In this document: positions 1 to 64,000 of the stretch, piece by piece | Layout of the letters: the number at the start of each line of letters is the position of its first letter | Position numbering within the stretch: position 1 is the stretch's first letter | Assembly: GCA_965202615.1 (NCBI GenBank) | Contig: OZ241837.1 | Location: 136,347 to 200,346, forward strand | Direction of reading: 5' to 3' | DNA: 64,000 nt | Origin: Arenicellales bacterium | GTDB lineage: Bacteria; Pseudomonadota; Gammaproteobacteria; Arenicellales; JAJDZL01 | The notes under the pieces: model-generated | Database searches by the model: none | What the model was told of the DNA's origin: nothing | The model's input: the letters and a program-made list of their open reading frames with translations, nothing else | Made by a program: the position numbers and the translations under genes

Positions 1-675
1 CAGTGGCTTATCAAGCGCATTAGCGACCAGCAACTGTATTTCAGATGGGTGCTGCGTCGAGGAGTGAATGACCATGTCACCGCCTTCTCGCGGCACCGCC
101 ATCGAAGCCTGACCTTCAAGATAAAAGTGATCCTGGCCACCGCATCTGATCGTACCCTTGAGCTGATGCGGCGACCCTTCGATCGCTTGCATGGCATCAC
201 CCCGACTGATGGTCGATGATGGCAATACAAAAGATTTACGCGCCAGGGCCTGTTCGATTGACAGTATTGGCTGTTCAATCTCGTACTCGATGAGCGCCTT
301 TTCACACGCCAGGCGGGCTTCAATCTCGGACTCAGCGGCTACCGCGAACAGTACCTGACCTGCAAATTCGACCTTGTTTTCGGCGAAAATCGGATCATCC
401 CCGATCGTTGGACTGCAGTCGTTCTTGCCGGGTATTGATTCGGCATCGAACACTGCAACGACTCCGGGTGATCCGGGAATTGCACTGGTGTCGATGGAAA
501 CGATGCGGGCCGCAGCATGCGGGCTGAGCGCAGTCCAGATGTGCAGCAGTCCCCTGGGCTCGGGTATGTCGTCAACGTAAACGGCTTCACCGGATACGTG
601 TCGCACGGCGCTATCGTGCGCGATCGGCTGATGCACCGTCGCCGGACTCAAGTTATCCCGCGGACGATCAAGCAT
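1..675 (-). CDS. xdhB: xanthine dehydrogenase molybdopterin-binding large subunit, N-terminal ~225 codons (remainder lies outside the window)
   Basis: The reverse frame is open from the window edge to an ATG at 675..673, where ATGCTTGA overlaps the xdhA stop. My translation MLDRPRDNLSPATVHQPIAHDSAVRHVSGEAVYVDDIPEP...GGQDHFYLEGQ is typical of an XdhB N-terminus. It is absent from the ORF track because the window edge truncates it. Confidence 0.85.
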   Translation of the reverse strand, partial: MLDRPRDNLSPATVHQPIAHDSAVRHVSGEAVYVDDIPEPRGLLHIWTALSPHAAARIVSIDTSAIPGSPGVVAVFDAESIPGKNDCSPTIGDDPIFAENKVEFAGQVLFAVAAESEIEARLACEKALIEYEIEQPILSIEQALARKSFVLPSSTISRGDAMQAIEGSPHQLKGTIRCGGQDHFYLEGQASMAVPREGGDMVIHSSTQHPSEIQLLVANALDKPL

Positions 676-2128
676 GACCGGCTTCCCAGATGCTGGTTGT
701 ATCGCGCCCGTTCAGTTCGTTCGCCATACGTTCGAGCAAAGTGCCCGCGACCAGGGCTCGGTAAGCGGCACCACCTCTGAAATCCGTAATGGGTGCGAAG
801 TCGGACTTCAACGCGGATTTGGCTTCCTCGATGGTGTCTTTTGATAATTGCGATCCTTTCAAGATGCGCTCACAGGCAATCGCCCGTCGCGGTGTTGCAG
901 CCATCCCGCCATAGCAGATCCTTGCGGATTCTACGCGTCCCAACCTTCGCACAATGGAAAAAGCACCGCATACCGCTGAAATATCCTGGTGAAAGCGCTT
1001 GGAAATTTTATAGATTCTGAAATCCTGTCCTGCGCTCGGCAATGGCAGATCAATGCGCTCCAGGAACTCTCCGGGCGCCAAATCCTGTTTCCCATAATCT
1101 AGAAAGAAATCTTCAGCTGGCAGTGTACGGGATTTTTCGGCATCGGTAATGATCAACTGGGCGTTCAGCGCCACCAGTGCCGGCAGACTGTCGCCGATCG
1201 GTGAGCCGTTTGCGACATTTCCGCCGATGGTTGCCAAGTTACGAACCTGGACCGATCCATATCGTCTGAACAATTCATCCAGGGACGGATAGTATTCACA
1301 AATCGTGTCCATCGCGGCCGCGATGGTCGTCGCTGCGCCAATCTGGATTACACCATTCTTGACGGTCACGCCTTGCATTTCCGCGATACCGGAAACCGAA
1401 ACTACGGATTCCAGGTGTCGCCTTTGCTTCGTCACCCACAATCCGACATCCGTCGCGCCGGCAACTACACGGCTGCGTGGTTTTTCTTTCAGAATTCCGG
1501 CAAACTCCCGGATCGATGCGGGCGCATCGTAGCTTTGTCCGTCCGACTCCAGGTGAATTGAAGGCGCTGCGTCCAGCTCGGCCAAGGCGTTGATGGTCTT
1601 GTTCTGGTTTCTGTCGAACTGGTCTTCCTTGCGTGATTTGAGCGATTGTCGCACCGCCCTTACAATCGGGGCATAGCCGGTACAGCGGCATAGGTTTCCG
1701 GCCAGCGCGTCGTCAATCGCCGAACGGCTGGTTTCGCAACCGTCGTGATACATCGCGAACATCGACATAATAAACCCAGGTGTACAAAAACCGCACTGCG
1801 AACCGTGCTGGTCGACCATTGCCTGTTGAACCGGGTGAAGCTGTCCGTTCTCGTCCTTTAGGTGTTCAACGGTGATCAACTGCTTGCCATGCAGGAACGG
1901 CAGGAACATGATGCAGGAATTGCAGGCCTTATAGTGAAGCGCACCGTTCTGCTCCTCGGTTACCACGACGGTGCAGGCGCCGCAATCACCCTCGGCACAG
2001 CCTTCCTTGGTACCGGTCATTCGTTCAACGGTGCGAAGATATTCGAGCACCGTCATGGTCGGACGCAGGTCGCACAGCGACCGCGGCTGATCTCCAAGCA
2101 GAAAACGTACAGCGCTGCGGTCCTGCAT
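668..2128 (-). CDS. xdhA: xanthine dehydrogenase small subunit (2Fe-2S plus FAD-binding)
   Basis: The 486-aa product has ferredoxin-type motifs CAEGDCGACTV and CGFCTPG...CRCTGY followed by an FAD-binding domain. Its stop overlaps the xdhB start. Confidence 0.9.
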   Translation of the reverse strand: MQDRSAVRFLLGDQPRSLCDLRPTMTVLEYLRTVERMTGTKEGCAEGDCGACTVVVTEEQNGALHYKACNSCIMFLPFLHGKQLITVEHLKDENGQLHPVQQAMVDQHGSQCGFCTPGFIMSMFAMYHDGCETSRSAIDDALAGNLCRCTGYAPIVRAVRQSLKSRKEDQFDRNQNKTINALAELDAAPSIHLESDGQSYDAPASIREFAGILKEKPRSRVVAGATDVGLWVTKQRRHLESVVSVSGIAEMQGVTVKNGVIQIGAATTIAAAMDTICEYYPSLDELFRRYGSVQVRNLATIGGNVANGSPIGDSLPALVALNAQLIITDAEKSRTLPAEDFFLDYGKQDLAPGEFLERIDLPLPSAGQDFRIYKISKRFHQDISAVCGAFSIVRRLGRVESARICYGGMAATPRRAIACERILKGSQLSKDTIEEAKSALKSDFAPITDFRGGAAYRALVAGTLLERMANELNGRDTTSIWEAGHA

Positions 2129-2505
2129 CAGCTTCCGCGGTAAGTTGAGTAACCGTAGCGCGACAGCAGCAGCGGTACGTGATAGTGCTGTTCGGGATCA
2201 GAAATTCCGAACCGAATCACGACCTGGTCCAGGAATTTCAGCTCGCTCATGACATCGTCACCTGAACCAAAGTAGTCACCGGCATGAAAAATGATTTCGT
2301 ACAGGCCCCTGGCGAACGCGTCTCCTTCCAGCAAAGGCTGATCGCAGCGTCCATCGTCATTGGTTGAATCAGAGGCAACCCGTGTGCGAGTCGCGGACAA
2401 CTGATCGGAGGACTCATCGCAGTCAAGCCGGTAGAGGTCGATCTTCACGCCGCGACCGGGGCAACCGTTCACTAAATCGAGGACATGGGTTGTCAATTTG
2501 CTCAT
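2128..2505 (-). CDS. uraH: 5-hydroxyisourate hydrolase (transthyretin-like)
   Basis: The 125-aa product starts MSKLTTHVLD and ends YSTYRGS, the YRGS signature of HIU hydrolases. Its stop shares a base with the xdhA ATG (TGATG). Confidence 0.9.
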   Translation of the reverse strand: MSKLTTHVLDLVNGCPGRGVKIDLYRLDCDESSDQLSATRTRVASDSTNDDGRCDQPLLEGDAFARGLYEIIFHAGDYFGSGDDVMSELKFLDQVVIRFGISDPEQHYHVPLLLSRYGYSTYRGS

Positions 2506-3698
2506 TGTTCCTCCCGAAGCAGCGCGGCGTACCAGCCGGCAATGGTCTGGCGTTCCTCTTCTGTCATTTTTGACAGATTGCCGATCGGCATGGAGCGGGT
2601 GGTCACAGAAGTCGCAAAAATGCGGGCTGCATGCTGATTGATTTGATCGTCAGTATCCATTAATATTCCATTCGGGGCAACCGGGAAGCCAGAAAATACA
2701 GGTGTGGCGGAATGACAGACTGTACAACGTTCATGGACGATGTTGCGCACCGTATCTATTGACGCTGATTGTACTGTATCCGCTGTAAATCTTGATTGAG
2801 GCAATGTCCACGCAGCAATCGCCACCACAATCGCTGAGGCAGCAATCAACAGCCACCACTTCACACCCGGCAGATGGCGCACGTTGAAATAATGCCGAAC
2901 CAAAATGCCGGCAACCGCAAGTCCGATCAGTATCAGCCAGTTCAACTCATCAGCAAAAGTGGCCGGGTAGTGGTTGCTGATCATGATGAACAGCACCGGC
3001 AAGGTCAGATAGTTGTTGTGCCGAGACCGGGTGAGCGCAGCCCTGCCGAGACGCGCATCGGGCTCATCCCCGGTTTCCATCGCGGATACGAGTGATTTCT
3101 GGGAAGGAATGATGACCGCCATCACGTTCAGAACCATCACGGTACCGATGGCCGACCCAACATGAATAAATGCCCCGCGACCACTGAATGTATGGCACAG
3201 GAGTATGGTCAGAATACAGAAATATGCGAACACGATTGCAGTCAGCAAGCGGGGTTGCTCACTGAGGTTCGAACGGCACAGAAAGTCGTAGCATAGCCAG
3301 GATATTGCGAGCGAGCCGACCCCGATTGCAATCCCCTGCCATGGTGAAAGTTTTGCAACCGATTGATCAAGCAAAAATACGTTTGCATTGAGATAAAACG
3401 TCAGCACCAGCAGCGCCAAGCCGGTGAACCAAGTGGCATAGGCTTCCCACTTGAACCAGTGAAGGTGGGCTGGAAGCTGGTCCGGCGCCACTTGGTACTT
3501 CTGCACGTGGTAGAATCCGCCGCCGTGTATCGCCCAAAGATCACCTTCGATGGCGCCTTTGGAATTTTGCCGCTCCAGTCGGTTTTCCAGCCAATTGAAG
3601 TAAAAGGACGCACCAATCCACGCAATGCCGACAATCATGTGCGCCCAGCGCAATGACAACTCGAGCCAGTCCAACAGGTGAGTTGTGATTATCGACAT
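2502..3698 (-). CDS. puuD: membrane urate hydroxylase PuuD (DUF989 membrane domain plus C-terminal cytochrome c)
   Basis: The 398-aa polytopic protein has the N-terminal motif LRWAHMIVGIAWIGASFYFNWLENRL and a C-terminal heme motif CTVCHS. It has a 4-nt ATGA overlap with uraH and lies in a purine-catabolic context. Confidence 0.8.
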   Translation of the reverse strand: MSIITTHLLDWLELSLRWAHMIVGIAWIGASFYFNWLENRLERQNSKGAIEGDLWAIHGGGFYHVQKYQVAPDQLPAHLHWFKWEAYATWFTGLALLVLTFYLNANVFLLDQSVAKLSPWQGIAIGVGSLAISWLCYDFLCRSNLSEQPRLLTAIVFAYFCILTILLCHTFSGRGAFIHVGSAIGTVMVLNVMAVIIPSQKSLVSAMETGDEPDARLGRAALTRSRHNNYLTLPVLFIMISNHYPATFADELNWLILIGLAVAGILVRHYFNVRHLPGVKWWLLIAASAIVVAIAAWTLPQSRFTADTVQSASIDTVRNIVHERCTVCHSATPVFSGFPVAPNGILMDTDDQINQHAARIFATSVTTRSMPIGNLSKMTEEERQTIAGWYAALLREEQ

Positions 3699-4107
3699 GT
3701 GAACTTGTTTTTAGTCTTTTTGGTTATCACGGAGCAACGGCCTTTTGCTCACTTTGGGTCTGTCTTTGAACAAGACAGCAAATTTGCGCAGAAATTATAT
3801 TGATTTGACCTGTATTCTGAGTTTCCTCTGCCTTCCACGGTCTCATTGGCGTTTGCACGCATATCCGTCATGTCAAACTTAATTCGTGCCCAAAACTCCA
3901 CAATTGCTGTTTCAAGCGGTAAATTCGACCCTTTCTCTTTTATTTCAATGTGATAAACAGAATAATTTTTCAATGTTCAATGAACTCGGAGGCATTTGCA
4001 CTAAAAATTTCGGAATGAATGACTGAATCAGTCAAAAATAGAAAATCTTATTGACATAATTTATATAAATAATGTCAAATAATTGACTGTATTAACATAT
4101 TGATCAT

Positions 4108-5286
4108 ATGTCAAACAATCGCTATATACCTCAAGTGCTGTTGACACAGCTGCAATCCATTGTTGTTCCAAACAAAGTCGTTGCAGTTTATGGTCCCCGT
4201 CGCGTCGGAAAAACAACATTGCTTCATCAATATGCGAATGAGCATGATCAAAATACACTGTTCGTGAATGGGGAGGACAGATATGTCCGAGAATATCTGG
4301 AAAGTGAGTCAATTGGCAAGCTTAGAGATTTTGTCGGCAGCCGACGGACGCTTATTGTGGACGAGGCGCAGCATGTCCGGCAAATTGGATTGAACCTCAA
4401 GTTGCTGGTTGACCATGTGGAAGGACTTAGAATTATCGCAAGCGGCTCATCATCCTTTGATCTCACTCAAGTCACAGGCGAGCCTCTAACAGGAAGAAGA
4501 TCCACCCTGCTCCTTCTGCCGCTTGCGCAATTGGAACTCAAAAACGTGGAAGAGGCACACGAAACTACCGCCAATCTCGAAGCTCGCCTCATTTACGGTT
4601 CTTATCCGGAGGTCATTCTTATGAGTTCCAACGAGGACCGTCAAAACTACCTGAAGGATTTGATCGCGTCGCATTTACTGAGAGATATTCTGCAATTCGA
4701 GGGAGTTCGGCATCGTGGCAAGCTAGGTGACCTTCTCCAATTGATCGCATTTCAAGTCGGTCAGGACGTATCACTTTCTGAGCTGGGCGGTCAGGTTGGA
4801 ATGAGCAAAAACACAGTGGAGCGCTATCTCTACTTGTTCGAAAAATCCTTTATCCTTTACAGTCGACGCGGATTCAGTCGTAATTTACGCAAAGCAATCA
4901 GCAAGACTCGTCGGTACTATTTCTACGACACTGGTGTTCGGAACGCATTTGTCAGTAATTTCAATCCCATAAACTTGAGAAACGACATCGGAGCGCTATG
5001 GGAGAATTACGTTTTGGCAGAGCGAATGAAAAACAACCTCTATAGCAGGCGTCTGGTGAACAGCTATTTTTGGCGAACCTATGACCGCCAGGAGATCGGC
5101 TTGATCGAAGAAACCGACGGTCGTCTGCTTGCTGCAGAAGCAAAGTGGTCTCAGAAATCTTCACCGCGCGTGCCGCGGGCCTGGCGTCAAGCACATCCTG
5201 AAAGCTCATTTCAAGTGGTCAATCCCGAAAACTACCTTGAATTCGTTGGTGCATCTCGTCGTCAGCCGATGGAAGACGAACAATAG
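4108..5286 (+). CDS. AAA+ ATPase with DUF4143-type C-terminal domain
   Basis: The 392-aa product has Walker A GPRRVGKTT and Walker B LIVDEAQ. The length and C-terminal pattern (WRTYDRQEIGLIEE) fit the ATP-binding/DUF4143 family. It is flanked by AT-rich DNA. Confidence 0.8.
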   Translation: MSNNRYIPQVLLTQLQSIVVPNKVVAVYGPRRVGKTTLLHQYANEHDQNTLFVNGEDRYVREYLESESIGKLRDFVGSRRTLIVDEAQHVRQIGLNLKLLVDHVEGLRIIASGSSSFDLTQVTGEPLTGRRSTLLLLPLAQLELKNVEEAHETTANLEARLIYGSYPEVILMSSNEDRQNYLKDLIASHLLRDILQFEGVRHRGKLGDLLQLIAFQVGQDVSLSELGGQVGMSKNTVERYLYLFEKSFILYSRRGFSRNLRKAISKTRRYYFYDTGVRNAFVSNFNPINLRNDIGALWENYVLAERMKNNLYSRRLVNSYFWRTYDRQEIGLIEETDGRLLAAEAKWSQKSSPRVPRAWRQAHPESSFQVVNPENYLEFVGASRRQPMEDEQ

Positions 5287-5475
5287 AGCTGTTGACGAAC
5301 GGGATTGCCGCCACCTGTCTGATGAGAGCCGGTGAGGGCGGCACTTTGGCCTCAATGTTCTCGAAGATGACCTGTGTTCAGTGCGTATCGCCTACCCACA
5401 AATGCCTTTGTATGCGACACTTGGTCTCCGCGCTTGGCAATCCCAACTGCCTATTGAAGAAATTGTTTTGCCCGT

Positions 5476-6993
5476 TTAGCTCGAGTCGTCATTGTCGGCT
5501 TTCTTTTCAGCGCGTCTCGCCCGAAGACTTGGCAGAACGATCAAAATTACTGCGACCGCGAGCAGCGCAAGCGTCATTGGTCTTTCAACAATGAACGCGG
5601 CGCCATCATAGAGCTGCATGGATCGAGCGAAGTTGTCCTCAAGCATTGACCCGAGAATAAACCCGATCAAAACAGGCGCGAGCGGATAGCCCGCAATCCG
5701 CAAGGCGGTTGCGACGACTCCCATTCCCGTCAGGATCAGAAGCTCTGTCGCATTGTTCTGGCCGATGTAAGCTCCCATGAGCGTGAAAAACAGGATAAAT
5801 GGGATCAGGTAGTTGCGCGGAACGCTGAGCACTTTGGCGATATATGGAATTAGCGGCAGATTCAGAATCAGCAGTATCAGGTTGCCGAGATACATTGAAA
5901 TTATTACGGCCCAAAAAATTGACGGATTGTCAATCATCAGTCGGGGACCGGGCGCGACATTCAGCGCGATCAGCGCACCGAGCAGAATCGCGGTCGTCCC
6001 CGAACCGGGAATACCCAAGGTCAGCAGCGGCACAAAGGAGCCGGTAACCGCGGCGTTATTGGCACACTCCGGTGCCGCCAGTCCCTTAAGCGATCCCTTG
6101 CCAAACTCTTTCTGTTCCTCTTTGCTGGCAATGTTGCGTTCAACCGCATAGCCCAAAAAAGACGATATGGTCGCACCTGCACCCGGCAACACACCGATCA
6201 GAAAGCCCTGAATCGCCTGCCGGCCAATAACGGGCGTAATGGTCTTGGCTTCCTGCCTTGTGATCCTCAAGTCTTTTATCTCGCCGGAACTGTCTCCCTT
6301 TTTCTGAGACCGCTTCGGGTCTAGCACCATGAAAATCGCCTCCGGCAGAGCGAACATCGCCATTGCAAGCGTGATAAATCCAAACCCCGACTGCAGATCT
6401 TGAATTCCCATCGTAAACCGCGGCATGTTGAACAGCACGCCTTCGCCAACGGTCGCCATGATCAGCCCGAGCAATGTCATCATCAATGCCTTGGCGATCT
6501 GGCCGGAACCCGCAAATGCAGCGATTGCAGACAACCCGACGACCATGAGAGCAAAATACTCGGCTGAATGAAACAGCAGCGCTACCGTGACCAAGGCCGG
6601 TGCGAATATCATCAGCAAAATCGCACCAAGCGTACCACCGGCAAACGAAGAAATTGCAGCGACCGTCAGTGCCTTTCCTGCCTTTCCCTGGCTTGCGAGC
6701 GGGAACCCGTCAAAGCTGGTCGCGACCGTCGAGGAAACTCCGGGGGCGTTAATCAGGATTGATGAGGTTGACCCACCGAAAATTGCGCCGTAATAGACGC
6801 CAGCCAGCAAAATCAGCGCAGCCGATGGATCTCCAATCGTGATCGCGATTGGGATCATGATCGCGATAATCGACATCGGGCCAAGACCCGGCAGCATTCC
6901 GATGAATGTTCCAATCAGACATCCCCCGACCACCATCAGAATATTGACTGGTGAGAAAACGGTGGTCAGGCCGATCAGTATGCCCTCGATCAT
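5476..6993 (-). CDS. tctA: tripartite tricarboxylate transporter large permease
   Basis: The 505-aa highly hydrophobic protein looks TctA-like and is followed by tctB and tctC in the canonical order. Confidence 0.9.
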   Translation of the reverse strand: MIEGILIGLTTVFSPVNILMVVGGCLIGTFIGMLPGLGPMSIIAIMIPIAITIGDPSAALILLAGVYYGAIFGGSTSSILINAPGVSSTVATSFDGFPLASQGKAGKALTVAAISSFAGGTLGAILLMIFAPALVTVALLFHSAEYFALMVVGLSAIAAFAGSGQIAKALMMTLLGLIMATVGEGVLFNMPRFTMGIQDLQSGFGFITLAMAMFALPEAIFMVLDPKRSQKKGDSSGEIKDLRITRQEAKTITPVIGRQAIQGFLIGVLPGAGATISSFLGYAVERNIASKEEQKEFGKGSLKGLAAPECANNAAVTGSFVPLLTLGIPGSGTTAILLGALIALNVAPGPRLMIDNPSIFWAVIISMYLGNLILLILNLPLIPYIAKVLSVPRNYLIPFILFFTLMGAYIGQNNATELLILTGMGVVATALRIAGYPLAPVLIGFILGSMLEDNFARSMQLYDGAAFIVERPMTLALLAVAVILIVLPSLRARRAEKKADNDDSS

Positions 6994-7005
6994 GACTGGA
7001 TACCG

Positions 7006-7494
7006 TTACAGAAACACACCCGGCAAGGGTCTCATGTAAACTCCCAGGACACCATCCACTAGGTACCAGACGACTACGCTTGCCAAGACGGCAATGAGGA
7101 TCATCAGAAACCATTTTCGTTCACCTAGAATGGCTGCTGCGATGACTATAAACAGTGTGGTCGCAACTAAAAAACCGGCAGGTCGCAGTATCAGTGCGTA
7201 GACGACCATGAGCGACAGCAACAAGACGGCTTGTCCGATCTTGTAGTCGGCCAGTTTTCGGTAATCAATCTCCACCTTTGCGGTGCTGCGAGATTTTTCG
7301 AATCCCAGGGCAACCCACAGGCTCACCAAAATTCCAGCCACGCTCAATACTTTGGGAAACGTGCTCGGCCAAATCGGATTGCGCTGCATGATCGGCGCCA
7401 GGCCGTCATCCATCGTAAAAAATGCGGTGTATCCGTAGATTACGCACACCACAAGGAAAATCAATGCAATGTAGCGGTCGAGTCCCATGTTCAC
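7006..7494 (-). CDS. tctB: tripartite tricarboxylate transporter small membrane subunit
   Basis: The 162-aa product is a 4-TM protein located between tctC and tctA. Confidence 0.75.
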   Translation of the reverse strand: MNMGLDRYIALIFLVVCVIYGYTAFFTMDDGLAPIMQRNPIWPSTFPKVLSVAGILVSLWVALGFEKSRSTAKVEIDYRKLADYKIGQAVLLLSLMVVYALILRPAGFLVATTLFIVIAAAILGERKWFLMILIAVLASVVVWYLVDGVLGVYMRPLPGVFL

Positions 7495-7552
7495 TTACCG
7501 CGCAGGTAGCGCACGCCCGTATCAGGCGGGCGTGCTCAAGGTAGTCGTTAAC

Positions 7553-8536
7553 TCAAAGGAATCCCAGTTTTCGCATCAAGTCCCCAATGACCTGTTCCTG
7601 ATTTTCCAGGAAACTGCGAAAATCGTCTCCGGAGTTATGCACGTTCACCCAGCCATTTCGAGCGCGAACCTCTTCCCATTCCGGCGTGTCGTACATTTTT
7701 GTCAACACGTCCTGATAGCTTGCCAGCATATCATCCGGAAGTCCTGGAGCACCAAAAAAGCCGCGCCAATTGACAAACATCGTATCAATTCCCTGTTCTT
7801 TCATGGTCGGGGCATCTTCAAATGCCGAGACGCGCGCGTCTGACGTCACCCCAAGAATTCTGACTTCTCCGGCATTGGCAAGTGCAACGGCTTCCGAAAA
7901 TCCGGTGCTGAGCGCGGCAATTTCTCCGGACAGCAATGCGGCCATCGCTTTGCCACCGGCATCGTAAGCAACGTACTTCACTCCGGTCGAATCCACACCG
8001 GCAGCTTCAAACACCATCGCGGCAACAAGATGATCCATTCCGCCTTGCACCGAACCGCCACCGATCGCGGTGCCTCTCGGATCAGAGTTGTAGGTCGCGA
8101 TCAGATCGCCCATTGAATTCAGAGGACTGTCTTTGGCGACGACGATCGCCGCATAGTCGCCGATTGTTCCTGCGATCAGCGTGAGATCGCGGAAATTGTG
8201 CGGGAAAACCCCGGTCAGTGAACGGATTACGATCGGGGTCGAATTGACCATCATCGTCCCATGATTGCTGTCCGCATTTTCAATCAGAAAACCGATGGCC
8301 TTGCCGCCACCGCCGCCTGACATGTTTTCATAACTTGCTTTACCGACCAGACCTGATTTCGTCAGCGCTTCACCCGTGCCGCGCGCGGTTCCATCCCAGC
8401 CGCCACCGGCGCCACCGGGAATCAGAAAGTGAACACTATCGACGTCTTGCGCCCCTGCTGAAATACTGAAAGCCATTGACAGTATCGCTCCAGATACTGC
8501 AGCACTCCACAACGACCAAATTCGAGATTTTTTCAT
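7553..8536 (-). CDS. tctC: tripartite tricarboxylate transporter substrate-binding protein (Bug family)
   Basis: The 327-aa product has a signal peptide (MKKSRIWSLWSAAVSGAILSMAFSISAGA) and Bug/TctC-like length. It is the first gene of the tctCBA operon. Confidence 0.85.
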   Translation of the reverse strand: MKKSRIWSLWSAAVSGAILSMAFSISAGAQDVDSVHFLIPGGAGGGWDGTARGTGEALTKSGLVGKASYENMSGGGGGKAIGFLIENADSNHGTMMVNSTPIVIRSLTGVFPHNFRDLTLIAGTIGDYAAIVVAKDSPLNSMGDLIATYNSDPRGTAIGGGSVQGGMDHLVAAMVFEAAGVDSTGVKYVAYDAGGKAMAALLSGEIAALSTGFSEAVALANAGEVRILGVTSDARVSAFEDAPTMKEQGIDTMFVNWRGFFGAPGLPDDMLASYQDVLTKMYDTPEWEEVRARNGWVNVHNSGDDFRSFLENQEQVIGDLMRKLGFL

Positions 8537-8890
8537 ATTTAAGCTCCTTTTTATTGAATATTTTTGTTTTCCAAAACCGAAACGTTCTTGGGAAATTCAG
8601 ATTATAGAGATTTGGTTTGACTAGTTTCTGAAGTTGGTGAACCAAGCGATACCGTCGAATACTTGCTGATAACCTGGTTCCCACAGCCAGACCGGTGAAC
8701 TTCAGGCAATAGACTATTCAATGTGGTGCAAAAGGCGTATGGGGGCGAAAGACCACTTACGCCACCGCGAACAATCGGACAACATTGGAGTTTCGTGGTG
8801 TGATCAGCGCAAACCTGAAGTCATAAAATAAGCGGAACAGGATAGTCCAGGCAGGAAAGAACCTGTACTGTCCTGTTTCCAACATTTGCA

Positions 8891-10126
8891 ATGTCTGAAG
8901 AGGGTAATCTAGTGGAAAAACGGCCACAAACCGCTCGGGAAATGGGAATCATGCAGGGGTTCCCTCCTCCCGTCGAAAAACAAGTCACCTTGGACAACTG
9001 GGACCGTCCCCCATTCAATCGCTGGGCGTTTCAGCGCGTGCGGGAAGTTATGCCCACGACCGCGGTTTCCAGAGGAAACGGCCCTGCCTGGCAGCTCGCT
9101 GCAGATGATCAGGATTTTGATGATCTGAAAGTCATTCATCCAAGAAACGGAATTTGCAGGTCAGTCAAAGAAATTCTTGAGCAAACCTATACGGATGGAT
9201 TCGTGGTGATTCATGGAGATCAAATCGTCTATGAACGCTACTTTAACGACATGGTTGCAACGACCCTGCACCTGTCGCAATCAGTCGCCAAGTCGGTAAC
9301 GGCCTCGGTTTGCGGCATTCTGATTCACCAAGGCGTGATTGACCGCGATGCACCGCTATCGACCTTGATTCCCGAACTTCGAAACAGTGGCTACGCCGAT
9401 GCGAATTTGCGTCAAGTGATGGATATGCGCAGCGGTGTCCAATTCAGTGAGGAATACACGAACCCCGATTCCGATATTGCGCTTGTAGACTACGCCGCAG
9501 GCTGGAAGCCTCGTCGCGAAAACTCACATAGATGTGTGTTGGACATCCCGTGCACACTTTCGAAGGCAAGAGAACACGGTGGCCACTTTGAATACCGGTC
9601 CATCGAAACGGATGTGATGGCGTGGGTCATGCAAAGATCAACCGGCCAAAGGCTCGCTGACCTGGTCAGTGAATTACTGTGGCAACCCATGGGTGCTGAG
9701 TCAGATGCGAACTATACCGTTGATCCAGGTGGATATGCGCTGGCGAACGGAGGGTTCAATGCGACACTTCGGGACTATGCCAAAGTCGGTCTGCTTTATT
9801 TGCGAGACGGATTCGGATTTGCCAAGCAGATTATTCCCGACGAATGGGTGCATGAGACATTCAATGGGGGCGACCCTGAAGCATTTGTTGACTCTCCGTG
9901 GTCAAAGCGCTGGCCGCGTGGCACCTATAAAAACCAGTTCTGGGTCCGGGACATTGATCAAGCCCAGATTATGGCTAGAGGGGTATTCGGCCAGGCAATC
10001 TATATTGACAAATCAAGCAACCTGGTTGCCGCATCTTTGTCATCATGGCCGGATTTCCAAAATCCTGAATTCGTACTTGACGAGCTGGACGCGATTGACG
10101 CAATTGCTCAAGAACTGAGCGTTTAG
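8891..10126 (+). CDS. serine hydrolase, beta-lactamase/NylB-like family
   Basis: The 411-aa product has an S-x-x-K motif (SQSVAKSVT) and an N-terminal GFPP...NRWAF pattern typical of class-C-like esterases and amidases. Confidence 0.8.
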   Translation: MSEEGNLVEKRPQTAREMGIMQGFPPPVEKQVTLDNWDRPPFNRWAFQRVREVMPTTAVSRGNGPAWQLAADDQDFDDLKVIHPRNGICRSVKEILEQTYTDGFVVIHGDQIVYERYFNDMVATTLHLSQSVAKSVTASVCGILIHQGVIDRDAPLSTLIPELRNSGYADANLRQVMDMRSGVQFSEEYTNPDSDIALVDYAAGWKPRRENSHRCVLDIPCTLSKAREHGGHFEYRSIETDVMAWVMQRSTGQRLADLVSELLWQPMGAESDANYTVDPGGYALANGGFNATLRDYAKVGLLYLRDGFGFAKQIIPDEWVHETFNGGDPEAFVDSPWSKRWPRGTYKNQFWVRDIDQAQIMARGVFGQAIYIDKSSNLVAASLSSWPDFQNPEFVLDELDAIDAIAQELSV

Positions 10127-10172
10127 ATTCGTCAGGCCTGGAATTTTTAGTTGCGGTTTTGGCGGGTAACAA

Positions 10173-11213
10173 TTACCTTTTGGTTCGCCGCAATTGACTG
10201 GCTTTCTCCCGCATGGTCTCCTTCAGTTTTGCATGGGATTGTGAGGTTCCATCGTGAAACGAACCGAAAAACCTGTCAAACGGAAACTCCAGCCCGCCGT
10301 AATTGCAATGAATGTATCGATGGTGCATCTGGTGATGGAAAGTACCGAGTGACAGAATTTTGTGCTCGTTCTTCACGATTGACTGATAGCCACAATGCGT
10401 CGTCGCGGCAGTCAGGGCGAAATACTGCATGTGAAACAAAAGGTGTATGGGATGGGACAAGATGATCCAGTGAATCAGTGCAGACCCGAGAAACAGCAGG
10501 TGTTCGACGGGATGCATGGATAGCCCGGACCACGGACCAACGTTCATGTTTCGATGATGGACATGATGGGCCAGCTTATAGAGCGGTTTCCAGTGCAGCC
10601 ATCGATGAATCAGATAAAAATAGAAAGTCTCCCAAATCGGCACGAGAAAGAAAATTGCGACAAACCAAACCGGATTTTGAGACCAGTGCATGACTTCAAT
10701 GTATCCATTGGCAAAGCCCCAGATAATCAACGCTTCGTAACCGGTCCAGACCGTTACACCGCTGACGATTGTCCAGAACATGTTGTCCCACACCTGGTCT
10801 CCAAATGTATACGGACGTCCCTTGCCAAAAGCCCTGCTTTGGTATCGACGGCTTTCCTTTTGGACACGAAAAACGTAAAAATAAAGGTGAAGTCCGCCCG
10901 CAACGATCAGGATCAGGACGAAGTTCCGCAGCCACATCAGCGATATCCAGTCCAAACTGAAGTTTTTGGATGCCTCAAGCGGCGGTTGAAAGTACGTCCA
11001 TGAAATATATGCGGTCGCAACAATGATGAGTTTCTCTGATATTGGGAACCAGCTTCGCCAAAACCATTTGAAAATTTTGCGAAAATTAAAGGGCCATTCG
11101 AACAAAGGCGATACAGGCAATGGAACCTCGGGTTGATAGTTCCATTGCGGTAAACTGTCTCGCTTTGGGTGCGCGGGTGTTGGACTGGCGTCGGCGATCA
11201 CGGGTTGAAACAA
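10173..11213 (-). CDS. fatty acid hydroxylase / sterol desaturase family membrane protein
   Basis: The 346-aa product has histidine boxes HRWLH, HHVHH and HHQMHH. The track start is a TTG and no in-frame ATG lies near the N-terminus. Confidence 0.8.
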   Translation of the reverse strand: MFQPVIADASPTPAHPKRDSLPQWNYQPEVPLPVSPLFEWPFNFRKIFKWFWRSWFPISEKLIIVATAYISWTYFQPPLEASKNFSLDWISLMWLRNFVLILIVAGGLHLYFYVFRVQKESRRYQSRAFGKGRPYTFGDQVWDNMFWTIVSGVTVWTGYEALIIWGFANGYIEVMHWSQNPVWFVAIFFLVPIWETFYFYLIHRWLHWKPLYKLAHHVHHRNMNVGPWSGLSMHPVEHLLFLGSALIHWIILSHPIHLLFHMQYFALTAATTHCGYQSIVKNEHKILSLGTFHHQMHHRYIHCNYGGLEFPFDRFFGSFHDGTSQSHAKLKETMREKASQLRRTKR

Positions 11214-11276
11214 CTAACAAACAAAGTAAACGATTTTTAATCATCATACTACGTTTACAACACTGAATAGACTGTC

Positions 11277-12800
11277 ATGCAAAATAACGAAAACCTGTTC
11301 TGCATGTTCGAGCAGCAGATGCTGGATGCGCCTGGTCGCGTTTTGCTGGAGCTGCATGATGGCAGTCAAATCACCTACCGGGATGCTAACGCACTTTCAG
11401 CCCGACTCGCCAACAAGATGAGCGACTTGGGCTTGCGATCCGGAGACCGCGTCACGGCACAGGTTGAAAAATCTCATCAAGCGGTCCTTCTTTACCTCGC
11501 GTGCTTGCGGGCTGGCATCGTATTCCATCCATTGAACACGGCTTACACGCTCAATGAACTCGATCACTTCCTACAGGATGCACAACCGACGCTTTTCGTT
11601 TGCAGTTCGACGCGGGCGATTGAATCGCAAGACATTGTTGAGAAATCCGCGGTAAATTCGATTCTGACGCTTGATGCTGACGGAAGCGGTTCGCTCTGGG
11701 ACGATGTTTCGACTTTCGGCGATTCCTTTGAAACGGTCCACAGAACCAAAAACGACACAGCCTTGCTGATTTACACCTCCGGAACGACCGGCAAACCCAA
11801 AGGCGCGATGATCACGCACCAAAACGTGACCTCCAACGCGCGAAGTCTGATCCGTTCCTGGAACTGGCGGTCACAGGACGTATTGCTGCATGTGCTTCCG
11901 CTTTTCCATGTCCATGGACTTTGTGTCGGACTGCATCTGCCAATGGCGCTCGGTTCGAAAGTTGTGTTTCAGCCCAGGTTCTCGGTTGACCGAACCATTG
12001 GTCTTATTCCACAGTCAACCGTCATGATGGCAGTTCCAACCATCTATACCCGTCTGCTTTCAGATGCCAGGCTGAACCAAAAATTGTGTGAAGGCATGCG
12101 GCTTTTCATCTCCGGGTCGGCACCCCTTCTCCCCGAAACTTTCATGCAATTCGAACAGCGTACCGGGCACCAAATTCTGGAACGATATGGCATGACCGAA
12201 GCGCAAATGATCACATCAAATCCGCTCAGGGGAGCAAGAATCAGCGGCACCGTCGGTTTTCCCCTGCAAGATGTCGAGCTCAGAATTTGCGATGATGGAG
12301 GCAGAGCGCTCAAGCGTGGAGAAGTCGGCTCACTTGAAATCAAGGGTCCAAATGTGTTCAAGGGTTACTGGCGAAATCCGGATGCAACCCGAAAGGCATT
12401 TCGAGACGAAGACTATTTCGTTACGGGCGATGTCGGTTTTATTGACGAGAACGGATGCCTGTCCATTGTCGGGCGGGAAGTTGATCTGATCATTTCTGCC
12501 GGGTTTAACGTCTACCCGAGAGAGGTGGAGCTTGAAATCAACCAGGTATTGCACGTCAGCGATTCAGCGGTTTTTGGTGTGCCGCACCCGGACCTGGGGG
12601 AAGGTGTCGTCGCTGCGGTCATCCGTCAAACGGACGATTTGACTGAAAGCGAAATAATTTCGAATCTTGAGAAATATCTGTCGGCTTTCAAAGTGCCGCG
12701 CAAGATCATTTTTGTTGACGAATTTCCAAGAAACGCGATGGGCAAAATTGAAAAAGCCCGCTTACGCGGGCAGTATCGTTCGATATTTTCTGGTGAGTAA
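11277..12800 (+). CDS. AMP-dependent acyl-CoA synthetase, malonyl-CoA synthetase (MatB)-like
   Basis: The 507-aa product has the AMP-binding motif YTSGTTGKPKGAM. The N-terminal block VEKSHQAVLLYLACLRAGIVFHPLNTAYTLNELDHF resembles MatB as I remember it. Confidence 0.75.
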   Translation: MQNNENLFCMFEQQMLDAPGRVLLELHDGSQITYRDANALSARLANKMSDLGLRSGDRVTAQVEKSHQAVLLYLACLRAGIVFHPLNTAYTLNELDHFLQDAQPTLFVCSSTRAIESQDIVEKSAVNSILTLDADGSGSLWDDVSTFGDSFETVHRTKNDTALLIYTSGTTGKPKGAMITHQNVTSNARSLIRSWNWRSQDVLLHVLPLFHVHGLCVGLHLPMALGSKVVFQPRFSVDRTIGLIPQSTVMMAVPTIYTRLLSDARLNQKLCEGMRLFISGSAPLLPETFMQFEQRTGHQILERYGMTEAQMITSNPLRGARISGTVGFPLQDVELRICDDGGRALKRGEVGSLEIKGPNVFKGYWRNPDATRKAFRDEDYFVTGDVGFIDENGCLSIVGREVDLIISAGFNVYPREVELEINQVLHVSDSAVFGVPHPDLGEGVVAAVIRQTDDLTESEIISNLEKYLSAFKVPRKIIFVDEFPRNAMGKIEKARLRGQYRSIFSGE

Positions 12801-12834
12801 GCGAAAGTCTTTGCGCCATTCAATATCGCATGGA

Positions 12835-13653
12835 TCATTCACCGCGCTCAATTGCACGGGCAAGTCCGTCCATGAGCCCGGATACACCACCCAGAGACCA
12901 CCCACCGTCAACCGGCAAAACGATTCCAGTCACATAATCAGCCATTTCCGACGCCAGAAACATTGCAGCCCTTCCAATATCGGATGTCTCTCCAAGTCGC
13001 CCAAGCGGGACCGAATCAGTCACCGTGTCGAGCAATTCCTGGGTAGGCGCCAGTCTTTTCATGCCCTCCGTTCCCTGAATCGGACCGGGTACGATCGAAT
13101 TGACGCGTATCCCATCACTGCCCCACTCCATGGCAAAGGTGCGGGTGATCATGTCAACCCCGGCTTTAGCTGCACAGACGTGCGACTGCAGAATCATTGG
13201 GATGAAAGCCTGCGGTGCGGAGATATTGATAATGGAACTGCCTGGTTTCTTGAGGCAAGGATACGCTGCTCTCAATACGTGATATGTCCCAAGGAGATCA
13301 ATGTTCACGACTGCTGCGAATCCGTTCGGTGACATCTCGCTGGCTTTGGCGGGAAAGTTTCCAGCCGCACCGGAGATGAGCACATCGAATGCGCCGAACT
13401 TTTCGTTGAAAGTGTTAAGGGCAGCTTCAATGTTTTCATAGTCTCTGACGTCCGCACTATAGCCGGCAACCTGACCGCCAGCCTGTTGCAGGTCGTCAAC
13501 GGCGGATGCTACTTTTTCGGGGGATCGGCTGATGACCCCGATATTTGCGCCGGCTTCAGCAAAATCTTTCGCGACACCCAGGTTGATGCCGCTCGTTCCG
13601 CCTGCGACTATGACAGTTTGGTCTGAGAAATCGAACTCAGAATGATCACTCAT
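12835..13653 (-). CDS. short-chain dehydrogenase/reductase (SDR)
   Basis: The product has the Rossmann motif VAGGTSGINLG. I place the start at ATG 13653 (MSDHSEF...) because the track start at 13662 is a TTG. Confidence 0.85.
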   Translation of the reverse strand: MSDHSEFDFSDQTVIVAGGTSGINLGVAKDFAEAGANIGVISRSPEKVASAVDDLQQAGGQVAGYSADVRDYENIEAALNTFNEKFGAFDVLISGAAGNFPAKASEMSPNGFAAVVNIDLLGTYHVLRAAYPCLKKPGSSIINISAPQAFIPMILQSHVCAAKAGVDMITRTFAMEWGSDGIRVNSIVPGPIQGTEGMKRLAPTQELLDTVTDSVPLGRLGETSDIGRAAMFLASEMADYVTGIVLPVDGGWSLGGVSGLMDGLARAIERGE

Positions 13654-13717
13654 GCCAGGCAATCAATCTGACTGGGGAGACCAGAAACAGATTCGGAAAG
13701 TGGGTGACAAAAATGGG

Positions 13718-13885
13718 TCAGGAAGAGTCAGATTGATTTCCCTGCATTGTCGACAAAACCATGTAGACTGCAGTAATTCCGACTCCCCACCAGGCCACAT
13801 TGACAAGTGGTGAACCAACGAAAGAGTCAAAAGTCGACAAAATGATGCAACTTACAATTGCTACGATTCCCAGAAGATGCTTCAT
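13718..13885 (-). CDS. small hydrophobic protein (55 aa, two predicted TM segments)
   Basis: This ATG..TGA ORF is below the track cutoff and reads MKHLLGIVAIVSCIILSTFDSFVGSPLVNVAWWGVGITAVYMVLSTMQGNQSDSS. A decayed paralogous copy at 17953-18153 keeps the same frame (WGVGIT..LSTM) apart from one stop, which argues that the sequence is coding. Confidence 0.4.
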   Translation of the reverse strand: MKHLLGIVAIVSCIILSTFDSFVGSPLVNVAWWGVGITAVYMVLSTMQGNQSDSS

Positions 13886-14022
13886 GTTTGAACCTCGGTT
13901 TCTTGAAGACGGCTCGCGTCAGTTAATTTACTGAGTCTGATTTTATCAGATGAATGGTACAGATTATTCTCGTTCGAAAGAGGGATTAAGGAGATGGGCG
14001 GGGAGGCGAACATAAGCGTACA

Positions 14023-15111
14023 ATGCTCAACGAACTTCCGGGGACTGCTCTTGAAAACACGACAACATCTACCGCCATGGGACGTTTAGACGGGCTTGAC
14101 CTCGCACGCTACTTCGCGTTCGTTGGAATGGTCATCGTCAACTTCAAGGTCGTGATGGGCGCCCAAGACGGCACCGATTTGTTAAGCCAGCTCACAGTAG
14201 CCCTGGAGGGGCGAGCCGCGGCGACATTCGTTGTTCTGGCTGGCGTTGGTTTGGGTCTTGCCGGTGCGAAGAGCATCAACCAAACAATCTCGGTGACGAC
14301 CAAAAGAGCTGTTTTCCTGCTCGTGTTGGGGCTGGTGAACACCCTCGTCTTCGACGCTGACATCATCCACTACTATGCATTCTATTTTTTCTTTGGCATA
14401 CTCCTGCTTCCATACGGCAACCGTCTGCTGGTCACCGGAATTGTGTTGTTGAACGTTTTGTTTGTCATCCTGACTCTGACCCTGGACTACAACTCAGGCT
14501 GGAATTGGGAAGACTTAAGCTATGCCGATTTCTGGACACCTGCCGGATTTGTGCGCAACCTGTTCTTTAACGGCTGGCATCCGGTTATCCCATGGTTGGG
14601 CTTCCTGCTGTTTGGGATTGTACTGAGCCGTGCGCCGCTTTCGGAGCGGCCTACACAAAGAAACCTGGTTGTCGGAGGAGTTCTGACTATCGCAGCCGCT
14701 GAGGGTTTGAGTGTCATGATTTCACCAGTTCTCACGTCAATTGACGCCGAGCTGGCAGTGTTCGTCTCAACCCGCCCACTGCCACCGATGCCACTGTATA
14801 CGCTGGCAGGGATTGGCGCCGCTTCTGTCGTTATTGGTCTCTGTCTGATGATTTCGAAGTGGGCCGAGAAACACGGTATTTTGTGCATATTCGTTCCCGC
14901 CGGCCGCCAGACGCTGACTTTGTACATTGCACACATCCTTATTGGCATGGGAATTCTGGAAGCGCTTGGGATGCTTGGCGGTCAGTCCATCCAAGCAGCT
15001 GTCATTGCAGCGGTATTATTCTGTGCTGTCGCGACAATTTATGCGTGGCTGTGGGCGCGACGGTTCAAGCGCGGCCCAATTGAGGCATTGATGCGCATTC
15101 TGGCTGGTTAA
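14023..15111 (+). CDS. DUF418 (YeiB-like) polytopic membrane protein
   Basis: The 362-aa multi-TM product has the C-terminal GPIEALMR motif typical of DUF418. Confidence 0.75.
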   Translation: MLNELPGTALENTTTSTAMGRLDGLDLARYFAFVGMVIVNFKVVMGAQDGTDLLSQLTVALEGRAAATFVVLAGVGLGLAGAKSINQTISVTTKRAVFLLVLGLVNTLVFDADIIHYYAFYFFFGILLLPYGNRLLVTGIVLLNVLFVILTLTLDYNSGWNWEDLSYADFWTPAGFVRNLFFNGWHPVIPWLGFLLFGIVLSRAPLSERPTQRNLVVGGVLTIAAAEGLSVMISPVLTSIDAELAVFVSTRPLPPMPLYTLAGIGAASVVIGLCLMISKWAEKHGILCIFVPAGRQTLTLYIAHILIGMGILEALGMLGGQSIQAAVIAAVLFCAVATIYAWLWARRFKRGPIEALMRILAG

Positions 15112-15371
15112 ATTCCTGTCACCAATGGTAAGTCAGCGAGAACCCCGCGGGTCGTCGCGGCTGTAAGCGCTTTTTTCCAGTAGACCGGGTTTGCCCGGCC
15201 AAAAAAAGCCAAGAGTCTGCATTGAGAAGCCGTTTTCGGATCCAAAAGGAGTACGGACACCCTCCTGGCGATGAGTCCAGAATTCACGTGCGGTGAATAA
15301 AGTACTGCTTGGTCGAAACCGATTTTTCGAATTCAAGGGCATTCGATTTTTTTGATGCCCGTCTTTTTGAC

Positions 15372-17612
15372 TTAACGAAAAATGTAGATTGGACTGGACC
15401 AAGTGAAATGCCCGTCTTCGTGGGTAATTCGCACATAGAGTGCATTGTCGCGATGGTTGACAAGCTGGATCCGACGTTTCAGCGATTCTTGATGATGCGG
15501 GTTGACATCGGGCAATCGAAAAACCCTGATTCTGCGGTCGATGCCACCATTCGCAAAGATCAACTCATCGCGTCCGATATCCTCAATCGATATCGTTTCC
15601 TTCACCAGCTCAGTGTTGATTTCGAGATTCCCTGCATACGGCGATTTCAAGACGGCATCAAATCCTCCGAATCCACCCGTCGTCAAGGCTGTCCATTCAA
15701 CTCGCCCGTTTTCTGTCTGCTCGAATTTCTTGTCCAGATTGTAGCGATTGATCGGAGTTAGCGATTCAAACTCGTTACCGGTCAATTGGGCAAACCCATC
15801 CCAAATAGTCTCGCGGCCGCGACCCCGATACTCTGACCCCTCCCACAGTATGCGAATGCGTCTTCCAAGACTCTGTTCATCATAAGGTCGATAGACTTCA
15901 ATAGTCTCCAGTCCATTTCGAATATCTATCCTCTCAATCGGAGATGGGCTATGCAGGTCAATCGCAAAGGTTACCGCTTCTTGATCAGACCGCACAATGT
16001 CGCCCATCATTGCCCGATTGCAGGGTTTTGCCTCCTCCTTTCCATCGGTGCCTTCCAAAATAAGCTCAGCAGTCTGATCAAATATCACGTGCGTACTCAA
16101 AATGACCCTGTTTCCAGTCGTCCCGTAATGATGTCTCCTTCTCAACCCTTCCATGATGCCCGCTCGGGTCAGCTCGGGAGCCAGCACGCAAGTCAATCCT
16201 CCGTAGGCTCCGAACTTGGTCGCGCCCGGATGCGATGCGCCAGGACGGCCCTTGTGGCCATCTGAATTCGACATTATCCCCACCCGATACCCTTGTTCGA
16301 GTGCGTCCTGAATGAGCCACTCGAAAGTGCCCCAGGCGGAATGAACCTCAACCGCCCTTTCGATTCGTTGATCGTGAGCAATCTTTATGTCCGCGTAGCG
16401 ACCGCCAATGTGAGCAAACACGACACAGTCTTCGTCTTTCAGGACATCAAACAAATCGTTGGCAGAATTGGCATCAGTTTCAATATCTGAATGGTCGTCA
16501 ACCAGGGCATGCGACGAACGGTGAATTTGACGTCCTTCTCGCATGTGCAGAACATTTCGATCACCGCCAAGTCCGGTATTTCCTGACCACTCCCAGCCTG
16601 GAAAGGTGATGAACCGTCCATTTTCAGTAAATTCAGCGGAAAGCTCGTTCAGGTGATTCCAGAAATCGGTCGTGATCTGAAAATCATTCCCTTGGTGAAC
16701 GCAAATGTCGAGAAAAGCCTTGTCACGAGCAAATTCATAAAATTCGCGCGCGGAGTTTGTTCCGATAGTTTCTTCGGACTGCCCATGCAAATCACCCCAA
16801 AATGGCAGCAAGTCACTGCTGTCGACAATTCGACAGGGGTTGCTTCTGGCTACAGTATTGTCATTTTCGTCCAACAACTCGATGATCAAATCGCCGGTCT
16901 CGAGGGCTTGCAGATTTTCGAAAATTCGGGCGAAATTCCCTTTGTTCAAGCGAAGGTTGGATGGCAGTCCGTTGATCTTGAGATTTGAGCGAACCTTGAA
17001 TTGAGTATCACACTGATCAGAAGGATTTCCCCAGCGATCAACTCCTTTTACGCAGAGCCGAAACGCTTGCGATTGTCTTCTCAACGTCGGGAGAACTGCC
17101 TGGTAGACAACGGGTGGACCTGAAACAATCTCAATGACCGGCTGGTTCGGGAGAACAACGTAATCGTAAGTCGCGATGGCATCGACCAAAACTCGAAACT
17201 CAAATGTCTTTTCGCAAAACGTCTGGACCCTGATTCCCGGGCTTCCTTGGCGACGGTCGCCAAACCTCACTATGATTTGGTCTCCCTCTCGCAAAAAACC
17301 TCGTACAACCTTGATGTAGAGCGTCTTGTCCCATGGACGTATATTCCTTTTGGGGTCATATTCGACATGCAGCACCGCTCCGTTCGAGGCTTCAACTGTT
17401 GTGTAGTTTGGCGCACTCGGGTTATCAAACTGGGGTCTGCCCATATCTGAAGCAAATCTGTGGACGACCTTAATGGAACCTGTATCGTCGATTCCAAAAT
17501 ATCCGGCCGTATAGACGAGGCTAAATTCTTGAAATGATCCTGCTTCAAATTGACCTTCAGGAGAAATCGTTGCAGACCCCATCTTGTGGGGGAGATAAGT
17601 TGAATGCGGCAT
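15372..17612 (-). CDS. large conserved hypothetical protein, DUF3604/PHP-like metal-dependent hydrolase candidate
   Basis: This is a 746-aa uninterrupted ORF with an ATG start. It has a GDLHGQSE motif and later His/Asp clusters (HIGGRY, SNSDGHKG) reminiscent of PHP-type phosphoesterases. The family assignment is tentative. Confidence 0.7.
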   Translation of the reverse strand: MPHSTYLPHKMGSATISPEGQFEAGSFQEFSLVYTAGYFGIDDTGSIKVVHRFASDMGRPQFDNPSAPNYTTVEASNGAVLHVEYDPKRNIRPWDKTLYIKVVRGFLREGDQIIVRFGDRRQGSPGIRVQTFCEKTFEFRVLVDAIATYDYVVLPNQPVIEIVSGPPVVYQAVLPTLRRQSQAFRLCVKGVDRWGNPSDQCDTQFKVRSNLKINGLPSNLRLNKGNFARIFENLQALETGDLIIELLDENDNTVARSNPCRIVDSSDLLPFWGDLHGQSEETIGTNSAREFYEFARDKAFLDICVHQGNDFQITTDFWNHLNELSAEFTENGRFITFPGWEWSGNTGLGGDRNVLHMREGRQIHRSSHALVDDHSDIETDANSANDLFDVLKDEDCVVFAHIGGRYADIKIAHDQRIERAVEVHSAWGTFEWLIQDALEQGYRVGIMSNSDGHKGRPGASHPGATKFGAYGGLTCVLAPELTRAGIMEGLRRRHHYGTTGNRVILSTHVIFDQTAELILEGTDGKEEAKPCNRAMMGDIVRSDQEAVTFAIDLHSPSPIERIDIRNGLETIEVYRPYDEQSLGRRIRILWEGSEYRGRGRETIWDGFAQLTGNEFESLTPINRYNLDKKFEQTENGRVEWTALTTGGFGGFDAVLKSPYAGNLEINTELVKETISIEDIGRDELIFANGGIDRRIRVFRLPDVNPHHQESLKRRIQLVNHRDNALYVRITHEDGHFTWSSPIYIFR

Positions 17613-17837
17613 TCCAGTGGAGGTTGTCGTAACCGGATAAAAGGTTTTCGAAGGTGGAATTTAGTGAAATAGAGCGCAATTGCCCATCGGTTGCGCTATC
17701 GTTCGTACATTAAACACAAAACAATCCACGTTGTGTATTTGGAAAATTCGCTCTACGTAAATCAAATAGATTCAAAATCAGATTGGATGCTCGTGCATCA
17801 AGGATTCTCTAACATGACTTATTGGGACAGTTAAACG

Positions 17838-18153
17838 AAAATTCTTTTGCGACGATCAGATTGATGCTGCTCGTTCCGCCTACGCCTATGACGATTTAGG
17901 CTGAGAAAATGAACTCGGGATGATCGCTCATATCGAGCAATCAATCGGACCGTCAAGCAATTGATAGAACCGGAAATTGGCAGAGGAGATGTGTCAGGAA
18001 GCGTCGGATAGGTTTCTTTCCATTGTCGACAAATCTATGTGGACGATAGTAATACCGACTCCCCACTATGCCGCATTGACAAGTGCAGAACCGAAGACAC
18101 ATCGATTCCGCTAGCCTACCACCTATGAACCCCATTTGCTTCAGAGAATCCAT
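17838..18153 (-). pseudogene. decayed duplicate of the SDR 5' end plus the small membrane ORF
   Basis: The segment aligns by eye at roughly 75-80% with 13561-13885. The SDR-like start reads MSDHPEFIFSA then a stop. The small-ORF homolog has an in-frame TAG. Confidence 0.6.
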
Positions 18154-18435
18154 TTCCTTATTAAACCAAGAGGGAATCGCGCGTCAATTCAACGGGTTAT
18201 TGATCTCAAAATTCCCTCTGTCCCATCGCTCTGTCTGGCTGCGGTCCCTCGCCGAAATAGAACCATGCGGTTTCCCGCCCCGCCGTGTTGTCCACACAGC
18301 GGGGCGGGGTAAACTACGCCCCTGACCGCAAACTTTGATGTTTGCGGGACTGCCTCGGCCGCTTGATACTGGCCAGAGACAGCCAGTTTGACTGTGCTTG
18401 ACACAACTATTCACTGGCACTATTGAAATTTGTTC

Positions 18436-18494
18436 TTGACTTTATTTGTCTATCACTGTATAAACGTCCTTAGGACGTTTATACAGTGATAGAC
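18436..18494 (+). promoter_or_regulatory. sigma70-like promoter (TTGACT-17 nt-TATAAA) overlapping a perfect 47-bp palindrome
   Basis: The -35 element is at 18436-18441 and the -10 element at 18459-18464. The palindrome GTCTATCACTGTATAAACGTCCT-T-AGGACGTTTATACAGTGATAGAC spans 18448-18494. Confidence 0.6.
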
Positions 18495-18508
18495 ACTTAA
18501 ATTTTGTA

Positions 18509-18828
18509 ATGCAAATACAAAGGCTTACAAGAGCTAAAATTTTCTTGTCTCGGCTCTAGGAGCGACAAATCTGCCCGCCGTCACTCCGTACAAGTTTTTC
18601 CGTTTGCTTGAAGCCATGTATCGAGAGTGGCAAAGCCTCTACCTGAAACATGACCAACCGATGCTGAGCGACTACCTCAGAGGATTGTCAAAAACCTAGT
18701 CAATGCCAAACAGATCAGACGTTACAACGACTATAGTACTCGACTCATTCGCATTCTTGATGCACCCGGGCGTTCGGCTGAAGAAATCGTTTGCCTGGCC
18801 TATCCGCTGTGCTACATATCTCACTTGT
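18509..18828 (+). pseudogene. 5' fragment of an AbiEi-family gene (frameshifted, truncated)
   Basis: The fragment is about 80-85% identical in DNA to the first ~320 nt of the intact gene at 21156-20839. A 1-nt deletion gives a TAG after 16 codons, and homology stops abruptly at 18828. Confidence 0.75.
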
Positions 18829-19381
18829 TGATCGGCGTGGCCGCAAGTACCTGACTGCGGTCGAGCGACAGAGGTTTGTCAAGGTGGCAGAAACCGATCC
18901 GACTCCTATAATCCGGACCTTTACGCTGACCTTGGCCAATACCGGTTACGAGACGCTGGCGGCGCGCTATTGCGACGTTGACCTGGACAACCTATCGCTT
19001 CGATTTAAAAAGCTCAAACGCCGTAAGTACATGTGGCGGGAAGTGGCAGTGCCACAGGATCTGATTTGAGCCATTGACCTGGTGTACTCGGTACACGCTA
19101 CGCAACTCCGGCCTTGAGGGGCGATACGGAGATTGTGGGTATTCAATCGTGCAACTGTTTCGAGACATGTAAAGCAGTTAATGACCAAGCCAGATATCGA
19201 GGGGCCGCAAGCGTAGGTCAAAGGATTGCGTCATGGTTTTGGTGTGGCTACCATTTAGGCAGGCGTACCGTTGCCGACAATCGCTGCAGTGCTTGGTAAC
19301 GCTAAAATCGAAACCACCGCGATTTACACCACGGCCATCATCATGAAGGCACGCGAACAACTGGCCAGAGTGTGGTCGTAG
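18829..19381 (+). pseudogene. tyrosine recombinase/integrase pseudogene (four in-frame stops, no frameshift)
   Basis: A single frame reads ...RRGRKYLTAVERQRF...LTLANTG...DVDL...KGLRHGFGVATI*AGVPLPTIAAVLGNAKIETTAIYT...ARVWS*. Internal stops lie at 19067 (TGA), 19115 (TGA), 19214 (TAG) and 19256 (TAG). The integrase box II region is conserved (HxxR..., terminal Y in TAIY). Confidence 0.75.
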
Positions 19382-19406
19382 CGAGCTGAGAGGCTTGAAT
19401 TTTATG

Positions 19407-20282
19407 CTAGGGGTTGGGCCAGGGTAATCGCCGATAAAAATCAGCCACCCGTTCAAAGCAGTCACCAAAATCCGGCAGATCCGAAATTTCGAGTTCGAGC
19501 GCGTGCCATTCGAAACCAGATCTTTTTTTGATTTCCGGATCGTTGATTGAGTCGGGCGTTGGAGATATGTCCCTAGATTCACATTTTTGAAAGAGTGATT
19601 CGACGATCTCAGCAGGATCTGAACCAGGCACCTGAATCAGAATACCCAGATCATAAACGTCCTGGCGCCGATAGCGATTGCGCTTTTTTTGCTCAAGGAC
19701 TGCGCGATATTTCTCCGCGATCATATCGTTCAGGGAATAAGCCGACAGCGTTTTTCCGTCAGCCAATTCTAAAATCTGAACTTGGCTCGTTATTTCCTTG
19801 AAGCTAATGTCGAGCTGGACGACATTGCTCGCTTGCCCTTCTCTGAGCCTCTCTTCCTGTATCGTGCCGCGGGCTGCATATCCAATTTTTATTTCCAGAG
19901 CGGGAAAATTAGCATTTGGATATAGATTGTGCGGACGCCCTTCTATCGACTGCACTTGTAGGACAAAATCTGCATGGCCAAGTGCTACGGCCATGCGGCG
20001 CAACGCAGGATCCAAAAGATTGCGCAGTTCATCTGCAGTACGATCATCCGGATAATAATCCGATGAAGTTGAAAAATCGATATCGCTGGTCTGGCGATCG
20101 CTGCCATATCTAAGTCCCATCAGTACGCCGCCTTTCATATACAACCGGTCCGCCAGAAACGGTACTATTGCAATGGCGTATAAAATGATTTCAGTCATTT
20201 GACGCTGAATGTAAGTCGTTCGATCCGCCCTAACGCTGTCGATCCATTCAGTTAAATTGACCTTAATGTTTGGTTCAGACAT
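19407..20282 (-). CDS. abiEii: AbiEii/AbiGii-family nucleotidyltransferase toxin (type IV TA / abortive infection)
   Basis: The 291-aa product has the NTase motif KGGVLMGLRYGSDRQTSDIDF. It has an 8-nt overlap with the upstream abiEi gene. Confidence 0.8.
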   Translation of the reverse strand: MSEPNIKVNLTEWIDSVRADRTTYIQRQMTEIILYAIAIVPFLADRLYMKGGVLMGLRYGSDRQTSDIDFSTSSDYYPDDRTADELRNLLDPALRRMAVALGHADFVLQVQSIEGRPHNLYPNANFPALEIKIGYAARGTIQEERLREGQASNVVQLDISFKEITSQVQILELADGKTLSAYSLNDMIAEKYRAVLEQKKRNRYRRQDVYDLGILIQVPGSDPAEIVESLFQKCESRDISPTPDSINDPEIKKRSGFEWHALELEISDLPDFGDCFERVADFYRRLPWPNP

Positions 20283-21156
20283 TGAGCGAAATCATCCACG
20301 TTTCAGAGTAAACCGGCGCGTAGCTCTTGCTAGGATCCAGTGTTCGGCTGCCGCCTCTTTGTGCCAGATTTTTCCAGGACTCAATTCTTTCATCCTTGAT
20401 TTCCAGCCGCTCCTCGAGTAAGTAGCCAGCGCGAATTTTGGCGGGGTCGCTATTGCATGAATCAACGGCCGTTATAATCTCTTCGATCCAGTCTAATGCG
20501 TGTTTGTCATAGATGTCCAGGACATGAGACATGCCTCCGCACTGCCGCGAATGTTGCAGCATGTCGAGAAATGTCTGGCCGATCGTTGCCAGGCGCTCGC
20601 CGGTGCCTGGTATATTGACACATGCTCCTGCCTTTACGCTCTCGGTTACGTGCAGCCGGCGGCCGCGAACCGTCTCGGGATGCCCAATGTAGCGAAGGCG
20701 AACACGTTCAGGTGGCAATGGGCCCGGATCCTCTGCCATGATTTCGGCAAATCGGGCGTTTGCCGTTTCCCTGTCGGGACGGGTGCAGGTAAGAACCCTG
20801 GAAGAGCGGTCGGTCAATCCCCATCTTTGCATAGCTGACAGGTGAGATATGTAGCACAGCGGATCGGCTAGGCAAACGATTTCTTCAGCCGAACGCTCGT
20901 GCGCATCAAGAATACGAATGAGTCGGACACCATAGTCATTGTCACGTCTGATCTGGTTGGCTTTGATTAGGTTTTTGACCACTCTGAGATAGTGATCCAA
21001 CATCGACTGGTCATATCTCAGGTAGAGATTTTGTCCCTCTCGATACATGGCCTCAAGCAAACGGAAAAACCTGTACGGAGTGATCGCGGCCAAATTTGTC
21101 GCTCTTAGAGCAGCGAGAAGATAGTTTTCAGCGCGTGTAAGCTTTTGATTTTGCAT
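20275..21156 (-). CDS. abiEi: AbiEi-family antitoxin / transcriptional regulator
   Basis: The 293-aa product has a central CYISHLSAMQRWGLT block typical of AbiEi/COG5340 proteins. It lies directly upstream of, and overlaps, the NTase gene. Confidence 0.7.
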   Translation of the reverse strand: MQNQKLTRAENYLLAALRATNLAAITPYRFFRLLEAMYREGQNLYLRYDQSMLDHYLRVVKNLIKANQIRRDNDYGVRLIRILDAHERSAEEIVCLADPLCYISHLSAMQRWGLTDRSSRVLTCTRPDRETANARFAEIMAEDPGPLPPERVRLRYIGHPETVRGRRLHVTESVKAGACVNIPGTGERLATIGQTFLDMLQHSRQCGGMSHVLDIYDKHALDWIEEIITAVDSCNSDPAKIRAGYLLEERLEIKDERIESWKNLAQRGGSRTLDPSKSYAPVYSETWMISLNV

Positions 21157-21405
21157 TGGAAATACTTAAGAGATTGGCCATAATACTGTATAAACGTCCT
21201 AAGGACGTTTATACAGTATTATGGCAAGTAAGTCAAGCACAAAAATTAGTAGTGTCAGTGGATAGTTGAATCAAGCACAGCTGGCTGGCTCGACCCCACG
21301 TCGAGCGTCCGAGACAGCCCCGCAAACATCAAAGTTTGCGGTCAGGGGCGGGAACCCGGATGGTTCTATCTAGGCGAGGGTTCGCACCAGGCAGAGCGAT
21401 GGGAC
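20839..21405 (-). repeat. right arm of the ~0.6-kb inverted repeat (includes the functional abiEi 5' end, promoter and palindrome)
   Basis: This arm is the reverse-complement partner of 18220-18828. Confidence 0.8.
21177..21236 (-). promoter_or_regulatory. abiEi promoter (TTGACT-17 nt-TATAAA) overlapping a perfect 49-bp palindrome (candidate AbiEi operator)
   Basis: On the minus strand the -35 element is at 21236-21231 and the -10 element at 21213-21208. The palindrome GCCATAATACTGTATAAACGTCCT-A-AGGACGTTTATACAGTATTATGGC spans 21177-21225. The ATG at 21156 lies 20 nt further on. Confidence 0.65.
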
Positions 21406-21749
21406 CCGCATGAGCACTTCGGGGTGGACCGAAATGGCTGTAGGTTACGGTTTAAATATCCCAGAAGTTACGGAGTAATTTCCCACTTTTGGGTTAGCCG
21501 GTGATCAGCCGCGATTATAGAACAGACCCTCCTTTTTTGATTTTGGTGGTCGTCCGCGTCTTTTTTTCGGTAATTCGATGTCGCTATTGACCCAAATTTG
21601 TAAATAATCCAAGTACATTGTTAAATGACGCTCAATATTTCTAAGTAATTCAAATGCTTTAAAATTAGAAATTCAATATTGTTTCAAGTTGAAAACTAGT
21701 GTTTCATTGATATTGCAAATTGAACTAATTCGATCGCCAATCACGGATT

Positions 21750-22748
21750 ATGCAAGTCCTTGACTTATCTCACGAGTGTAGCGCTCAACGTTTAAACCAA
21801 CAGGTTAACGGTGCGTTTGCCTGGACAAAAGATGACATCAATCCATATGACTGTCTTATTGAAGTCAGCGAGGTTGTGCACGAAGAATTCATGCACATGG
21901 CTGATGTCATCGAAGCCAACCCTTTGCCTACGGTACTGAGACAACCGGATCAGTTTGAAATCCCGCATACGCTGGAACTAATGGCAGAGGTGAAACACCG
22001 ACTGAACGAGTCGCCCGGTGTTGTTGTACTCGACAGTCTGCCGCTCGACGAGATGACCAATGAACAAGCGATTGATATCTTTTGGACGATCGGACAGGTC
22101 ATCGGTCAGAACGTGGCCCAGAAATGGGAAGGTACCATGGTTTACCACGTACGCGATACCGGCGCCAAATATGAGTATGGCGTTCGCGGGTCGTACACCA
22201 GCGTTGAGCTCCAGTTTCACAACGACAATGCTTTCGGGATTGTCTTGCCTCACTACGTGGGTCTTATGTGTTTCAGGCCTTCGCTGGAAGGTGGATTGAG
22301 TCGCTTTTGCAGTCTTTACACGATTCATAATCGACTGCTTGAAAAATTCCCGGCCCAGCTTGAGCGCCTGTACCGTCCCGTTTTTTGGGACCGACAGGCT
22401 GAGCACGCCGAAGGGCAGCCAATCGTGGCGCAAGCTCCGGTCTTTCGATATGAAGACGGACGTTTGTGGACTCGGGCAAATCCGAGCCTGATCATGAAAG
22501 GGTACGACGTGGCGCAAACTCCCATTGACAGCGAAACGGAAGACGCGGTTCTAGCGCTCAAGGAAGTTTCCGAAGACCCTTCGCTGTGGTTTGAACTGCC
22601 AATTGAGAGAGGGCACCTCCAATACATCAACAATATTGATATCGCTCACTATCGAAGCGAATTCATTGATCACCCTGATGCCGATCAGAAACGCCATCTT
22701 GTCCGCTCATGGCATCGCGATGACGGCGCGGTTACCTACGACGGGTGA
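21750..22748 (+). CDS. TauD/TfdA-family Fe(II)/2-oxoglutarate dioxygenase
   Basis: The 332-aa product has the HxD iron motif (FHNDNAF) and a distal His. Length and motif order match the TauD / gamma-butyrobetaine-hydroxylase-like family. Confidence 0.75.
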   Translation: MQVLDLSHECSAQRLNQQVNGAFAWTKDDINPYDCLIEVSEVVHEEFMHMADVIEANPLPTVLRQPDQFEIPHTLELMAEVKHRLNESPGVVVLDSLPLDEMTNEQAIDIFWTIGQVIGQNVAQKWEGTMVYHVRDTGAKYEYGVRGSYTSVELQFHNDNAFGIVLPHYVGLMCFRPSLEGGLSRFCSLYTIHNRLLEKFPAQLERLYRPVFWDRQAEHAEGQPIVAQAPVFRYEDGRLWTRANPSLIMKGYDVAQTPIDSETEDAVLALKEVSEDPSLWFELPIERGHLQYINNIDIAHYRSEFIDHPDADQKRHLVRSWHRDDGAVTYDG

Positions 22749-22814
22749 GCTGTCACTGGACTTGCTGGTGTATTCCGTTATCGAGCGAATTCAATTCTTT
22801 CGTAGTGACCGAAC

Positions 22815-23561
22815 ATGACCAAACTAAGCATTAACCTCAACAAAATTGCGCTGCTCAGAAACGCCAGAGGAATGGATTTCCCGAAGGTCTTGGATTTTGC
22901 CGAACTCTGTGTGAAATACGGCACTCACGGCATCACCGTGCACCCCCGACCCGATCAGCGACACGCAACTTACCGGGACGTATTCGAACTCGCGGAGTTC
23001 TGTCAGGATCACCCTGATGTTGAGTTTAACGTCGAAGGCTACCCGACTGATGATTTTCTGGACGTCGTTAAATCGGCCAAACCCGATCAATGCACGCTGG
23101 TACCTGATGCACCGGACCAGATCACGTCAGATCACGGATGGAACACAATAACCGAGTGTGAAAATCTGATCCCGATTCTTGCCGACCTGAGAGAGCACGA
23201 CATCCGGACCAGCATCTTTTTAGACCCCGATACCGGATTGATTCCGTCTGCGGCCAAGACCGGCGCAGACAGAATCGAACTCTATACCGAAGAGTATGCA
23301 CGGACTTACGGAACGGATCAAAATGAGGCTGTTTTCAACCAATACCAGGAAACGACTGAACTGGCCCAAGAATTTGAACTCGGTGTCAACGCGGGGCACG
23401 ACCTGAACCAGACAAACCTGGCCAAGTTTCTAACCATCCCGGGAATTTTGGAAGTCTCGATCGGACATGCACTGACGATCGAAGCTTTGCTGGAAGGCTT
23501 TGAGCCGACCGTACGATCGTACGTCTCAATTGTCGAAAGAACCGGTACCACTACCCCATGA
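22815..23561 (+). CDS. pdxJ: pyridoxine 5'-phosphate synthase
   Basis: The 248-aa product has the N-terminal motif LSINLNKIALLRNARG...THGITVHPRPDQRH characteristic of PdxJ. Confidence 0.85.
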   Translation: MTKLSINLNKIALLRNARGMDFPKVLDFAELCVKYGTHGITVHPRPDQRHATYRDVFELAEFCQDHPDVEFNVEGYPTDDFLDVVKSAKPDQCTLVPDAPDQITSDHGWNTITECENLIPILADLREHDIRTSIFLDPDTGLIPSAAKTGADRIELYTEEYARTYGTDQNEAVFNQYQETTELAQEFELGVNAGHDLNQTNLAKFLTIPGILEVSIGHALTIEALLEGFEPTVRSYVSIVERTGTTTP

Positions 23562-24399
23562 AGGCGAAAACGTTCTGAGTTTGTTCGCCAAGCCCCTCAA
23601 CACCCAGCTTCATTTGATTGCCGGGCTGAAGAAAAACCGGTGGGCGAAGTCCAAAGCCGACGCCTGAAGGGGTACCGGTCAATATTAAATCTCCCGGCAT
23701 CAATGTCATGAATCGACTGACGTAGCTGATCAGGTGCTTCACCCCGAAGATCATGTCATCGGTTGACCCATCCTGGTATCGTTTTCCATCGACGTCCAGC
23801 CACAATCGCAAATTCTGTGGATCTGGAACCTCATCGCGCGTCACAAGATAAGGACCAAGCGGGCAAAACGTATCCGCACTCTTCCCCTTGACCCACTGAC
23901 CCGACCTTTCAATCTGAAACTCGCGCTCTGAAACATCATTGGCAACACAATAACCCGCAACATAATCCAGCGCATCTTCTTCATAGACATACCGTGCAAC
24001 GCTTCCAATTGCAACGGCAAGCTCCACTTCCCAGTCCGTTTTTATGCTGTCCCTCGGTATCATCACGCCATCATTCGGACCAACAATGGATGTTGTCGCT
24101 TTCATGAATATGATCGGCTCTTGTGGGATTTTTGCCCCTGCCTCTTGTGCGTGCAAACGGTAATTGAGGCCAATGCATACCAGTTTTCCAATTCCCGCCA
24201 CCGGCGCACCCAACCTTGGTGAGCCTTCGACTGCACTCATACTGTCAATATCCAGGTTGGCAAGTCTTTCCAAACTGGCTGGTGCCAGTGTCAAACCGTC
24301 AATATCTGGCACATGGTTCGACAGGTCTCGAATATTCCCGTCCCGGTCCAGAATGCCTGGTTTCTCGTGGCCAGTCATGCCATAACGCACTAGTTTCAT
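23551..24399 (-). CDS. fumarylacetoacetate hydrolase (FAH) family protein
   Basis: The start is trimmed to ATG 24399 (MKLVRYG...), which is preceded by AAGGAG. The product has an FAH-type C-terminal domain (GDLILTGTPSGVG). Confidence 0.85.
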   Translation of the reverse strand: MKLVRYGMTGHEKPGILDRDGNIRDLSNHVPDIDGLTLAPASLERLANLDIDSMSAVEGSPRLGAPVAGIGKLVCIGLNYRLHAQEAGAKIPQEPIIFMKATTSIVGPNDGVMIPRDSIKTDWEVELAVAIGSVARYVYEEDALDYVAGYCVANDVSEREFQIERSGQWVKGKSADTFCPLGPYLVTRDEVPDPQNLRLWLDVDGKRYQDGSTDDMIFGVKHLISYVSRFMTLMPGDLILTGTPSGVGFGLRPPVFLQPGNQMKLGVEGLGEQTQNVFAFMG

Positions 24400-24706
24400 A
24401 TTTGACTCCTTGGGTGGTTCTCCAGCGGGTAAGAAAGTGAGTATTATGTGTTTAGAATGACATGGATTTGAAAATATCAAAGTTTTTGAGATCGAACATA
24501 ACGCAAAGGAATGCACTGAATCGATCAAATCGCCGACATTCACAAAAGAATCGCTTATGGCAATTTACCAGCTTTCAACCTCGCTGAAAAACGTGCCAAT
24601 CTGAAAAACCCGAACCAAAATACTTCCAATGAATCGAAGAATTTGGGCTAATATTTCACCTGTCAAACCAAATCCCTTAATTTGACACGACTCAAGGTAT
24701 GTTCTG

Positions 24707-25264
24707 ATGAATGTTCTGATCACCGGGCTGACTCTATTTGTCGGCCTGCATCTAATTCCCAGCGTTCCGCCGTTGCGTACGGCACTGATTGCAAGCCTCG
24801 GTGAGAAAAAATATCGAGCGATATTCGCAGCGGCTTCATTCGTCGGCTTGGCGCTGATCATTTGGGGTTTTTCCAGGGCTGAATTTCAGCCTGTCTATCA
24901 GCCTTTGATCTGGGGGCGTTCGCTGGCGTTTGGATTGGTGCCTATCGCAGTGATTCTCTTCGCGGCAGCAAACATGCCAACACACATCCGGGCATTTGTA
25001 CACCACCCCATGCTGGCAGGATTATTTTTGTGGGCACTCGCGCACCTTACAGCAAACGGCGATTTACGGTCGATTGTGCTGTTTGGGACGTTAGGCGCTT
25101 TTTCTGTAGTTGCAACCGCAAGCGCTGTCTTGCGAGGCAAACAGCCCTCCCAGGACAAGGCTCCCCGGTGGGCGATGGATGTCGCGGCAATCGTGTCCGG
25201 GGTTGTTGTCGCCGGGTTGCTTGCGAAATTTCACGGCACATTGTTTGGAATGCCACTGATGTAA
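24707..25264 (+). CDS. NnrU-family membrane protein
   Basis: The 185-aa multi-TM product has an NnrU-like N-terminus, MNVLITGLTLFVGLHLIPS. Confidence 0.7.
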   Translation: MNVLITGLTLFVGLHLIPSVPPLRTALIASLGEKKYRAIFAAASFVGLALIIWGFSRAEFQPVYQPLIWGRSLAFGLVPIAVILFAAANMPTHIRAFVHHPMLAGLFLWALAHLTANGDLRSIVLFGTLGAFSVVATASAVLRGKQPSQDKAPRWAMDVAAIVSGVVVAGLLAKFHGTLFGMPLM

Positions 25265-25358
25265 ATTCAATCGCGTAAACTCTTCTTGACTGCGCGGGTT
25301 TTTGTCCGAGAAATTCCGAAATCAAGAATATCGATTGAACTTGACCGTGGTTCGCGAA

Positions 25359-27671
25359 TCAGGCCGATTTTCGAATCAAACGCCAGAGACTCTCTGACGT
25401 CGCCGGCATTTGAATGTCCGTGATTCCCAGTGGTCGCAGCGCGTCAGTGATCGCATTCATGATTGCTGCAGGCGACCCGGTTATCCCCAACTCCCCGACA
25501 CCTTTTGCGCCGAGCGGGTTTTCGTCCGTTTCGACTGGGTTCCAATAGGTTTCAAACATTGGCAGGTCATCTGCCCGCGGCAAAGTGTAATCCATAAAAC
25601 TTCCACTGATCAGTTGTCCGGTCAGATTGTCGTATTGTGCCTTTTCCAACACCGCGTGTCCGATTCCATGCGCAATTGCGCCGTGTACCTGACCCTCGAC
25701 AACCATTGGATTGTAAATTTTGCCAGGATCACTAACCGTCAAGAGTCGAGCGATTCTAACCTCGCCGGTTTCGGCATCGATCTCCACTTCGCACGCCTGG
25801 CATCCACTGGCAAACATATGTCCCTGGGTGACATGCTCATGTGCGGCAATCAGCTCGTCTGCGGAATCTTTCCTGATTAGTTTCGCGACATCGAACAACC
25901 CGATTTGCTTGTCTGTCCCAGAGACGCTAAATACACCTGAATCGTATTCGAGATCGTTTGGTGAGACTTCCAGGTGATCCGCCGCGAATTCACTTGCTTT
26001 TTTGAGCACTTTCTCCGCACTGAAGTGAATTGCTGAACCACCGATACGAAGCGACCGCGACGCGTGCGTTCCATTGCCCTTTTGTACGCGATCGGTGTCG
26101 CCGTCAACAAACCGGATTCGTTCCATCGGGACTTGCAAGCGGCTTGCCACCAATTGTGCAAAGACAGTTTCGTGTCCAACGCCAATTGATTTAGTACCGA
26201 CTCTCAACTCGACAAATTCTCCATCGACCGAAATCTCCGCAAACTCACTCGGTGTGCCGCCGACGCTGTCGACATAGGTCGCGAATCCCAATCCGCGGTA
26301 CACCCCGTCTTGTGCTGACGCCTCTCGTCGCTGCTCATATGCCATCCAGTCAATGTGCTCAAGCAGCATTTGAAAGTTTGCCGGAAAGTCGCCTGCAGAA
26401 TACTGTGCCCCACTCGATGCAGTCCAGGGCATCTCGTGTGGCTGGATCGTATTCATGTTTCGGAACGTTATCGGATCAATCCCGATTTCATGGGCAGCTT
26501 TGTCCACCACCCGTTCCAGCGCATAGCAGGCTTCAGCACGGGCAACGCCACGAAAAGCGCCAATGTTTGCCGTATTGGTAAACACTCCCTTCATCTGGCA
26601 GTAGCTGACCGGAATCCGATACAACCCGCATCTGACGAGCTGCAGGTACAACGCATAAAGCCAGACACTTCGAGGGTTGAGATAGGCGCCGAGGCGCCAA
26701 ATGCTCGATAGACGAAGCGCAGTCATTGTGCCGAGCTCATCGACTGCGAGTTCAACAGTCGGCTGATGGTCCCGCGATTGCGAGTCAGTCAGGAAGCTCT
26801 CGGACCGGTCCAACGTACATCGCACGACTGATCCGGTTTGCTGTGCGAGCCATGCAACGACGGCAAACTCCGGATAGGGTGTCGCCCGGGCGCCAAAACC
26901 ACCGCCGGTGTCCGGTGAAATGACCCTGACCTGGTCGGCCGGCACATTGAGAATTTCGGCAATGCCGACCTGGTGCCAGTGGGCGGCCTGGCTGCCGCAC
27001 GTGAGTTCATACCGTTCAGTGTCTTCGTCGTAGCGTGCGATCACCGCGCGCGGCTCCATAAATGCCACGATGTGCCTTGGATACTCCAGGGTGATCGACA
27101 CGACTTTGTGTGCTTCGGCAAATGCCGCGTCAACTGCAGACGCGTCACCGTCTTCGCAATCCACACACACATTGCTGTCAAGTTCTTCCCAAACAAGCGC
27201 CGACTCCGGCGACTGCGCGAGATCAACATCGACAACCGCCTCTATCGGCTCATAGTCAACCGAAACTGACTCCGCAGCATCACGCGCCGCCTCAACACTG
27301 TCGGCGACCACCACGGCAACCGCTTCACCAACCACACGCACTTTGCCTCGGGCAAGCGGCCATCGACGGACATCGGGAAGCGCACTGCCATCTTTGTTGC
27401 AAATCGGATATCTCGGGTCTCGCGTCAGGGAATCGACAGCTTGCAGACCGGCCTTGACCAATGTCTCGCCGTTTGCAACGAACCTGACGCCCGGCATTCG
27501 TGTCGCAATTGAAGCATCAACCGAATGGATGCGGGCATGAGCATACGGGCTTCGAACGAAACATGCAAACAATTCACCGTCGAAACGCAGATCATCCGTA
27601 AAGGTGCCTTCACCGGTCAGCAACCGCTCGTCCTCAACCCGCTTTATCGATTTGCCGATCAAGTCAGTCAT
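25359..27671 (-). CDS. xanthine dehydrogenase/aldehyde oxidase/CoxL-family molybdopterin-binding subunit (no adjacent Fe-S or FAD subunits)
   Basis: The product is about 770 aa and starts MTDLIGKSIKRVEDERLLTGEGTFTDD, a typical CoxL/XDH-family N-terminus. ATG 27671 is preferred over the track's GTG at 27680. Confidence 0.85.
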   Translation of the reverse strand: MTDLIGKSIKRVEDERLLTGEGTFTDDLRFDGELFACFVRSPYAHARIHSVDASIATRMPGVRFVANGETLVKAGLQAVDSLTRDPRYPICNKDGSALPDVRRWPLARGKVRVVGEAVAVVVADSVEAARDAAESVSVDYEPIEAVVDVDLAQSPESALVWEELDSNVCVDCEDGDASAVDAAFAEAHKVVSITLEYPRHIVAFMEPRAVIARYDEDTERYELTCGSQAAHWHQVGIAEILNVPADQVRVISPDTGGGFGARATPYPEFAVVAWLAQQTGSVVRCTLDRSESFLTDSQSRDHQPTVELAVDELGTMTALRLSSIWRLGAYLNPRSVWLYALYLQLVRCGLYRIPVSYCQMKGVFTNTANIGAFRGVARAEACYALERVVDKAAHEIGIDPITFRNMNTIQPHEMPWTASSGAQYSAGDFPANFQMLLEHIDWMAYEQRREASAQDGVYRGLGFATYVDSVGGTPSEFAEISVDGEFVELRVGTKSIGVGHETVFAQLVASRLQVPMERIRFVDGDTDRVQKGNGTHASRSLRIGGSAIHFSAEKVLKKASEFAADHLEVSPNDLEYDSGVFSVSGTDKQIGLFDVAKLIRKDSADELIAAHEHVTQGHMFASGCQACEVEIDAETGEVRIARLLTVSDPGKIYNPMVVEGQVHGAIAHGIGHAVLEKAQYDNLTGQLISGSFMDYTLPRADDLPMFETYWNPVETDENPLGAKGVGELGITGSPAAIMNAITDALRPLGITDIQMPATSESLWRLIRKSA

Positions 27672-27947
27672 TTCGCTCACTCGACTTTTTGGGAAACAGC
27701 ACTTGGTGGTGATCGGACTGGGGCTCCAGCGCGCTCGAGCTCAAGTGTCCGCAGATGAACCGGGCATTTGTGATTAATCCGACATGGGTTTTTCGCAATG
27801 CAGTTGGCATAATAAAGGGTCTATTCTTTACAAACGGTATGAAGCATCCGATACGCTGCGATGCAAACCGCTTGAAATTTTTCAATTACACACTAACTAT
27901 ATTTGCCAAATACTATAAACCACTAATTTGAAGACTGGAGTAGCCGG

Positions 27948-29852
27948 ATGTCGGAAGAAATGATCGCGGAAAAAATTGATTTTCAAGCCGAAGTGCAACA
28001 ACTGCTGAATCTTGTCATCCATTCCCTTTATTCGGAAAGGGAAGTGTTTCTCAGAGAACTGATCTCTAACGCTTCGGATGCCTGTGGACGCCTTCGATTC
28101 GAATCTCTCACCAATCCGGACATGCTCGAAACCGAGCACACGCCAGCGGTTGAACTGGAAGTTGCCAAACGCGGCAGGACCATCACCATCCGGGACAACG
28201 GAATTGGGATGACGCGAGATGAAGTCGCAGAAAACATCGGCACTATCGCCCGTTCCGGTACCAAGCGATTCGTGGAAGCGCTGACCGGGGAGCAGTCTGA
28301 AGACGCTAACCTGATCGGCCAGTTTGGCGTGGGTTTTTACTCTGTCTTCATGGTCGCGGAAAATGTCGTGCTGAAATCACGCAAAGCCGGTACGAAAAAA
28401 AATCAGGGAGTCGTTTGGGAATCAGACGGCGTGAGTGGTTACACGATCGATGACGAGGACATCGAAGTTCCCGGAACCGAAATCACTGTTACATTGCGCA
28501 AGGATGCAAAAGAGTTTCTGGATGTCCAGAAAGTCTCAGAAGTCATCAAGAAATATGCAGATCACATCTCCGTGCCGATTCGACTGAGGGCTGCGCCGAC
28601 TGCAAAGAAAGAAGAGGAATGGGAACTCGTGAATGACGGTTCGGCACTTTGGACGCGGGCGCGTAAGGACATTACCGACGAAGAATACGAAAATTTCTAC
28701 AAGTCTCTATCCTACGACCTTGAAGCGCCGCTGATTCGACTGCACAACCGGGTCGAAGGCCGGCTTGAATATTCGGCGCTGCTATTCATACCTTCGCGGG
28801 CCCCTTATGACCTGTGGGACGCTGAACGCCGACAGGGAATCAAGCTGTACGTGCGGCGCGTTTTTATTGCAGACGACACCAAGAACCTGATGCCGGGCTA
28901 CCTGCGGTTTGTACGCGGCGTCATCGATTCGGATGACCTGCCGCTCAACGTATCGCGCGAGTTTCTGCAAAAAAACAAGCAAGTCGAAAGGATTCGCGCG
29001 GGTGTGGTCAGGAAAATTCTTGGTGAACTCAAGCGTATCGCCAACAAGGACGACGAAAAGTTCCAAACCTTCTGGAAAGAGTTCGGGCGGGCGTTCAAGG
29101 AAGGAATCACGGAAGATTCGGACAACCGAAAAACCATTGCCGAACTCTTGCGATTTGCAACCACCAAGAGTGAAGGCGAAGAGCAGACTGAATCCCTGCA
29201 GCAGTACGTTGACCGGATGCCTGAAAAGCAGGATGCGATCTACTACATCACCGCTGACAGCCATGCATCGGCCAAGGGTTCACCGCATCTGGAAGTTTTC
29301 AAGAAGCACGATATCGAAGTGCTTCTGCTGAGTGATCCAATCGATGAATGGGTGGTCATGCACCTTACGGAATTTGGAGAAAAGCAGTTAAAGTCTATCG
29401 CCAAAGGTGATTTGTCGCTGGACTGGCTGGAATCTGAGGAAAAAACCGAGGATAAACCTGACGAGAAAGTGGACGCACTGGTCGGCAAGCTGAAAGAAGC
29501 ACTGAGCGGTCGAATAACCGACGTCAGAGTCACGTCTCGATTGACTGATTCTCCGGCATGCCTGGTCGCAAGTGACTATGGACTGAGCGCCAACATGAAG
29601 CGAATCCTCAAAGCCAGCGGTCAGGCTTCGTATGATGTTCCGCCAATTATGGAAATCAATCCGGATCATCAGATCATCAAAAAACTGGTTGATTCCGATG
29701 ACAATTTCGATGACTGGGCGCATGTACTGTTCGATCAGGCGGCGTTGAGTGAAGGCTCTGCACTTGAAGACCCCGCCGACTATGTTCGGCGGATCAACAC
29801 ATTGCTCAGCGATTCACTTGAAGATAAAGGTTCTGTCATCATCGCACCTTAA
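27948..29852 (+). CDS. htpG: molecular chaperone HtpG (Hsp90)
   Basis: The 634-aa product has the motifs FQAEVQQLLNLVIHSLYSEREVFLRELISNASDA and IGQFGVGFYS. Confidence 0.95.
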   Translation: MSEEMIAEKIDFQAEVQQLLNLVIHSLYSEREVFLRELISNASDACGRLRFESLTNPDMLETEHTPAVELEVAKRGRTITIRDNGIGMTRDEVAENIGTIARSGTKRFVEALTGEQSEDANLIGQFGVGFYSVFMVAENVVLKSRKAGTKKNQGVVWESDGVSGYTIDDEDIEVPGTEITVTLRKDAKEFLDVQKVSEVIKKYADHISVPIRLRAAPTAKKEEEWELVNDGSALWTRARKDITDEEYENFYKSLSYDLEAPLIRLHNRVEGRLEYSALLFIPSRAPYDLWDAERRQGIKLYVRRVFIADDTKNLMPGYLRFVRGVIDSDDLPLNVSREFLQKNKQVERIRAGVVRKILGELKRIANKDDEKFQTFWKEFGRAFKEGITEDSDNRKTIAELLRFATTKSEGEEQTESLQQYVDRMPEKQDAIYYITADSHASAKGSPHLEVFKKHDIEVLLLSDPIDEWVVMHLTEFGEKQLKSIAKGDLSLDWLESEEKTEDKPDEKVDALVGKLKEALSGRITDVRVTSRLTDSPACLVASDYGLSANMKRILKASGQASYDVPPIMEINPDHQIIKKLVDSDDNFDDWAHVLFDQAALSEGSALEDPADYVRRINTLLSDSLEDKGSVIIAP

Positions 29853-30059
29853 TCATCAAGAACATATTCTAATTTCTACGAGAACCTTGTAAACTAGTAA
29901 ACATCGCGCCAAGGTTGTTCGAATCAATCGTTCGCCCAATGCATGCAGAATGATTCTGCCTCCGCCATGGCGCTGAAGGCATGGGAAACGCTTTCTGAAT
30001 TCATTGGGAAATCATCTTGCTTCCACTTCGGAAGCAAATCGGGTCCAGAGGAGGAATGA

Positions 30060-30533
30060 ATGAATTCGAATTTCGCAGCGTTAATTGAAGATCTTCAACC
30101 ACGGTTCGAGCGACTCATGGCCATGGCCCCCGTACGACACGGTCGGTTCATTAGTCCGGTTCCCGAACAAGGCGTGTACTTGTTCTCGGAGCCCGGCAAT
30201 TGTCATCTTTATGTTGGTCGGTCGAGGAGAATTCGCCGTAGATACGGCGGGCACTGCAATCCAGGGGCAAAGGAAAACACGGCTGTTTTTGCATTTCAAC
30301 TCGCACGGGAAGCCACCGGCAGGGTTGAGGCTAGTTACAAGGCTGGACCGGATAGCAGGAAGGGATTAATGAAAGATTCTGAATTCCTCGCTGCATTTGA
30401 TGCGGCAAAGGACCGGATTCGCGGGATGGAATTTAGGTTTGTCGAGGAGCCCGACCCGACCCGGCAATGCCTCCTGGAAATTTACACCGCCGTAGCTCTA
30501 GACACTCGTTACAACAATTTTAAAACCCACTAA
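30060..30533 (+). CDS. GIY-YIG nuclease-domain protein
   Basis: The 157-aa product has GVY-x10-YVG followed by a conserved Arg cluster (GVYLFSEPGNCHLYVGRSRRIRRR). A strong SD (GAGGAGG) precedes the ATG. Confidence 0.65.
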   Translation: MNSNFAALIEDLQPRFERLMAMAPVRHGRFISPVPEQGVYLFSEPGNCHLYVGRSRRIRRRYGGHCNPGAKENTAVFAFQLAREATGRVEASYKAGPDSRKGLMKDSEFLAAFDAAKDRIRGMEFRFVEEPDPTRQCLLEIYTAVALDTRYNNFKTH

Positions 30534-31253
30534 TCAATCAAGGGGTTTGTATTCGAATGACTAGTTTTCGACACGCTCCGCGGACTGACACCTCCTTGGA
30601 GGAGAACGTGTAGTCAATTGTAGAGTTGAGAGTGCACGATGAGCGTTCAATAAATCTTGTAACAGAACTAAACCACCGGAATCGACTGGCTTTAGTTCAC
30701 GAAGCAATTGGTATAAATGACAACCTTGTCGAGTGTGAACTCACTGTACACCGAAGACCCTTTGATGTAGAACTCACATTCACCAATCTGTCAAAAAATC
30801 ATAAGCAAAGGTTGACCGTGATGAAGGTGAGCGTTTCCCAATGAAGATGCGTAGACGCTTGATATTAAAAGTTTTTAGGGGAATAGTGAGAGCCCGATCT
30901 TCAAATACAACGTCGGTTCGTGGAAAAGCTGTCTGGTGCAGTTTTGGGTGATGAACGCGTTGTATTCTTGGGCATATTAGCCGCTGTGTTGTGTCGACTT
31001 GAAGATGGAACAATTGAGTTTGCTGGGATTCCCAACAGCCGCGTGCCTGTCGTCAAAACGAAACAAATGATTGATTTGGGGGTGGTATACAAAGCCCGAA
31101 CAATACTAGAGACGATTGAGCATGGTTTGCGACAACATGGTCAACTTTAGTGCATAAATCCCGCACTACAATTAACGTTTAAATCGAACTTTATTGGTTT
31201 CCTGATTGTCTCATTTGTGTTGTACCAGTCAGATCACCAATATTGAAATACAA

Positions 31254-31261
31254 TAGAAATA
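31254..31261. repeat. target-site duplication TAGAAATA (left)
   Basis: This 8-mer is identical to the one at 33657-33664 and immediately abuts the IS terminal inverted repeat. Confidence 0.9.
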
Positions 31262-31310
31262 GTAACTACTCGGACGGTTTGAGTAATCGGTCCGGCAGTT
31301 AGAGTGCATT

Positions 31311-32804
31311 TTATTCGCTGTCAGTGAGGATGTCTGCGGCTTTGTTTTGTAGTGCGATTTGAATGGCAGTTAACGGGTTGTAGCCCATCAGGCTCATTGA
31401 TTGCAGATAGCTTGAGATGCGGCAATAAGCGGCGGCATATTCGGGTGAGCGGAACGTGCCACTGACTTTTTGCTTGATTTTCGAACCCCTGATTGACCTT
31501 TCCGCGAGATTATTGCTCATAGGACAAGCAGCGTTTTTGGTAAAGCGAAGGATCTCAGTTTCGTAGGTCTCGAAAGCCTCCAGCAGATTGTGTGCATTGG
31601 TCTTCGGTGTACGGCCGCGCTTTCCTGTCCGCTCCGGCAACTCCGGCAACTCCTTTTTACCTTGCGTCAAAATCGTCCGGTACTGCTTGCGCACTGCTTT
31701 GCAACGCTCATCGGTGAGTTTCTTCTGTTCCGTTGCAGCCACTTCGCGGTTCGTTTTCAGGAGCAGCTTTTGCATTCTGTCTGCCCAGCTATGACCATGC
31801 GCATCAACGACAAACTGCAGATCGCGCAGCAAGTGGCTGCCGCATAATGCATGCGCACACTTCTTGTAATTGAAATAACTCGCCCAGCGGTCATGGACCA
31901 GCACGGGTTTTTTATCATCGTCGTCTTCATCTTCATCTTTGCTGCGCCCGGCACCGTAGCGCGGGAGGATGTTGATCTCGTCCATCGCCTCGGTGCCGCG
32001 TTTGGGATGGCAAAACTTCACAATCAGGTTGCCGGATGAATAACTGTGCAGCCAGTGGTTTTTCTTGTTGATGCGAATCGAGGTCTCATCCGCATGCATC
32101 ACCGGCATTTGCAGCAACTGCTCGGTCGCAGCCGCTTCCCATTCGGCCAGCGCCAGATGAACCCGCATCACCCAGGCCATCAAGGTGGACTCTGAGATCA
32201 GCCGCCCGGTCATCACCTTGAGCAACTGTGCGGTACGCCTGACCGCAATCATCTGCGAGATCAGCAAATGAACCGCATAAGCCACGATGCCAGCGCCATA
32301 TTGCAGGCGACCCGGCATGGTGTCCGGAAAAGTGCCGCGGGTGATGCGCTCGCAGGCCGGACAGCGCTTGATTTCAGCATCGATATGATGTTCTTCGGTG
32401 AGGAACACAATGTCAACCAGAGTGCGGCGCTCATGACCAAGCGGCTTCACGCTGGTTAAATCCTTACCGCAGTTGCCACAGTGCTCCACCTCAGAGACCT
32501 CGCTGGTCGACTTGGTTTGTGTGTTGTCGCATTCGCTGTGCGGGTGTTTGCGTCCCTTGCCCTTGGAACCGGCGCTCGATTTTGCCGTATCGTCCTCGGG
32601 CGACTTGGAGCTCGGCAGCCCGGAGTTGGCTGAGCTTTTCGGGGTTTTCTTTTCAACCAGCAGCATCACCACTGTGGTGAGCAGCAACATGAGCGACTGA
32701 AACAGCTGCAGCGTCTTGTCATTGAACTCGCCAGCGTCCTTGAGCTGCTCAAACTGAGCCTGCAGCTCAGACAGATTCTTCTGTATCGACGCCGGCGTGC
32801 TCAT
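31311..32804 (-). CDS. IS66-family transposase (TnpC-type)
   Basis: The 497-aa product has an N-terminal coiled coil, zinc-ribbon motifs CGNCGKD...CPACE and a DDE region (HADETSIRINKKNHWLH). Confidence 0.9.
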   Translation of the reverse strand: MSTPASIQKNLSELQAQFEQLKDAGEFNDKTLQLFQSLMLLLTTVVMLLVEKKTPKSSANSGLPSSKSPEDDTAKSSAGSKGKGRKHPHSECDNTQTKSTSEVSEVEHCGNCGKDLTSVKPLGHERRTLVDIVFLTEEHHIDAEIKRCPACERITRGTFPDTMPGRLQYGAGIVAYAVHLLISQMIAVRRTAQLLKVMTGRLISESTLMAWVMRVHLALAEWEAAATEQLLQMPVMHADETSIRINKKNHWLHSYSSGNLIVKFCHPKRGTEAMDEINILPRYGAGRSKDEDEDDDDKKPVLVHDRWASYFNYKKCAHALCGSHLLRDLQFVVDAHGHSWADRMQKLLLKTNREVAATEQKKLTDERCKAVRKQYRTILTQGKKELPELPERTGKRGRTPKTNAHNLLEAFETYETEILRFTKNAACPMSNNLAERSIRGSKIKQKVSGTFRSPEYAAAYCRISSYLQSMSLMGYNPLTAIQIALQNKAADILTDSE

Positions 32805-33475
32805 CGCTCCGCCTCAACCGACATGATGGCACCAAGCACCGCCACGCGCTCGGCACGCCCCATCGCCTGATAGCGCCGCGCCCAGTTCTGCGCCTTGCGC
32901 TTAATATTCTGACGGTGATTCGGATTGTCCCCGGCATGACGCGACCAGTGCAGCCGGTCTATGTCAAAGTTGTACCACACCACCTCAGTCACCACCCCCG
33001 CCTGATTCATCACCTGAACCTCAAGACGGCGCCAATTCGACAACAACTCATCATACAAAGCAGAACGATAGCCCGACACCATCACCTGGCACGGCAGCGA
33101 CTTCAAGATCTCAAGCAACTCCACATGGTCCGCTTCCTCGTAATCGTAGCGGTACCGATACCGCTCAGGCGCCTTGCGGGTGCTTTTCAGATACGGCGGG
33201 TCGGCATAAACCAGCACATCCTTGTCAAATTCATGGCCGCTCAGATATTCATGGCAGCAGCCATGAATCAGTTCAACCGGATAGTCGCAGGAGAAATCCG
33301 CAATGGCGGCCGCATCCAGATCAATGCCGATGTTATGCAGCGCCGGAGGCTTGCGCTTGAGAATGGAGCCACCGCCCAAATGCGTTTCGAGATATACATT
33401 ATGTGGGGGCATCATGCCGATCAATGGCTGGCACAGACCTGCGGTTGCTTTGGACCCAAGATAGGCTTTGCCCAT
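32801..33475 (-). CDS. D12-class (Dam-like) N6-adenine DNA methyltransferase
   Basis: The 224-aa product has YLGSK...P.HNVYLETHLGGGS (AdoMet motif) and YADPPYL (catalytic DPPY). It has a 4-nt ATGA overlap with the transposase gene and lies inside the IS inverted repeats. Confidence 0.8.
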   Translation of the reverse strand: MGKAYLGSKATAGLCQPLIGMMPPHNVYLETHLGGGSILKRKPPALHNIGIDLDAAAIADFSCDYPVELIHGCCHEYLSGHEFDKDVLVYADPPYLKSTRKAPERYRYRYDYEEADHVELLEILKSLPCQVMVSGYRSALYDELLSNWRRLEVQVMNQAGVVTEVVWYNFDIDRLHWSRHAGDNPNHRQNIKRKAQNWARRYQAMGRAERVAVLGAIMSVEAER

Positions 33476-33656
33476 CGGTTGCTCCTGTCATTTGCTCACT
33501 ACCTGTAAGAATAGGCGATTAGATCGCAAATGTCAAGCGCTCATTAAAACCTTCGCTGGTGACGGTGACGGTCGCAAGTGCCGATTAAATCCATACTTCT
33601 GACGATTCAGGCTCCACACCTGAAAGGCGAGTAAAATTACCCGTCCGAGTAGTTAC

Positions 33657-33664
33657 TAGAAATA
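33657..33664. repeat. target-site duplication TAGAAATA (right)
   Basis: This 8-mer is identical to the one at 31254-31261 and immediately abuts the IS terminal inverted repeat. Confidence 0.9.
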
Positions 33665-33695
33665 TTGGATTGGGGGAAGTACCCGGTCGGCGATT

Positions 33696-33728
33696 GGCTC
33701 TGGGATTGCTCAGAGCCTCTCGTTTTAT
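33696..33728 (+). terminator. putative rho-independent terminator
   Basis: A 7-bp stem GGCTCTG/CAGAGCC with an 8-nt loop is followed by TCTCGTTTTAT. Confidence 0.45.
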
Positions 33729-33931
33729 AGGGAAACACTTTAAATCAGCAGCCTGCAATTTCTTCCGAGTTGATTTTTCGAAATTTCTTCTCAATGATGT
33801 CGGCTTCCGATTGCAGATCCGGGTTGCTCTATAGCTGCTGTCAGCGATTCACTAACTCCTATATAATTCAGCGGCATTGTCGGGGCTGACATTCTTCATT
33901 GCTGCGTGGTTCAAATCTCGACAAGACAAGC

Positions 33932-34008
<77 letters not shown>

Positions 34009-34017
34009 TGCAATATG

Positions 34018-34315
34018 CGCCTGTAGCTCAACTGGACAGAGCAACGGCCTTCGACAGGAGCCTTTTCAGGGAATTGTGAAACCTGTTAAGTGGAGGGCAC
34101 TGTATCGGTGAAACCTTAACACGTCGTGGTGATGGCAATACCGAGGAAACCGCTGACTGTGATCATAATGCGGGATCCGTAGAGACTATACGTGCCCCAC
34201 CTGAAATGGTGAAGATATAGTCCAGACTACAAACTGGTTATTTATTCGATCAGGCAATGAAAATTGTAGTGGTACGCTAAGCCGTAGGTTACAGGTTCGA
34301 GTCCTGTCAGGCGTG
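34018..34315 (+). tRNA. tRNA-Arg (anticodon UCU) interrupted by a group I intron between positions 34 and 35
   Basis: The exons 34018-34052 and 34277-34315 join to GCGCCTGTAGCTCAACTGGACAGAGCAACGGCCTT|CTAAGCCGTAGGTTACAGGTTCGAGTCCTGTCAGGCGTG. This is a complete cloverleaf very close to E. coli argU. The 5' exon ends in U and the intron ends in G. Confidence 0.8.
34053..34276 (+). ncRNA. group I (IC3-like) self-splicing intron, no ORF
   Basis: The 224-nt insert has core blocks resembling the Azoarcus/Anabaena tRNA introns as I remember them (GGTGAAACCTTAA, ATGGCAATACCGAGG, CCGTAGAGACTATACGTGCCCCACCT). It shows nested pairings GACTATA 34184-34190 / TATAGTC 34216-34222 and ACTACAA 34225-34231 / TTGTAGT 34264-34270. 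A candidate IGS GAG can pair with the exon CUU. Confidence 0.8.
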
Positions 34316-34382
34316 CTTTTTTTCGGCTTCAGAGGAGTGTCTGTAACAAGCATGAATTTGAAGCCGAACCTAAAAAATTTGT

Positions 34383-34459
34383 GGTGGGCGTAGCTCAGTT
34401 GGTAGAGCCCTGGATTGTGGTTCCAGTCGTCGTGGGTTCAAGTCCCATCGTCCACCCCA
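34383..34459 (+). tRNA. tRNA-His (anticodon GUG) with encoded G-1
   Basis: The acceptor is GTGGGCG/CGTCCAC with an extra 5' G opposite C73. The anticodon loop is TTGTGGT and CCA is encoded. Confidence 0.9.
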
Positions 34460-34493
34460 GTTTTTCCCGGTCCACGATTCTCGGTTCTTCAGA

Positions 34494-35453
34494 ATGAACT
34501 TGCCATCACTCAGCGAAATTGAAGCCGCTGCCGCACTGATCGCCCCATACGTCTCACCTACGCCGCAATACTGTTGGCCGCTGTTAAGTGAGAGGTGTGA
34601 AACCGAAGTGTGGGTCAAACACGAAAACACCACACCGATCGGATCGTTCAAAATTCGGGGTGGCATCAATTACCTGGCAAACCTTGATTCCGACCACGTC
34701 ATTTGTGCGACCCGTGGAAATCACGGGCAATCTGTTGCATTCGCCGCAAATCTATTCGGCAAAAAAGCAACGGTTGTGGTCCCCAAAGGCAACAGTGCCG
34801 CGAAAAATGCTTCAATGCGTGCTTTCGGTGCGAATCTTGTTGAATATGGGCGCGACTTTACCGAAGCACACGAATATACGCATCAGCAAAGTGAGGAACT
34901 CAACCTCCATTTTGTTCCGTCATTTGATCGCAAACTGGTGGTTGGCGTTGCAACCTGCGGGATGGAAATTCTAACAAAAATTCCTGATCTCGACATCCTG
35001 TATGTTCCGGTCGGACTGGGCTCAGAAATCTGCGCGATGGTCGCAGTACGCGAGGCTTTGGGCCTCAACACTGCAATTGTCGGTGTGGTGGCAGACCGTG
35101 CACCGGCGTATGCGCTTTCGTTCGAACAAGGTCGGGTCGTTACAACGGATTCTGCAAATACGATTGCTGACGGTGTAGCGGTACGGGTACCGAATCAGCA
35201 GGCGCTCGATGTCATGCGACAACATGTTTCCAGATTCGTACGGGTGACGGAGACGGAAATCGTCGATGCGATGCGTATTTACTTCACCGATACCCATCAC
35301 GTGATTGAAGGTGCCGGTGCAACCAGTCTGGCGGCACTGATCAAGGATAAATCGGAAGTTTCCGGAAAGCGCGCCGGAGTCATTGCCTCGGGAGGCAATA
35401 TCAACCTGGATTTGTACAGCAGCATCTTGAACGGCACATTTCGACCCGAATAA
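34494..35453 (+). CDS. PLP-dependent threonine/serine dehydratase family protein
   Basis: The 319-aa product has the PLP-lysine motif GSFKIRGG and a glycine-rich loop SGGN. Confidence 0.8.
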   Translation: MNLPSLSEIEAAAALIAPYVSPTPQYCWPLLSERCETEVWVKHENTTPIGSFKIRGGINYLANLDSDHVICATRGNHGQSVAFAANLFGKKATVVVPKGNSAAKNASMRAFGANLVEYGRDFTEAHEYTHQQSEELNLHFVPSFDRKLVVGVATCGMEILTKIPDLDILYVPVGLGSEICAMVAVREALGLNTAIVGVVADRAPAYALSFEQGRVVTTDSANTIADGVAVRVPNQQALDVMRQHVSRFVRVTETEIVDAMRIYFTDTHHVIEGAGATSLAALIKDKSEVSGKRAGVIASGGNINLDLYSSILNGTFRPE

Positions 35454-35464
35454 GCCGACCGCCC

Positions 35465-37024
35465 ATGGCATCCAAACGACGAGTTTCCAGTCGCCGAAAA
35501 GCGCGCGACACCAAGTCAGTTCCAAGACTTGACTGGAACAGAGTCGTAAATCCCTATCCGCCGCTGGAGATTCTCTCCGCAGATCAGATCGAAGCGATCC
35601 ATCAGGCATCGCTGGAAGTGCTGCGCGATGCGGGAATCAAGTTTCTGAGTGCAACCGCGCGTAACTTGTTTCGTACAGCTGGTGCGATGGTCGACAACTC
35701 GCGGCAGATTGTCAGGTTCGATCCGGCCCTGGTCGAAGAGTTGATTTCCCATGCCCCGTCGAATTTCAGGATCAAGGCCCGCAACCCCCAGCGTTCGATC
35801 GAAATGGGTGGCGGAAACATAAACTTTGCAACCGTCGGCGGTCCATCCTTCGTCTCGGACCTGGACAATGGCCGACGAAGTGGAACGATTGAAGATCTGA
35901 GGAACTTCTTCAAAATTGTTCACGAACTGGAAATCTTTCATCTCGGTGGTGCAAATTCGTTTGAGCCGCAAGACCTGCCTGCTGATTCCCGGCACCTCGA
36001 CAAGTACATGGCAGCCATTACCTGTCACGACAAAATCTGGGTGGCAAGCATGCTGGGTCGCTATCGAGCTCGCGATGCCTTGAATATGCTGGCGATCGTA
36101 CATGAAGTGAGTCTTGAAGAGATACCATCGGAAGTGTTGACCATGGGAAACATCAATGTCAACTCTCCCAGGCAAGTCGATGACACCATGTCAGATGCGC
36201 TGATTGAGTTCTCAATGATGAATCAGGCTGTTTTGGTCACACCGTTTACGCTGCTCGGCGCGATGGCGCCAACCACCATGGCTGGCGCACTGGTTCAGCA
36301 AAACGCCGAAGCGTTGGCTTGTATTGCCCTGTCACAAATTGTTCGCCAAGGTTCACCGAACGTTTATGGAAGTTTTTCGAGCAATGTGGACATGAAAACA
36401 GGGGCACCGGCATTCGGCACGCCCGAATACGTTCGTACCACGCTCGCCAGCGCCCAGCTCGCCCGACGCTATTCACTGCCGTTTCGCGCCAGCGGTTCCA
36501 ATGCCTCAAATGCGCCGGACGAACAAGCGACCTACGAGACCTGCATGTCAGTCTGGGCCGCGGTGATGGCTCACACCAACCTTCTGTTGCACGGCGGCGG
36601 CTGGCTGGAAGGCGGTCTTGTCGCTTCGTTCGAAAAACTCATCATCGACGCTGAAATTCTGCAACTGATCTCCGAATCCCTGAAGCCAATTCCCGTCAAC
36701 CGCGACACACTCGCAGTAGAGGCCATTGCTGAGGTTCCGCCGGGCGGACATTTCTTTGGATCATCCCATACGATGGAAAGATACGAAGATGTCTTCTACG
36801 AACCGCTTTTGTCGGACTGGAGAAATTTTGAAACCTGGCGGGATGACGGCGCTCAACACACCGCTCAGCGGGCAAACCGGATATGGAAGTCGTTGTTGAA
36901 CGAATACCAGGCACCGTCACTCGATGAGTCGACCGCCGAAGAACTTGAACGCTATATTGCGCAACGGAAAGATGAAATTTCAAAAGGCCAACAGGACGCG
37001 ATCCTGTCGGACATCGGCGCCTGA
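35465..37024 (+). CDS. MttB-superfamily (trimethylamine methyltransferase-like) protein, non-pyrrolysine type
   Basis: The 519-aa uninterrupted ORF has no in-frame TAG. Length and sequence pattern fit COG5598 quaternary-amine methyltransferases. Confidence 0.7.
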   Translation: MASKRRVSSRRKARDTKSVPRLDWNRVVNPYPPLEILSADQIEAIHQASLEVLRDAGIKFLSATARNLFRTAGAMVDNSRQIVRFDPALVEELISHAPSNFRIKARNPQRSIEMGGGNINFATVGGPSFVSDLDNGRRSGTIEDLRNFFKIVHELEIFHLGGANSFEPQDLPADSRHLDKYMAAITCHDKIWVASMLGRYRARDALNMLAIVHEVSLEEIPSEVLTMGNINVNSPRQVDDTMSDALIEFSMMNQAVLVTPFTLLGAMAPTTMAGALVQQNAEALACIALSQIVRQGSPNVYGSFSSNVDMKTGAPAFGTPEYVRTTLASAQLARRYSLPFRASGSNASNAPDEQATYETCMSVWAAVMAHTNLLLHGGGWLEGGLVASFEKLIIDAEILQLISESLKPIPVNRDTLAVEAIAEVPPGGHFFGSSHTMERYEDVFYEPLLSDWRNFETWRDDGAQHTAQRANRIWKSLLNEYQAPSLDESTAEELERYIAQRKDEISKGQQDAILSDIGA

Positions 37025-37030
37025 ACTCAA

Positions 37031-38083
37031 TCAGGCTGTCTTGCTGTTTCCGCGCAATGTTCCTGTTCCGAACTGACCATTTCGATCAACCATCATTCCA
37101 AGCCAGTTTCTGAACAGGATCCTGCCATGCTCGCTCCAGGTGTTGTTGATCAGCGGCAGAATCGCTGATTCCGGGAATTCAGGCGAAGGCTGTTTCTGTT
37201 CCATCGCATTATGGAGATCAGTTCTGTATTGCTGCAGTATGTTCCTGGCTGACTCCGGCAGGTAGTTTGCCGGGAAATCGGGGTATTCAATTCGCTCCGA
37301 CTTCTCGTAGAGATCAATTTCACGCTTGTATTCCTTGAGCAGACTCACCGCGTCGTATTCGGGATGTCCCTGCGAGAACACCCATTTGAAACCGTCTTCA
37401 CTGACTGCGATGTGAAAGTCCGCTTCCTCGCTGAATGCCAGTATCCGAACTCCATGCGGCTCCACCTGTGCAGAGGTCATTTCGAAAACATGTGACCGGG
37501 GTGCGTCGAAGTAGACAGGCATCCCATCCATCAATGGATGTTGTTCCTGGGTGATCTGATGCTTGTATACCCCCCAACGTTTATCCGGTTTGCACCGGAT
37601 TCGCTCAATATTGTGAAAAATTTTCAATATCCCGTGAGTCGCCAGGCACGAACAGAATACGCTCGACACATTCAAATTCGCCCAATAGATCACTTCCTCG
37701 AAGTGCGGCCAGTAAGCTTCGGCTTCCAGCTGCGAAGTACCCGGGTTTGCTCCCGTCAATACCAGGCCGTCCAGGTATTGGTGCCTGGTTTGTTTAAACG
37801 AGTCGTAAAACTCTGAAACATAGTCCAGATATTCTGTTTGCCTGGGCAACCCCTCGATGGTGAAGGGATGAACATAGATCGATATTTGGTCGGCGCCTGA
37901 TGCAAGGAGCCTTATAAATTGTCTTTCAGTCGCTTTCAGCGCGCGGTCCGGCATCATATTGAGAAACCCGATATGAAGTTCAGGCAGGCCAGAATCGCGA
38001 GCTTCCGCCGGACTTGCTATCTTGATTCCCTCGCCCTGAAGTCGGTCCCACGAAGCGAGATTTCTGTGATGTACCAGAGGCAT
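37031..38083 (-). CDS. metA: homoserine O-acyltransferase MetA
   Basis: The 350-aa product is collinear with E. coli MetA, sharing the blocks NLMP...FIRLL, GLVLTGA and GHPEYD. Confidence 0.85.
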   Translation of the reverse strand: MPLVHHRNLASWDRLQGEGIKIASPAEARDSGLPELHIGFLNMMPDRALKATERQFIRLLASGADQISIYVHPFTIEGLPRQTEYLDYVSEFYDSFKQTRHQYLDGLVLTGANPGTSQLEAEAYWPHFEEVIYWANLNVSSVFCSCLATHGILKIFHNIERIRCKPDKRWGVYKHQITQEQHPLMDGMPVYFDAPRSHVFEMTSAQVEPHGVRILAFSEEADFHIAVSEDGFKWVFSQGHPEYDAVSLLKEYKREIDLYEKSERIEYPDFPANYLPESARNILQQYRTDLHNAMEQKQPSPEFPESAILPLINNTWSEHGRILFRNWLGMMVDRNGQFGTGTLRGNSKTA

Positions 38084-38116
38084 TGAATCAGCCCAAGATT
38101 TCAGCCGCGTTCTGTC

Positions 38117-38956
38117 TCAATCAGGCAAAACTTCACAGACGAGATCGATGAAATCCTTTTCGTCGCGAACATGTGTGGTCTCCTCAGCCGAAATGGTGTA
38201 ACCATATCTGGCTGCGATGCGTTCGTATTTGGGCCTTCTGAAAGCAACAAGATCTGGAAAAATCCATTGTACGAACTGGCTGGGATCAATTTCATCAACG
38301 CCTTTCAATTCTTCTGTTTCCAGGTAATCGGCCAGCTTACTGTCAAGAAATTGAGATTCGTAATAGAGCGGTTTCGGGTATTGCACCTGCCGATTGATGA
38401 TTTCCGATTCAAATTCCTGGCTGACATCAATAAAAAGGATAAGTGTCTGGCGAGCAAGCGCTTCGAGTACCTTCTCGTCATCCAACTCGCACAAACTTCC
38501 GCTCGTGTCATTGACGAAGTGATCGTATCCGTAAATGGATTTGGCTTTTTGGACGAACTCCGTGACGTCATACATGGACCTGATTTCAGCCTCGCGATGC
38601 AGTTCCTGTCGCCGCTTGAATTCTTCCAGATTCAACCCGCCCTGTTGCTCGTCACCCAGCATGCCGACGAACTTTGACAGCAGGTCCAGATTGTCAAACG
38701 TCATTGCGCTCTTGACGCGAATTGAATCACTGCGCAACAGGTCCCGCAGGAATGGTATCTGCATGGCCTTTTCTTTAATGTTGTCAATAATCGGCTCATC
38801 CAGGTACCGGGTGCCGATGCGATAGTCAGCCGAATAGTGAAACCACTCTGTGGACGGCAATTTGCGCGCGAGCACTGTCTTGCCGCAACCTGACATTCCG
38901 ATGAGGGATACGATCTTGCGCTCGGCATCCCTGAACTGTTGTTTGGTTAATTTCAT
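38117..38956 (-). CDS. P-loop NTPase/kinase-like protein (function unknown)
   Basis: The 279-aa product has Walker A GMSGCGKT. It lies 33 nt upstream of metA on the same strand. Confidence 0.7.
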   Translation of the reverse strand: MKLTKQQFRDAERKIVSLIGMSGCGKTVLARKLPSTEWFHYSADYRIGTRYLDEPIIDNIKEKAMQIPFLRDLLRSDSIRVKSAMTFDNLDLLSKFVGMLGDEQQGGLNLEEFKRRQELHREAEIRSMYDVTEFVQKAKSIYGYDHFVNDTSGSLCELDDEKVLEALARQTLILFIDVSQEFESEIINRQVQYPKPLYYESQFLDSKLADYLETEELKGVDEIDPSQFVQWIFPDLVAFRRPKYERIAARYGYTISAEETTHVRDEKDFIDLVCEVLPD

Positions 38957-39083
38957 GTCTAGAAAAAAGCTGATCTCTCACTGCGCAAGAAGAGCCAATG
39001 AATTATCGCACTGCCCGCCTGCGGTTCCTTTTTGCGAGGCCGCATCATTTGATCGTGTAAATTTCAAACTCACCCGGATGGAG

Positions 39084-39539
39084 TCAACCAACTCCCGTAT
39101 GCCCAAAACCACCTTCTGCCCGCGCACTCGCCTCAAATTCTTCAACTTCGACCAGACTTGGCCGAATGACCGGAACGAACACCATCTGCGCGATTCGGTC
39201 TCCGGGTCGAACCGTAAACGTTTGCGTTCCGCGATTCCAGCATGAGACAAAAACCTGGCCCTGATAGTCCGAATCAATCAGTCCGACCAGGTTGCCAAGT
39301 ACAATCCCGTGCTTGTGACCCAGCCCGGATCGGGGCAGCAGAACCGCCGCCACTTGCGGGTCTCGAATATCAATCGCAATCCCTGTCGGGATCAGCTCAC
39401 ACGCAGAGGGATTCAACTCCAGGTCAGAATCGATGCAGGCTCTTAAGTCCAGACCTGCCGCGCCTTCGGTTGAATATTCAGGCAGCGGTATTGATTGCCC
39501 GATTCTGTTATCGAGAACTTTGTAACGTACCTGTTTCAC
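39084..39539 (-). CDS. dut: dUTP diphosphatase
   Basis: AGLDLRA and the other dUTPase motifs are present. I prefer the GTG start at 39539 ([14 protein letters not shown], which parallels E. coli MKKIDVKILDPRVG). The track start at 39563 is a TTG. Either start overlaps the coaBC 3' end. Confidence 0.85.
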
Positions 39540-40740
39540 GGAATCTTTCCGAGATTTGCTCAATCAGCTGTTCTGCAATGGTGGTTTTCAGCGCCGGACC
39601 GAGTGTGGTCACGCCGCTTCGGTCAATCAACTGGAGCGTATTGGTATCAGACCCGAGCGCATTTGAATCTCCGCTTACAGAATTCGCGGCAATCAGGTCC
39701 GCACGCTTCGACAATAATTTTTTCCTGGCTTCGGAGACAAGATTGTCCGTTTCAGCGGCAAAGCCGACAGCCAGGATCCCGGGATTGTTTTTCTTTACTT
39801 CGGTCAGAATGTCCGGATTTCGCACGAACTCCATTTTGAGCACTTCTTCGTTTTGTTTTTTCATTTTGTTCCTGGACTCTCGCGCCGGGCGCCAGTCCGC
39901 TACGGCTGCGACGGAAACAAATATATCCTGATCACTGATGTGCTCCATTACCGCAGCGAGCATATCCCGGGCGCTGGTAACCCGAACCACTTTTTCGACC
40001 GAATCCGGAAGCGGTTGTGTCGCGGGTCCGGTGACAAGTGTTACATTTGATCCTGCCCGGACCGCGGCTTCGGCAATCGCATAGCCCATTTTCCCGGAAC
40101 TCAAGTTTGTAATCCCGCGCACCGGGTCAATCGCCTCCCAGGTTGAACCTGCAGTAACCAAAACACGCACACCGGCCAGCAGCGACGTACCAAACAGGTC
40201 GTTCAACTGTTCAATGATCTGTTCAGGCTGCAACATGCGACCCGGGCCGACTTCCCCGCAGGCCTGGTCTCCCGAATCGGGACCCATGATAACAACGCCG
40301 CGCCGCGTCAGCTGACTGACATTGTCCTGGGTTGCTTCATTCGACCACATTATCCGGTTCATGGCCGGTGCGATCGCTATATGCGCATCTGTTGCCAGAC
40401 ATATCGTTGTCAGCAAGTCATCGGCAAATCCGTGCGTCAGTCTCGCGATAAACCCGGCCGTTGCCGGTGCAACAACAATCGCATCGGCCCAGCGGGCGAG
40501 TTCAATGTGACTCATTCCGGCTTCAGCGTCTGCATCGAAAATTTCACTTCGGACCGGGTTGCCGCTGACAGCCTGCATAGTCAGCCCGGAAACAAATTCC
40601 TGGGCATTCTTCGTCATGACAACGCGTACGTCTGCATCAACGTCACGCAGTCGCCGAACCAGTTCTGCCGAACGATACGCGGCGATCCCGCCGGTAATTC
40701 CGAGCAGAATTCGCTTTCCGTTTAAGGAGTTTTTATTCAT
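39508..40740 (-). CDS. coaBC: bifunctional phosphopantothenoylcysteine decarboxylase / phosphopantothenate-cysteine ligase
   Basis: The 410-aa product has the flavoprotein N-terminal motif [14 protein letters not shown] and a CoaB C-terminal domain. The dfp-dut gene order is conserved. Confidence 0.9.
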
Positions 40741-40768
40741 TTTTCTACCGCCAGAGGCGAAACTGACT

Positions 40769-40797
40769 TTGATTTGTTCAGGTCAATAGTATAGAAT
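40769..40797 (+). promoter_or_regulatory. putative sigma70 promoter of rpmBG (TTGATT-17 nt-TAGAAT)
   Basis: The -35 element is at 40769-40774 and the -10 element at 40792-40797, about 44 nt upstream of the rpmB ATG. Confidence 0.5.
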
Positions 40798-40840
40798 GTG
40801 CGCCTTTGTTAACAAATATCAATATTCGGGTTCTCTAAAC

Positions 40841-41077
40841 ATGCCAAGGGTCTGTCAGGTAACCGGAAAGAAGACAGTTAGCGGGCACAACGTGTCGCAT
40901 GCGCACAACAAAACCAAGCGCCGCTATCAGTCCAATCTGCACTATAAACGGTTTTGGGTCGAAAGTGAAAATCGCTGGGCCAAGCTTCGTGTGACCCAAA
41001 AAGCGATTCGCACAATCGACAAGAACGGCATCGATAGCGTGCTCGCCGACCTGCGCGCGGATGGCGTCAAGGTATAA
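40841..41077 (+). CDS. rpmB: 50S ribosomal protein L28
   Basis: [11 protein letters not shown]...[10 protein letters not shown] is collinear with E. coli L28. The track ORF start at 40796 lies inside the promoter and is rejected. Confidence 0.95.
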
Positions 41078-41098
41078 ACCATTCTGTGAGTTAGAATC

Positions 41099-41254
41099 AT
41101 GCGCGAGAAAATCAAGCTCGAATCAAGCGCTGGAACCGGCCATTTCTACACGACATCCAAAAACAGGCGCAACACGGAAAAGAAGATTGAGTTGCGCAAG
41201 TACGATCCCGTCGCCGGAAAACACGTCATCTACAAGGAAACCAAGCTGAAATAA
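41099..41254 (+). CDS. rpmG: 50S ribosomal protein L33
   Basis: This 51-aa ORF is below the track cutoff and reads [51 protein letters not shown]. Confidence 0.9.
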
Positions 41255-41595
41255 TTGGAGCTTCCTCCAAATTATTTCCGCGATTCCTGACACTCTCCAA
41301 GCGATTCGCTTTCGTTGTTATTGGTGGTGGTGTTGCGCCGAAACCAATTCGGTCACACAATGTTTGCGATAAACCGTGAATGATTGGTTTCGGTAATTTA
41401 GCCGACCTGCCACATGAAAATCAAAGGGCACTGAACCTCATCGAATCAGAACCCTGGCATCAGCCTAGCGCAATGTGAAGGCCCTCTTCGACAAACTGGC
41501 GCTTGACTCGGTCCACCTCGCGATAACTGATCTGCAAAAAATCGGGAATGGAGTCACAGAGGGAACAACTAGTCTGACAAGTAAAATATTGATTT

Positions 41596-41844
41596 ATGAA
41601 CATCATATATTCGACATTTGAAACAAAAACCAAATTTTCGGAGGTTCTCAAACTGGTTCGGTCCGGCAAGATCGTAACGATTTCCTACCGCGGAAAACCT
41701 GTTGCTGAAATACGACCAATAGCAGAAAAAAATCTGTCAAACGACGAACGCTTGGAAGAGTTGCGAAAGCGCGGAGCATACATTCCTGCAAAGTCGCCAC
41801 TGTCGGTATTCAAGTCAAGTGTGCAGCGGCCCGGTGCTGTGTAA
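41596..41844 (+). CDS. Phd/YefM-family type II antitoxin
   Basis: The 82-aa product starts MNIIYSTFETKTKFSEVLKLVRSGKIVTISYRGKPVAEIRPI. Confidence 0.75.
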   Translation: MNIIYSTFETKTKFSEVLKLVRSGKIVTISYRGKPVAEIRPIAEKNLSNDERLEELRKRGAYIPAKSPLSVFKSSVQRPGAV

Positions 41845-41870
41845 CGATTTCTTGGGGACCGCGACGAATA

Positions 41871-42159
41871 AATATTGATTCCTCCACACTCATTGCAATC
41901 GCTTTCAATGAGCCAAGCGCCCCCTTTCGACCGATACGATCATCGGGTGTGAATAAGTCATCTCTTCAAATTTGCTGGAAGCAGAGATTCGGTCTGCATT
42001 TGCACACGCGAGAACGTTGAGTTTCCCGAATCCCCGCTGTCTGGAATTGGCTGGGTACTGCCAGAGCGTCCATTGACGAAAGAATTTACAACAGCACTCG
42101 ACGCCGGGTATTTAAGGGGTGCGGATTTGTGGCATGTCGCATCTGCAGTCTATGAATAA
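41871..42159 (+). pseudogene. VapC-like PIN-domain toxin pseudogene (start lost, at least two frameshifts)
   Basis: Three frames together read NIDSSTLIAIAFNEPSAPF / SSNLLEAEIRSAFAHAR / WVLPERPLTKEFTTALDAGYLRGADLWHVASAVYE*. The region lies immediately downstream of the phd-like gene. Confidence 0.6.
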
Positions 42160-42199
42160 TCGCATTCTATCAGACACACGAAAAACTTGATTCGCCGAT

Positions 42200-42505
42200 T
42201 TAATTTGATTCCTTTTCTTCTCCCTTTATGTAATCGCGCAAGGCCCGATTTATTTCAGTTTGATAGCCTCTACGGCCTTGCATTCGCGCTCTGAACCAAT
42301 GAACAATGTCAGCGTCCAAGCGCAGAGTGATCTGTTGTTTCACCGGTTTATAAAACACGCCGCGTTTGGCACCTGACCAATCCAACATTTCGGGAATATC
42401 TTTAACGTTGATCTTTTCGTCATCCAATTGAGCGAGATACTCCAATTCAGCTTTTTCGTTATCCGTCAATTCAGCGTCTTTCGTTTTCATACGTTTTTCT
42501 TTCAT
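42200..42505 (-). CDS. brnA: BrnA-family antitoxin (DUF4415/CopG-like)
   Basis: The C-terminal pattern KQQITLRLDADIVHWFR...GYQTEINRALRDYI is diagnostic. I prefer the start at ATG 42505 or 42490, because the track ORF extends into brnT. Confidence 0.75.
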   Translation of the reverse strand: MKEKRMKTKDAELTDNEKAELEYLAQLDDEKINVKDIPEMLDWSGAKRGVFYKPVKQQITLRLDADIVHWFRARMQGRRGYQTEINRALRDYIKGEEKESN

Positions 42506-42758
42506 GTTTAGTGGCTTTTCGAGCACTAATGATTCTACCAGACTGTTGTCCACTTTCATTTTGTATAGGCATGGTATGGATGACCACGACTACCACCGTT
42601 CCAATCATTCCCATCGTACGCCAGCGCGGCTCATCCCAATATGGATCTTCTTTTGTCATGGACAATGGATCTTCAAATACGCGAGTAGCGGTTCCAAAAC
42701 TGATACCGTGAGAACGGATATTTTGATTTTCTTTGTTCTCATCCCAAATCCAATTCAA
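42471..42758 (-). CDS. brnT: BrnT-family toxin (DUF497 ribonuclease)
   Basis: The 95-aa product reads NWIWDENKENQNIRSHGISFGTATRVFEDP and starts with TTG. It lies upstream of, and overlaps, brnA. Confidence 0.75.
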   Translation of the reverse strand: MNWIWDENKENQNIRSHGISFGTATRVFEDPLSMTKEDPYWDEPRWRTMGMIGTVVVVVIHTMPIQNESGQQSGRIISARKATKHERKTYENERR

Positions 42759-42854
42759 TTTAGCACCGCTAAATTATCACTACATTATTGTAGCTACATT
42801 ATGGCATAGAATTCAAATCAATCTGTTCAAAAATATTGAACTCAAACTTAGCAT

Positions 42855-43015
42855 TACAGGTCAACCAGTACCCGCAACGCTCGTAACAAACTCGGCAAAA
42901 TGATGGGCGAGCGTTGTCTTATCAGATTGCCTCAATCCCAGTATTGGAGTGACCGGTGATCTGCCGATAGCGACAAACAAGCGAGTCAAATCACTCGTTG
43001 GAGAAATCATTTTTA
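42855..43015 (-). pseudogene. short relic of an AAA ATPase (DUF4143-type) gene
   Basis: The minus-strand frame reads ...IGRSPVTPILGLRQSDKTTLAHHFAEF...*. This is a degenerate Walker A region (compare GPRRVGKTTLLHQYA at 4108). No start and no remainder of the gene are present. Confidence 0.3.
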
Positions 43016-43310
43016 ACAGAAAAAATTCGAAAATTCGTAGTTACACTTCGAAATTTCAAACAAAAAAGGCACGCCAGAGTATTCTCGGTTTCCAAATCTG
43101 AGAAGTGAGATTGTCCTCGGCACTCTCGCTACACCTTTAATGGCGAGCCGCCTTCACACATCATTTGGTGGTTAGTGCGGAAACCTGGTATGGGAAGCGG
43201 GCCAACTATCAAAAGGTTCACAAAATGAAAAATGCCGATCAATAAAAATCAACCAAATTGATAATATTTGGTACTATAAATGTATACATATATTTCGAAA
43301 CAGTATAGAA

Positions 43311-43844
43311 ATGAACATCGCATCGGCTTTGAAATCCTTGCATGCATTAGACGTTAAAGGGCGGTACGTCTATACTTCAAAAGACTTGGCAAAAGTATTC
43401 TCAGACGACAGCCGCCACGCGTTTCGAGCCGGATTAAAACGCCTCGTGAAAAACGGAATCCTGCAACGCGCAGCCCGAGGTGTCTACGTATTTGCGTATT
43501 CCAGAAACATTGACGCAGACACCGTGGAGTCAATCGCAAAGTCGTTGCGTCGCGGTCACTACAGCTATGTCAGTTTGGAGTCAGCACTGTCTTTATACGG
43601 CGCAATTTCCCAAGTCCCGATTGATCGTTTAACAGTCTTGACTACGGGACGCGAAGGAGAATTCAAAACTCCTTTCGGTGTCATCGAGTTCACACATACC
43701 AAGCGTTCTGTTTCTGAGATTATTGGAAATGTCGTGCAAACTGGACGACCACTGAGATTGGCGACGAAAAAAACAGCGTTTCGAGACCTCAAGAGAGTCG
43801 GACGTAATATCCATCTAGTTGACGAATCAGAGATTGATGAATAA
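43311..43844 (+). CDS. abiEi: AbiEi-family antitoxin (short, AbiEi_4-like)
   Basis: The 177-aa product has an N-terminal wHTH-like region (FRAGLKRLVKNGILQRAARGVYVF) and a YVSLESALSLYG block. An NTase gene overlaps it downstream. Confidence 0.7.
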   Translation: MNIASALKSLHALDVKGRYVYTSKDLAKVFSDDSRHAFRAGLKRLVKNGILQRAARGVYVFAYSRNIDADTVESIAKSLRRGHYSYVSLESALSLYGAISQVPIDRLTVLTTGREGEFKTPFGVIEFTHTKRSVSEIIGNVVQTGRPLRLATKKTAFRDLKRVGRNIHLVDESEIDE

Positions 43845-44727
43845 TCGCCAGAACGTATTTGCGCATCTGGTTAATCGTGCTGTGAGCGATTCCAAATTCA
43901 GCCATATGCGCAATGCGGTCGAAAAGGAACTGTTGATTTACAACATCCTATTCTGCTTCGATCAACATGGCTTATTCGAGAATATTGTTTTCAAAGGTGG
44001 TGCATTGCTTCGTTTGGGGCATGGTGGCGAGCGACTTAGCGAAGATTTGAATTTTGTTGCTGGAGCGGATTTTTCTCCGACAGATTTCAGTCCAGTCAAA
44101 CTTGGAATGGAAAAATTCTTTTCCGAAAGATATGGGTTGGCAGTCGAAGCAGAAGAATCAAAAATCGGGTCTGGAAATGTCGAACGCCGAGAATTTCCAG
44201 TATACCGGTGGCGAATCAATGCAACCATATATCCGGAGCGAAAAGAACTGCCCAAACAGCGTATCAAAATTGATTTTGTAGATGTACCTGCATATACAAA
44301 GGAAATTGTCTCGATGCGCACCCACTACGATTTTTTGCCCGATGGATACGACGATGTTTTGATCGTTTCAGAGACACTAAATGAGGTAATGGCCGATAAG
44401 CTTGTTTTGTTACCTGCCAACTCGCGGTATACCCGATATCGTGATTTTTGGGACTTGTATTGGCTAATTAAACGGCGAGCGGAAGTTGATATGAATTTGG
44501 TACAACGAAAAATCATTGACTACCATTTGTTGGACTATGTAGAATCACTGAACAAAATGATAGAGAGGCTTCCGGACATCGTCAACAGCTCTGAGTTTCA
44601 CACAGAAATGCAAAAATTACTGCCAAGCGACGTATTCGACCGCACTTTGCGTAAAGACAAATTTTGTGAGCATCTGCTTTCATCAGTTCAAAAACTGTTT
44701 GAACAAGTTTGGAATTCACTGAATTGA
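43837..44727 (+). CDS. abiEii: AbiEii/AbiGii-family nucleotidyltransferase toxin
   Basis: The product has the motif FKGGALLRLGHGGERLSEDLNF. ATG 43837 gives an 8-nt overlap (ATGAATAA) with the abiEi stop. The track start at 43819 is a TTG. Confidence 0.8.
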   Translation: MNNRQNVFAHLVNRAVSDSKFSHMRNAVEKELLIYNILFCFDQHGLFENIVFKGGALLRLGHGGERLSEDLNFVAGADFSPTDFSPVKLGMEKFFSERYGLAVEAEESKIGSGNVERREFPVYRWRINATIYPERKELPKQRIKIDFVDVPAYTKEIVSMRTHYDFLPDGYDDVLIVSETLNEVMADKLVLLPANSRYTRYRDFWDLYWLIKRRAEVDMNLVQRKIIDYHLLDYVESLNKMIERLPDIVNSSEFHTEMQKLLPSDVFDRTLRKDKFCEHLLSSVQKLFEQVWNSLN

Positions 44728-45058
44728 TCGTGCTGAGAAAACGGGTACTACCTCACCTCCAATTCCTCTGCAATTCAAATGCCAGCAACGGTGTTCATAT
44801 TCACTGGAATCTAATTCACATAACTCCTGAATATGCATTTGGAAAAGCAACACAGCTAGCTTTATTGCTTTTGGAATTGATCAGTTTTGAAGATGCTTCG
44901 GGTATTAATGCAATTTTCGTGACTAAAATAGTATCGCAAATCCGTTTTCGAGCTTCAGACAGAGGCATCACATTTGTCAGAATGAAAATTGACCATAATT
45001 TTGTATTTGAACGCTGAAAGTCGAGTCTGATACATCTATCGACTAATCCTGAGGAGTT

Positions 45059-48000
45059 ATGACACGGATTGTTCATCCAGGCCTATACGAACACCTGCTG
45101 ACTTCAGCGCTGGAAGCAGAAATCAAGGCTCGAAAGGAAGAAGGCTGGCACATGGATTGTGACCTGGCTGATTCTACTGTCCGCTCTGAAATACTTGCCC
45201 GACACGTTTATCAACTTGTTCGCCGCGTTTTGGATGGATTTTCGAATGACGAAAACACTCAAACCACTAAACAGATTGAGCTCGTAAACAACTTGGTAGA
45301 CACGCTATCCGATCATGGCATAACGAAAGATGATCGCGTTGCGGAAGCCGCACAATTGCTGATCGAGGCGATTGATCGACCCGGATTGAAGAGTACTCCT
45401 TTACCGCGTCCAACCTTATCTCTTCGTCGAACCGGGTTGCTTGTAAATAGCCGACGCGATGTCCAGATGGCACGCGAAGTCGTTCATGAAATTCCAACCG
45501 CTGATCGCATCGACCTTTTGTGCGCATTTGTACGAAACACGGGATTGAGGCTATTCCAAGACGAACTAAAAGCAAGGGCTCAAGAAGGAGTGCCGGTGCG
45601 AGTGATTACGAGTGTATACACTGGAACTACAGAGCGTCGAGCGCTAGACAAACTTGTCGAACTTGGTGCAACGGTGAAAGTGTCTTACGACACGACGCGA
45701 ACGCGTCTTCATGCCAAGGCTTGGTTGTTTCATCGAAAAAGCGGACTGCATACCGCCTATATCGGCTCATCTAACCTCACCCATACCGCCCAGGTTGACG
45801 GACTTGAATGGAACGTGCGCGTGAGTGTTGTTGAAAATCCTGAAGTCATTGAAAGATTCGAAGCAACTTTCGAACAATACTGGCAAGAACCTGAATTTAA
45901 TGACTATATTCCGGAACGCCATGCTGAAAAATTGGACGACGTTTTATCGAAGCAAAGAGGTGGTGGTAAGGGCGAGAACAATTTTCCGTTACCCCTAATT
46001 GTTGATGTTGAGCCCAAATCTCACCAAACTGTCGCGCTTGAGGCACTCAAAGCGGAGCGTCTACGTGGATTCAACCGAAACCTGGTTGTTGCTGCAACCG
46101 GTGTTGGCAAGACATGGATTGCAGCCTTTGATTTTTTGGAATTACAAAAGCAAAATTCGATGCGGTCCCTGCTATTTGTGGCACACCGGGAAGAAATTCT
46201 GCAACAAAGTCGACAGGTTTTTCAACTCGTTTTGCGCGAGGCGTCGTTCGGCGAGTTACTGGTAGCCGGACAGCGTCCGCAGGTTGGAAGTTTCATATTT
46301 GCTTCGGTGCAATCTCTGAAAAATCGCCTTGACGACATTGAACCGGAGGATTTTGATGTTGTTATTGTCGATGAGTTTCATCATGCAGCAGCTAAAAGCT
46401 ACGAACAACTACTGACACGACTGAAGCCAAAAGTTCTTCTCGGACTTACCGCTACACCAGAGCGCACAGATGGCAAGTCTGTGCTTGAATGGTTTGATGG
46501 TCGCATTGCTTTTGAATCCAGACTTTGGGATGCGCTTGATCAGGGGCTTCTTTGCCCATTTCACTACTTCGGCATCAATGATCCAACCGACCTTTCTAGC
46601 ATAGCCTTTGAACGAGGCAGGTACGTGCAAGAAGAACTAGACAATGTACTCAGTGGAGATCACATTAGAGCACAACGTATTCGGCAAGCACTCGAGAAGT
46701 ATGTCTCAGAACCAAGAGAAATGCGAGCGTTGGGATTCTGTGCTGGAGTTGATCATGCACACTTCATGGCAGATCAATTCGAACGTTTTGGGTACCCATC
46801 TGTCGCATTGGATGCCAATACGCCACGCGGAGAACGTCATCGGGCACGCAATCAATTGCGAGAGGGAAAGATTCGGATTATCTTTACCGTCGATTTGTTT
46901 AACGAGGGCGTCGATTTACCGGAAGTCGATACAGTGCTAATGCTACGGCCGACAGAGAGCCCCACCGTATTTTTGCAGCAACTCGGCAGAGGACTGCGGT
47001 GGTCGAAAGAAAAACAGGTACTGACAGTCCTTGACTTCGTGGGTCAAGTGAGAACAGAATACCGCTACGACATTCGTTATCGGGCTTTGCTAGGCGGCAC
47101 ACGACACCAAGTCCGGCAAGCCATTGAAGCAGACTTTCCTTTCTTACCGCTTGGATGCGTACTCAAACTGGATTCGATCGCAAAAGATACCGTACTGAAC
47201 AACTTAAGACAGGCGGTTCACAATGCTCGAGTGAACATGGTAAACGACCTTCGCAACTTAGGTCCCGATGCACGACTTAAGGAATTTATGAGGGAGGCGA
47301 ATATTGAACTTGAAGAGATTTACTCCAAACCCAATAGCGGGCACTGTTTTTCTCAACTTCGACTACAAGCCAATTTTACAGACGATACGGATCTGCCTGA
47401 TCACTACAATTCAATCTTCAAAACTTTGGGACGGATGATTCACGTCGATGATTTAGAGCGACTCGAAAATTGGCGCAAGATTCTGGAATCCAATAATTCC
47501 TCTCCAATTTCCAGTCTACGGGGACGTGAATATCGCTTGGGTCTTATGTTGTTCGGAGTACTCGAAGGAAACCGTCGTTCAATTTCCGAAGCTGATCAGA
47601 TCGTCAACGATATTCGCGAATCAACAGAATTACGCCGGGAGGTTTGCGATCTTCTGGAAGTCCTGTCTGACAGAATTCGAACAGTGCCTGAACCAGCCAG
47701 TTCATTGGATGAAGTGCCATTGGCTAGCCATGCGACTTATACGCGAGGAGAAATTATGGCTGCTTATGAGCGTTTCGATAAAAATGGGCGTATATTTCTA
47801 CCGCGAGAGGGCGTTCTGTGGGACAAGTCAACAAATACAGATTTATTTTTCGTAACCCTTGAGAAATCAGAGAAAGATTTCTCACCGATGACACGCTACG
47901 CGGACTATCCGATTTCACCGACCTTGTTTCACTGGGAATCACAGAACTCCACATCACCCAATACAGCAAGTGGACGTCGCTATATAGAACAATCAACGCG

Positions 48001-48190
48001 CAAATCGAACGTCCTGTTGTTTGTCCGAGAACGCAGCAAGGATGGTCGTGGATTAGCCCTTCCTTTCCATTGCCTTGGTCGGATCTTCTACAAGCGGCAT
48101 GAGTCAGAGCGACCTATGAAAATTATTTGGGAATTAGAACGACCAATGCCGGGTTGGTTATTTCAGGCGGGAAAAGCGGTAGCGGGTTGA
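45059..48190 (+). CDS. PLD(HKD) nuclease - SF2 DExH helicase - DUF3427 fusion protein (candidate defence effector)
   Basis: The 1043-aa product has the HKD motif RLHAKAWLF...YIGSSNLT (aa ~216-241). Helicase motifs are Walker A AATGVGKT (345-352), DEFH (438-441), TAT (464-466) and QQLGRGLR (640-647). The C-terminal block LFFVTLEKSEKDFSPMTRYADYPISPTLFHWESQ is DUF3427-like. An SD GAGGAG precedes the ATG. Confidence 0.85.
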   Translation: MTRIVHPGLYEHLLTSALEAEIKARKEEGWHMDCDLADSTVRSEILARHVYQLVRRVLDGFSNDENTQTTKQIELVNNLVDTLSDHGITKDDRVAEAAQLLIEAIDRPGLKSTPLPRPTLSLRRTGLLVNSRRDVQMAREVVHEIPTADRIDLLCAFVRNTGLRLFQDELKARAQEGVPVRVITSVYTGTTERRALDKLVELGATVKVSYDTTRTRLHAKAWLFHRKSGLHTAYIGSSNLTHTAQVDGLEWNVRVSVVENPEVIERFEATFEQYWQEPEFNDYIPERHAEKLDDVLSKQRGGGKGENNFPLPLIVDVEPKSHQTVALEALKAERLRGFNRNLVVAATGVGKTWIAAFDFLELQKQNSMRSLLFVAHREEILQQSRQVFQLVLREASFGELLVAGQRPQVGSFIFASVQSLKNRLDDIEPEDFDVVIVDEFHHAAAKSYEQLLTRLKPKVLLGLTATPERTDGKSVLEWFDGRIAFESRLWDALDQGLLCPFHYFGINDPTDLSSIAFERGRYVQEELDNVLSGDHIRAQRIRQALEKYVSEPREMRALGFCAGVDHAHFMADQFERFGYPSVALDANTPRGERHRARNQLREGKIRIIFTVDLFNEGVDLPEVDTVLMLRPTESPTVFLQQLGRGLRWSKEKQVLTVLDFVGQVRTEYRYDIRYRALLGGTRHQVRQAIEADFPFLPLGCVLKLDSIAKDTVLNNLRQAVHNARVNMVNDLRNLGPDARLKEFMREANIELEEIYSKPNSGHCFSQLRLQANFTDDTDLPDHYNSIFKTLGRMIHVDDLERLENWRKILESNNSSPISSLRGREYRLGLMLFGVLEGNRRSISEADQIVNDIRESTELRREVCDLLEVLSDRIRTVPEPASSLDEVPLASHATYTRGEIMAAYERFDKNGRIFLPREGVLWDKSTNTDLFFVTLEKSEKDFSPMTRYADYPISPTLFHWESQNSTSPNTASGRRYIEQSTRKSNVLLFVRERSKDGRGLALPFHCLGRIFYKRHESERPMKIIWELERPMPGWLFQAGKAVAG

Positions 48191-48457
48191 ATTGTTCAAT
48201 TAAAAATTCATTTGCACAAACGGGAAATTCGAATTAGAAATTGGAACAGCCACACCAGCCGACAACCCATGGTCTCGATGACGCCATTCTCAAGGCGGAA
48301 TTGGATTTTTGTTGGTACCTCAAATTCCTGACTTTGACATCATTGCTTTGTTCTATCGAATTGTCTCTTTTGACAAAAATTGGCTAGGTTTTCGTAATCA
48401 ATTAGCGATAGGATGGCGGCAATTTGTCCCAAAATCCGAATAAAAGAATCGCGTAAC

Positions 48458-49051
48458 TTATCGTTTGCTAAAAATCTTATCCGCATTGATGATGGAAATG
48501 GCCATTTCAGAAATCGTGACTTGCTTGTTCATTGCTTCTGTTCTGATAAGCGCGTAAGCGTCATCCACTGTAATTTTCTGATGCTCAGCCAATATTCGAG
48601 TCGCTCTCTCGACCGACCTGCGTGCCTTAAGCGTCTCATCCAATTTTGCTATTCGTGCATTCAGTCTCCCCTCATACTTGTAGATGGATAAGGCGGTGAG
48701 CAATTTCGCCAATACCCCGATCGGGCGAATGGGTTTAGTTATCACGCCATGGACACCAGTATTCGTAATCGATTGCAGAATAAGTGGATTTTCGTATGAA
48801 ATGATCGCAATTAATGCTGACTGGTGCCAGTCACTCAAATAACCGAGACTGTCAGATTGACTTGGGTCCGCCAGGAAAAATATGGCATCGGCCCCGTTCA
48901 GTGCAGCTTCCTGAAACGGCCATACTTCACTTACCCGACAACCAATTCTTTGCAGTTGAAGCGAAAGATTCTTCTGATCTTCATCAATCGGATGAACTAC
49001 AACAACTTTGGTATTTCGAACGTCACGGATGAACCGATCATTTACGGTCAC
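48458..49051 (-). CDS. amiR: ANTAR-domain antiterminator response regulator AmiR
   Basis: The 197-aa product is collinear with P. aeruginosa AmiR as I remember it (LQLQRIGCRV..., C-terminal ANTAR helix region RSVERATRILAEHQKITVDDAYALIRTEAMNK). It starts with GTG. Confidence 0.85.
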   Translation of the reverse strand: MTVNDRFIRDVRNTKVVVVHPIDEDQKNLSLQLQRIGCRVSEVWPFQEAALNGADAIFFLADPSQSDSLGYLSDWHQSALIAIISYENPLILQSITNTGVHGVITKPIRPIGVLAKLLTALSIYKYEGRLNARIAKLDETLKARRSVERATRILAEHQKITVDDAYALIRTEAMNKQVTISEMAISIINADKIFSKR

Positions 49052-49084
49052 TAGTAGCTCCTCAATGACACATTGCCAATATCT

Positions 49085-50242
49085 TTAGATTGTAGCAATA
49101 GTTCTGTCATAAGCGACAAGATAGGGGTCTGGTTTTACGGGTTGCGGAGCTTGCCAAACAACCTCAAAAGTTCCATCTGCCGTGGAGCGTCCGATGCGAG
49201 GCGTGACGTAAACGTGGTTGTTATCCGGGTCTATCTTGATTCTTCCTTGTGGAGCTTCAAATTGTGCGCCTTTTATCGCGCTCAACAATACCTCAGGTGA
49301 ATGATTGTTAATTTGTGCCAGCGCCCGAGCCAAAATACGGACTTGTGAATACGCAGTTTCCGAGTAGACGCACGGCAGGTCGTCAACTCCAAACTTCGAT
49401 TGGTACCGGGAAAGAAACTCCTGGTTTGCATCCGTATCGATGGACTGGAAATAGGGTAGCGAAGTTATATGGCCCACTCGGGAATCAACGCTCATGCATG
49501 ACAATTCACTTTCGCTTGTTGTCAGGCTGGCTATTGGACATTTGTTCGGATCAATACCCTTGCTATGACAGGCCTCGTATAACTTTGCAGTATCGTTTCC
49601 CACAACAGTCGAAAGGATTACGCTTGAACCGGATTCGGCCAGTTTTTCAGCAGCGAGGTGAAAGAGTTCTTCGTTGGCGCTCAAAGGTAGATAGAATTCA
49701 GTGGTGGCAACGCCATTGCTTTCGACCAGAAACTCCTTTACGATTCGGTTAATTTCGTGGGGAAAGATGTAATCCGATCCAACGAGGGCAAACTTCTTCC
49801 CATAATTTTTAAAGAGAAATTCCACTAGTGGAACAACCGTTTGATTGGGCGTTGCCCCAGCGTACACAATGTTGGGCGAATATTCAAACCCCTCATAGAA
49901 AGATGGATAAAAGAGCAATACCCCGTGTCGTTCGACAATTGGGAGCAGTGCTTTGCGGCTAGCCGACGCGCAACATCCAAAGATCACTGATACTTGATCC
50001 TGAATGAGTAGTTTCTTCGCCAATTCCCGATAAATGGTCGGATCCGATTTCGGATCTTCCACGATGTAATGCAGAGGCAACCCACCAATTCCGCCATTCT
50101 CATTAATTTCATCGATGGCCATCAAGGTGCCTTTTAGGTGTGCTTTTTCAGTAACTGCCATTGGGCCATCTTGTGAGAAAAGCACCCCAATGGAAATCTG
50201 GGAATCGTTTCCAGAACTAATACTGGTTTTGTTCCTTGCCAT
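49085..50242 (-). CDS. amiC: amide-sensing negative regulator AmiC (periplasmic-binding-protein fold)
   Basis: The 385-aa product is strongly collinear with P. aeruginosa AmiC (YEGFEYSPNIVY, IASLTTSE, PDPYLV). Confidence 0.85.
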   Translation of the reverse strand: MARNKTSISSGNDSQISIGVLFSQDGPMAVTEKAHLKGTLMAIDEINENGGIGGLPLHYIVEDPKSDPTIYRELAKKLLIQDQVSVIFGCCASASRKALLPIVERHGVLLFYPSFYEGFEYSPNIVYAGATPNQTVVPLVEFLFKNYGKKFALVGSDYIFPHEINRIVKEFLVESNGVATTEFYLPLSANEELFHLAAEKLAESGSSVILSTVVGNDTAKLYEACHSKGIDPNKCPIASLTTSESELSCMSVDSRVGHITSLPYFQSIDTDANQEFLSRYQSKFGVDDLPCVYSETAYSQVRILARALAQINNHSPEVLLSAIKGAQFEAPQGRIKIDPDNNHVYVTPRIGRSTADGTFEVVWQAPQPVKPDPYLVAYDRTIATI

Positions 50243-50289
50243 GCGAAACTATATGAGAGGAAATATTTTCGATTGTGCGTAAAAGGATG

Positions 50290-51687
50290 CTAATTGGGTT
50301 TCATCTCGTGCCACGTGGTTAATTTCTGAAATTGATCTGCAACAGCGATGATTTTACTTTCCCGGAAAGCGGCACCGACCAGCATTAACCCAATTGGAAG
50401 CCCTTTGTCATCGTACCCACAGGGAATGGAAATTGCGGGCAATCCACAGGAGTTGGCAATCCATGCGATGGATGTCATCGCATCTTGAGAGGAAATCGAA
50501 CTGCCATTTATATTCAGCGTGTGCTCTCCAATTCTCGGGGCTGTTGTCGGCAGAGTCGGCATTGCGATCATGTCATATTGCTCGAAGATTGCGCCGATTT
50601 TTTGATTGAGTAGTGTACGGTACTGCTGGGCCTTAAGGTAACTTTGGGCGGAAAGACATCTTCCCGCTTCGATTTGCACTCTCACATTGTCAGAGTATTT
50701 TTCCGGGCATTCGGAAAGAAATCGCGCGTGATATGTGGCTGCCTCGCTATGAAGAATTATTTTCCATGCGCCAAAACCGGTGCTTAATCCCGGAATAGTT
50801 ACATCTTCAACTATCCCTCCCTCTTCTTCCAGATTGCTTAACGCCGCTTCAACGGCGGCGACAACAACGGGGGCAGTGACAATTTCGTCACTGCGAAGAG
50901 CGGCGATTCGAACCTGATTTCCGGGTCGCTGAACTTGATTGTATTGGCTTATTCCGAACGTTGTAGGGTCTCTAGGGTCTTCTCCGGACATGACTTTAAG
51001 CAATAGATCGAGATCCCGCGCAGAACGCGCCATGGGTCCAGCGGTGTCAAGTGTCCAAGACAATGGGAGAATCCCAGCTCGACCGACACGTCCAAAAGTC
51101 GGTTTCAGACCGCTTACGCCGCACGCGGCCGACGGAATTCGTACAGAACCTCCCGTGTCGCTTCCCAAGGCAGCAGGGACCATTCTTGCCGCCAATGCTG
51201 CGCCTGACCCTCCGCTAGAACCTCCGGTAATGTGATCATTGTTCCATGGATTACAGGCAGCCCCGAATATAGAAACTTCATTGGTTGCGCCATAGGCCCA
51301 TTCGTGCATATTTGTCTTTCCGATTATGACTGCACCGGAAGCGCGAAGCTTTGAAACGACTGTAGAATCCGTACCATTGGGTTGACCCAAATGCACCTTC
51401 GAACAGGCTGTAGTCGGAAAATCCGCGGTGTAGTAGTTGTCTTTGACCGCGATTGGAATACCATGAAGCGAACCGGCAAATTGTCCATTTGTTGCTTGCA
51501 TATCATAGGTTTGGGCTTGCTCCAGTGCCCATTCAGCGTTGATTGCGACAAACGCATTTGTCGATTCTTGAGTCTCCTCTATGCGGTCGAGACATTGCTG
51601 AACCAATTCCGTAGCGGTTATTTCACGGTCATGAATCAACTTCCGCAATGCGACCAAATCAAGTTCATTTAGTGCACTCTTGTTCAT
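50290..51687 (-). CDS. amidase-signature (GatA-like) amidase
   Basis: The 465-aa product has the AS motif GGSSGGSGAALAA...GSDTGGSVRIPSA and the catalytic Lys context IAVKDN. Confidence 0.9.
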   Translation of the reverse strand: MNKSALNELDLVALRKLIHDREITATELVQQCLDRIEETQESTNAFVAINAEWALEQAQTYDMQATNGQFAGSLHGIPIAVKDNYYTADFPTTACSKVHLGQPNGTDSTVVSKLRASGAVIIGKTNMHEWAYGATNEVSIFGAACNPWNNDHITGGSSGGSGAALAARMVPAALGSDTGGSVRIPSAACGVSGLKPTFGRVGRAGILPLSWTLDTAGPMARSARDLDLLLKVMSGEDPRDPTTFGISQYNQVQRPGNQVRIAALRSDEIVTAPVVVAAVEAALSNLEEEGGIVEDVTIPGLSTGFGAWKIILHSEAATYHARFLSECPEKYSDNVRVQIEAGRCLSAQSYLKAQQYRTLLNQKIGAIFEQYDMIAMPTLPTTAPRIGEHTLNINGSSISSQDAMTSIAWIANSCGLPAISIPCGYDDKGLPIGLMLVGAAFRESKIIAVADQFQKLTTWHEMKPN

Positions 51688-51688
51688 G

Positions 51689-51889
51689 TCATCCTCTCTC
51701 GTTGTTGCCGGAATTTACTACTGAAAATCGGATGTCGGGTTCAGCCCACGATACATCATCCAGGGACCTGTCAGTTTCGTCTGCCTCAATCAGGATTGCC
51801 AGGACTTTATCGATTTGATCATTCGAGAGAGGCTCCCAACCTTTCTGCATACGGTACTTAATCAAGTTTTCTTTTGTCCAATTTGCCAT
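51689..51889 (-). CDS. 66-aa protein translationally coupled to the amidase; possible GatC/AtzG-like accessory subunit
   Basis: The ORF has an ATG with an SD (GGGAGA). Its stop lies 1 nt before the amidase ATG, and the amidase SD sits inside its 3' end. The acidic helical pattern LSNDQIDKVLAILIEADETDRSLDDVSWAEPDIRF recalls GatC. Confidence 0.55.
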   Translation of the reverse strand: MANWTKENLIKYRMQKGWEPLSNDQIDKVLAILIEADETDRSLDDVSWAEPDIRFSVVNSGNNERG

Positions 51890-51901
51890 GATAGTCTCCC
51901 G

Positions 51902-52615
51902 TTACACTCCTAGCAGTTCATGCAGGAGGGCTTCATTAGTGAGAAGGTGTTCTTTTGAAGTTTCATGCGTAATCGTTCCGTTGTTGAGGATATAGGCCCG
52001 TTCCACCAAGGAAAGGCAAAAATCAAGGTTCTGTTCGGCGATCAAGATTGAAAGTCCGCGTTCGTTGTTGAAACGGCGGAGAATTGCTGCGATTTCATCA
52101 ATGATCGTCGGTTGCACCCCTTCGGTCGGTTCGTCGAGAAGAATAACTTTGGGCTTCGTAGCCAGGGCTCGTGCAATGGACAGAATCTGCTGCTGTCCTC
52201 CGCTCAGGTTGCCCGCCAAGGAATCCTTTTTTTCTTCGAGAATCGGGAAATCGACATAGGCCTCATTGATAGCGGCTTTCTTGTCATGCCCGCAGGCAAT
52301 TGCAGCAGCGGCGATATTTTCAGAAACACTCAACCGTGGAAATACAAAACGTCCTTGGGGAACATAGCCCAGTCCTTTTTTGACTCTTTTCGAAGTGGAG
52401 GCCGGCAGTGTCTTTCCGTTAATTGACACAGACCCTCCAAAGCTATCAATTAACCCCATTGCGTATTTCATGAGTGTCGACTTACCCGCTCCATTACGCC
52501 CAAGGAGAGCAACAATTTCAGCCTCGCCCACCGTCAGTGATGAGTCGTAAACAATTGTCGTTTTCTTGTATCCGCCCCTAGCTTCAGATATCTCGAACAC
52601 TTTCTCGCCTCCCAA
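51902..52615 (-). CDS. branched-chain/urea-type ABC transporter ATP-binding protein (LivF/UrtE-like)
   Basis: The product has Walker A GRNGAGKST, the signature LSGGQQQ and Walker B ILLDEP. The exact start is uncertain (TTG at 52615 or GTG at 52600). Confidence 0.85.
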   Translation of the reverse strand: MGGEKVFEISEARGGYKKTTIVYDSSLTVGEAEIVALLGRNGAGKSTLMKYAMGLIDSFGGSVSINGKTLPASTSKRVKKGLGYVPQGRFVFPRLSVSENIAAAAIACGHDKKAAINEAYVDFPILEEKKDSLAGNLSGGQQQILSIARALATKPKVILLDEPTEGVQPTIIDEIAAILRRFNNERGLSILIAEQNLDFCLSLVERAYILNNGTITHETSKEHLLTNEALLHELLGV

Positions 52616-54443
52616 GATATATATCTAAAACTTGATCATTCTTTTGCAGCTCCTCGATTTCGGCTTGGGCAAAAATTGCACCCTGATGCAGGACGGTCAC
52701 CTCCGCATCCAATGTTCGTACAAAGTCCATATCATGTTCTACAACAACAACTACGGCTTTCTTGGCGAGAGAGCGAACCAGTTTAGAAAGCTGATTTCTT
52801 TCATTTTTAGTCATGCCAGCCGCTGGTTCATCCAACAGAATCACATCTGGAGACAGGCACAGCACCATTCCAATATCAAGCCACTGCTGCTCGCCGTGAG
52901 ACAGTGTAGACGCCGGGCGGGCGGCAAGTTCGGACATATCCAACATCTTCATCATGTTGTCGGAGGTGAAGTTGGCCTTCTCTTTATCTCTCTTCCGGCT
53001 GTAGGCAGCAATCCAAAGGTTCTGTTGAACAGTAAGTTCATCAAAGACCTGCGCTACCTGCATCTTGATACCAAGGCCGTAATTCACTCGCTGAAACTGG
53101 CCGATTTTGGTGATATCTTTGTCGCCCAATAGTACCTGTCCCGCATCAGGTTTGTATGTTCCGGTGCAAATTTTTAAGTAGGAACTTTTGCCTGCACCAT
53201 TCGGCCCGATGATGCATCGAACTCTACCTGGTTCAAACGTTTGAGAGATATGATCGACTGGAGTTACACCTCCGAAACTTTTCAAAGTATCGACTGTTCG
53301 AAGTGTCAGCACTGATCCATCTACGGCATTAGTTTGCAGATTATCCAGAAGTTCAAAATTTATTTGGATGGCAGAACTGGTGGCTTTGGAGTCGCTTTCC
53401 ATTGGGGCACGTCGAAACAAATGGTCGTACGCCATCTGCAATCCACCCACAATTCCTTTTCGTAAAAATAGCACCAATAGAATCAGGCAAACTCCCATGA
53501 CGAGTGTTGTCTGTCCGCCAATCGCACCTCCACCGAGCCAGAAAGAAAGTCCACCGACTGTGAGAGCACCTATGAATGGCCCGACAAGCGTTCCGAGCCC
53601 CCCTACCAGCACATAAATGGGCACCAATAGCGCTTCGTAAACACTGAAAATTGAAGGGTTCAGATAGTTTGCCCATGCACCGAACATGGCACCTGCAATT
53701 CCAGCGACCGCTCCGGAAAACATGAAAAGAACGAGTTGAAATTTTCGGATGTCATATCCCAGCAGTTCCGCCTTTACAGGATCAAGACGAATGCAGTCGA
53801 CAATCAGGCCGAAATGCGACCGTACGATCACCTGTGCAATCAAAAATACTATTGCTGAAACCAGTACGACGAATAGAAACATCATATTCGGGTCTAGCGA
53901 ACTGGCCTTTGCCCCAAAATCTATAACGAAGCTTGGAATATTCGACATACCGTTATCGCCGCCGACTACTGCATCCCCGATTTTCGTTGTATAGGAAATT
54001 GACCCTGTCCAGAGAATCAATGTCAACGTGTAAGTCAATATGCAACTTTGAAAAGGTCCCATTCGACCGTAGAAGATAAACCATCCGACCAATGTAGCCA
54101 TAATCAAGCCGGTGATTGCTCCAAACGGCATAGTCCAAATTACGGTATTGCCGGTCAGTGGCGCGAAATTAATCGCAGCGATACTGCCGACGTAGCCGCC
54201 AACGCCATAAAATGCCGTTTGGCCTAGGCTAAGCAACCCGCCACGTCCCCAAACCAAGTCCAGGCTTAAACCCAGGAGACCGAATATGATCCAGGAAGTA
54301 CCGACATAAGCAAGGTAAGGGTCAATCCAGAAAGAAGCCAGGGAAAAAACAGCAGCAACCAGAACCGCTGGTATCCACCAAGCATCAAGGAATGACCATG
54401 CAGCCCTTTTGGACAGTGGATAAAGTACTTTTTCCTTATTCAT
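52584..54443 (-). CDS. fused ABC permease (LivM/UrtC-like) and ATPase (LivG/UrtD-like)
   Basis: In the 619-aa product the N-terminal ~330 aa are polytopic. The C-terminal ~270 aa carry GPNGAGKSS, LSHGEQQ and ILLDEP. Confidence 0.85.
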   Translation of the reverse strand: MNKEKVLYPLSKRAAWSFLDAWWIPAVLVAAVFSLASFWIDPYLAYVGTSWIIFGLLGLSLDLVWGRGGLLSLGQTAFYGVGGYVGSIAAINFAPLTGNTVIWTMPFGAITGLIMATLVGWFIFYGRMGPFQSCILTYTLTLILWTGSISYTTKIGDAVVGGDNGMSNIPSFVIDFGAKASSLDPNMMFLFVVLVSAIVFLIAQVIVRSHFGLIVDCIRLDPVKAELLGYDIRKFQLVLFMFSGAVAGIAGAMFGAWANYLNPSIFSVYEALLVPIYVLVGGLGTLVGPFIGALTVGGLSFWLGGGAIGGQTTLVMGVCLILLVLFLRKGIVGGLQMAYDHLFRRAPMESDSKATSSAIQINFELLDNLQTNAVDGSVLTLRTVDTLKSFGGVTPVDHISQTFEPGRVRCIIGPNGAGKSSYLKICTGTYKPDAGQVLLGDKDITKIGQFQRVNYGLGIKMQVAQVFDELTVQQNLWIAAYSRKRDKEKANFTSDNMMKMLDMSELAARPASTLSHGEQQWLDIGMVLCLSPDVILLDEPAAGMTKNERNQLSKLVRSLAKKAVVVVVEHDMDFVRTLDAEVTVLHQGAIFAQAEIEELQKNDQVLDIYLGRRESVRDI

Positions 54444-54458
54444 TGGAGAATCTTGCGA

Positions 54459-55325
54459 TTAGAGTTTCATTCGCCAGCGACCGGAAATTCCTAATGGGAA
54501 AATTCGCAGTATCGCGATGGTTAGGAAGAAGAAAACAAAGTCACCAACGACGCTTGTCCAAAAGCTTGCGGTGATATTGCCAATCGTACCTAAAGCACCC
54601 CCAACTACAACCGTGCCTGTCAAAGTAACCGGCCCAGCTGCCACAACGGCCAAGAAAGCCTTGACGACATATGCGAATCCCATGTTTGGGGTGGCTGGAA
54701 TTGCCGGAAGCAGGATTGCGCCTGCGAACCCTGCCAGTCCAGAACCAAGTGCAAAAGTAATTGTGTTTATGCGCGAAGATTCAATTCCTATAGCGGATGC
54801 TGTTTCACTGTCCTGAATTGCCGCACGTGCAGTAATTCCATACCCAGTTTTCGTAAGCAGCCAGTACAGTCCGCTAATCAAGAGCGCTGCAACCACAATC
54901 AAAAACAGCAAATAAGATGAGATCGAGTAGTCGCCGATTTGCACATTGGAAATTGGAAGTCCGATACCGGGGGTGACTGAACCGAATATCAAAACTGCTG
55001 ATTGATACAAAACGAGACTGAGTCCCCACGTTGCCAACAGAGTGTCGAGAATGCGACCGTAGAGGTGGCGAATGATCAGCCGTTCGACCAACCCTCCAAA
55101 AAGAGCAGTCGCCAGGCAAGCAAATATTACGGCAATCGGATATGGAATTCCGATTTGTGTCGCAAACAGGGCGGCGTAAGCACCGAACATGATGAACTCG
55201 CCGTGGGCCAAATTGATAACGCCCATCAGACCAAACATAACAGCCAGTCCAATTGTTGCGATCAGCAGAATTGACGCACTTGACAATGATGACAAGAGAA
55301 CTGTTGCGATATAGTCGAGTTCCAT
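54459..55325 (-). CDS. ABC transporter permease (LivH/UrtB-like)
   Basis: The 288-aa polytopic product looks LivH-like. Confidence 0.85.
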   Translation of the reverse strand: MELDYIATVLLSSLSSASILLIATIGLAVMFGLMGVINLAHGEFIMFGAYAALFATQIGIPYPIAVIFACLATALFGGLVERLIIRHLYGRILDTLLATWGLSLVLYQSAVLIFGSVTPGIGLPISNVQIGDYSISSYLLFLIVVAALLISGLYWLLTKTGYGITARAAIQDSETASAIGIESSRINTITFALGSGLAGFAGAILLPAIPATPNMGFAYVVKAFLAVVAAGPVTLTGTVVVGGALGTIGNITASFWTSVVGDFVFFFLTIAILRIFPLGISGRWRMKL

Positions 55326-55452
55326 TGAGTTAAATCGCTACTGAGCCCTATTTGTTTCAGCTAACGAGTGACGGTTGATTCAGAAATTAGTGCGGGTAAC
55401 AGTTGAATGTTACCCGCACCCTAACACATTTAGGGAAAAACGCCGATAGCAA

Positions 55453-56706
55453 TTATGGCGTGAAATGCTCAGCTGTATCCGGATTGGCTATCAAGTCGCA
55501 ATTTTCATCTTCAAAACTTGGTGCCACTGCTTCAAACTTCTGAATAACATCGAATCCGTGCGTGCGATTTCCGCGCACAATGTAGATATTCTGTTTCAGA
55601 TGATGTGAACCAGGCTGCATGGTTACCATTCCATTGGGTCCTTCGAACGACAATCCGCTTTCAAGAGCTGCAATAACAGCATCACTGTCCGTGGTTCCTG
55701 CTATTTCGACAGCCGCGGCCCATATATGAACAGCATTCCAGACATCAGCAGCTTCAGAAATAATGGGTTCGTCAAGACCATAGGCTGCTTCCCAGATTTT
55801 CATGAATTCTTCGTTACCCGGTTCGTCAATCCACATGAAGTACTCTTGCGATGCAATGATTCCTTCGCCTGCATCAGGGGAGACCACAACTTGTTGATTT
55901 CCAGAGCCATAATTGGTCGACACAATTCCGATATTTTCCTTAAGACCGGCAGCAGCAAATTGCTCCAGGAATCCTGTCTGATTAGCTCCAACTGGAAGGG
56001 CTACGACAAAATCAGGCTTAGCGGCTTGAATCTTTTGAATTGTCGGAGAATAGTCGGTAACGGTTAACGGCAGAAAATCGGACCCCACCACTTCACCACC
56101 GTATTCATTGGCGTAGTGTGAAACCCAGTGCGCAGAAATCGTGCCAAAATTGTAATCGGGCGCCATTACGTAAATTTTTGACCCATATTCTTTTATGCCC
56201 CATTCAATCAGGACGCTCATTTGCTGAGAAGCGGACGCACCTGTGATGAATGTTTGTTTATCGCAGGCTCCCCCTTCATACAGTGCACTATAAAAATATG
56301 GAACGTTATTTTTGCGAACGATTGGTCGCATCGCTTCACGCGATGAACTCGTTAAACCAGCAAAAAGAACATCGATTTGGTCTCTTAGAATAAGCGTGTT
56401 TGTGTACTGGGTGAATTTCGCCAGTTCGGACTGTGCGTCATACTCTATGACTTCAATTTGTTGACCCAGCACTCCTCCATTGGCATTTATTGAATTCACC
56501 GCTAAATGAAGAGCGTTACTTTGCTGAATCCCGTAAATGTTGAGACCACCTGTAAGATCAAATATCGATCCTACCTTTACTTCATCGTCGGCTTGGACTC
56601 CACCGATAAAAAGAATTGAAGCCAGAAAAGCGAGTCCGAAGTAACGCGAGAATCGACGTTTTCGAGTCATGGAATTGTTTAAATTCCTGTTGATTGTAAC
56701 CAACAT
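55453..56706 (-). CDS. periplasmic substrate-binding protein (Leu/Ile/Val / amide-urea binding family)
   Basis: The start is trimmed to ATG 56706, which lies 5 nt after AAGGAGG. The product has a signal-like N-terminus ...RYFGLAFLASILFIGGVQA and a type I PBP fold pattern. Confidence 0.8.
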   Translation of the reverse strand: MLVTINRNLNNSMTRKRRFSRYFGLAFLASILFIGGVQADDEVKVGSIFDLTGGLNIYGIQQSNALHLAVNSINANGGVLGQQIEVIEYDAQSELAKFTQYTNTLILRDQIDVLFAGLTSSSREAMRPIVRKNNVPYFYSALYEGGACDKQTFITGASASQQMSVLIEWGIKEYGSKIYVMAPDYNFGTISAHWVSHYANEYGGEVVGSDFLPLTVTDYSPTIQKIQAAKPDFVVALPVGANQTGFLEQFAAAGLKENIGIVSTNYGSGNQQVVVSPDAGEGIIASQEYFMWIDEPGNEEFMKIWEAAYGLDEPIISEAADVWNAVHIWAAAVEIAGTTDSDAVIAALESGLSFEGPNGMVTMQPGSHHLKQNIYIVRGNRTHGFDVIQKFEAVAPSFEDENCDLIANPDTAEHFTP

Positions 56707-56833
56707 AATTGCCTCCTTTTGGAAACTAACTTTAGATTTCCAAAAATTTATACCTGCATCAAAGTGACATGAGAATTCGGTGCAATACACAAAATTCCGC
56801 TTGCGTCTCGTCCGAAAGTAGTTTGGGGAGGTG

Positions 56834-56892
56834 AAAACAAAAAAGCAACCACACACCCTCTCAAAACTTCAGTTTGATAAGACGTTGGCTGC
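56834..56892 (-). terminator. leader rho-independent terminator (long imperfect hairpin plus U-tract)
   Basis: The minus strand reads GCAGCCAACGUCUUAUCAAAC-UGAA-GUUUUGAGAGGGUGUGUGGUUGC followed by UUUUUUGUUUU. The outer pairing is GCAGCCA/UGGUUGC. Confidence 0.5.
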
Positions 56893-56926
56893 TTTGCCAC
56901 TTATGTTAATGATAGCCTAGTTGCTA
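56886..56926 (-). promoter_or_regulatory. candidate ANTAR (AmiR) target: two small hexaloop hairpins, the second overlapping the terminator 5' arm
   Basis: P1 is UAGC-AACUAG-GCUA (56926-56913). P2 is UGGC-AAAGCA-GCCA (56899-56886), and its loop has A at position 1 and G at position 4. The P2 3' arm is part of the terminator stem. Confidence 0.45.
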
Positions 56927-56954
56927 CCAGAAGCCTTCATCGGCATCACTAACA

Positions 56955-56983
56955 ATTCTATCTCCAAAAAGACGCTTAGTCAA
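56955..56983 (-). promoter_or_regulatory. putative sigma70 promoter of the ABC-amidase-amiCR operon (TTGACT-17 nt-TAGAAT)
   Basis: On the minus strand the -35 element is at 56983-56978 and the -10 element at 56960-56955. This predicts a leader of about 240 nt. Confidence 0.55.
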
Positions 56984-57570
56984 AATTTTGTCCTGGTTGA
57001 CCAAATCAGGGAGGGCTGTTGTGTGATCAAGCAGAGCGTTTCGTTCTGCAGGGGTTAGACAAAATGATTGCGGTGGAATCCTTTAGTGTTCAATTATCGA
57101 AAAAATTGAAACGTCCCGATTCCAACAAGAGACTAAGCCTATCGTACTCAATGCTGAGCGGGAGAATTTGCAGCATGCACACGCCAAATCCGCTGCAATT
57201 GAACTGTCATCACACGTGTTTATATTCATCGGAATCTTGCTTCACTTTTCTCACAGAATACAGCGCATTCGCATTTGGAAACGTATACAAAACCGCTTTT
57301 TCGCATATCAATTTGTGCAATACATATACAAAGCTCAACAATCGTATCTGTTTTGTAAATAACACTGCCCACTAGCCAACGCAGCCCGGAAACCTCAAAG
57401 CAGCATTGCATATGATTCTCGATGCCGTGCCAGCGAGACCCGTACACGCTACTATTTCAACGCCGTCTGCACACGAAATCTTGAGTGTCATGGTCGTGCA
57501 TCAGCCGACCATATAATTGACGAGAGTTGTCCCACGTTCTTATCGAAAACAATTCCTATTGCGTTGCAGC

Positions 57571-57951
57571 ATGAATCAACTTGCTTCTTCCACTGGCTCT
57601 GTAAGAGATGCGATTTATCGCTACAACAAAGAACTAAAACAATGTCGTGACCTAGTCAAACGTATGCCTTTCGTGCGCTCGTGGTATGCTATTCAAGGAG
57701 ACGACGGAAACTGGAAATTCGGGCCATCGAAGTGGGTAGGATATAAAGGATTAAACGCTGAGACATATTTGAATCAGTCGAATAAAACACTCGACGGGCG
57801 CAAAACTGAAGCCCACTTGAGCATATGGTTCCAAGAAGTCAGTCCGACAAGTGAACTGTATGTGAATCTAACAGCGTTTCTCGCAAATTACGACAAGTCC
57901 CCGAACAAACTTGTACGCATTAACGTGTGCAAGGATGTTCGCGGAGATTGA
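57571..57951 (+). CDS. hypothetical protein
   Basis: This is an ORF of 126 aa from ATG 57571 (144 aa from TTG 57517). The WYAIQGDDGNWKFGPSKWVGYKG...LDGRKTEAHLSIWF pattern is vaguely like N-terminal domains of some restriction/HNH-associated proteins. It is flanked by AT-rich non-coding DNA. Confidence 0.5.
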   Translation: MNQLASSTGSVRDAIYRYNKELKQCRDLVKRMPFVRSWYAIQGDDGNWKFGPSKWVGYKGLNAETYLNQSNKTLDGRKTEAHLSIWFQEVSPTSELYVNLTAFLANYDKSPNKLVRINVCKDVRGD

Positions 57952-58099
57952 ATCGAGGCCGAAAGATCCTTCGTTTGTGTCGATGGATTTCGAATTGGTG
58001 TCAAGTCATTTGGGACTCAGATTTTCTGTCACATAAATTTTTCAAATCGCACAATACAGAATTGACTACCTAACGATCTGCAACAGGGATCTCGCGCAA

Positions 58100-59644
58100 T
58101 TACTTGCGTGCGCCCTGAACAAGACGATCAAGAATCATGGCACAGAACAGGATGGAAAATCCTGCCAATATCCCCTGCCCCACATTGGCGTATTGCAGTG
58201 CTTCCAAAACATCTTCACCCAAACCCTTGGCGCCGATCAGCGATGCGACGACTACCATAGCCAGGGACAACATTATCGTTTGGTTGATGCCAGCGCGGAT
58301 TGAAGGGGCGGCCAACGGAAGATCGACTCGCGTAAACAGGTAAAATTTTCCGGCGCCGAACGATATTGCAGCTTCGCGGACGCTCTCAGGAACGCCGCGC
58401 AATCCCAACACCGTGAGACGTACAACGGGAGTTCCACCAAAAATCATTGTAGTGACTACGGCGGCTGGTTTGCCCGTTCCGAAAAACGCAATCACGGGGA
58501 TCATGAAAACGAATGCAGGCATGGTTTGCATGAAATCCATGATCGGCTGAATAAAAGCGTAGAACCTGGGCCTGCGGGCGCAGAACATGCCTAGTGGAAT
58601 GCCAATCGCGATGGAAAGACATGCGGCGGTTCCGAGAAGCGCCAACGTAGTCATGGCCTTGTCCCAAAAGCCCAAGAGCCCCATATAGGCCAGAAAAGCG
58701 CCGGACCATACCGCAGTGCGAACACCTGCCGTAAGCCATGTCAACAAGACAATGAAGCTGGCAATTACGATCCACGGTGTACTGACGAAGACGAGTTCCA
58801 GGGCATCAAGGATCAGGCGTATGCCATAAGTAATGAAATCAAACAATGCCTCACCCTGTGTTACGCAGAAGGTGAAGAAGGCCTCCACCCCCACGATGCT
58901 GGTCAGACGAATATCCGGATCAGTGGGAAAATCAGCCAAGGCTTCGAACTGTCCAGGGAAGCTGTAGTGGTACATCGCTGTACCAACAATCACGGCCATA
59001 AACAGTGTGCTCAAAATCAATTGCCGGTGCGAGAGGCCAGAACGGATAGAAGGGTCGGACAGCCATTCCGAAAACTTCGCCTCCAGTGTCGAATTGGCAA
59101 TTACGGATTGTACGGCTTTAACCGCGAGCAAAATGATCACCCCAGTTAAGGCGATCCAAATACCCTGATCCGCAATGTCCTGTGCCTCCAGCCTTATTCC
59201 ATCAATCGATTCTTCTAACGAAGCAACCGTACGTTTATAGACATCGACTTTGTCGGACTGAGTCTCAATCGCTGAAGCCAGCTGCTGGCGACGCAATTCA
59301 AGGGTCCCCTCGATTGACTCGATTCGGGCTCGGGCATCAGCCGCCAAGTCGCCAATCAGTCCGCGTGCAATCTGCACATAGCCCAGTGTCTCGATGATCA
59401 AAAAAGGCAAGGCCCACATCCACAGCCCTCGAGCGCCAAACCAGATGGGTCCGAGGACGCCGGCAGACGCATTGAAGGTTGGTGTGAAGCGAGCGCTACC
59501 GCCGATCTTGTCAAACTGTCTGATGTAGTAGTCTGGATTGGTTTGTACGAAAGTACGAATGTTTTCCAGTCGCTCCTCAGCATATTTTTCTGCAACTTTG
59601 AAATCGAGAGCATCTTCAAGTTGGTTTTGTACTTTTTCTGTCAT
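58100..59644 (-). CDS. proW: glycine betaine/proline ABC transporter permease with a long N-terminal extension
   Basis: In the 514-aa product the C-terminal ~280 aa form a ProW/OpuAB-type permease (EAA-like loop REAAISFGAG). The N-terminal ~230 aa contain a DUF2628-like segment and a coiled coil. Confidence 0.85.
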   Translation of the reverse strand: MTEKVQNQLEDALDFKVAEKYAEERLENIRTFVQTNPDYYIRQFDKIGGSARFTPTFNASAGVLGPIWFGARGLWMWALPFLIIETLGYVQIARGLIGDLAADARARIESIEGTLELRRQQLASAIETQSDKVDVYKRTVASLEESIDGIRLEAQDIADQGIWIALTGVIILLAVKAVQSVIANSTLEAKFSEWLSDPSIRSGLSHRQLILSTLFMAVIVGTAMYHYSFPGQFEALADFPTDPDIRLTSIVGVEAFFTFCVTQGEALFDFITYGIRLILDALELVFVSTPWIVIASFIVLLTWLTAGVRTAVWSGAFLAYMGLLGFWDKAMTTLALLGTAACLSIAIGIPLGMFCARRPRFYAFIQPIMDFMQTMPAFVFMIPVIAFFGTGKPAAVVTTMIFGGTPVVRLTVLGLRGVPESVREAAISFGAGKFYLFTRVDLPLAAPSIRAGINQTIMLSLAMVVVASLIGAKGLGEDVLEALQYANVGQGILAGFSILFCAMILDRLVQGARK

Positions 59645-60720
59645 GACACATCGGCTCCTTCGATCACGGTACGTAATATGTCTTTTCTGGTAATGACACC
59701 GACATCAGTATCCCCGCTCTGCACCAGGATTGCTGAATCGCTGTCGATAGCCATTTCAATGAGTTTGCTGAGCATCTCGTCTTCATCGACTCGTTGCGTA
59801 TCTGGTGGCAGGGGGGCGTTGTTGGCCAGATACTCTTCCAGCGGTTGCATGACGACGTGGGCACGCACAATCTTCAGTCGGGAGATGCCTGCCACGAAAT
59901 CGGCCACGTAGTCGTCAGCGGGATTCATCACGATATCTTCGGCGGTGCCGATCTGAACCACCTTTCCATCATGCATAATCGCGATGCGATTCCCGATACG
60001 TACGGCTTCGTCCAGATCATGGGTGATGAACACAGTTGTCTTTTGCATCATGTTTGACAGCCGGATAAATTCATCCTGCAACTGTCGTCTGATCAAGGGA
60101 TCAAGTGCGCTGAAGGGTTCGTCCATCAACAGAACATCGGGATTGGCGGCCAATGCCCGCGCAAGGCCGACACGTTGCTGCATCCCTCCGGACAACTCGT
60201 GGGCAAACTTGCTGCCCCATGCCCCCAGTTCGACAATGTCGAGGATCGCCGCAGCATGACGCATTCGATCGTTCTTGCTGACTTGTCGAATTTCCAAGGG
60301 CATCGCCACATTGTCGAGAACCGACCGGTGCGGCAACAGTGCAAAATTCTGGAAGACCATCCCAATTCTGCGATTTCGAAACTGCTGCAGGTCCGCGGGT
60401 TTAAGGGCCATCACATCGGTTCCGTCAATCTCGATCTTTCCCGCGGTCGGTTCCAGCAATCGGTTGAAATGGCGCACAAGGGTTGACTTGCCGCTGCCCG
60501 ACAACCCCATAACACAGAATATCTCGCCCCGATTGACGCTTAGGGTGACATCGGCGACCCCGACCACAGCGTTGTATTGTGCAAGCGCTTCCGCCTTCGT
60601 CAGCCCTTTCTCCTGAACGGCTCGCATCGCTTCGACCGCGTTCGTTCCAAAGACTTTCCAGACGTTCGAAATCTTGATGACAACTTCTTCCGTCATATCT
60701 GGTGAATCGACTGGCACCAT
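59641..60720 (-). CDS. proV: glycine betaine/proline ABC transporter ATPase with tandem CBS domains
   Basis: The product has Walker A GLSGSGKST, the signature LSGGMQQRVGLARA and Walker B LLMDEPFSALD, plus a C-terminal CBS region. The alternative start MTEEVVIK is possible. Confidence 0.9.
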   Translation of the reverse strand: MVPVDSPDMTEEVVIKISNVWKVFGTNAVEAMRAVQEKGLTKAEALAQYNAVVGVADVTLSVNRGEIFCVMGLSGSGKSTLVRHFNRLLEPTAGKIEIDGTDVMALKPADLQQFRNRRIGMVFQNFALLPHRSVLDNVAMPLEIRQVSKNDRMRHAAAILDIVELGAWGSKFAHELSGGMQQRVGLARALAANPDVLLMDEPFSALDPLIRRQLQDEFIRLSNMMQKTTVFITHDLDEAVRIGNRIAIMHDGKVVQIGTAEDIVMNPADDYVADFVAGISRLKIVRAHVVMQPLEEYLANNAPLPPDTQRVDEDEMLSKLIEMAIDSDSAILVQSGDTDVGVITRKDILRTVIEGADVS

Positions 60721-60820
60721 GCTAAACCCACAACAGGAAGTTAAAATTGTTCTTCGTTGAAATCACACCTGGAGGACTCAATCTCCAGGTGTGATTCAAT
60801 TTGTTCCTGGCTGTAACGAA

Positions 60821-61786
60821 CTAGAGTCCGAGCCAGGCATCAACGCGATCGGTGTTGTTAGTTACCCATTCCCTGGCAACTTCTTCCGCTTCACGTCCTT
60901 TCCCGGAGATTTCATAGGCAAAGCCACTGACGTCATCCGCGGTCAGTGCAAATCGTTCGAAAAACTCGGCAATTGCAGGTGATCGCTCCGCCAGAGAATT
61001 GGACCAGGCAATCTGAACGTTTTTCAGTGCATCCTTGGAGGCGACCATCGACTGTTCATACCAATCCGGGGAATCAGATGGTTGCAGCATGACGTATTTT
61101 TCCGGATCGTAGGGCGGCTCACTTAACATTTTTACATCAAACATGAACCAGATCGCGTGTGGTTTGTAGCAGTAGAAGGCATAACCCTCACCCTTGGCGA
61201 TCGAGTCCTTGACGCGTGCGGTCTTTACACTTTCCTCGGCGCGGATCGGCTCGACAAAGTCCAATAGACCATAGTCCCGAACCTTGACCTCATTTACATT
61301 GGCTGAGGCCCAGCCCGGGGCACCGATCCACATCTCGCCCCGCCCGTTGCCATCACTGTCCATCAGCGCTGCAACTTCGGGACGTCCCAGATCTGCGATA
61401 TCCGTAATGGAGTTTGCCTCTCCGAAATCCTTGGATACGCAAAAGCCCTGGTTGCCCTCGTAGGGGTTGCTCGACAAAGTAACCGTGCCTGCGCCATCCA
61501 CGTATTTCTTGGTAAAACTCTCTTGGTTCGGCAACCAAACGTCCGGGTGCACATCAATGTCGCCCTTACCCTGATCCATTGCCTGGAAGATCGTCGCGTT
61601 GTTGCCTGGCACCAGTTCAGCTTCCCCACCGATACGCATCTCGACGACAGCCGCCAGCAGGTTGGCAATTGCCTGGGCACCGGTCCATGACGGCACACCG
61701 ATTTTTACTGACTCAGCGGCAAATGCCGGAGCAGTGCACATGGTGACCGCAACAGCCAATGCCATAGCTTTGTATTTCGTTCTCAT
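60821..61786 (-). CDS. proX: glycine betaine ABC transporter substrate-binding protein
   Basis: The start is trimmed to ATG 61786, preceded by AAGGAGAAAGTA. The signal peptide is MRTKYKAMALAVAVTMCTAPAFA. Confidence 0.85.
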   Translation of the reverse strand: MRTKYKAMALAVAVTMCTAPAFAAESVKIGVPSWTGAQAIANLLAAVVEMRIGGEAELVPGNNATIFQAMDQGKGDIDVHPDVWLPNQESFTKKYVDGAGTVTLSSNPYEGNQGFCVSKDFGEANSITDIADLGRPEVAALMDSDGNGRGEMWIGAPGWASANVNEVKVRDYGLLDFVEPIRAEESVKTARVKDSIAKGEGYAFYCYKPHAIWFMFDVKMLSEPPYDPEKYVMLQPSDSPDWYEQSMVASKDALKNVQIAWSNSLAERSPAIAEFFERFALTADDVSGFAYEISGKGREAEEVAREWVTNNTDRVDAWLGL

Positions 61787-62130
61787 TACTTTCTCCTTAA
61801 GTTGGTTAGTACCGGATTTCTCCGGTGTTTGGTGATATTGAGACAAGTCTCTGTCTATCGGAATTGGAAATATATATTAGAAAGATTCATATTGTTGTCG
61901 AAAATAGGAGCCGGCATAGGCCGGTGGGGTGATGAGGGAAAGAATTCGAACTCTTGCCAAATACCTTTTTGGCGCGGTTATCTCCGTTCGGTGAGACAGT
62001 CGCTCAGTTTGAATATGCGGGAAGGTATGTCAAATGAAACCGAGCTGAAACGCAGTCAGGTGCTGAAGTTTTATCCAGCTGTCACTAGCGAAGCTCGAAT
62101 GCCGTAGACACGAACTCTGAACATCGTCGA

Positions 62131-62715
62131 TCAGCGTTCATGCGGGGATGCCTGTTTCTTTCTGATGGCCTCGATCGTTTTGTAGTACGCTTCGCTGGTT
62201 GATTCGTTGTTTTTCATTGCCTTGGACGCTGCAGATTGCCTCAGTCGATCACAATTTTTACAAACGCTGGATAATCCGCATGAACGACTACCGTCCGAAT
62301 GATATTCATAGTCTCGCTTTAGTTGATAGCACACGCGGCATCGATAATTACCCGGTCGTCGATCCGGATAATAACGTTGAGCGTATCGGCGATTCTTTCG
62401 GCCTCTGGCGTTTTTCGGCGGTGATGGATTCGACTCATCGATTTGGAATCTTTCTTCGCGGATTCCAAAGCGATTGAGCGGTTTTTCGAGTTTCGAGATT
62501 TCGGAACGCTCGGCTTCGTCTGCCACTCGTTTCGATTGATGTCTGCTGAGCACCTGGACATCATGTCTGTCGCCGCGGTTCAGTCGAGCAAAAAGCTGGC
62601 TGTTGCAAGCAGTGGACCAGTTGGAGTGAGCTTTAATTCGAATTGGGATCAGTCGACTGGTCTGTCCAACATACGCTGCACCATCATCAAATACGATTTT
62701 ATAAATTTGAATCAT
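62131..62715 (-). CDS. GIY-YIG endonuclease-like protein with a C-terminal Cys4 zinc-ribbon-like region
   Basis: The 194-aa product has IYKIVFDDGAAYVGQTSRLIPIRIKAH (GIY..YVG..R) and a conserved Glu (AERSEISKLE). Its C-terminus has CRVCYQ...CKNCDR. Confidence 0.65.
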   Translation of the reverse strand: MIQIYKIVFDDGAAYVGQTSRLIPIRIKAHSNWSTACNSQLFARLNRGDRHDVQVLSRHQSKRVADEAERSEISKLEKPLNRFGIREERFQIDESNPSPPKNARGRKNRRYAQRYYPDRRPGNYRCRVCYQLKRDYEYHSDGSRSCGLSSVCKNCDRLRQSAASKAMKNNESTSEAYYKTIEAIRKKQASPHER

Positions 62716-63126
62716 GGTGTGTTCCGTCCTTAGTTCTCTCTCTTCATCATGCCGATATAACCAGTGCTGTTTTGTCCCACAATTTTGTTCACCTACCGGA
62801 GGTGATTTGGCTGAGGTAAATAACGTTTGAACGGCGAGATACCACTGTTGAAATACTTCTTACAATTCCTTTTTCACGTCTTTTTTTGTCCCTGTATTTT
62901 TTTCTTCTTTGTTTTTCATGCACTTGTCCAACTTCTTCCGTACACTTGCGCCATCTTCCTTTTTCACTGTTACTTTTGTTCTCAAAAAAGGTAATTGCAT
63001 TCAACTGTTTGGATGCTCCTGAACCAACTCTCTATAGAGCGCTACCGACCCGCATGCGGTCAAAAATTCGGGGCGCTTTCGTACCCCGTTTCACTCATAA
63101 GGAACTTGCTTTGCGAAAACCAGAAG

Positions 63127-63225
63127 TTGACTTGCAAATTCGCTCTGGTTGCATTGTCACTTTCATTGATCGCATGTTCCAATATTCATGCCGGCTCCAC
63201 CACCAAGGCTTTTGCCGATGCCTAA
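63127..63225 (+). CDS. possible 32-aa lipoprotein (very tentative)
   Basis: With a TTG start the product reads MTCKFALVALSLSLIAC|SNIHAGSTTKAFADA, with a lipobox LIAC. The RBS is weak and there is no homology support. Confidence 0.2.
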   Translation: MTCKFALVALSLSLIACSNIHAGSTTKAFADA

Positions 63226-63443
63226 TATCCAAGGCTTATGGTCGTCCCCTATGCTGACCAGCGATCGAATTTATTTTGACCAAAAATGTACGTTGCTTGG
63301 TTTTTTTATTTACTGTTATTATTTTAAATAATAATAGGTCAATTGAAAAGGAATCGGAAACGATTCTAATTTGAACCGTCGCGATTTTTATGTGAAAGAA
63401 TTAATCCCTCTCTCAGAGGGCGGCTTATTTGAACCGCTGAACT

Positions 63444-64000
63444 TCACTTTGAAGTTTCAGCAAACTCCGGCTCAGATTCAACTTTTGACTTGCTCGGCTG
63501 CTCTTCTTTCGGCAGGTCTTTGTGAACAGTATGCAGTGGCCACAGATCACCGAGGTCGAAACTGATCGCCTCATAGTGCGGCAACGAAACTTTTGTATCA
63601 TTGAGCAGCCTGTCTGTCAAAACCCACTCAGAGCCGCGTAACGGAAATGCTTCCAGCGATCGGGCATCCGGGTCTACTAACCGAGGACAGTTAACTCCTT
63701 CGCGGGCGTAGACCGCACGCTTACCACCAAGATCAAGTGTTCGGGTCGAAGGAGAAAGGACCTCACGCACCCAATCCGGAGCCAATGTGAAGTTCGCTCC
63801 AGCAAGCAATTTAGACATTCGCTCGCGTCGCCATCCTGCAATGTCAGGTACCAAAATGTCCTCGCCGAGATGGAGTTCAGGCTCGTCGAGAATCCACCAG
63901 CCGCCGGGACCACCGCGACCTTAGCGAAATGTTTCACTAAGGAACCCTCCAAGCCCAGTTCTGGAGTTTGTCTGAAGAGTTCCTGGTCTTCGGTTGGTGT
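63444..64000 (-). pseudogene. Uma2-family (DUF820) endonuclease gene with an in-frame TAA; 5' end runs off the window
   Basis: One frame reads ...GLGGFLSETFR*GRGGPGGWWILDEPELHLGEDILVPDIAGWRRERM...PDWVREVLSPST...VDPDARSLEAF, with the stop at 63923-63921. The track ORF at 63444..63854 is only the distal part. Confidence 0.65.

Follow-up and report, generated by a model that had tools for sequence, protein, structure and literature searches.

Why is an AbiE cassette of an Arenicellales bacterium enclosed by inverted copies of its own promoter, operator and 5' coding end, with a tyrosine-recombinase gene inside? We addressed this question in a window of 64,000 nucleotides (GCA_965202615.1, OZ241837.1:136347-200346; all positions are counted from its first letter). 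A sequence-only reading had offered two answers, namely an invertible switch of the shufflon or phase-variation type and the scar of two related elements. Our analysis suggests that the 3.2-kb unit is probably a predicted functional AbiE operon and, joined to it, the wreckage of another copy of the operon's 5' end and of a small tyrosine recombinase that was once cassette-borne.

The inverted repeat lies where the sequence-only reading had placed it: 18220-18828 pairs with the reverse complement of 20838-21405, giving arms of about 0.6 kb. The earlier by-eye identity of roughly 80% becomes 83.6% in a MAFFT alignment (468 of 560 columns, plus 57 gap columns), and the gaps are mostly a 41-nt GC hairpin present in the left arm only (18274-18316). 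The exact identity and borders, which that reading wanted checked, were obtained by BLASTN of the window against itself. It aligned 18317-18828 with 21350-20838 (81.6% over 521 nt, E 1e-138) and 18220-18281 with 21405-21345 (87%). The homology ends sharply at 18220/21405 on the outside, where both arms have the boundary sequence GTCCCATCGCTCTG.CTGG, and at 18828/20838 on the inside. A repeat search resolved six collinear inverted pairs, with complementarity of 82-95%:

18220-18238 with 21387-21405
18240-18281 with 21345-21386
18317-18386 with 21281-21350
18392-18487 with 21185-21280
18536-18682 with 20982-21128
18687-18828 with 20838-20979

Perfect tracts of 33, 32, 27 and 23 nt are shared between the arms, and the inner 142 nt are more alike (89%) than the remainder (82%), which points to past gene conversion, the arms having recombined at least once. 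Each arm contains an upstream block with a hairpin, a TTGACT-17-TATAAA promoter, a long palindrome and codons 1-106 of abiEi, as had been described. The two abiE 5' regions are not head-to-head, as had been supposed, but tail-to-tail, the promoters lying outermost and directed inward. Two further assemblies, independent and derived from other samples (L001 and L093), have the whole structure in collinear form, and it is no assembly artefact.

The right arm is part of an operon with the following features:

19407-20282, minus strand: abiEii, DUF1814 nucleotidyltransferase toxin, 291 aa, intact (Pfam PF08843 4.8e-28, above cut-off; PADLOC AbiEii 6e-96, full length)
20275-21156, minus strand: abiEi, predicted antitoxin and autorepressor, 293 aa, intact (PADLOC AbiEi 1.6e-89)
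21177-21225, no strand: operator-like palindrome over the -10 hexamer of the live promoter, 24+1+24, perfect, 49 bp (repeat search)
21208-21236, minus strand: live abiE promoter, TTGACT (21236-21231), 17 nt, TATAAA (21213-21208) (sequence reading, alignment)
21237-21405, minus strand: right upstream block, homologous to 18220-18435, with a hairpin at 21320-21341 (repeat search, MAFFT, BLASTN)

Both genes, which overlap by 8 nt, are intact, and the right arm is indeed the working 5' end of abiEi-abiEii, its coding part being abiEi codons 1-106 (20838-21156). Among strains, abiEii is 98.4-99.1% identical, and the operon coding sequence is 98.4-99.7% identical versus about 95% for the flanks. The 293-aa AbiEi had no match in Pfam or NCBIfam. 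Its AlphaFold model (pLDDT 90) has Rv2827c (1ZEL) and S. agalactiae AbiEi (6Y8Q) as its best PDB folds (prob 1.0, TM about 0.5). The hexamers and spacing of the promoter are identical in every abiE copy aligned, and the palindrome core TATAAACGTCCTWAGGACGTTTATA persists upstream of AbiEi homologues that are as little as about 55% identical. Autoregulation by AbiEi through inverted repeats in the promoter has been published (PMC7319586, PMC3985639), and a conserved palindrome over the -10 hexamer would be consistent with it. By analogy with characterised AbiEi proteins, the N-terminal winged helix would bind the palindrome and repress the operon, and the C-terminal domain would neutralise the AbiEii nucleotidyltransferase.

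The left arm repeats the beginning of this operon and runs into the recombinase:

18220-18435, plus strand: left upstream block, non-coding, upstream of the left promoter and homologous to 21237-21405 (repeat search, MAFFT, BLASTN)
18436-18464, plus strand: orphan sigma-70-like promoter, TTGACT (18436-18441), 17 nt, TATAAA (18459-18464) (sequence reading)
18441-18501, no strand: operator-like palindrome over the -10 hexamer, 30+1+30, 93%, with a perfect core at 18448-18494 (repeat search)
18509-18828, plus strand: abiEi' pseudogene fragment covering codons 1-106, the entire winged-helix DNA-binding domain (alignment, strain comparison)
18818-18828, plus strand: out-of-frame abiEi'-recombinase fusion joint (side by side with the right arm and the intact recombinase genes of L083-L085)
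18829-19381, plus strand: tyrosine-recombinase pseudogene, catalytic domain only, about 196 aa when intact (Pfam PF00589 6.8e-9)

The hairpin of the left upstream block reads CCGCAAAC-TTTGAT-GTTTGCGG (18326-18347) and that of the right arm CCGCAAAC-N6-GTTTGCGG. Apart from same-species strains, no match to the block was found in the other fetched loci, and none in JGI metagenomes. A consensus scan did not list the left promoter because it demands T at position 6 of the -10 hexamer. As had been noticed, the left abiEi' is frameshifted: 1 nt has been deleted around codon 9 and 2 nt have been inserted around codon 58. L001 has one frameshift (the 1-nt deletion), and the L093 stub is in frame and retains a 114-codon open frame. 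The left -35 hexamer is now TTGATT in L001, and the left palindrome core of L093 has a G-to-T change. Nothing remains of codons 107-293 of abiEi', nor is there any trace of another abiEii.

The fusion of the left arm to a dead recombinase proved as abrupt as had been reported. Nucleotide homology to the recombinase starts at 18818 and homology to abiEi extends to 18828, so the two overlap in a microhomology (abiEi TCACCTGT versus recombinase TCACTGGT, both preceded by ACATATC). This joint, identical in the window strain, L001 and L093, cost the recombinase its start codon, its first ~7 codons, its promoter and its upstream core site. Although the PF00589 domain is recognised, the R-K-H-R-H/W-Y catalytic set is incomplete in the window copy: a 9-nt deletion takes out Arg-I (RIS), and LGH has become LGN (catalytic His to Asn), while the Tyr is kept. 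Four internal stops are present (19067, 19115, 19214 and 19256), and a terminator-like hairpin (19382-19397) follows the recombinase stop. Judged by these lesions, the gene is a pseudogene of a tyrosine-recombinase family member, and no other copy was found within the window. Two stops are common to the three strains, two occur in the window strain and L001 only, and one is specific to L093. Furthermore, substitutions among the three strains fall on the three codon positions as 9/6/6 in the stub and 8/6/2 in the recombinase, compared with 20/6/91 in the flanking housekeeping gene DUF3604 and 3/1/10 in abiEii. By these counts, both fragments evolve neutrally.

The surroundings of the unit vary as well. 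Two features flank the arms:

17799-18092, plus strand: left-flank debris (BLASTN, strain comparison)
21440-21572, no strand: ~110-nt repeat immediately beyond the outer end of the right arm, with copies close to recombinase cassettes in L083 and L084

The debris consists of 45 nt (17799-17843) left from the 5' end of a 354-aa gene that L001 carries, and of a copy (17839-18092), 76% identical, of the 5' end and upstream region of an SDR gene (13561-13816). The repeat borders a cassette site that is empty in the window strain and L095, holds the 354-aa gene in L001, and holds an AAA_14/DUF4143 PDC-S01 gene in L092 and L093. The TauD-DUF3604 interval has four configurations among five strains. 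The locus is collinear, in one orientation, in the assemblies of the window strain, L001 and L093; L092 and L095 are deletion or replacement variants from which the left arm, recombinase and the greater part of abiEii are gone. None of the assemblies of the five strains showed a flipped form. The locus thus lies within a defence hotspot that varies among strains through gain, truncation and replacement of cassettes. In another, sister lineage of Arenicellales, at another chromosomal site (L002/L005, L004 and L003), the same 3' remnant of the recombinase comes after abiE, together with a second promoter-operator-abiEi' stub. The stub is in direct orientation and ends at codon 62 in all three loci; L003 has lost the second promoter-operator.

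Taken together, the locus most likely derives from AbiE cassettes, recombinase-borne and now wrecked. A diverged second copy of abiEi would have lain tail-to-tail with the live operon, beyond a convergent recombinase gene. An illegitimate, microhomology-mediated event would then have fused the recombinase, from about its codon 8, to abiEi' codon 106 in a different frame, removing the rest of the second abiE copy and the start codon, promoter and upstream core site of the recombinase. Since then, both fragments would have decayed neutrally, with new frameshifts and stops arising strain by strain. As two homologous 5' regions were left facing each other, the 0.6-kb inverted repeat is probably a by-product and no recombination substrate used by the cell. 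The scar of two related elements that the sequence-only reading gave as its second answer is close to the evidence. Neither a complete second AbiE cassette nor a live recombinase beside this abiE clade was found in any relative, so we infer the ancestral layout rather than observe it; and since that reading had named a complete second AbiE element as a reason to give up the switch, only part of what it named was found. It counts against a pure scar that most copies retain an intact orphan promoter and palindrome core.

The origin of the second copy bears on a first alternative, a single in-situ inverted duplication of the upstream block, promoter, operator and codons 1-106 beside the recombinase, with never a complete second cassette. 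The ~200-bp upstream block is common to both arms, down to the sharp outer boundary, and missing from L002-type loci, and it was not found upstream of related abiE loci; for this reason an in-situ inverted duplication fits better than two independent acquisitions, and the absence of any trace of abiEi' beyond codon 106 also agrees with it. On the other hand, a recent, neutrally decaying local copy should be much nearer to the right arm than to L002, whereas codons 1-62 of the stub match the right arm at 81.5% identity and L002/L004 at 84.2%. The differences between the stub and L002 abiEi are biased to third positions (14/12/32; 15/11/34 for the right copy), a sign of long divergence as a functional gene; the second copy seems to have been a working gene for most of its divergence. 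The stub is also a mosaic, codons 36-70 being nearer the L002 type (86-88% versus 81%) and codons 71-106 nearer the right arm (88-91% versus 75%), which demands extra recombination events in any case. We therefore regard this duplication as unlikely.

That two lineages each have a second stub next to abiE may not be due to chance alone. The duplicated promoter-operator-winged-helix module could be a recurrent, semi-functional feature of recombinase-borne AbiE cassettes, in which recombination or integration via the abiEi 5' region leaves an orphan promoter-operator under AbiEi control. That orphan might act as a decoy or antisense regulator, and might exchange modules of DNA-binding domain plus operator with the live gene by gene conversion or rare inversion. 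We consider this reading unlikely.

An invertible switch, active now or recently, would have the recombinase, or RecA acting on the 0.6-kb arms, flip 18829-20837 and so exchange the arms of abiEi-abiEii and the recombinase, making AbiE defence phase-variable. The geometry of inverted repeats around a recombinase gene fits, the stub that is inverted here is direct in L002-L004, and the perfect tracts between the arms and the signs of gene conversion in their inner part point the same way. So do the intact relatives of the recombinase (195-198 aa, 74-78% identical), which are themselves flanked by inverted repeats of 22-43 nt containing a palindromic core site (L083 7883-7925/11654-11696; L085). 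They have 7 more codons than the window copy, a GTG or ATG start, and the core site, TGAAACAGAAT-N3-4-ATTCTGTnTCA, 118 bp upstream; the neighbouring cargo of those that are 74-76% identical includes restriction-modification and PIN genes, among others. Against FimB/FimE-type invertase models (NF007370/NF007371) the recombinase gives a weak, end-to-end alignment, and two intact relatives, P0128 and P0123, score 27-31 bits (cut-offs 221-222); their better matches are Xer and integron-integrase models, also below cut-offs. Nevertheless, the recombinase has lost its start and upstream site and is dead in all three strains, and the core site was not found in the window, nor in 17000-22500 when up to 4 mismatches were allowed. 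All three strains share one and the same joint at the inner boundary, a one-off event, stub and recombinase decay neutrally, one orientation is seen in three assemblies, and the other two strains differ by deletion rather than inversion. At 83.6% identity with indels, the arms are also a poor RecA substrate. Moreover, because promoter, operator and codons 1-106 lie in both arms, inversion would not swap which genes receive them, as had been proposed; it would be silent, the two states being equivalent apart from the left frameshifts, and a crossover within the coding part would put a frameshifted abiEi upstream of the intact toxin and leave abiEii without a functional abiEi. A switch is accordingly very unlikely: promoter-bearing long inverted repeats around a recombinase gene are geometry alone and no proof of an inverton, and strain comparison with substitution counts by codon position quickly tells switch from scar.

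Finally, it is highly improbable that the orphan left promoter-operator is a functional part (a decoy titrating AbiEi, an AbiEi-repressed antisense promoter through the dead recombinase toward the abiEii 3' end or, as in L093, the source of a stand-alone AbiEi DNA-binding domain), for although -35, -10 and palindrome core are intact in the window, L002 and L004 stubs despite coding decay, outer palindrome arms change in mirrored pairs (window versus L093; L002 versus L004), L093 keeps its open frame and stubs recur in two lineages, the coding part is neutral and was frameshifted twice independently, the L001 -35 and the L093 core are altered, L003 and L092/L095 lack the element, a terminator-like hairpin stands downstream, and the mirrored changes need no selection. 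Template switching in quasi-palindromes can yield such changes by itself.

Read as the wreck of recombinase-borne cassettes, the locus documents how an AbiE cassette decays in a defence hotspot, through toxin loss, orphan antitoxins and orphan promoter-operator stubs. It resembles known invertible switches (fimS with FimB/FimE, gut-bacterial invertons, Rci shufflons, hsdS) in that a tyrosine recombinase lies within or beside a segment bounded by inverted repeats, and FimB and FimE are likewise small (here about 196 aa, catalytic domain only). It differs in that the recombinase is a pseudogene scoring about 30 bits against the FimB/FimE models (cut-off 221), the repeats are 0.6 kb long, 84% identical and devoid of a core site, promoter and 5' end lie in both so that inversion leaves connectivity unchanged, and a single orientation is seen. 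Small serine recombinases have been described as markers of defence loci (PMC13552941), and the intact relatives likewise stand beside varied defence cargo, although here the recombinase is of the tyrosine type, from Arenicellales, and the window element is dead. These catalytic-domain-only recombinases of ~196 aa, with a defined palindromic core site and varied defence cargo, are a family worth study in its intact members. As in other strain-variable defence hotspots, the TauD-DUF3604 interval differs by whole defence genes and holds fragments of others. With the AbiE type IV toxin-antitoxin systems (Lactococcus AbiE, S. agalactiae AbiEi-AbiEii, M. tuberculosis Rv2827c-Rv2826c) the operon shares a bicistronic layout in which the genes overlap, a nucleotidyltransferase toxin of the DUF1814 family, an antitoxin that is close to Rv2827c in size and has two domains, the N-terminal one a winged helix, and a promoter containing an inverted repeat, the arrangement known from published autoregulation (PMC3985639, PMC7319586). 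We found no description in the AbiE literature of an extra promoter-operator-winged-helix stub with a dead recombinase, both of which set this locus apart from known AbiE systems. It also documents an AbiEi family that lacks a Pfam model and is recognised by PADLOC and fold only, and whose operator, deeply conserved, consists of a single long, perfect palindrome that overlaps the -10 hexamer.

The inverted repeat around the AbiE operon proposed by the sequence-only reading is real and lies where that reading put it, as established by a repeat search, BLASTN and MAFFT, and its annotation of the parts was correct. In the repeat search of the window, collinear inverted pairs ran inward from 18220/21405 to 18828/20838. 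BLASTN of the window on itself aligned 18317-18828 with 21350-20838 (81.6% over 521 nt, E 1e-138) and 18220-18281 with 21405-21345 (87%). With MAFFT, the arms were identical at 468 of 560 aligned columns (83.6%), and the 57 gap columns mostly reflected one 41-nt GC-rich hairpin found in the left arm only. Two independent assemblies from related strains show the same collinear layout, which rules out an artefact of assembly. Both arms contain a promoter, an operator and the 5' end of abiEi, as follows.

18220-18828, plus strand: left arm
20838-21405, minus strand: right arm, the working 5' end of abiEi-abiEii
Each arm: non-coding upstream block with hairpin CCGCAAAC-N6-GTTTGCGG
Each arm: promoter, TTGACT-17-TATAAA
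21177-21225, right arm: operator palindrome over the -10 hexamer, 24+1+24, perfect
18441-18501, left arm: operator palindrome over the -10 hexamer, 30+1+30, 93%
Each arm: abiEi codons 1-106, the coding part (in the left arm, the stub abiEi')
18829-19381, plus strand: tyrosine-recombinase pseudogene (PF00589, 6.8e-9)
19407-20282, minus strand: AbiEii (Pfam PF08843, 4.8e-28; PADLOC, 6e-96)
20275-21156, minus strand: AbiEi (PADLOC, 1.6e-89; no Pfam match)

A consensus promoter scan omits TTGACT-17-TATAAA because it demands T at position 6. Rfam at permissive E-values gave only spurious miRNA-hairpin matches on the palindromes within 16500-23000, and no tRNA or tmRNA gene lies near the arms, hence no tRNA-type att site. 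The upstream-block hairpin (24 nt, exact) had zero matches in JGI metagenomes, and the block itself was unmatched in the loci compared, a same-species strain excepted. Outside the right arm, a repeat of ~110 nt (21440-21546; pattern …GGTTTAAAT…AGTTACGGAGTAA…CCACTTTTGG…CCGGTGATCAGCCG…CCTCCTTTTTTG…) also occurs in L084 (1587-1697) and L083 (9771-9832). Its copies in other Arenicellales contigs lie near recombinase cassettes, and it has no Rfam match.

The live abiEi and abiEii genes overlap by 8 nt and are 98.4-99.7% identical among strains, above the conservation of their flanks. AbiEi had no match in the PDB by sequence, and a fold search was used instead; the best matches of its AlphaFold model (pLDDT 90) were Rv2827c (1ZEL) and S. 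agalactiae AbiEi (6Y8Q). In this model the winged helix spans residues ~1-85, so that the whole DNA-binding domain is predicted to lie inside the coding part of each arm. Over 1100 homologues of this 293-aa family were counted in the protein collection, most of them from marine and sponge-associated MAGs; the family is recognised by PADLOC PDLC02237 and fold only, with no Pfam or NCBIfam model. Approximately one quarter of 79 loci of the family (loci L003-L082) have abiEii missing, truncated or split, so orphan antitoxins are common. One locus (L029) carries two complete abiE cassettes in direct orientation ~7 kb apart, and in another (L082) a small recombinase with 35% identity precedes abiEi.

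The recombinase pseudogene fused to the stub has internal stops at 19067, 19115, 19214 and 19256. Intact relatives (195-198 aa, 74-76% identical to it) were compared together with their flanks at three loci (L083-L085). Nucleotide homology of these loci to the window begins at 18818 and abiEi homology stops at 18828; at the joint, abiEi reads ...ACATATCTCACCTGT|CAGC, the recombinase ...ACATATCACTGGT|CGATC and the window ...ACATATCTCACTTGT|TGATC. The joint is a short microhomology at which the two frames differ, and an in-frame AbiEi-wHTH::recombinase fusion protein is therefore ruled out. The fusion cost the recombinase ~7 codons, its start codon and everything upstream, including a palindromic core-like site, TGAAACAGAAT-N3-4-ATTCTGTnTCA, that stands 118 bp before the recombinase start in all three intact loci. 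This site is absent from the window, with none in 17000-22500 even at four mismatches. Integration at an att site inside abiEi may have taken place in an ancestor, but the present joint resembles illegitimate recombination.

By profile the recombinase is Xer-like; it aligns end to end with the FimB/FimE models, far below their cut-offs. The intact ~196-aa recombinases are catalytic-domain-only and may mark a so far uncharacterised family of invertible segments or of small elements carrying defence genes. The positions noted for these core-like sites and repeats are 7883-7925, 11654-11696 and 5052 in L083, 7883 in L084, and 7883 and 9577 in L085. In L083, a 43-nt inverted pair (7883-7925 and 11654-11696) encloses the recombinase along with two cargo genes and the 3' fragment of a recombinase, and the cargo beside the intact recombinases varies (DUF6998/DUF900; MTase-HNH; EcoO109I R-M with PIN_12).

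Four other strains (L001, L092, L093 and L095) yielded the TauD-DUF3604 interval at ~94-96% nucleotide identity. The window, L001 and L093 share an identical joint but differ in their lesions. The stub is in frame in L093 (a 114-codon ORF), has a 1-nt deletion in L001, and has a 1-nt deletion and a 2-nt insertion in the window. Recombinase stops 19067 and 19256 are present in all three, while 19115 and 19214 are present in L001 and the window and absent from L093; other lesions are one private stop in L093 and, in the window, a 9-nt deletion removing Arg-I, with none listed for L001. Substitutions among strains at codon positions 1/2/3 numbered 9/6/6 in the stub, 8/6/2 in the recombinase pseudogene, 20/6/91 in DUF3604 and 3/1/10 in abiEii. 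The substitution pattern and lesions of the stub and recombinase indicate that both have been unconstrained since before the strains diverged.

In codons 1-62, the stub shares 81.5% identity with the right arm and 84.2% with abiEi from L002/L004, loci of another Arenicellales lineage. Differences by codon position (14/12/32 between stub and L002, 15/11/34 between right copy and L002) resemble each other, indicating that for most of its divergence the stub was a working gene. The stub is also a mosaic, with codons 36-70 nearer the L002 type and codons 71-106 nearer the right arm (88-91%), pointing to past recombination or gene conversion. The upstream block, common to both arms and absent from L002-type loci, argues for local duplication as the origin of the stub. 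On the best reading, the stub is a second, diverged abiE copy, which may or may not have arisen by local duplication.

In the other lineage (L002/L005, L004 and L003), where AbiEi is 74-76% identical and the chromosomal site is different, abiEi-abiEii is followed by a 3' remnant of the same recombinase, also convergent and matched by window 19311-19402 at 80%. These loci also carry a second promoter-operator-abiEi' stub, in direct orientation. All three have the end of this stub at the same codon, 62, which suggests a single older event; L003 has additionally undergone a deletion that joins abiEii codon 20 to abiEi' codon 5. The abiE-recombinase linkage is thus ancestral, with the module at differing chromosomal sites, and the module was probably a mobile cassette. 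Neither stub nor recombinase was found in distant AbiEi family members (≤62% identity) or in the P0004 locus (66% AbiEi).

The proposal that the segment is an invertible switch is not supported: the recombinase is dead, core sites are absent, the arms are only 83.6% identical with perfect tracts of ≤33 nt, and no flipped form was seen among the window, L001, L092, L093 and L095 (orientation is the same in the window, L001 and L093). The inversion logic also fails. Because both arms carry promoter, operator and 5' end, recombination between them would rejoin equivalent parts; exchange ahead of the coding region would be silent, and a crossover in the best-conserved inner part would place the frameshifted stub before abiEi codons 107-293 and abiEii, giving a toxin without antitoxin. 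The joint, the neutral decay and the strain comparison favour a scar, close to the other explanation offered at the outset (two related elements), which we consider likely in preference to the switch. It seems improbable that the duplicated promoter-operator-wHTH module recurs in these cassettes as a semi-functional part.

The operator palindrome had six JGI matches, each single copy, and zero matches in viral contigs; relatives of AbiEi and of the recombinase were likewise absent from the viral contigs searched. Beyond the window, the palindrome occurs in L002 (9950, 12495), L004 (7946, 9985), L006-L010 and L096 (~7950). The core CGTCCTWAGGACG and flanking TATAAA/TTTATA are kept down to ~55% AbiEi identity, and changes in the outer arms come as mirrored pairs that leave the palindrome perfect. 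Mirrored changes are seen even in orphan copies (window versus L093 left copy; L002 versus L004 stubs) and also between strains with 99% identical AbiEi, and could reflect selection favouring symmetry of the binding site, or template-switch correction of quasi-palindromes. Between the window and L001/L093, identity falls to 79% in the live promoter-operator (21157-21235), against 99% in the adjoining coding sequence; the strains appear to have exchanged the promoter module, with a recombination breakpoint at the start codon.

In the TauD-DUF3604 interval, a hotspot, genes have been gained, lost and truncated. L092 and L095 are without window 17775-20149 (left arm, recombinase and abiEii beyond ~codon 44), so abiEi is left an orphan; the 413-bp replacement includes a 48-codon 5' fragment from a different defence-type gene (MYRTRVYIDGFNLYYG…; PADLOC HEC-09, 1e-9), which follows the cut abiEii at 8993-9139 in L092 and 8969-9115 in L095. 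The right arm and the TauD gene are separated by a cassette site that varies among strains: it is empty in the window (21446-21737) and L095, and holds a 354-aa gene with weak HSDR_N/type I MTase similarity in L001 (7757-9620) and an AAA_14/DUF4143 gene (PADLOC PDC-S01, 7.6e-86) in L092 (6325-7735) and L093 (5806-7622). The left flank carries pieces of the L001-type 354-aa gene and of the SDR gene 5' region: left of the left arm, 17839-18092 is a 76%-identical copy of 13561-13816, covering the first ~34 SDR codons and upstream sequence. A third SDR 5' copy adjoins the AAA_14 cassette in L093/L094 (L093 7178-7393), so that direct copies bracket the AbiE unit in L093. An older segmental duplication may have left these SDR copies.

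A literature search found no paper joining AbiE with invertible elements and recombinases. Recombinases adjoining defence systems are documented (PMC13552941), and AbiE is a published type IV TA/abortive-infection system in which AbiEi autoregulates via inverted repeats in the promoter (PMC3985639, PMC7319586).

Follow-up and report, generated by a model that had tools for sequence, protein, structure and literature searches.

A Dam-like methyltransferase gene and its promoter form a cassette common to several transposase types, among them an ISBst12-group insertion sequence of an Arenicellales bacterium

Architecture of the element

Insertion sequences (ISs) are usually thought to carry only the genes needed to move. 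In an Arenicellales bacterium, the gene of a Dam-like methyltransferase (MT) stands inside an IS66-family element directly in front of the transposase gene, and the question raised by this locus is whether the MT serves the element or is only carried by it. The element lies in a 64,000-nucleotide stretch of DNA, analyzed at its full length and termed the window. The first-pass annotation placed it at 31254-33664; the feature is there, but that span counts in both target-site duplications, and the element proper, bounded by paired inverted repeats, occupies 31262-33656 (2,395 bp).

The two terminal repeats are perfect over 16 nt, as had been reported: GTAACTACTCGGACGG is found at 31262-31277 on the plus strand (IRR, at the 3' end of the operon) and at 33641-33656 on the minus strand (IRL, the promoter-proximal end). 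These are its sole two matches in the whole window even when up to three mismatches are allowed (0.24 expected). The first 10 nt of the repeat, GTAACTACTC, are kept in relatives from many phyla. Immediately outside the repeats, the sequence reads TAGAAATA on both the left (31254-31261) and the right (33657-33664) flank, a perfect 8-bp duplication that bears out the clean insertion proposed before. We concluded that the window copy is an intact, recently inserted member of a multi-copy IS of the ISBst12 group within the IS66 family.

The element is a two-gene operon on the minus strand. The MT gene (32801-33475, minus strand, 224 aa) is the first cistron and is followed by the gene of a tnpC-type DDE transposase (31311-32804, minus strand, 497 aa); the MT stop and the transposase start overlap in ATGA (32801-32804, minus strand), an arrangement of translational coupling. 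The open reading frame (ORF) of a Dam-related enzyme, its GGGS and YADPPY motifs, and its coupling to the transposase within the repeats are thus as first described. Apart from the transposase gene, the MT gene is the only substantial ORF on the operon strand inside the repeats. A Shine-Dalgarno sequence, AGGAG, was read 5 nt upstream of the MT ATG (33481-33485, minus strand). Farther upstream lies a sigma-70-type promoter, TTGACA-17 nt-TATTCT, with 10 of 12 consensus matches (33508-33536, minus strand), whose spacer in the window copy contains the dyad GCGAT-CTA-ATCGC, which includes a GATC (33515-33527, minus strand). No other promoter-like site lies upstream of the operon genes and faces them.

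Assignment to the ISBst12 group

The identification of the 31311-32804 product as an IS66-type DDE transposase was confirmed by matches to PF03050 (DDE_Tnp_IS66; 139 bits, E=2e-40) and to the NCBIfam profile transpos_IS66 (NF033517; 239.6 bits, cut-off 180), and its translation contains the CxxC...CxxC, DET.../HDRW.../NLAER motifs. The annotated proteins nearest to it come from single-ORF IS66 elements of Bacillus, Geobacillus, Anoxybacillus, Deinococcus, and Acaryochloris (30-36% identity). The ends of the Anoxybacillus element, GTAACTATTCAGCC, resemble the window-element end GTAACTACTC, and ISDge4 has the ends GTGACTACTCAGCA and an 8-bp duplication (PMC12898284). The window element has the TnpC-type DDE transposase, the 8-bp duplication, and the ends starting with 5'-GTAA that define the IS66 family, and Pfam and NCBIfam profiles detected no TnpA or TnpB homologue in its MT ORF. 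Judged by transposase similarity and repeat sequence, it is assigned to the ISBst12 group, although its two coupled ORFs depart from the single ORF by which that group is defined.

The members of the ISBst12 group (e.g., ISBst12 and ISDge4) share with the window element a DDE_Tnp_IS66 transposase without tnpA/tnpB, the 8-bp duplication, and ends of the form GTAACTAYTC. They are about 1.6 kb long with one ORF, whereas the window element reaches 2.4 kb with an MT gene and promoter lodged between the left end and tnpC. Canonical IS66 elements share the transposase family, the 8-bp duplication, GTAA termini, and coupled accessory gene(s) upstream of tnpC, but are organized as tnpA-tnpB-tnpC and thus have the TnpA and TnpB that the window element does not. 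Since the ISBst12 group never had tnpA/tnpB, the methylase gene was added upstream of tnpC rather than exchanged for accessory genes, and the earlier statement that it had replaced tnpA/tnpB in an accessory slot is not supported for this element. Actual replacement of tnpA/tnpB by the MT gene was found only in a separate canonical-IS66 lineage of Paracoccaceae (loci L070, L072, and L076), the only place where a canonical-type TnpC (LZ + DDE_IS66 + IS66_C) follows this methylase. The MT gene and its promoter are described here as a cassette of approximately 0.75 kb gained between the left end and the transposase gene.

Copies, distribution, and selection

Three near-identical copies of the element (2,393 bp, same repeats) were found elsewhere, each flanked by a different 8-bp duplication (GATTTCGG, CAAAATAA, and AATTTTTA); 8-bp duplications also flank many related copies. 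A single 4.25-Mb contig encodes at least six protein variants from the 90%-identity cluster of the window protein, and a 64%-identical relative occurs as several copies in varied contexts of one assembly, with an IS66 transposase gene behind every copy. Relatives are multi-copy per genome in several phyla. When sampling started from the transposase, the MT gene was directly upstream in 8 of 8 places.

Homologous proteins of about 220 aa form more than 3,000 clusters at 90% identity, with at least 561 genome and at least 540 metagenome matches. Among the matches listed, the hosts include Gammaproteobacteria, Alphaproteobacteria, Acidobacteriota, Chloroflexota, Rhodothermales, and Kiritimatiellota, and are largely represented by metagenome-assembled genomes (MAGs) of marine, sediment, and symbiont origin. 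A megablast comparison of the element DNA with 72,556 plasmids gave no match, and the protein-level matches in the plasmid collection were all below 60% identity; the viral contigs scanned contained three distant MT homologues only. The element type is effectively missing from cultured and annotated records. Full-text searches of the literature yielded no earlier description of an IS66 or ISBst12 element that carries a methylase.

Purifying selection acts more strongly on the MT than on the transposase: across six element pairs compared for both genes, dN/dS was 0.08-0.16 for the MT gene compared to 0.15-0.40 for the transposase gene. We regard it as almost certain that the anatomy is as described and that the cassette belongs to the element as an integral component under selection. 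Fragments with an intact MT ORF and a deleted transposase also persist (loci L014, L016, and L017); their MT ORFs are 76-85% identical to each other at the nucleotide level.

The cassette upstream of other transposases

The same MT gene was observed close in front of transposases of at least three other types, namely canonical IS66 TnpC, IS4-like, and IS1634. The window-type transposase follows it at 130 loci, canonical IS66 TnpC at 12, IS4-like at 7, and IS1634 at two (L105 and L106); an IS701-like transposase, at one locus (L177), is perhaps a further partner. In relatives the junction between the two genes is always tight: whatever the transposase type, they overlap by 4 nt or lie 1-30 nt apart. 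Canonical IS66 and IS4-like elements enclose the MT gene in inverted repeats of their own and are flanked by duplications of their own, 8 bp and 7 bp long, respectively; for the IS4-like type, an MT gene inside repeats and 7-bp duplications was found in six genomes. The IS1634 association is chimeric and retains a left end of the ISBst12 type. The generalization that all associations outside IS66 represent true ISs enclosing the MT was rejected; it is correct for the IS4-like type.

In the MT phylogeny, the transposase types are intermixed and the branching follows host taxon, and the IS-linked proteins form a clade apart from the plasmid and phage homologues. What is new here is a cassette of MT and promoter common to several transposase types, and its spread over unrelated transposases represents a clear modular exchange between IS families. 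Separately, the MT gene was also seen to precede an unknown ORF at locus L179.

The cassette promoter and a model of its control

Alignment of 106 unique upstream regions gave a family promoter of the form C-TTGACA-n-CATAG-N10-CTATG-sT. Information content was 1.0-2.0 bits at the dyad versus 0.05-0.2 bits in the spacer, and the exact CATAG-N10-CTATG dyad was present in 60 of the 106 regions. The dyad also stands before two distant MT homologues, one on the conjugative Xanthomonas oryzae plasmid pCIX2779_1 (49% identity) and the other on a viral contig (44%). In most relatives, the dyad overlaps the -10 box. The centres of its half-sites lie 15 bp from each other, an unusual spacing for a dimeric repressor and one that is uninformative on a methylase. 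The promoter of the window copy is positionally homologous to this conserved promoter; the window copy and its Arenicellales relatives have no left CATAG half-site and contain other dyads instead. We infer that the dyad of the window copy may be an operator or a methylation site. CATAG was neither depleted nor enriched in the element bodies (observed/expected 1.09), and no methylase-target motif common to the terminal repeats of different IS types was seen. For the 5' leader, RNAalifold gave a weak consensus only, and a hand-specified helix did better.

For the family as a whole, we lean slightly towards a methylase cassette that is portable, regulates itself, and drives expression of the transposase. 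The MT would produce N6-methyladenine in DNA, and the dyad over its own -10 box would be one of its targets, or its binding site, so that expression of both methylase and transposase would become self-limiting. On this model, the entry of an unmethylated copy into a naive cell and the moments after replication would be times of strong expression, which would fall as soon as every promoter had been methylated, or occupied, in trans by the copies of the cell. Being borne by the element, such a methylase would function even where the host has no Dam, whatever transposase stood behind the cassette. The specific model of autoregulation through the promoter dyad is tentative and in our view somewhat short of probable; for the window copy itself, whose dyad differs, it is an extrapolation.

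Classical methylation-controlled transposition, as in IS10 and IS50, relies on the host Dam, and in IS10 the -10 box of the transposase promoter is overlapped by a Dam site. The Dam-controlled elements IS10/Tn10, IS50/Tn5, and IS903 share with the cassette elements a short methylatable or bindable motif over the -10 box of the transposase promoter, and the predicted likeness is that transposase expression would depend on the state of methylation, on replication, and on arrival in a new cell. Coupling of transposition to methylation in the manner of Dam, one of the roles suggested in the first-pass annotation, is indirectly favored by a -10 dyad that is conserved across the family. The known elements use the host enzyme and a GATC site that is also present in an IS end, whereas the cassette elements have their own predicted methylase and the CATAG-N10-CTATG dyad, which was not seen in their terminal repeats. 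R-M methylases that regulate their own promoter, either by binding (SsoII type) or by methylation of a promoter site (CfrBI), offer a second comparison: they likewise have a short symmetric motif at -10/-35 before the methylase gene, with negative feedback to be expected, but the cassette includes no restriction gene and the regulated downstream gene is the transposase.

In its strongest form, the proposal is that a methylase without a target-recognition domain (TRD) and a dyad promoter constitute a portable epigenetic switch, by which the elements' own mark would gauge a new versus an established host and throttle transposition, and that this switch was independently recruited by at least four transposase lineages of three IS families (IS66 twice, IS4-like, and IS1634), with the IS701-like transposase possibly a fifth. 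We treat this as possible but doubtful. Should it be true, it would be the first IS-encoded epigenetic control of transposition. A control device of this kind would represent a new regulatory logic for bacterial transposons, a self-written epigenetic memory with possible copy-number sensing and a burst of activity in a naive cell; it would explain the tolerance of very high IS loads in symbiont and sediment bacteria; and it would provide a compact TRD-less adenine methylase that may be useful as a tool.

The methyltransferase as possible cargo

Alternatively, the MT could be cargo, an orphan passenger methylase of a "transporter IS" that aids host or vector DNA through anti-restriction or a change of the host epigenome and has no role in transposition. 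That it heads the operon would then follow from the cassette insertion site alone. The nearest non-IS relatives of the MT are orphan methylases of conjugative plasmids and P2-like phages, which are usually read as anti-restriction functions. MT homologues occur in 179 plasmid records, 129 of them conjugative (e.g., IncP-1 pBP136 and Xanthomonas oryzae pCIX2779_1). The enzymes from the pBP136 IncP-1 backbone and the SEN4/SEN5 "DNA methylase" of P2-like phages belong to the same family (42-49% full-length identity) and have in common with the MT their carriage on mobile DNA and the lack of a restriction partner, but their genes stand alone, unlinked to a transposase. As a documented orphan methylase of a plasmid, M.EcoGIX provides a precedent for cargo from another methylase class; together with M.BceJIII, it belongs to the beta class, and both are functional analogues of the MT only (PMC7736820). 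M.EcoGII and M.EcoGIX had been considered as relatives of the MT and were rejected, both being beta-class enzymes.

The transposase-less fragments that keep an intact MT ORF are likewise in favor of cargo, as a host-level benefit fits them at least as well as self-regulation, and the predominance of marine, sediment, and symbiont MAGs among the hosts points the same way. Against this, an IS does not transfer itself between cells, so anti-restriction at entry would rarely be selected. Moreover, position and orientation of the MT gene are constant, its coupling to five kinds of transposase is tight or translational, and it supplies the promoter. Known transporter ISs (tIS) resemble the window element in having an extra non-transposase gene inside the repeats of an otherwise simple IS, but their passengers are usually separate, variable, and lineage-specific. 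Unlike these passengers, the MT opens the transposase operon as its first cistron, shows higher conservation than the transposase, and is common to several IS families, which together suggest a role in the element's own biology rather than mere cargo. We therefore consider it rather unlikely that the MT is cargo alone. Even if it were, an orphan methylase spread by thousands of IS copies would make a large, hitherto overlooked contribution to variation of the epigenome among marine bacteria.

The methyltransferase protein

The MT is quite likely an active DNA adenine methylase. The SAM-binding motif I (HLGGGS, residues 32-37) precedes the catalytic motif IV (DPPY, residues 92-95, within YADPPY), and H32, L33, G34, G36, D52, and DPPY are invariant in an alignment of 25 diverse members. 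The protein matched PF02086 at 24.2 bits (gathering score 22), over profile positions 174-250 of 253 only, the C-terminal third; PHROG 56 at 7e-25; PADLOC MTase_II at 8e-23; and NCBIfam Dam (TIGR00571) at 28 bits, below the cut-off of 115. The family profile matched the DPPY region of DpnM and T4 Dam alone among PDB sequences. For the predicted structure, of moderate confidence (pLDDT 73), the best Foldseek matches were E. coli Dam and DpnM, with a TM-score to Dam of about 0.5. The model consists of a bare Rossmann core and a basic C-terminal helical hairpin. A Dam-type TRD, a helical bundle plus hairpin set between the SAM-binding and catalytic halves, is absent and motifs I and IV are separated by about 55 residues only, which makes the reading of a 5-bp site harder to account for. 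As a side observation, six of seven MT proteins with a 15-residue loop after DPPY come without the canonical dyad, an association confounded by phylogeny and by the strict dyad pattern.

The missing TRD and the basic terminal hairpin would also suit a catalytically defunct, DNA-binding accessory protein, acting either as an operon repressor at the dyad or as a cofactor standing in for TnpA/TnpB. The symmetric promoter dyad is of the kind bound by repressors, both half-sites are symmetrically changed to GTAG...CTAC in four sequences, and repression of the own promoter by binding is general knowledge for the SsoII-type enzymes mentioned above. However, decay of the catalytic motifs would be expected if catalysis were dispensable, whereas the 25 diverse members aligned all keep DPPY, motif I, and the motif II acidic residue unchanged, and the gene is under strong purifying selection. 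Catalysis and binding are in any case compatible, and partners from unrelated DDE families make a cofactor of one transposase unlikely. Loss of catalysis in favor of binding thus appears improbable.

Methylation of a non-DNA substrate (RNA or protein), with the likeness to Dam limited to the Rossmann fold and (D/N)PPY, is suggested by the Foldseek scores of TGS1, MnmM, rRNA methylases, and HemK, general Rossmann RNA/protein methyltransferases whose nearness to Dam in TM-score counts against a DNA methylase, and by the confinement of the D12 sequence match to the DPPY region. On the other hand, the best sequence profiles are all from DNA methyltransferase families, the N-terminal GSKAT-GL-Q-I motif and the motif order parallel the N-terminus of Dam and DpnM, and the homologues in phage and plasmid backbones occupy the places expected of DNA methylases. 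An RNA or protein substrate is accordingly very improbable.

The likelihood of a chance juxtaposition, or of a one-off capture of the MT by the window copy, is practically nil: nothing beyond the window's single copy would speak for it, the idea that other copies might be without the gene fails as the MT is present in all copies and relatives examined, and it is refuted by the further copies, the relatives, and the transposase-first sample, a single repeat pair and a single duplication enclosing both genes in many copies and lineages independently.

Architecture and classification of the element

Terminal inverted repeats delimit the 2,395-bp element: GTAACTACTCGGACGG occupies 31262-31277, and 33641-33656 matches it perfectly in inverted orientation. 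No further match to this repeat occurs in the 64 kb with up to three mismatches permitted (0.24 expected), and the window contains a single copy of the element. Both repeats are flanked by the target duplication TAGAAATA (31254-31261 and 33657-33664). Two ORFs on the minus strand encode a 224-aa Dam-like methylase (33475..32801) and a 497-aa transposase (32804..31311), the transposase ATG overlapping the methylase TGA as ATGA. A sigma-70-like promoter, TTGACA-17-TATTCT (33536-33508, minus strand), is located just inside the promoter-proximal repeat, and AGGAG lies 5 nt ahead of the methylase ATG. The inverted repeats, the 8-bp duplication, and the two coupled ORFs were all found, by direct reading of the window, as described in the first-pass annotation. 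At the gene junction (window 32801-32825, likewise in relatives), GTGGAGGCNGA codes for the conserved C-terminus of the methylase (..AVEAE) and also serves as the transposase Shine-Dalgarno sequence; part of the C-terminal conservation may stem from this overlapping signal. The insertion site is intergenic, ~270 bp from tRNA-Pro (33931-34007), with tRNA-His (34384-34459) next. The reconstructed empty site (window 31235-31261 joined to 33657-33678) falls within a short palindrome, CCAATATT-N13-AATATTGG, which accounts for the 31-nt inverted repeat reported by a repeat finder.

Profile matches identify the 497-aa protein as a transposase of the IS66 family (PF03050, E = 2e-40; NF033517, 239.6 bits vs. 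a cut-off of 180). Its closest annotated relatives belong to single-ORF IS66-family elements from Bacillus, Geobacillus, Anoxybacillus, Deinococcus, and Acaryochloris (30-36% identity); the relative on an Anoxybacillus plasmid has one gene, a length of 1,634 bp, and the ends GTAACTATTCAGCC. Transposition has been demonstrated for ISDge4, a member of the ISBst12 group with ends GTGACTACTCAGCA and 8-bp duplications (PMC12898284). A terminal GTAACTACTC followed by a C-rich stretch is common to relatives of the window element across many phyla. Since the transposase relatives are single-ORF and the ends match, these sequence comparisons assign the window element to the ISBst12 group. This group lacks tnpA and tnpB; thus, the IS66 assignment of the first-pass annotation stands, whereas its placement of the methylase in the tnpA/tnpB slot, as a replacement, does not. 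Judged by these comparisons, ~0.75 kb comprising the promoter and the methylase gene is an addition between the left end and tnpC. The element is therefore ISBst12-like with an extra gene, departing from the single-ORF feature of that group and, unlike canonical IS66, lacking tnpA and tnpB; formally, it could be classed as a transporter IS.

The methylase as an integral part of the element

All the tests agreed that the methylase is integral to the element. Further copies and relatives carry the gene, which refutes both its capture by one copy alone and a chance juxtaposition of methylase and transposase. Three near-identical copies of 2,393 bp were found in other contexts in one metagenome, with the same repeats, the same two ORFs, and the 4-nt overlap, and their duplications differ (GATTTCGG, CAAAATAA, and AATTTTTA). 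The 90%-identity cluster of the window methylase has 32 member sequences, with at least six variants on one 4.25-Mb contig, and a 64%-identical relative is present several times, in differing contexts, in a single genome assembly, where an IS66 transposase gene follows every copy. Sampling that started from the transposase found a 219-aa methylase gene directly upstream at eight of eight places. The protein search revealed upwards of 3,000 clusters of homologues at the 90%-identity level (~220 aa, 62-97% identity), and pattern scans yielded at least 561 confirmed loci in genomes and at least 540 in metagenomes. The hosts include Arenicellales, Pseudomonadales, Paracoccaceae, Acidobacteriota, Caldilineaceae, Rhodothermales, and Pontiella, and the host MAGs are mostly marine, sponge-associated, or from sediment.

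In six element pairs, the dN/dS ratio was lower for the methylase (0.08-0.16) than for the transposase (0.15-0.40) each time. A diverse 25-member methylase alignment has a mean column identity of 74%, with HLGxG, D52, and DPPY invariant. At one locus (L097), complete methylase-transposase units stand in tandem (1837-3988 and 4280-6431) with ~290 bp between them, next to Abi and type ISP restriction genes.

Association of the cassette with unrelated transposases

The main new result is that the cassette of promoter and methylase gene is common to unrelated transposases. When 169 loci found via the methylase were classified by the downstream transposase, 130 had the window type, 12 a canonical IS66 TnpC, and seven an IS4-like DDE_Tnp_1 enzyme; among the remaining 20, eight are cut off by the contig end and the rest are decayed or other. 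Whatever the transposase type, the two coding regions either share 4 nt at the methylase stop and the transposase start or stand 1-30 nt apart. The cassette heads the transposase operon, is strongly selected, and is portable among IS families.

For the canonical IS66 TnpC type (LZ, DDE_IS66, and IS66_C domains; NF033517, 344 bits), the ends are distinct (GTAAGCGGGTAAAC...), and three intact copies are flanked by 8-bp duplications (ATTGGTAC, GGTTCCGA, and GATCCGGC); this is the true case of the methylase replacing tnpA/tnpB. In seven copies of this type from a Paracoccaceae MAG, CAXXGT (L069, L071, L073-L075, L080, and L081), only residues 1-315 of the transposase are matched, and the retrieved DNA contained no right repeat; a deletion derivative, or interruption by another insertion, may account for this. 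The IS4-like type has ends (C)CAGCAGTTCTCATTTTGG around both genes and 7-bp duplications in six different genomes. On two metagenome contigs (L105 and L106), the methylase precedes an IS1634-family transposase (NF033559, 249 bits) in a 3.2-kb unit (16-3192 in L105) between its own IS1634-type repeats, CTTACTTTCCGCGCAT; the unit keeps the ISBst12-type left end GTAACTACTCACCCC (~476-490) upstream of the methylase. The two copies have differing flanks, and this chimera has therefore moved as a unit. An IS701-like enzyme lies downstream at locus L177 (159 bits vs. a cut-off of 170). At L179 (1050-2648), the 532-aa ORF directly downstream of the cassette had no Pfam or NCBIfam match and may be an undescribed transposase type. 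In an unbootstrapped methylase tree, the IS4-linked proteins are scattered among the IS66-linked ones and group by host taxon, a mixing that points to repeated cassette exchange between co-resident elements and is indicative only.

Full-text literature searches revealed no description of a coupled methylase in an IS66/ISBst12 element or in any bacterial IS family; an earlier entry in ISfinder or REBASE may exist. In a 2013 study of Mariner elements of eukaryotic viruses, Bao and Jurka remarked that transposons with methylases were as yet unreported (PMC3627910).

A conserved dyad in the methylase promoter

Aligned on their -35 boxes, 106 unique upstream regions gave the consensus C-TTGACA-n-CATAG-N10-CTATG-(C/G)-T, in which 17 nt separate TTGACA (positions 0-5) from TATGsT (positions 23-28). 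The two half-sites, CATAG and CTATG, are perfect reverse complements of each other, with the right one overlapping the -10 box. The dyad positions carry 1.0-2.0 bits of information vs. 0.05-0.2 bits for the ten bases that separate the half-sites; the conservation therefore reflects more than shared descent. The dyad was found with every transposase type, in exact form in 60 of the 106 regions and in relaxed form in 93. Outside IS elements, it also precedes methylase homologues on an X. oryzae plasmid (TGGCCA-A-CATAG-N10-CTATGCTG) and a viral contig (44% identity; TCGACA-C-CATAG-N10-CTATG), and hence goes with the methylase rather than with any transposase or host. Four sequences show a symmetric change in both half-sites to GTAG...CTAC, which may derive from one event. 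The exceptions are the window copy and its Arenicellales relatives; in the window copy, the spacer contains GCGAT-CTA-ATCGC, which includes GATC, and the -10 box reads TATTCT.

In the 5' leaders of relatives' methylase genes (e.g., L117, L128, and L164; alignment A4), a 9-bp helix with a ~12-nt loop directly follows the -10 box; its arms often read GCTGATCCA...TGGATCAGC, both with GATC. Pairing was found in 80% of cells, compared with 16-48% in slid controls, and 17 cells are compensatory. The window copy (33476-33507) shows no evident helix of this kind, which in relatives may form a 5' hairpin in the mRNA or a second dyad in the DNA. One subgroup is nearly leaderless, with the ATG ~9 nt from the -10 box.

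Possible role of the methylase

The anatomy and distribution are solid and surprising, and for the mechanism we offer a testable hypothesis. The dyad could be a target or binding site of the methylase that mediates negative feedback on methylase and transposase together, a tentative reading to which we give somewhat less than an even chance. An unmethylated copy in a naive cell, or just after replication, would produce a burst of expression, and accumulation of the methylase would then silence it in trans. Such control would suit any transposase behind the cassette, which would explain its recruitment by several families. The IS10 transposase promoter has a Dam site over its -10 box, and some restriction-modification methylases switch off their own promoters via binding or methylation; by analogy, the window element would work like a Dam-regulated IS. 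Counted against the feedback model are the absence of a visible recognition domain in the methylase, the 15-bp distance between the half-sites, the neutral frequency of CATAG in element bodies, the deviant promoter of the window copy, and the survival of fragments (described below) in which the methylase is intact but the transposase has been lost.

Less likely than feedback control, although a real contender, is a role of the methylase as cargo that benefits the host or vector, e.g., by anti-restriction or a change of the epigenome. A host-level benefit fits three fragments in Arenicellales MAGs (L014, 3808-4870; L016, 3812-4675; and L017, ~3815-4860) that keep an intact methylase after transposase loss. 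Each comprises the left repeat, the promoter, and a methylase ORF of 223-224 aa that is intact, plus no more than ~200 bp from the 5' end of the transposase gene; their contexts are non-syntenic and their mutual identity is 76-85%. The methylase seems to have been kept after loss of the transposase, which may reflect domestication or host-level benefit.

Properties and homologues of the methylase protein

The 224-aa protein contains the motifs HLGGGS and YADPPY. It narrowly passes PF02086 (24.2 bits vs. 22), with the match confined to the DPPY-proximal third of the profile, is a good match to DNA methyltransferase profiles from phage and defence collections (PHROG 56, 7e-25; PADLOC MTase_II, 8e-23), and does not reach the NCBIfam Dam subfamily cut-off. 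The AlphaFold model built from the 25-member alignment (mean pLDDT 73, core well predicted) has a seven-stranded Rossmann fold, after which residues 185-223 form a basic helical hairpin. In a Foldseek comparison with the PDB, E. coli Dam and DpnM ranked top (E ~5e-7, TM ~0.5), with general RNA/protein methyltransferases close behind. Alignment of the family profile to the PDB sequences of DpnM and T4 Dam is limited to motif I and the DPPY region. Motifs I and IV are only ~55 residues apart; hence, in contrast to Dam, the helical target-recognition domain is absent, and we call the protein a putative Dam-related catalytic core without the Dam target-recognition domain.

Full-length homologues with 42-49% identity are orphan 'DNA adenine methylase' genes on conjugative plasmids (129 of 179 plasmid records are conjugative; IncP-1 pBP136 and X. 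oryzae pCIX2779_1 are among the records) and on P2-like phages, SEN4/SEN5 for example; no transposase adjoins any of the genes inspected. Among 1.8 billion cluster representatives at 50% identity, a profile search recovered 1,165 clusters with E<=1e-30 and 8,729 with E<=1e-3. In a neighbour-joining tree, the IS-linked methylases form a single clade apart from the plasmid and phage proteins. The intact SAM-binding and catalytic motifs under purifying selection, the family profiles, and the plasmid and phage homologues suggest that the protein is probably an active DNA adenine methylase. Beside this evidence, a non-catalytic DNA-binding regulator or cofactor appears improbable, and a substrate other than DNA, to which the general methyltransferases among the structural matches would correspond, still more so.

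The loop after DPPY (residues 96-113, window 33137-33190) is two residues longer in the Arenicellales clade (KAPERYRYRY vs. KS-R--RYRx), the same clade that lacks the canonical left CATAG half-site; loop length and promoter motif may co-vary, with phylogeny as a confounder.

Follow-up and report, generated by a model that had tools for sequence, protein, structure and literature searches.

Evidence for a 225-nt, ORF-less group I intron within the anticodon of a tRNA-Arg(UCU) gene in a gammaproteobacterial tRNA operon

The 64-kb stretch of DNA analysed here (the window) carries a cluster of three tRNA genes, the middle one of which, tRNA-Arg(UCU), spans positions 34017-34315 and is interrupted within its anticodon by an insert of 225 nt (34052-34276) (Table 1). 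An earlier reading of the letters by themselves (the sequence-only reading) had proposed two tRNA halves between tRNA-Pro and tRNA-His, and this arrangement is borne out both by ARAGORN and by the sequence. The 5' exon runs GCGCCTG...AGAGCAACGGCCTT and terminates in ...GGCCTT (ACGGC-CUU), the insert opens with CGACAGGAG and closes with GGTACG, and the 3' exon runs CTAAGCCGT...CAGGCGTG, its opening also being given as CTAAGCCGTAGG. Removal of the insert creates the junction ...GGCCUU + CUAAGCC... and leaves a canonical cloverleaf of 75 nt, called tRNA-Arg(tct) by ARAGORN, with the anticodon loop CU-UCU-AA, A20 and a discriminator G; in the predicted product, joining of the exons thus restores the host gene. 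The sequence-only reading had worded this junction correctly (exon ...CCUU, insert ...UACG, loop CU-UCU-AA), but its coordinates were off by one: the gene starts at G34017 instead of 34018, and excision of the 224 nt that it had proposed (34053-34276) leaves one extra base and an 8-nt loop with 'tcct', so that 225 nt is the correct length. No further tRNA-Arg was found by ARAGORN within the 64-kb window.

Upstream of tRNA-Pro lies a promoter-like site that, as a pattern match, is a candidate promoter of the Pro-Arg-His operon; it is consistent with a single Pro-Arg-His transcript but proves nothing. Just upstream, an IS66 transposase and other mobile-looking genes occupy positions 30060-33475. 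The gammaproteobacterial operon setting assumed by the sequence-only reading finds support in an Arenicellales chromosome (L075, OZ244840.1) whose synteny with the window extends from tRNA-Pro to two downstream genes, of the PALP and MttB families. Over 3 kb the two stretches are 70% identical in nucleotides, and the PALP and MttB proteins are 67% and 73% identical, respectively; the intron of L075, at 82% full-length identity, is the nearest relative of the window intron among the matches listed. This synteny places the window in a marine gammaproteobacterium akin to the Arenicellales.

The insert aligns over the full length of the Rfam group I intron model RF00028 (model positions 1-253, window positions 34045-34240), with 38.6 bits and an E value of 2.3e-8 in a searched region of 581 nt. 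The match to this model that the sequence-only reading anticipated is therefore significant, yet it lies below the gathering score of 50 bits, and Rfam run at that score reports nothing at the insert. Such sub-threshold scores are typical of this intron family: when eight homologous introns were compared with RF00028, three scored 31-42 bits and five had no match at E≤0.001. The gathering score is an annotation threshold and not a biological criterion; a passage in Williams 2020 (bioRxiv 10.1101/2020.01.27.920355) describes the Rfam model as being without bacterial seeds and uses a cut-off of 18-20 bits. A search with an nhmmer profile of nine other introns of the family, the window sequence being left out, gives one match in the 64 kb, which covers the insert end to end (34047-34280; 170 bits, E=6.8e-52).

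The boundaries and the core show the features expected of a group I intron. U-1 is present as the wobble pair U34051.G34058 within CUUC/GGAG, and omega-G is G34276, in a column that is invariant in two family alignments; all 61 genes that we resolved, the window included, have precise U-1 and omega-G boundaries. The core, supported by covariation, consists of P3-P9 and includes the P3/P7 pseudoknot as well as the P4-P6 domain, and P7 with its bulge and the conserved J6/7 and J8/7 is recognisable at the level of sequence. When compared with 47 other non-redundant family introns of ≤400 nt, the window intron agrees at 90 of the 91 columns that are ≥90% conserved, and its sole deviation, A34257 in P9b (G elsewhere), is compensated as an A-U pair. 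The intron holds no ORF above 16 aa, and a homing endonuclease is accordingly not encoded in its 225 nt.

The fold was modelled by comparing 18, then 15, short family members, and pairing was counted on the alignment of 15 homologues. In this alignment, 94.6% of cells form standard pairs, as against 76.0 ± 1.0% after shuffling (none of 500 shuffles reached the value), and sliding the 3' partners by 1-3 columns lowers the paired cells to 33-44%. Double changes occur in 36 of the 61 pairs, with several in each of P2, P3, P4, P6a, P8, P9 and P9b, and this covariation supports the P1-P9 fold. The sequence-only reading had pointed to nested helices consistent with P7/P8/P9; its three quoted core blocks are present as well, CCGTAGAGACTATACGTGCCCCACCT corresponding to P6'-J6/7-P7-P3'-P8, GGTGAAACCTTAA to P4-J4/5-P5 and ATGGCAATACCGAGG to P5'-J5/4-P4'-P6. 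In P1, which is short (3-4 bp, with a P10 of at most 2 bp), the C-G and U-A pairs are found in all 15 homologues and the U.G pair in 11 of the 11 family sequences that have letters there. Nested inside P3 are P4-P6 together with the 5' strand of P7, and the P4-P5-P5a domain (34105..34144) contains J4/5 AAA and J5/4 CAA. P7 itself is presumed to be the guanosine-binding helix, pseudoknotted with P3; its invariance is uninformative on pairing, and its letters and pairing are the same as those of the P7 annotated in the Williams seed alignment, Azoarcus included.

Table 1. Coordinates of the tRNA cluster, of the exons and of the predicted intron helices within the window
Feature	Position	Strand	Letters and support
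Promoter-like site CTGTCA-18-TATAAT (candidate)	33838..33867	+	Consensus scan, 10/12; ~65 nt upstream of tRNA-Pro
tRNA-Pro(UGG)	33931..34007	+	First gene of the operon, CCA encoded; ARAGORN; RF00005 67.6 bits
5' exon of tRNA-Arg(UCU)	34017-34051	+	tRNA positions 1-34; U34051 = U-1; sequence
Group I intron (very probable)	34052..34276	+	225 nt, ORF-less, omega-G = G34276; RF00028, family profile, covariation
P1	34049-34052 with 34057-34060	+	CUUC (exon CUU + intron C)/guide GGAG, loop GACA
P2	34062-34070 with 34082-34090	+	Double changes in 8/9 pairs; 97.8% of cells paired
P3	34095-34100 with 34192-34197	+	GGGCAC/GUGCCC; 100% paired; double changes in 5/6
P4	34105-34110 with 34139-34144	+	100% paired, 3 covarying pairs
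P5	34114-34115 with 34134-34135	+	Less certain; P5/P5a 73-78% paired
P5a	34120-34122 with 34129-34131	+	Less certain; P5/P5a 73-78% paired
P6	34145-34147 with 34176-34178	+	P6+P6a 92% paired, 3 pairs with double changes
P6a	34150-34153 with 34170-34173	+	P6+P6a 92% paired
P7	34182-34188 with 34218-34223	+	G-A(bulge)-GACUA/UAGUCC; invariant in 15/15, 100% paired
P8	34198-34211	+	CACC/GGUG, U-GAAA-U loop; 100% paired; double changes in 3/4
P9	34226-34230 with 34269-34273	+	ACUAC/GUGGU; 100% paired, 3 covarying pairs; P9 domain 34226..34273
P9a	34234-34238 with 34249-34253	+	Poorly aligned, 72% paired
P9b	34255-34266	+	CAAU-GAAA-AUUG; 100% paired, 4 covarying pairs
3' exon of tRNA-Arg(UCU)	34277-34315	+	CUAA, anticodon-stem strand GCCGU, discriminator G34315; sequence
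tRNA-His(GUG)	34384..34459	+	Last operon tRNA in the window; ARAGORN; RF00005 61.8 bits

Three other pairing schemes were considered and set aside. The single-sequence folding energy is unremarkable (z=-0.78), and the minimum-energy structure recovers P4-P6, P8 and P9b; we rejected it as the fold given that it mispairs P1-P3, as is expected of a pseudoknotted ribozyme. The Rfam alignment of P1 was rejected since it misplaces the splice site relative to the CUUC/GGAG register of the Williams seed, which is conserved in the family. A P9 of the form ACUACAA/UUGUAGU was discarded in favour of ACUAC/GUGGU with P9a and P9b, which covary instead. The weakest helices of the final model are P5, P5a and P9a, and their low pairing is partly an alignment problem.

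Given that both Rfam at its gathering threshold and default ARAGORN make no call at the locus, one could ask whether the insert is no group I intron at all, but an insertion of another sort that happens to divide the tRNA gene, for instance a MITE, the remnant of an IS or a chance sequence. The full-length alignment to RF00028, the match to the family profile, the covariation seen helix by helix and the precise boundaries shared across the 61 genes rule this explanation out for practical purposes. Instead, we consider it very likely that a small group I intron of the bacterial tRNA type, 225 nt long, free of ORFs and with an Azoarcus-IC3-like core, cuts this tRNA-Arg(UCU) gene between positions 34 and 35, and that it belongs to a widespread family always found at this site. 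In this, the central proposal of the sequence-only reading, which had placed an ORF-less intron of this kind at the 34/35 point of tRNA-Arg(UCU), holds on the grounds of U-1, omega-G and the P1-P9 fold.

The extent of this family emerged from a genome scan (one genome per species) with the P7-P3'-P8-P7' signature AGAGACTANACG-N12-42-RGATATAGTCC, which gave at least 120 matches; loci were resolved with intron-aware ARAGORN and the U-1/omega-G rule. Among the matches listed, at least 33 genome loci resolve to tRNA-Arg(UCU) genes in which the intron occupies exactly this position, ...CCTT|intron...G|CTAAGC.... A narrower pattern applied to metagenomes found 23 contigs, 21 of them with a complete split gene, and the broad pattern found 6 further split genes on viral contigs, so that at least 60 further genes (≥33 from genomes, 27 metagenomic or viral) are split at exactly the site seen in the window. 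The plasmid search returned no match to the family. Judging by record titles, the hosts include Bacillota (Bacillus cereus, B. gaemokensis, Neobacillus, Fredinandcohnia, Melghirimyces), Chitinophagales, Saprospiraceae, Cytophagales and Fibrisoma, Pyrinomonadaceae, Blastocatellia and other Acidobacteriota, Ignavibacteria, Anaerolineae, Promineifilaceae and one 'Nitrospiraceae' MAG, and, within the Gammaproteobacteria, Arenicellales, Ca. Poriferihabitans and unclassified MAGs; Bacteroidota and Chloroflexota are both among the host groups found. The site is thus occupied in at least six phyla, by ORF-less as well as endonuclease-bearing forms.

The endonucleases reside in the long members of the family: introns of 597-656 nt carry ORFs, several of which encode a PD-(D/E)XK endonuclease (PF11645, E=1.8e-33), and two copies on viral contigs encode an HNH_3 protein (E=3.7e-12). 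This is as expected of a mobile intron family with ORF-less derivatives, and the window copy is such an ORF-less derivative. The sequence groups of the introns track the host groups (Bacillota, two acidobacterial types, Bacteroidota with ORFs, and Gammaproteobacteria), and this match suggests that the history of the family has mostly been one of vertical descent following older transfers.

The sequence-only reading had regarded the combination of host and insertion site as unusual. This view does not hold: the combination of host, isoacceptor and site is already on record and is common, as seen from the at least 60 genes at the same site and from two published reports. As set out in a passage of Williams 2020 (bioRxiv 10.1101/2020.01.27.920355), the four classical bacterial tRNA introns, which the sequence-only reading had named, have been extended to 21 classes with 5292 split tRNA genes, and Arg.3Ug is among the new classes. 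In the Beggiatoaceae, namely Maribeggiatoa BOGUAY and Ca. Thiomargarita nelsonii, an intron-split tRNA-Arg-TCT is mentioned by Flood et al. 2016 (PMC4853749) with reference to MacGregor et al. 2013. These split genes share with the window the class Gammaproteobacteria and the isoacceptor and differ in host order. The intron type has therefore been reported before, and it is present in dozens of bacteria; the window adds only a new example and leaves the knowledge of group I introns unchanged.

The window intron has the properties that define Arg.3Ug (tRNA-Arg, insertion after the third loop nucleotide, U-1, omega-G). With the seed of that class, Rba190.Arg.3Ug, it shares the host tRNA, the site after the third anticodon-loop nucleotide (CUU/c...g/CUAA), U-1, omega-G, the P1 CUUC/GGAG, the P1-P9 layout and a GAAA-capped P9b. 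The two are ~70% identical over aligned positions, no more than the window intron is to seeds from other tRNAs; overall identities to seeds range from 63 to 72% and do not discriminate between candidate relatives. The cores do differ: that of Rba190 is Azoarcus-like, with P4 UCGGGG/CCCGA, P6 GCC/GGU and J8/7 AAGGGAUAG, whereas the window core has P4 UCGGUG/UACCGA, P6 GGA/UCC, CUAUAC and J8/7 AAGAUAUAG and is closer to the seeds Gba28.Ile2.2Ug, Mle24.Lys.3Ug and Mba143.Tyr.4Ug than to Rba190 or Azoarcus. Judged by these letters, the window type may be a second intron lineage that shares the site of Rba190; what is possibly new here are the core signatures, which differ from the Arg.3Ug seed and from Azoarcus and resemble those of the tRNA-Ile2, Lys and Tyr seeds.

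Among the better-known introns, that of the Azoarcus pre-tRNA-Ile(CAU), an IC3 intron with solved structures, is likewise small, sits in a tRNA gene and lacks an ORF; its helices follow the same order, and the P3/P7 pseudoknot is shared. Its P7 and J6/7 are near-identical to those of the window (GUAGAGACUA), its J8/7-P7' is similar (AAGnnAUAGUCCAG), and overall the two introns are 72% identical over 170 aligned positions. The Azoarcus intron differs in its host tRNA and in its site, which lies after the fifth anticodon-loop nucleotide (class Ile2.5) rather than the third, and its P8 carries a tetraloop receptor, whereas the P8 of the window is a 4-bp stem with a GNRA loop. The cyanobacterial and plastid tRNA-Leu(UAA) intron (Leu.3Ug) has the same 34/35 site after CUU, with U-1 and omega-G, and is anciently fixed and vertically inherited within its lineage, as the window intron appears to be; its tRNA and its core are different, and the seed Sel1.Leu.3Ug is 63% identical to the window intron. 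The P7 of the Anabaena intron reads GACUC/GAGUC. The alphaproteobacterial tRNA-Arg(CCU) intron (Arg.5Ug) agrees with the window intron in its tRNA-Arg host, IC3-type core and proteobacterial host organism, and differs in its anticodon and in its site, which follows the fifth loop nucleotide and lies two nucleotides closer to the 3' end; the window intron, with its UCU anticodon and its insertion after the third loop nucleotide, falls outside Arg.5Ug. Finally, the Synechocystis tRNA-fMet intron reportedly encodes I-Ssp6803I, a homing endonuclease of the PD-(D/E)XK type. It thereby resembles the long members of the window's family, which are tRNA introns with the same endonuclease fold; it differs in its host tRNA and from the window intron itself, which has no ORF. 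The tRNA-fMet intron endonuclease is among the work cited in a passage of PMC3984707.

Within the Gammaproteobacteria, the intron comes with a conserved gene order. The arrangement Pro(UGG)-Arg(UCU) with intron-His(GUG) was present in all seven of the complete gammaproteobacterial or co-clustering genome loci listed, often with Lys or Leu next. Among the 23 metagenomic contigs, 18 have it as well, and five end at a contig edge within a partial operon. The intron appears to be an old resident of this operon, a fixed and vertically inherited passenger in the gammaproteobacterial lineage.

Could the split gene nevertheless be a decaying relic, a pseudogene that yields no functional tRNA, with a different tRNA-Arg(UCU) gene of the genome serving to read AGA? 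Three features of the gene could be taken this way: P2 has two adjacent central U.U mismatches, absent from the nearest relative L075; CCA is not encoded, the discriminator G34315 being followed directly by the T-run CTTTTTTTT, unlike in the Pro and His neighbours and in most gammaproteobacterial relatives; and the first base pair is a G1.U72 wobble. The mobile-looking genes upstream, in addition, speak of a disturbed neighbourhood. Helices tolerate tandem U.U pairs, and a CCA-adding enzyme is present in bacteria. The G1.U72 pair is common to several relatives (L075, L257, L248 and L015), and on established knowledge none of these three features, the sole hints of decay, is disabling. Against a relic, moreover, stand the near-complete retention of highly conserved intron positions, with the lone change compensated, the ability of every core helix to form, the canonical cloverleaf, the place kept in a conserved operon between two intact tRNAs and the situation in the Beggiatoaceae, where the split gene is the only tRNA-Arg-TCT found, according to a passage in PMC4853749. 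We therefore regard a relic as unlikely, and the window intron as intact-looking and probably functional.

Combining the lines above, it is tempting to speculate that the window intron represents a second independent lineage at the 34/35 site of tRNA-Arg(UCU), which spread between phyla through the PD-(D/E)XK and HNH forms, possibly by way of the tRNA arrays of huge phages, and which has long been fixed in a large group of marine Gammaproteobacteria (Arenicellales, Poriferihabitaceae and relatives) as part of their Pro-Arg-His operon, where it would be the sole route to an AGA-reading tRNA. We put this joint reading forward tentatively, as a possibility that is rather doubtful as a whole; if true, AGA decoding would depend on a ribozyme across the entire clade.

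A splicing pathway can be proposed for the intron, in which the sequence supplies the intron boundaries, the pairing with the guide, a conserved core and a restored tRNA, and the chemistry is taken from established group I intron biochemistry. The Pro-Arg-His cluster would be transcribed as a single precursor, in which the intron would fold into P1-P9 with the P3/P7 pseudoknot. The exon nucleotides C-U-U and the first intron base would pair with the guide GGAG, so that U34051 comes to lie in a U.G wobble, and a free guanosine held in P7 would attack after U34051. The terminal G34276 would next occupy the same site in P7, so that the freed 5' exon could attack after G34276 and exon ligation would restore the loop CU-UCU-AA. 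The anticodon stem (ACGGC 34044-34048 with GCCGU 34281-34285) could keep both exons together, and end trimming and CCA addition would complete the AGA-reading tRNA.

A variant of this scheme accepts a true group I intron and holds that in vivo it folds only with help from a protein cofactor or from the tRNA body, so that it would be no autonomous self-splicing ribozyme. The very short P1 and P10 and the minimal peripheral elements of the 225-nt version would fit such a dependence, as would the Anabaena tRNA-Leu intron, which splices only when its exons pair in the anticodon stem (Zaug et al. 1993, as cited in a passage of PMC3984707). However, efficient self-splicing is on record for the tRNA-Ile intron of Azoarcus, which is just as small (Tanner and Cech 1996, as cited in a passage of PMC4033280), and in the window intron P9b still ends in a GAAA loop and P8 in a GNRA loop, both capable of tertiary contacts. 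Hence, we consider cofactor dependence very improbable, and retain the autonomous intron as the preferred reading.

For annotation, the practical consequence is that neither default ARAGORN nor Rfam at its gathering score calls the split gene. As standard tools skip it, the genome would seem to be without a tRNA-Arg(UCU), as in the Beggiatoaceae, where standard annotation missed the split gene, according to a passage in PMC4853749; recognising the intron corrects the tRNA inventory. The family survey also offers clean material for asking how tRNA introns become fixed and spread, with one site, at least six phyla and a conserved operon in marine Gammaproteobacteria. Among the copies listed, that of the window is one of the three shortest, next to those of L074 (219 nt) and L075 (223 nt), and its size of 225 nt makes it a compact candidate ribozyme for study.

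In most gammaproteobacterial relatives of the window intron, the P1 loop holds a hairpin insertion of 20-120 nt, which lies downstream of the 5' splice site and ahead of the guide GGAG (among the loci found by our core-signature scans, L007, L016, L015, L036, L072 and L241-L262). Unlike most of these relatives, the window intron and its nearest relative, L075 on another Arenicellales chromosome, are without this insertion. The Pro-Arg(intron)-His operon, the exons and the intron of L003, on a contig labelled Nitrospiraceae (CAYGAS010000131.1), group with the gammaproteobacterial set, and its tRNA-Pro shows 97% identity to the gammaproteobacterial group; this contig may be mis-binned.

Among the matches listed, the P7-P8 core signature of the window intron was also found outside tRNA genes in metagenome-assembled genomes (MAGs) labelled Woesearchaeota, Nanoarchaeota and Patescibacteria (L001, L004, L010, L011, L062 and L086, together with many Patescibacteria loci, e.g., L012, L017 and L021-L023), with three copies on a single contig in the case of L023. 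These loci are probably rRNA introns. Two more kinds of split tRNA gene are among the matches listed for the core pattern: tRNA-Asn(GUU), from Microbacterium and Agromyces (L009, L024, L046, L076 and L100), and a tRNA-Met(CAU)-like type. Of the latter, L019 comes from an Omnitrophota MAG, L120 from a Roizmanbacteria MAG, and L040, L044 and L097 from three gammaproteobacterial MAGs. Both sets of split genes represent additional intron classes that share the core of the window intron.

We also observed this core type in the tRNA arrays of two genomes of ~485 kb labelled "uncultured phage" (L264, LR745208.1 166324-169516; L265, LR756508.1 10651-13776), where group-I-like inserts split several tRNA genes. 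In L265, a 175-nt insert interrupts tRNA-Arg(UCU) at the same site as in the window, after the third anticodon-loop nucleotide (CUU|), and a further insert of 193 nt lies in tRNA-Lys(UUU), while L264 carries one of 210 nt in a tRNA read as Ile(UAU). According to a 2014 review (PMC3984707), every phage group I intron known at that point lay in a protein-coding gene. Six IMG/VR contigs, viral by label, likewise have tRNA-Arg(UCU) split at the window's site (L163, L184, L192, L173, L170 and L195), and the introns of L170 and L195 are 606-620 nt long and contain HNH_3 ORFs. The tRNA genes on these six contigs may be encoded by phages or may belong to host DNA flanking prophages. As a separate observation, a strong match to HEARO RNA (RF02033; 144 bits, E=2e-30) at L265 2228-2452 adjoins the huge-phage tRNA array.

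Immediately upstream of the window tRNA operon, positions 30060-33475 hold mobile-looking genes, and this segment may be an insertion beside the tRNA cluster. These genes are listed below with other features of the window.

Features in and around the window tRNA operon and elsewhere in the window
Feature	Position	Strand	Details
RF02646 (Ruegeria cis8 sRNA)	5821-5949	+	full-length match; 85.4 bits, gathering score 58, E=9e-14
GIY-YIG-like ORF	30060-30533		weak; below Pfam cut-off
IS66-family transposase	31311-32804	minus	E=2e-40
D12-class adenine methyltransferase-like ORF	32801-33475	minus	
tRNA-Arg/tRNA-His spacer	34316-34383		T8 run at start
Long hairpin in tRNA-Arg/tRNA-His spacer	34322-34368		TTCGGCTTCA...TGAAGCCGAA

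Elsewhere in the window, the G+C content falls to 0.43-0.48 at 42001-58000, compared with ~0.50-0.55 in the rest, and this stretch may be an island. The RF02646 match was found in a window that is apparently gammaproteobacterial.

Follow-up and report, generated by a model that had tools for sequence, protein, structure and literature searches.

A single-chain PLD nuclease, ATPase and DUF3427 protein is very probably a Type IV restriction enzyme of the SauUSI family

We investigated a gene in a 64-kb stretch of bacterial DNA (hereafter, the window) and found that it is a real defence gene of an already-known kind of system. Judging from its sequence, the 1043-aa product is very probably a modification-dependent Type IV restriction endonuclease of the SauUSI family. 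The original prediction of a single-polypeptide nuclease–helicase defence gene was right in kind. It had also put the gene forward as a candidate single-gene defence system and knew of no named, experimentally validated system with the PLD–DExH–DUF3427 architecture, whereas SauUSI, a named Type IV restriction enzyme with characterized biochemistry and structure (PMC3141236; PMC7913695; PDB 7CLG), has exactly that architecture, and an existing tool already assigns the gene a name. Specifically, the PADLOC model PDLC03659 “mREase_IV” (Type IV methyl-directed restriction enzyme) matched aa 117–1035 (E = 3.4e-258, 857 bits). The match was near end-to-end, spanning model positions 16–936 of 945, although the model lacks the N-terminal 116 aa of the protein studied here. 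A second PADLOC model of the same name, PDLC03658, also matched (E = 5.5e-84), and the homolog at a related locus (L001) matched mREase_IV equally well.

Searches of the PDB retrieved SauUSI (7clg_A) both with the single sequence (E = 4.9e-87, aa 127–1009) and with a family profile (E = 9.3e-113, aa 128–1014), and SauUSI also ranked top when the AlphaFold model was submitted to Foldseek (E = 7.5e-32, 935 aligned columns). The nuclease residues H119, K121, N139 and E150 of SauUSI correspond to H218, K220, N239 and E250, all four of which were invariant in 27 of 27 homologs. Likewise, the Walker A lysine K351, DEFH (aa 438–441), TAT (aa 464–466) and the motif VI residues Q640, R644 and R647 were invariant among the 27 homologs. 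Four of the five residues modelled as the 5mC pocket in SauUSI are kept (F841, I842, D858 and W868 correspond to F931, V932, D949 and W959), and the fifth, Tyr831, is Trp921 here, with the aromatic character retained. Each of these five positions was kept in at least 25 of the 27 homologs, position 932 being V or I, and the position of the intercalating Met829 of SauUSI was variable. Of the features of the SauUSI family, we found the nuclease HxK...N...E set, the SF2 ATPase motifs, the coupler and the DUF3427 target-recognition domain (TRD), and there was no adjacent methyltransferase.

The gene is a single uninterrupted ORF with an ATG start, and the intact combination of PLD, SF2 core and DUF3427 that had been predicted was borne out by the ORF, the motif positions and Pfam. 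The motifs are RLHAKAWLF (aa 216–224) and YIGSSNLT (aa 234–241) in the nuclease, AATGVGKT (aa 345–352), DEFH, TATPER (aa 464–469) and QQLGRGLR (aa 640–647) in the ATPase, and a C-terminal block, LFFVTLEK...LFHWESQ (aa 929–962). Pfam assigned PLDc_2 to aa 167–275 (E = 4e-12), ResIII to aa 317–469 (E = 1e-34), Helicase_C to aa 543–648 (E = 2e-16) and DUF3427 to aa 842–1036 (E = 1.3e-20); these scores and the 1043-codon ORF are well above chance level. The gene also has the Shine–Dalgarno-like sequence of its own that had been claimed for it, GAGGAG, although with its last base 2 nt 5' of the ATG the spacing is rather short. The ATG is backed by the homologs, which open with the same M-x-R-x-L-x-x-G-L-Y-E.

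Domain limits (Table 1) follow the alignment to SauUSI, in which the linker 192–220 is disordered, the ATPase comprises 221–617 and the coupler 618–805 (PMC7913695). The coupler, which is also covered by the 935-column Foldseek alignment, is all-helical in the AlphaFold model, with pLDDT 80–93; the mean pLDDT of the full-length model was a mediocre 62.7, and some stretches of the nuclease and ATPase domains fell below 50. Two regions had been described as matching nothing nameable. This no longer holds for aa 650–880, which correspond to the end of the SauUSI-type ATPase domain and the helical coupler, but it stands for the N-terminal ~100 aa, which have no counterpart.

Table 1. Coordinates of the putative restriction gene, its predicted domains and neighbouring genes in the window
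Feature	Coordinates	Strand	Basis or remark
rpmB	40796–41077		translation reads as ribosomal protein L28; assigned from translation only
rpmG	41099–41254		second small ORF; assigned from translation only
Phd antitoxin	41596–41844		only frame-broken PIN-like fragments downstream
BrnA	42200–42559	-	
BrnT	42471–42758	-	
AbiEi	43311–43844	+	PADLOC PDLC02232, E = 2.4e-75; Pfam AbiEi_4
AbiEii	43819–44727	+	PADLOC PDLC02296, E = 7e-90; Pfam AbiEii
Complete gene for the probable SauUSI-family Type IV (modification-dependent) restriction endonuclease	45059–48190	+	ORF; PADLOC; 7CLG sequence and profile matches; Foldseek
N-terminal helical extension, aa 1–105	45059–45373	+	without Pfam or PADLOC match; conserved in homologs
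PLD-family nuclease domain, aa ~106–290, one HKD motif (H218, K220, N239, E250)	45374–45928	+	Pfam PLDc_2; SauUSI alignment
Flexible nuclease–ATPase linker, aa ~291–317	45929–46009	+	pLDDT <50 at aa 300–316; equivalent to disordered SauUSI linker 192–220
Putative SF2 helicase-like ATPase / dsDNA translocase motor, aa ~318–721	46010–47221	+	ResIII; Helicase_C; aligned to SauUSI 221–617
Alpha-helical coupler domain, aa ~722–890	47222–47728	+	all-helical model; aligned to SauUSI 618–805
Putative SRA-like target-recognition domain (DUF3427), aa ~891–1043	47729–48187	+	Pfam DUF3427; predicted flipped-base pocket W921, F931, V932, D949, W959

The N-terminal extension was modelled with pLDDT 81 and contains helices at aa 16–27, 39–60 and 65–86. 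Neither Pfam nor PADLOC matched it, and its fold had no match in the PDB (best E = 4.2), yet G8, Y10, E11, T15, Q72, N77, L83 and L101 are invariant in the homologs. When the N-terminal 126 aa were searched against 1.84 billion representatives, the 79 clusters returned consisted of proteins of this type or of N-terminal fragments, and other architectures were absent among them. Our guess is that the extension is a regulatory or oligomerisation accessory. A bolder idea, which we regard as quite unlikely, is that this three-helix domain (GxYExLxT...QIxLxN) marks a widespread SauUSI-like subclade and gates the nuclease or motor by autoinhibition, higher-order assembly or phage-factor sensing, and that the repeated juxtaposition with two unrelated AbiE subfamilies reflects true functional coupling of a Type IV enzyme and an abortive-infection toxin–antitoxin pair.

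PLD nucleases with one HKD motif per chain need to dimerize for catalysis. The protein would form a dimer via its PLD nuclease domains, each chain contributing one HKD half-site. The DUF3427 domain, which the original prediction had offered as a nucleic-acid sensing module, equates to the SRA-like TRD of SauUSI and would flip a modified cytosine into an aromatic and acidic pocket built from W921, F931, V932, D949 and W959; the likeliest such bases are 5-methyl- and 5-hydroxymethylcytosine. The helical coupler would then pass recognition on to the SF2 motor, leading to ATP hydrolysis and dsDNA translocation. The host would be spared because its own DNA would lack that modification, and a partner methyltransferase would therefore be unnecessary. 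We infer this activity, the exact modification with its sequence context, and the dimerization from homology to SauUSI, the mechanism of which is described in PMC3141236, PMC7913695 and bioRxiv 10.1101/2025.10.16.682607; SauUSI prefers S5mCNGS or 5hmC and cleaves in an ATP-dependent manner (PMC3141236; PMC7913695). No PCQxFS-type C5-methyltransferase motif was found in the 64-kb window, where the only methyltransferase-like ORF encodes a Dam-like DPPY protein (32801–33475) 11.6 kb from the gene, and no methyltransferase lay beside the homologs in three annotated genomes.

Upstream of the gene, rpmB and rpmG are followed by the Phd–BrnTA–AbiE group, and its downstream neighbours are AmiR, AmiC and an amidase. 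The PIN-like fragments after Phd are consistent with a decayed vapC. The neighbours that had been described for an AT-richer island downstream of rpmBG, namely phd/vapC', brnTA and AbiE, were confirmed, and the AT-richness of this patch is real, though mild (GC 0.434 in 41300–45058, 0.477 in the gene and 0.503 in the remaining window). Searching for island borders, we found tRNAs only at 33.9–34.5 kb of the window and one flanking direct repeat, a 27-nt pair with 74% identity (41997 and 48209) that may be due to chance. The AbiEi and AbiEii reading frames overlap by 26 nt (43819–43844), and the pair lies 332 bp upstream of the restriction gene on the same strand. A 102-aa ORF between AbiEii and the restriction gene (44709–45017) is probably spurious, having no family match and no conservation upstream of homologs. 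Promoter and terminator scans of 41200–49200 gave 14 promoters versus 12.0 in shuffles and 10 terminators versus 9.0; these counts are at chance level and uninformative on operon structure.

Close relatives with 60–71% identity occur in metagenome-assembled genomes of many phyla. The homologs are spread over phyla in unrelated neighbourhoods, a scatter that fits a mobile defence gene. No synteny was detected between the window and 63 related loci, which shared only distant, paralog-level matches (e.g., the amidase, 35% identity), and none of 5,426 complete E. coli genomes gave a Megablast match to the gene; E. coli is not the host. The genomes carrying the relatives appear to be sponge-associated; a literature search on SauUSI and sponges returned nothing relevant, judging by titles and abstracts.

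The position of the gene raises the reading that it forms one functional module with the upstream AbiEi/AbiEii, either as a two-layer defence or as a toxin–antitoxin pair that stabilizes or regulates the restriction gene, which we consider improbable. In addition to the same-strand arrangement directly upstream in the window, about a quarter of the related loci have AbiE directly upstream, there of another subfamily; in 12 of 61 loci it is separated from the homolog by ~40 bp, and ~7 more contain truncated remnants. AbiEii was the sole recurrent PADLOC match among 148 immediate neighbours (10 of 37 loci), and its divergence was correlated with that of the restriction gene (Spearman, 0.80). However, the AbiE-linked copies constitute one shallow subclade (86–97% identity), so that they essentially represent one ancestral juxtaposition, which together with that in the window makes only about two independent events. 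Moreover, AbiE has decayed at several loci while the restriction gene is intact, and most homologs stand alone, as does SauUSI. In the window itself, the gap is 332 bp with promoter and terminator signals at chance level, and the literature searched contained no paper with both “AbiEii” and “DUF3427”.

Other readings concern the protein itself. Its specificity could differ from that of SauUSI, since identity is only ~22–28% and the TRD is the weakest part of the alignment; a diverged TRD on the same machinery, reading another modification or context (e.g., only 5hmC, hypermodified pyrimidines or N4-methylcytosine), is rather unlikely. Consistent with it are the substitution of Tyr831, modelled as a methyl contact in SauUSI, by Trp921, the variability at the Met829 position, and the fact that DUF3427 in other fusions binds 5mC or 5hmC with varied outcomes (PMC6765204), whereas the conserved base-specific D949, stacking W959 and Phe/Val pocket wall argue for a flipped base of the cytosine type, as in SauUSI. 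That the gene represents a new type of single-gene defence system with no name so far, as might be supposed from the N-terminal ~100 aa without family or fold match and from public records that name homologs only “DEAD/DEAH box helicase” or “DUF3427 domain-containing protein”, is very improbable in view of the full-length homology to SauUSI and to the PADLOC Type IV model, with all SauUSI domains in the same order and the key residues kept. We give similarly little credence to a partner-dependent PLD–ATPase effector, of the MANTIS MtsD or CglI/NgoAVII H+R type, that acts on unmodified DNA under other subunits or a methyltransferase. Such effectors have the PLD and SF2 ATPase module in common with the gene, and PADLOC models for PbeA, DrmC and PLD_Helicase gave weak matches, but these were partial and >200 orders of magnitude weaker than that of mREase_IV. 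Furthermore, the coupler and SRA-like TRD are fused in cis here and absent from MtsD, CglI/NgoAVII have a TRD of the B3 type and carry nuclease and ATPase on two separate subunits (PMC7913695), and neither partner genes nor a methyltransferase are adjacent. A housekeeping DNA-repair helicase–nuclease similar to RadD or XPB is exceedingly improbable: the ATPase core does match RadD (NCBIfam E = 1e-29; PDB 6jde E = 4e-21) and XPB, but the heli_RadD_YejH score was 103 bits against an NCBIfam cut-off of 720 and involved the ATPase core alone, RadD lacks PLD and DUF3427 domains, and the gene is patchily distributed, non-syntenic and located in a toxin–antitoxin/Abi island. Matches to RadD, Type I HsdR, PbeA, DrmC and Cas3 were rejected as partial, covering the ATPase or PLD module alone.

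The SauUSI-family assignment is mainly a correction: polypeptides combining PLD, DExH and DUF3427 should be annotated as SauUSI-like Type IV restriction enzymes rather than as a novel defence system. Such an enzyme would bar the entry of Dcm- or otherwise C5-methylated DNA, as SauUSI does in Staphylococcus aureus. The extra domain at the N-terminus, the linkage with AbiE and the cross-phylum spread are minor points, of interest to specialists in restriction enzymes and symbiont defence.

Compared with known systems, the gene here and SauUSI of S. aureus USA300 share a PLD nuclease, a disordered linker, an SF2 ATPase, a coupler and an SRA-like TRD in the same order within a single polypeptide. 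They also have in common the HKD set, the ATPase motifs, the Asp/Trp/Phe pocket residues and the lack of a cognate methyltransferase. Apart from the low identity, they differ in the small helical domain that ~100 additional residues make up at the N-terminus here, in the Tyr831-to-Trp921 replacement and the variable Met829 position, and in the host, which is here Gram-negative, environmental and probably gammaproteobacterial. The DUF3427–PD-(D/E)XK fusions of the McaZI and YenY4I groups have the same DUF3427 modification-sensing domain, restrict phage T4gt, which contains 5hmC, and show toxicity in Dcm+ cells, but they carry a PD-(D/E)XK instead of a PLD nuclease and no ATPase motor, and are thus not ATP-dependent translocases (PMC6765204). 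MANTIS MtsD, which is structurally similar to SauUSI, and CglI/NgoAVII combine a PLD nuclease with an SF2 helicase-like ATPase, as does the gene here, but have no coupler or SRA TRD fused to these modules, need partner subunits and target unmodified DNA.

The product of the restriction gene belongs to a family that is already named, structurally solved, and mechanistically dissected. PADLOC model PDLC03659, for Type IV methyl-directed restriction enzymes (mREase_IV), matched aa 117-1035 over model positions 16-936 of 945 (E=3.4e-258), and a second model of that name, PDLC03658, matched at E=5.5e-84. A PDB sequence search aligned aa 127-1009 with the crystallised Staphylococcus aureus enzyme SauUSI (7CLG chain A, E=4.9e-87), and a profile built from 27 homologs aligned over aa 128-1014 (E=9.3e-113). 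Foldseek with the AlphaFold model of the whole protein ranked 7clg_A first (E=7.5e-32, 935 columns). The 2011 paper on SauUSI presents an ATP-dependent Type IV enzyme cutting S5mCNGS/S5hmCNGS DNA, in which a PLD nuclease (H119-K121-N139-E150) at the N-terminus is followed by a central helicase/ATPase and, at the C-terminus, by the DUF3427 domain that sets specificity; >150 orthologs were already recorded then (PMC3141236). In the 2021 structure SauUSI forms a dimer, each protomer having four domains (nuclease, SF2 ATPase, alpha-helical coupler, and SRA-fold target-recognition domain, TRD), and a pocket for flipped 5mC was modelled (PMC7913695). The original prediction correctly classified the gene as defensive in kind and as a single intact ORF, with every quoted motif where it had been placed; its suggestion that no named, validated system combines PLD, DExH, and DUF3427 was incorrect, as SauUSI has exactly that layout and PADLOC already assigns the gene to the Type IV enzymes.

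The gene is genuine, uninterrupted, and defensive. GAGGAG ends 2 bases 5' of its ATG, and the methionine start matches the equivalent start in homologs. SauUSI H119/K121/N139/E150 correspond to H218/K220/N239/E250 here, invariant in 27/27 homologs in the profile alignment, as are K351, DEFH, T466, and Q640/R644/R647. Apart from one aromatic swap (W921 for Y831) and a variable wedge, the TRD pocket residues agree with SauUSI and stay conserved (see table), so that the base-flipping, cytosine-reading pocket is retained. The stretch aa 650-880, earlier considered an unnameable linker, is equivalent to the last part of SauUSI's ATPase domain together with its coupler (SauUSI 618-805 ~ aa 722-890), and the coupler-equivalent region is confidently helical in the AlphaFold model (pLDDT 80-93). 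Following steps drawn from PMC7913695 and bioRxiv 10.1101/2025.10.16.682607, the TRD would recognise modified cytosine by base flipping, the coupler would switch on the SF2 motor, ATP-driven dsDNA translocation with loop formation would deliver the dimeric PLD nuclease, and its cuts at variable positions would, over repeated cycles, shred modified DNA.

Features of the restriction gene, its surroundings, and related loci (window coordinates unless a locus is named)
Feature	Location	Remarks
Restriction gene	45059-48190 (+)	Uninterrupted ORF, ATG start, 1043 aa
HKD motif RLHAKAWLF	aa 216-224	Then YIGSSNLT, aa 234-241
Walker A AATGVGKT	aa 345-352	
DEFH	aa 438-441	
TATPER	aa 464-469	
QQLGRGLR	aa 640-647	
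C-terminal block quoted in original prediction	aa 929-962	
PLDc_2	aa 167-275	Pfam, well over gathering score
ResIII	aa 317-469	Pfam, well over gathering score
Helicase_C	aa 543-648	Pfam, well over gathering score
DUF3427	aa 842-1036	Pfam, well over gathering score
SauUSI F841	F931	27/27 homologs
SauUSI I842	V932	V or I among 27 homologs
SauUSI D858	D949	25/27 homologs
SauUSI W868	W959	26/27 homologs
SauUSI Y831	W921	26/27 homologs
SauUSI M829 (wedge)	L914	Variable among 27 homologs
157-aa ORF	30060-30533 (+)	Contains '...HLYVGRSRRIRRRY...'
Second mobile patch	31311-33475 (-)	Between htpG and tRNA genes
tRNA-Pro	33931-34007	Adjoins second mobile patch
tRNA-His	34384-34459	Adjoins second mobile patch
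rpmB/rpmG	Upstream	From translations only
PIN/VapC-like fragments	41875-42159 (+)	Decayed, frame-broken, 3' of Phd; '...LRGADLWHVASAV'
27-nt direct repeat	41997-42023 / 48209-48235	Imperfect, 74% identity (CATTTGCACA...)
49-aa fragment	42861-43010 (-)	'GLRQSDKTTLA'
97-102-aa ORF	44709-45017 (+); L064:223-516	Fills AbiEii-restriction gene gap
AmiR/AmiC/amidase cluster	Downstream of restriction gene	
AbiEi (PDLC02282) + AbiEii (PDLC02294)	L001:8273-13135	~40 bp upstream of SauUSI-like gene, same strand; same pair in L009, L011, L013, L016, L030, L036, L037, L049, L050, L059
AbiE remnants	L007, L018, L035, L014, L022, L047, L015	

Among 148 immediate neighbours at 37 loci, AbiE was the sole recurrent PADLOC match (AbiEii at 10 loci, AbiEi at 6); other defence matches were sporadic, and the neighbour clusters inspected one by one were housekeeping genes. 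The AbiE-linked copies of the restriction gene at these loci form one shallow subclade (86-97% identity), in which AbiEii divergence follows that of the restriction gene (Spearman 0.80), so the cassette of these loci (L001 type) is inherited as a unit. In about seven loci, AbiEii is truncated yet the restriction gene is intact. The window's gene lies on a separate deep branch, closest to that of another Arenicellales genome (L023), and its AbiE pair, in the same position, is of a different subfamily, matching other PADLOC models and giving no phmmer cross-match with the L001-type pair. These separations point to about two independent juxtapositions.

A SauUSI-type enzyme is very probably what the gene encodes; homology, domain order, and residue conservation all lead there, and we infer activity, specificity, and dimerisation of the product from them. 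Within this reading, an altered modification specificity is a lesser possibility, for which W921 in place of Y831 and the variable M829 wedge position would leave room. That the restriction gene and AbiE act as a coupled module is improbable, as two juxtapositions, while worth noting, are not evidence of functional coupling. A new, unnamed defence system is very hard to credit given the shared architecture and the PADLOC Type IV match, and we consider a partner-dependent effector resembling MtsD/CglI equally remote. Least probable is a repair helicase: Foldseek matches to RadD and XPB, like those to Type I/ISP motors, were at E 1e-11 or weaker and confined to the ATPase portion, and these candidates were rejected.

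The neighbourhood was as originally described (phd/vapC', brnTA, an AbiE pair, and rpmBG upstream), with Phd, BrnT/BrnA, and AbiEi/AbiEii all present. The TA/Abi stretch has a GC of 0.434, against 0.477 for the restriction gene and 0.503 elsewhere in the window. Remnants of PIN/VapC-like and DUF4143-like genes, the latter a fragment resembling the N-terminal P-loop of a DUF4143-type AAA ATPase, suggest that the island is old and eroding. A direct-repeat pair brackets the BrnTA-AbiE-restriction block, its second copy beginning 19 nt past the stop codon, and could be an insertion-site relic or a chance match. The ORF in the AbiEii-restriction gene gap, a predicted gene in the ENA annotation of the contig, is probably spurious: Pfam and PADLOC gave no match to it, and homologs lack a conserved equivalent in their upstream regions. 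As expected for a Type IV enzyme, the restriction gene has no methyltransferase beside it in the window or in three annotated isolates. Elsewhere in the window, a second, small mobile patch holds a 497-aa putative IS66-family transposase, recognised by eye and motif, overlapped and followed by a 224-aa ORF whose Dam-type 'VYADPPY' motif, likewise by eye, apparently marks an orphan N6-adenine methyltransferase; between htpG and the IS66-like gene lies a possibly GIY-YIG-like ORF.

The gene product has >8000 homologs. All 63 related loci are MAGs, from Alpha-/Gammaproteobacteria, Thermodesulfobacteriota, Binatia, Acidobacteria, Latescibacterota, Chloroflexi, and 'Poriferihabitaceae'; several isolate names, together with one paper mentioning Poriferihabitaceae in a sponge metagenome, suggest sponge-associated communities, going by names only. 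Horizontal spread is indicated by the 60-71% identity seen between phyla, by flanks that are not conserved, and by a small number of GC outliers. Gene and flank GC differ by 5-10 points in L027 (L027:10001-13138, 0.608 vs 0.503), L004, L039 (0.595 vs 0.530), and L054 (0.640 vs 0.728), which suggests recent acquisition in these MAGs; elsewhere gene GC follows the host. Decay and duplication are frequent: copies are split or truncated in L041 (~9900-13100, halves of 480 + 535 aa), L057, L063, L046, L056, L058, and L060-L062, and some genomes have a second partial copy (L056 with L020; L058 with L001). On the Pseudoalteromonas donghaensis chromid (L065:5689-17138), the homolog has as neighbours a NERD ('nuclease-related domain') protein, an HNH endonuclease, and a four-gene minus-strand block (hypothetical, 'EutP/PduV family', metallophosphoesterase, hypothetical), a region that may be a defence island.

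SauUSI and PADLOC-model alignments begin at aa ~117-127, leaving ~100 extra N-terminal residues. The best 120 of the >8000 database homologs (60-71% identity, 1041-1045 aa) all cover 100% of the query and have the N-terminus M-x-R-x-L-x-x-GLYExLLT in common, which rules out a start-codon artefact. The domain also occurs in full-length relatives (37-43% identity) from cultured Pseudoalteromonas, Hymenobacter swuensis pHsw1, Peptoclostridium acidaminophilum, and Arthrobacter; an alignment taking in the first three showed G8, Y10, E11, T15, Q72, N77, L83, and L101 to be invariant. Searched alone against 1.84 billion representatives, it gave 79 clusters, in which it always occupies the protein N-terminus; the longer ones share the PLD-ResIII(-HelC-DUF3427) architecture. 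Modelled by itself with AlphaFold (pLDDT 81), the domain contains three helices (16-27, 39-60, and 65-86). Matches were absent from Pfam and PADLOC and among PDB folds (best E=4.2); our guess is a regulatory or assembly accessory. The residual novelty lies in this domain and the AbiE adjacency. The gene product and SauUSI share the order PLD nuclease, ATPase, coupler, and DUF3427, whereas SauUSI has no counterpart of the ~100 N-terminal residues.
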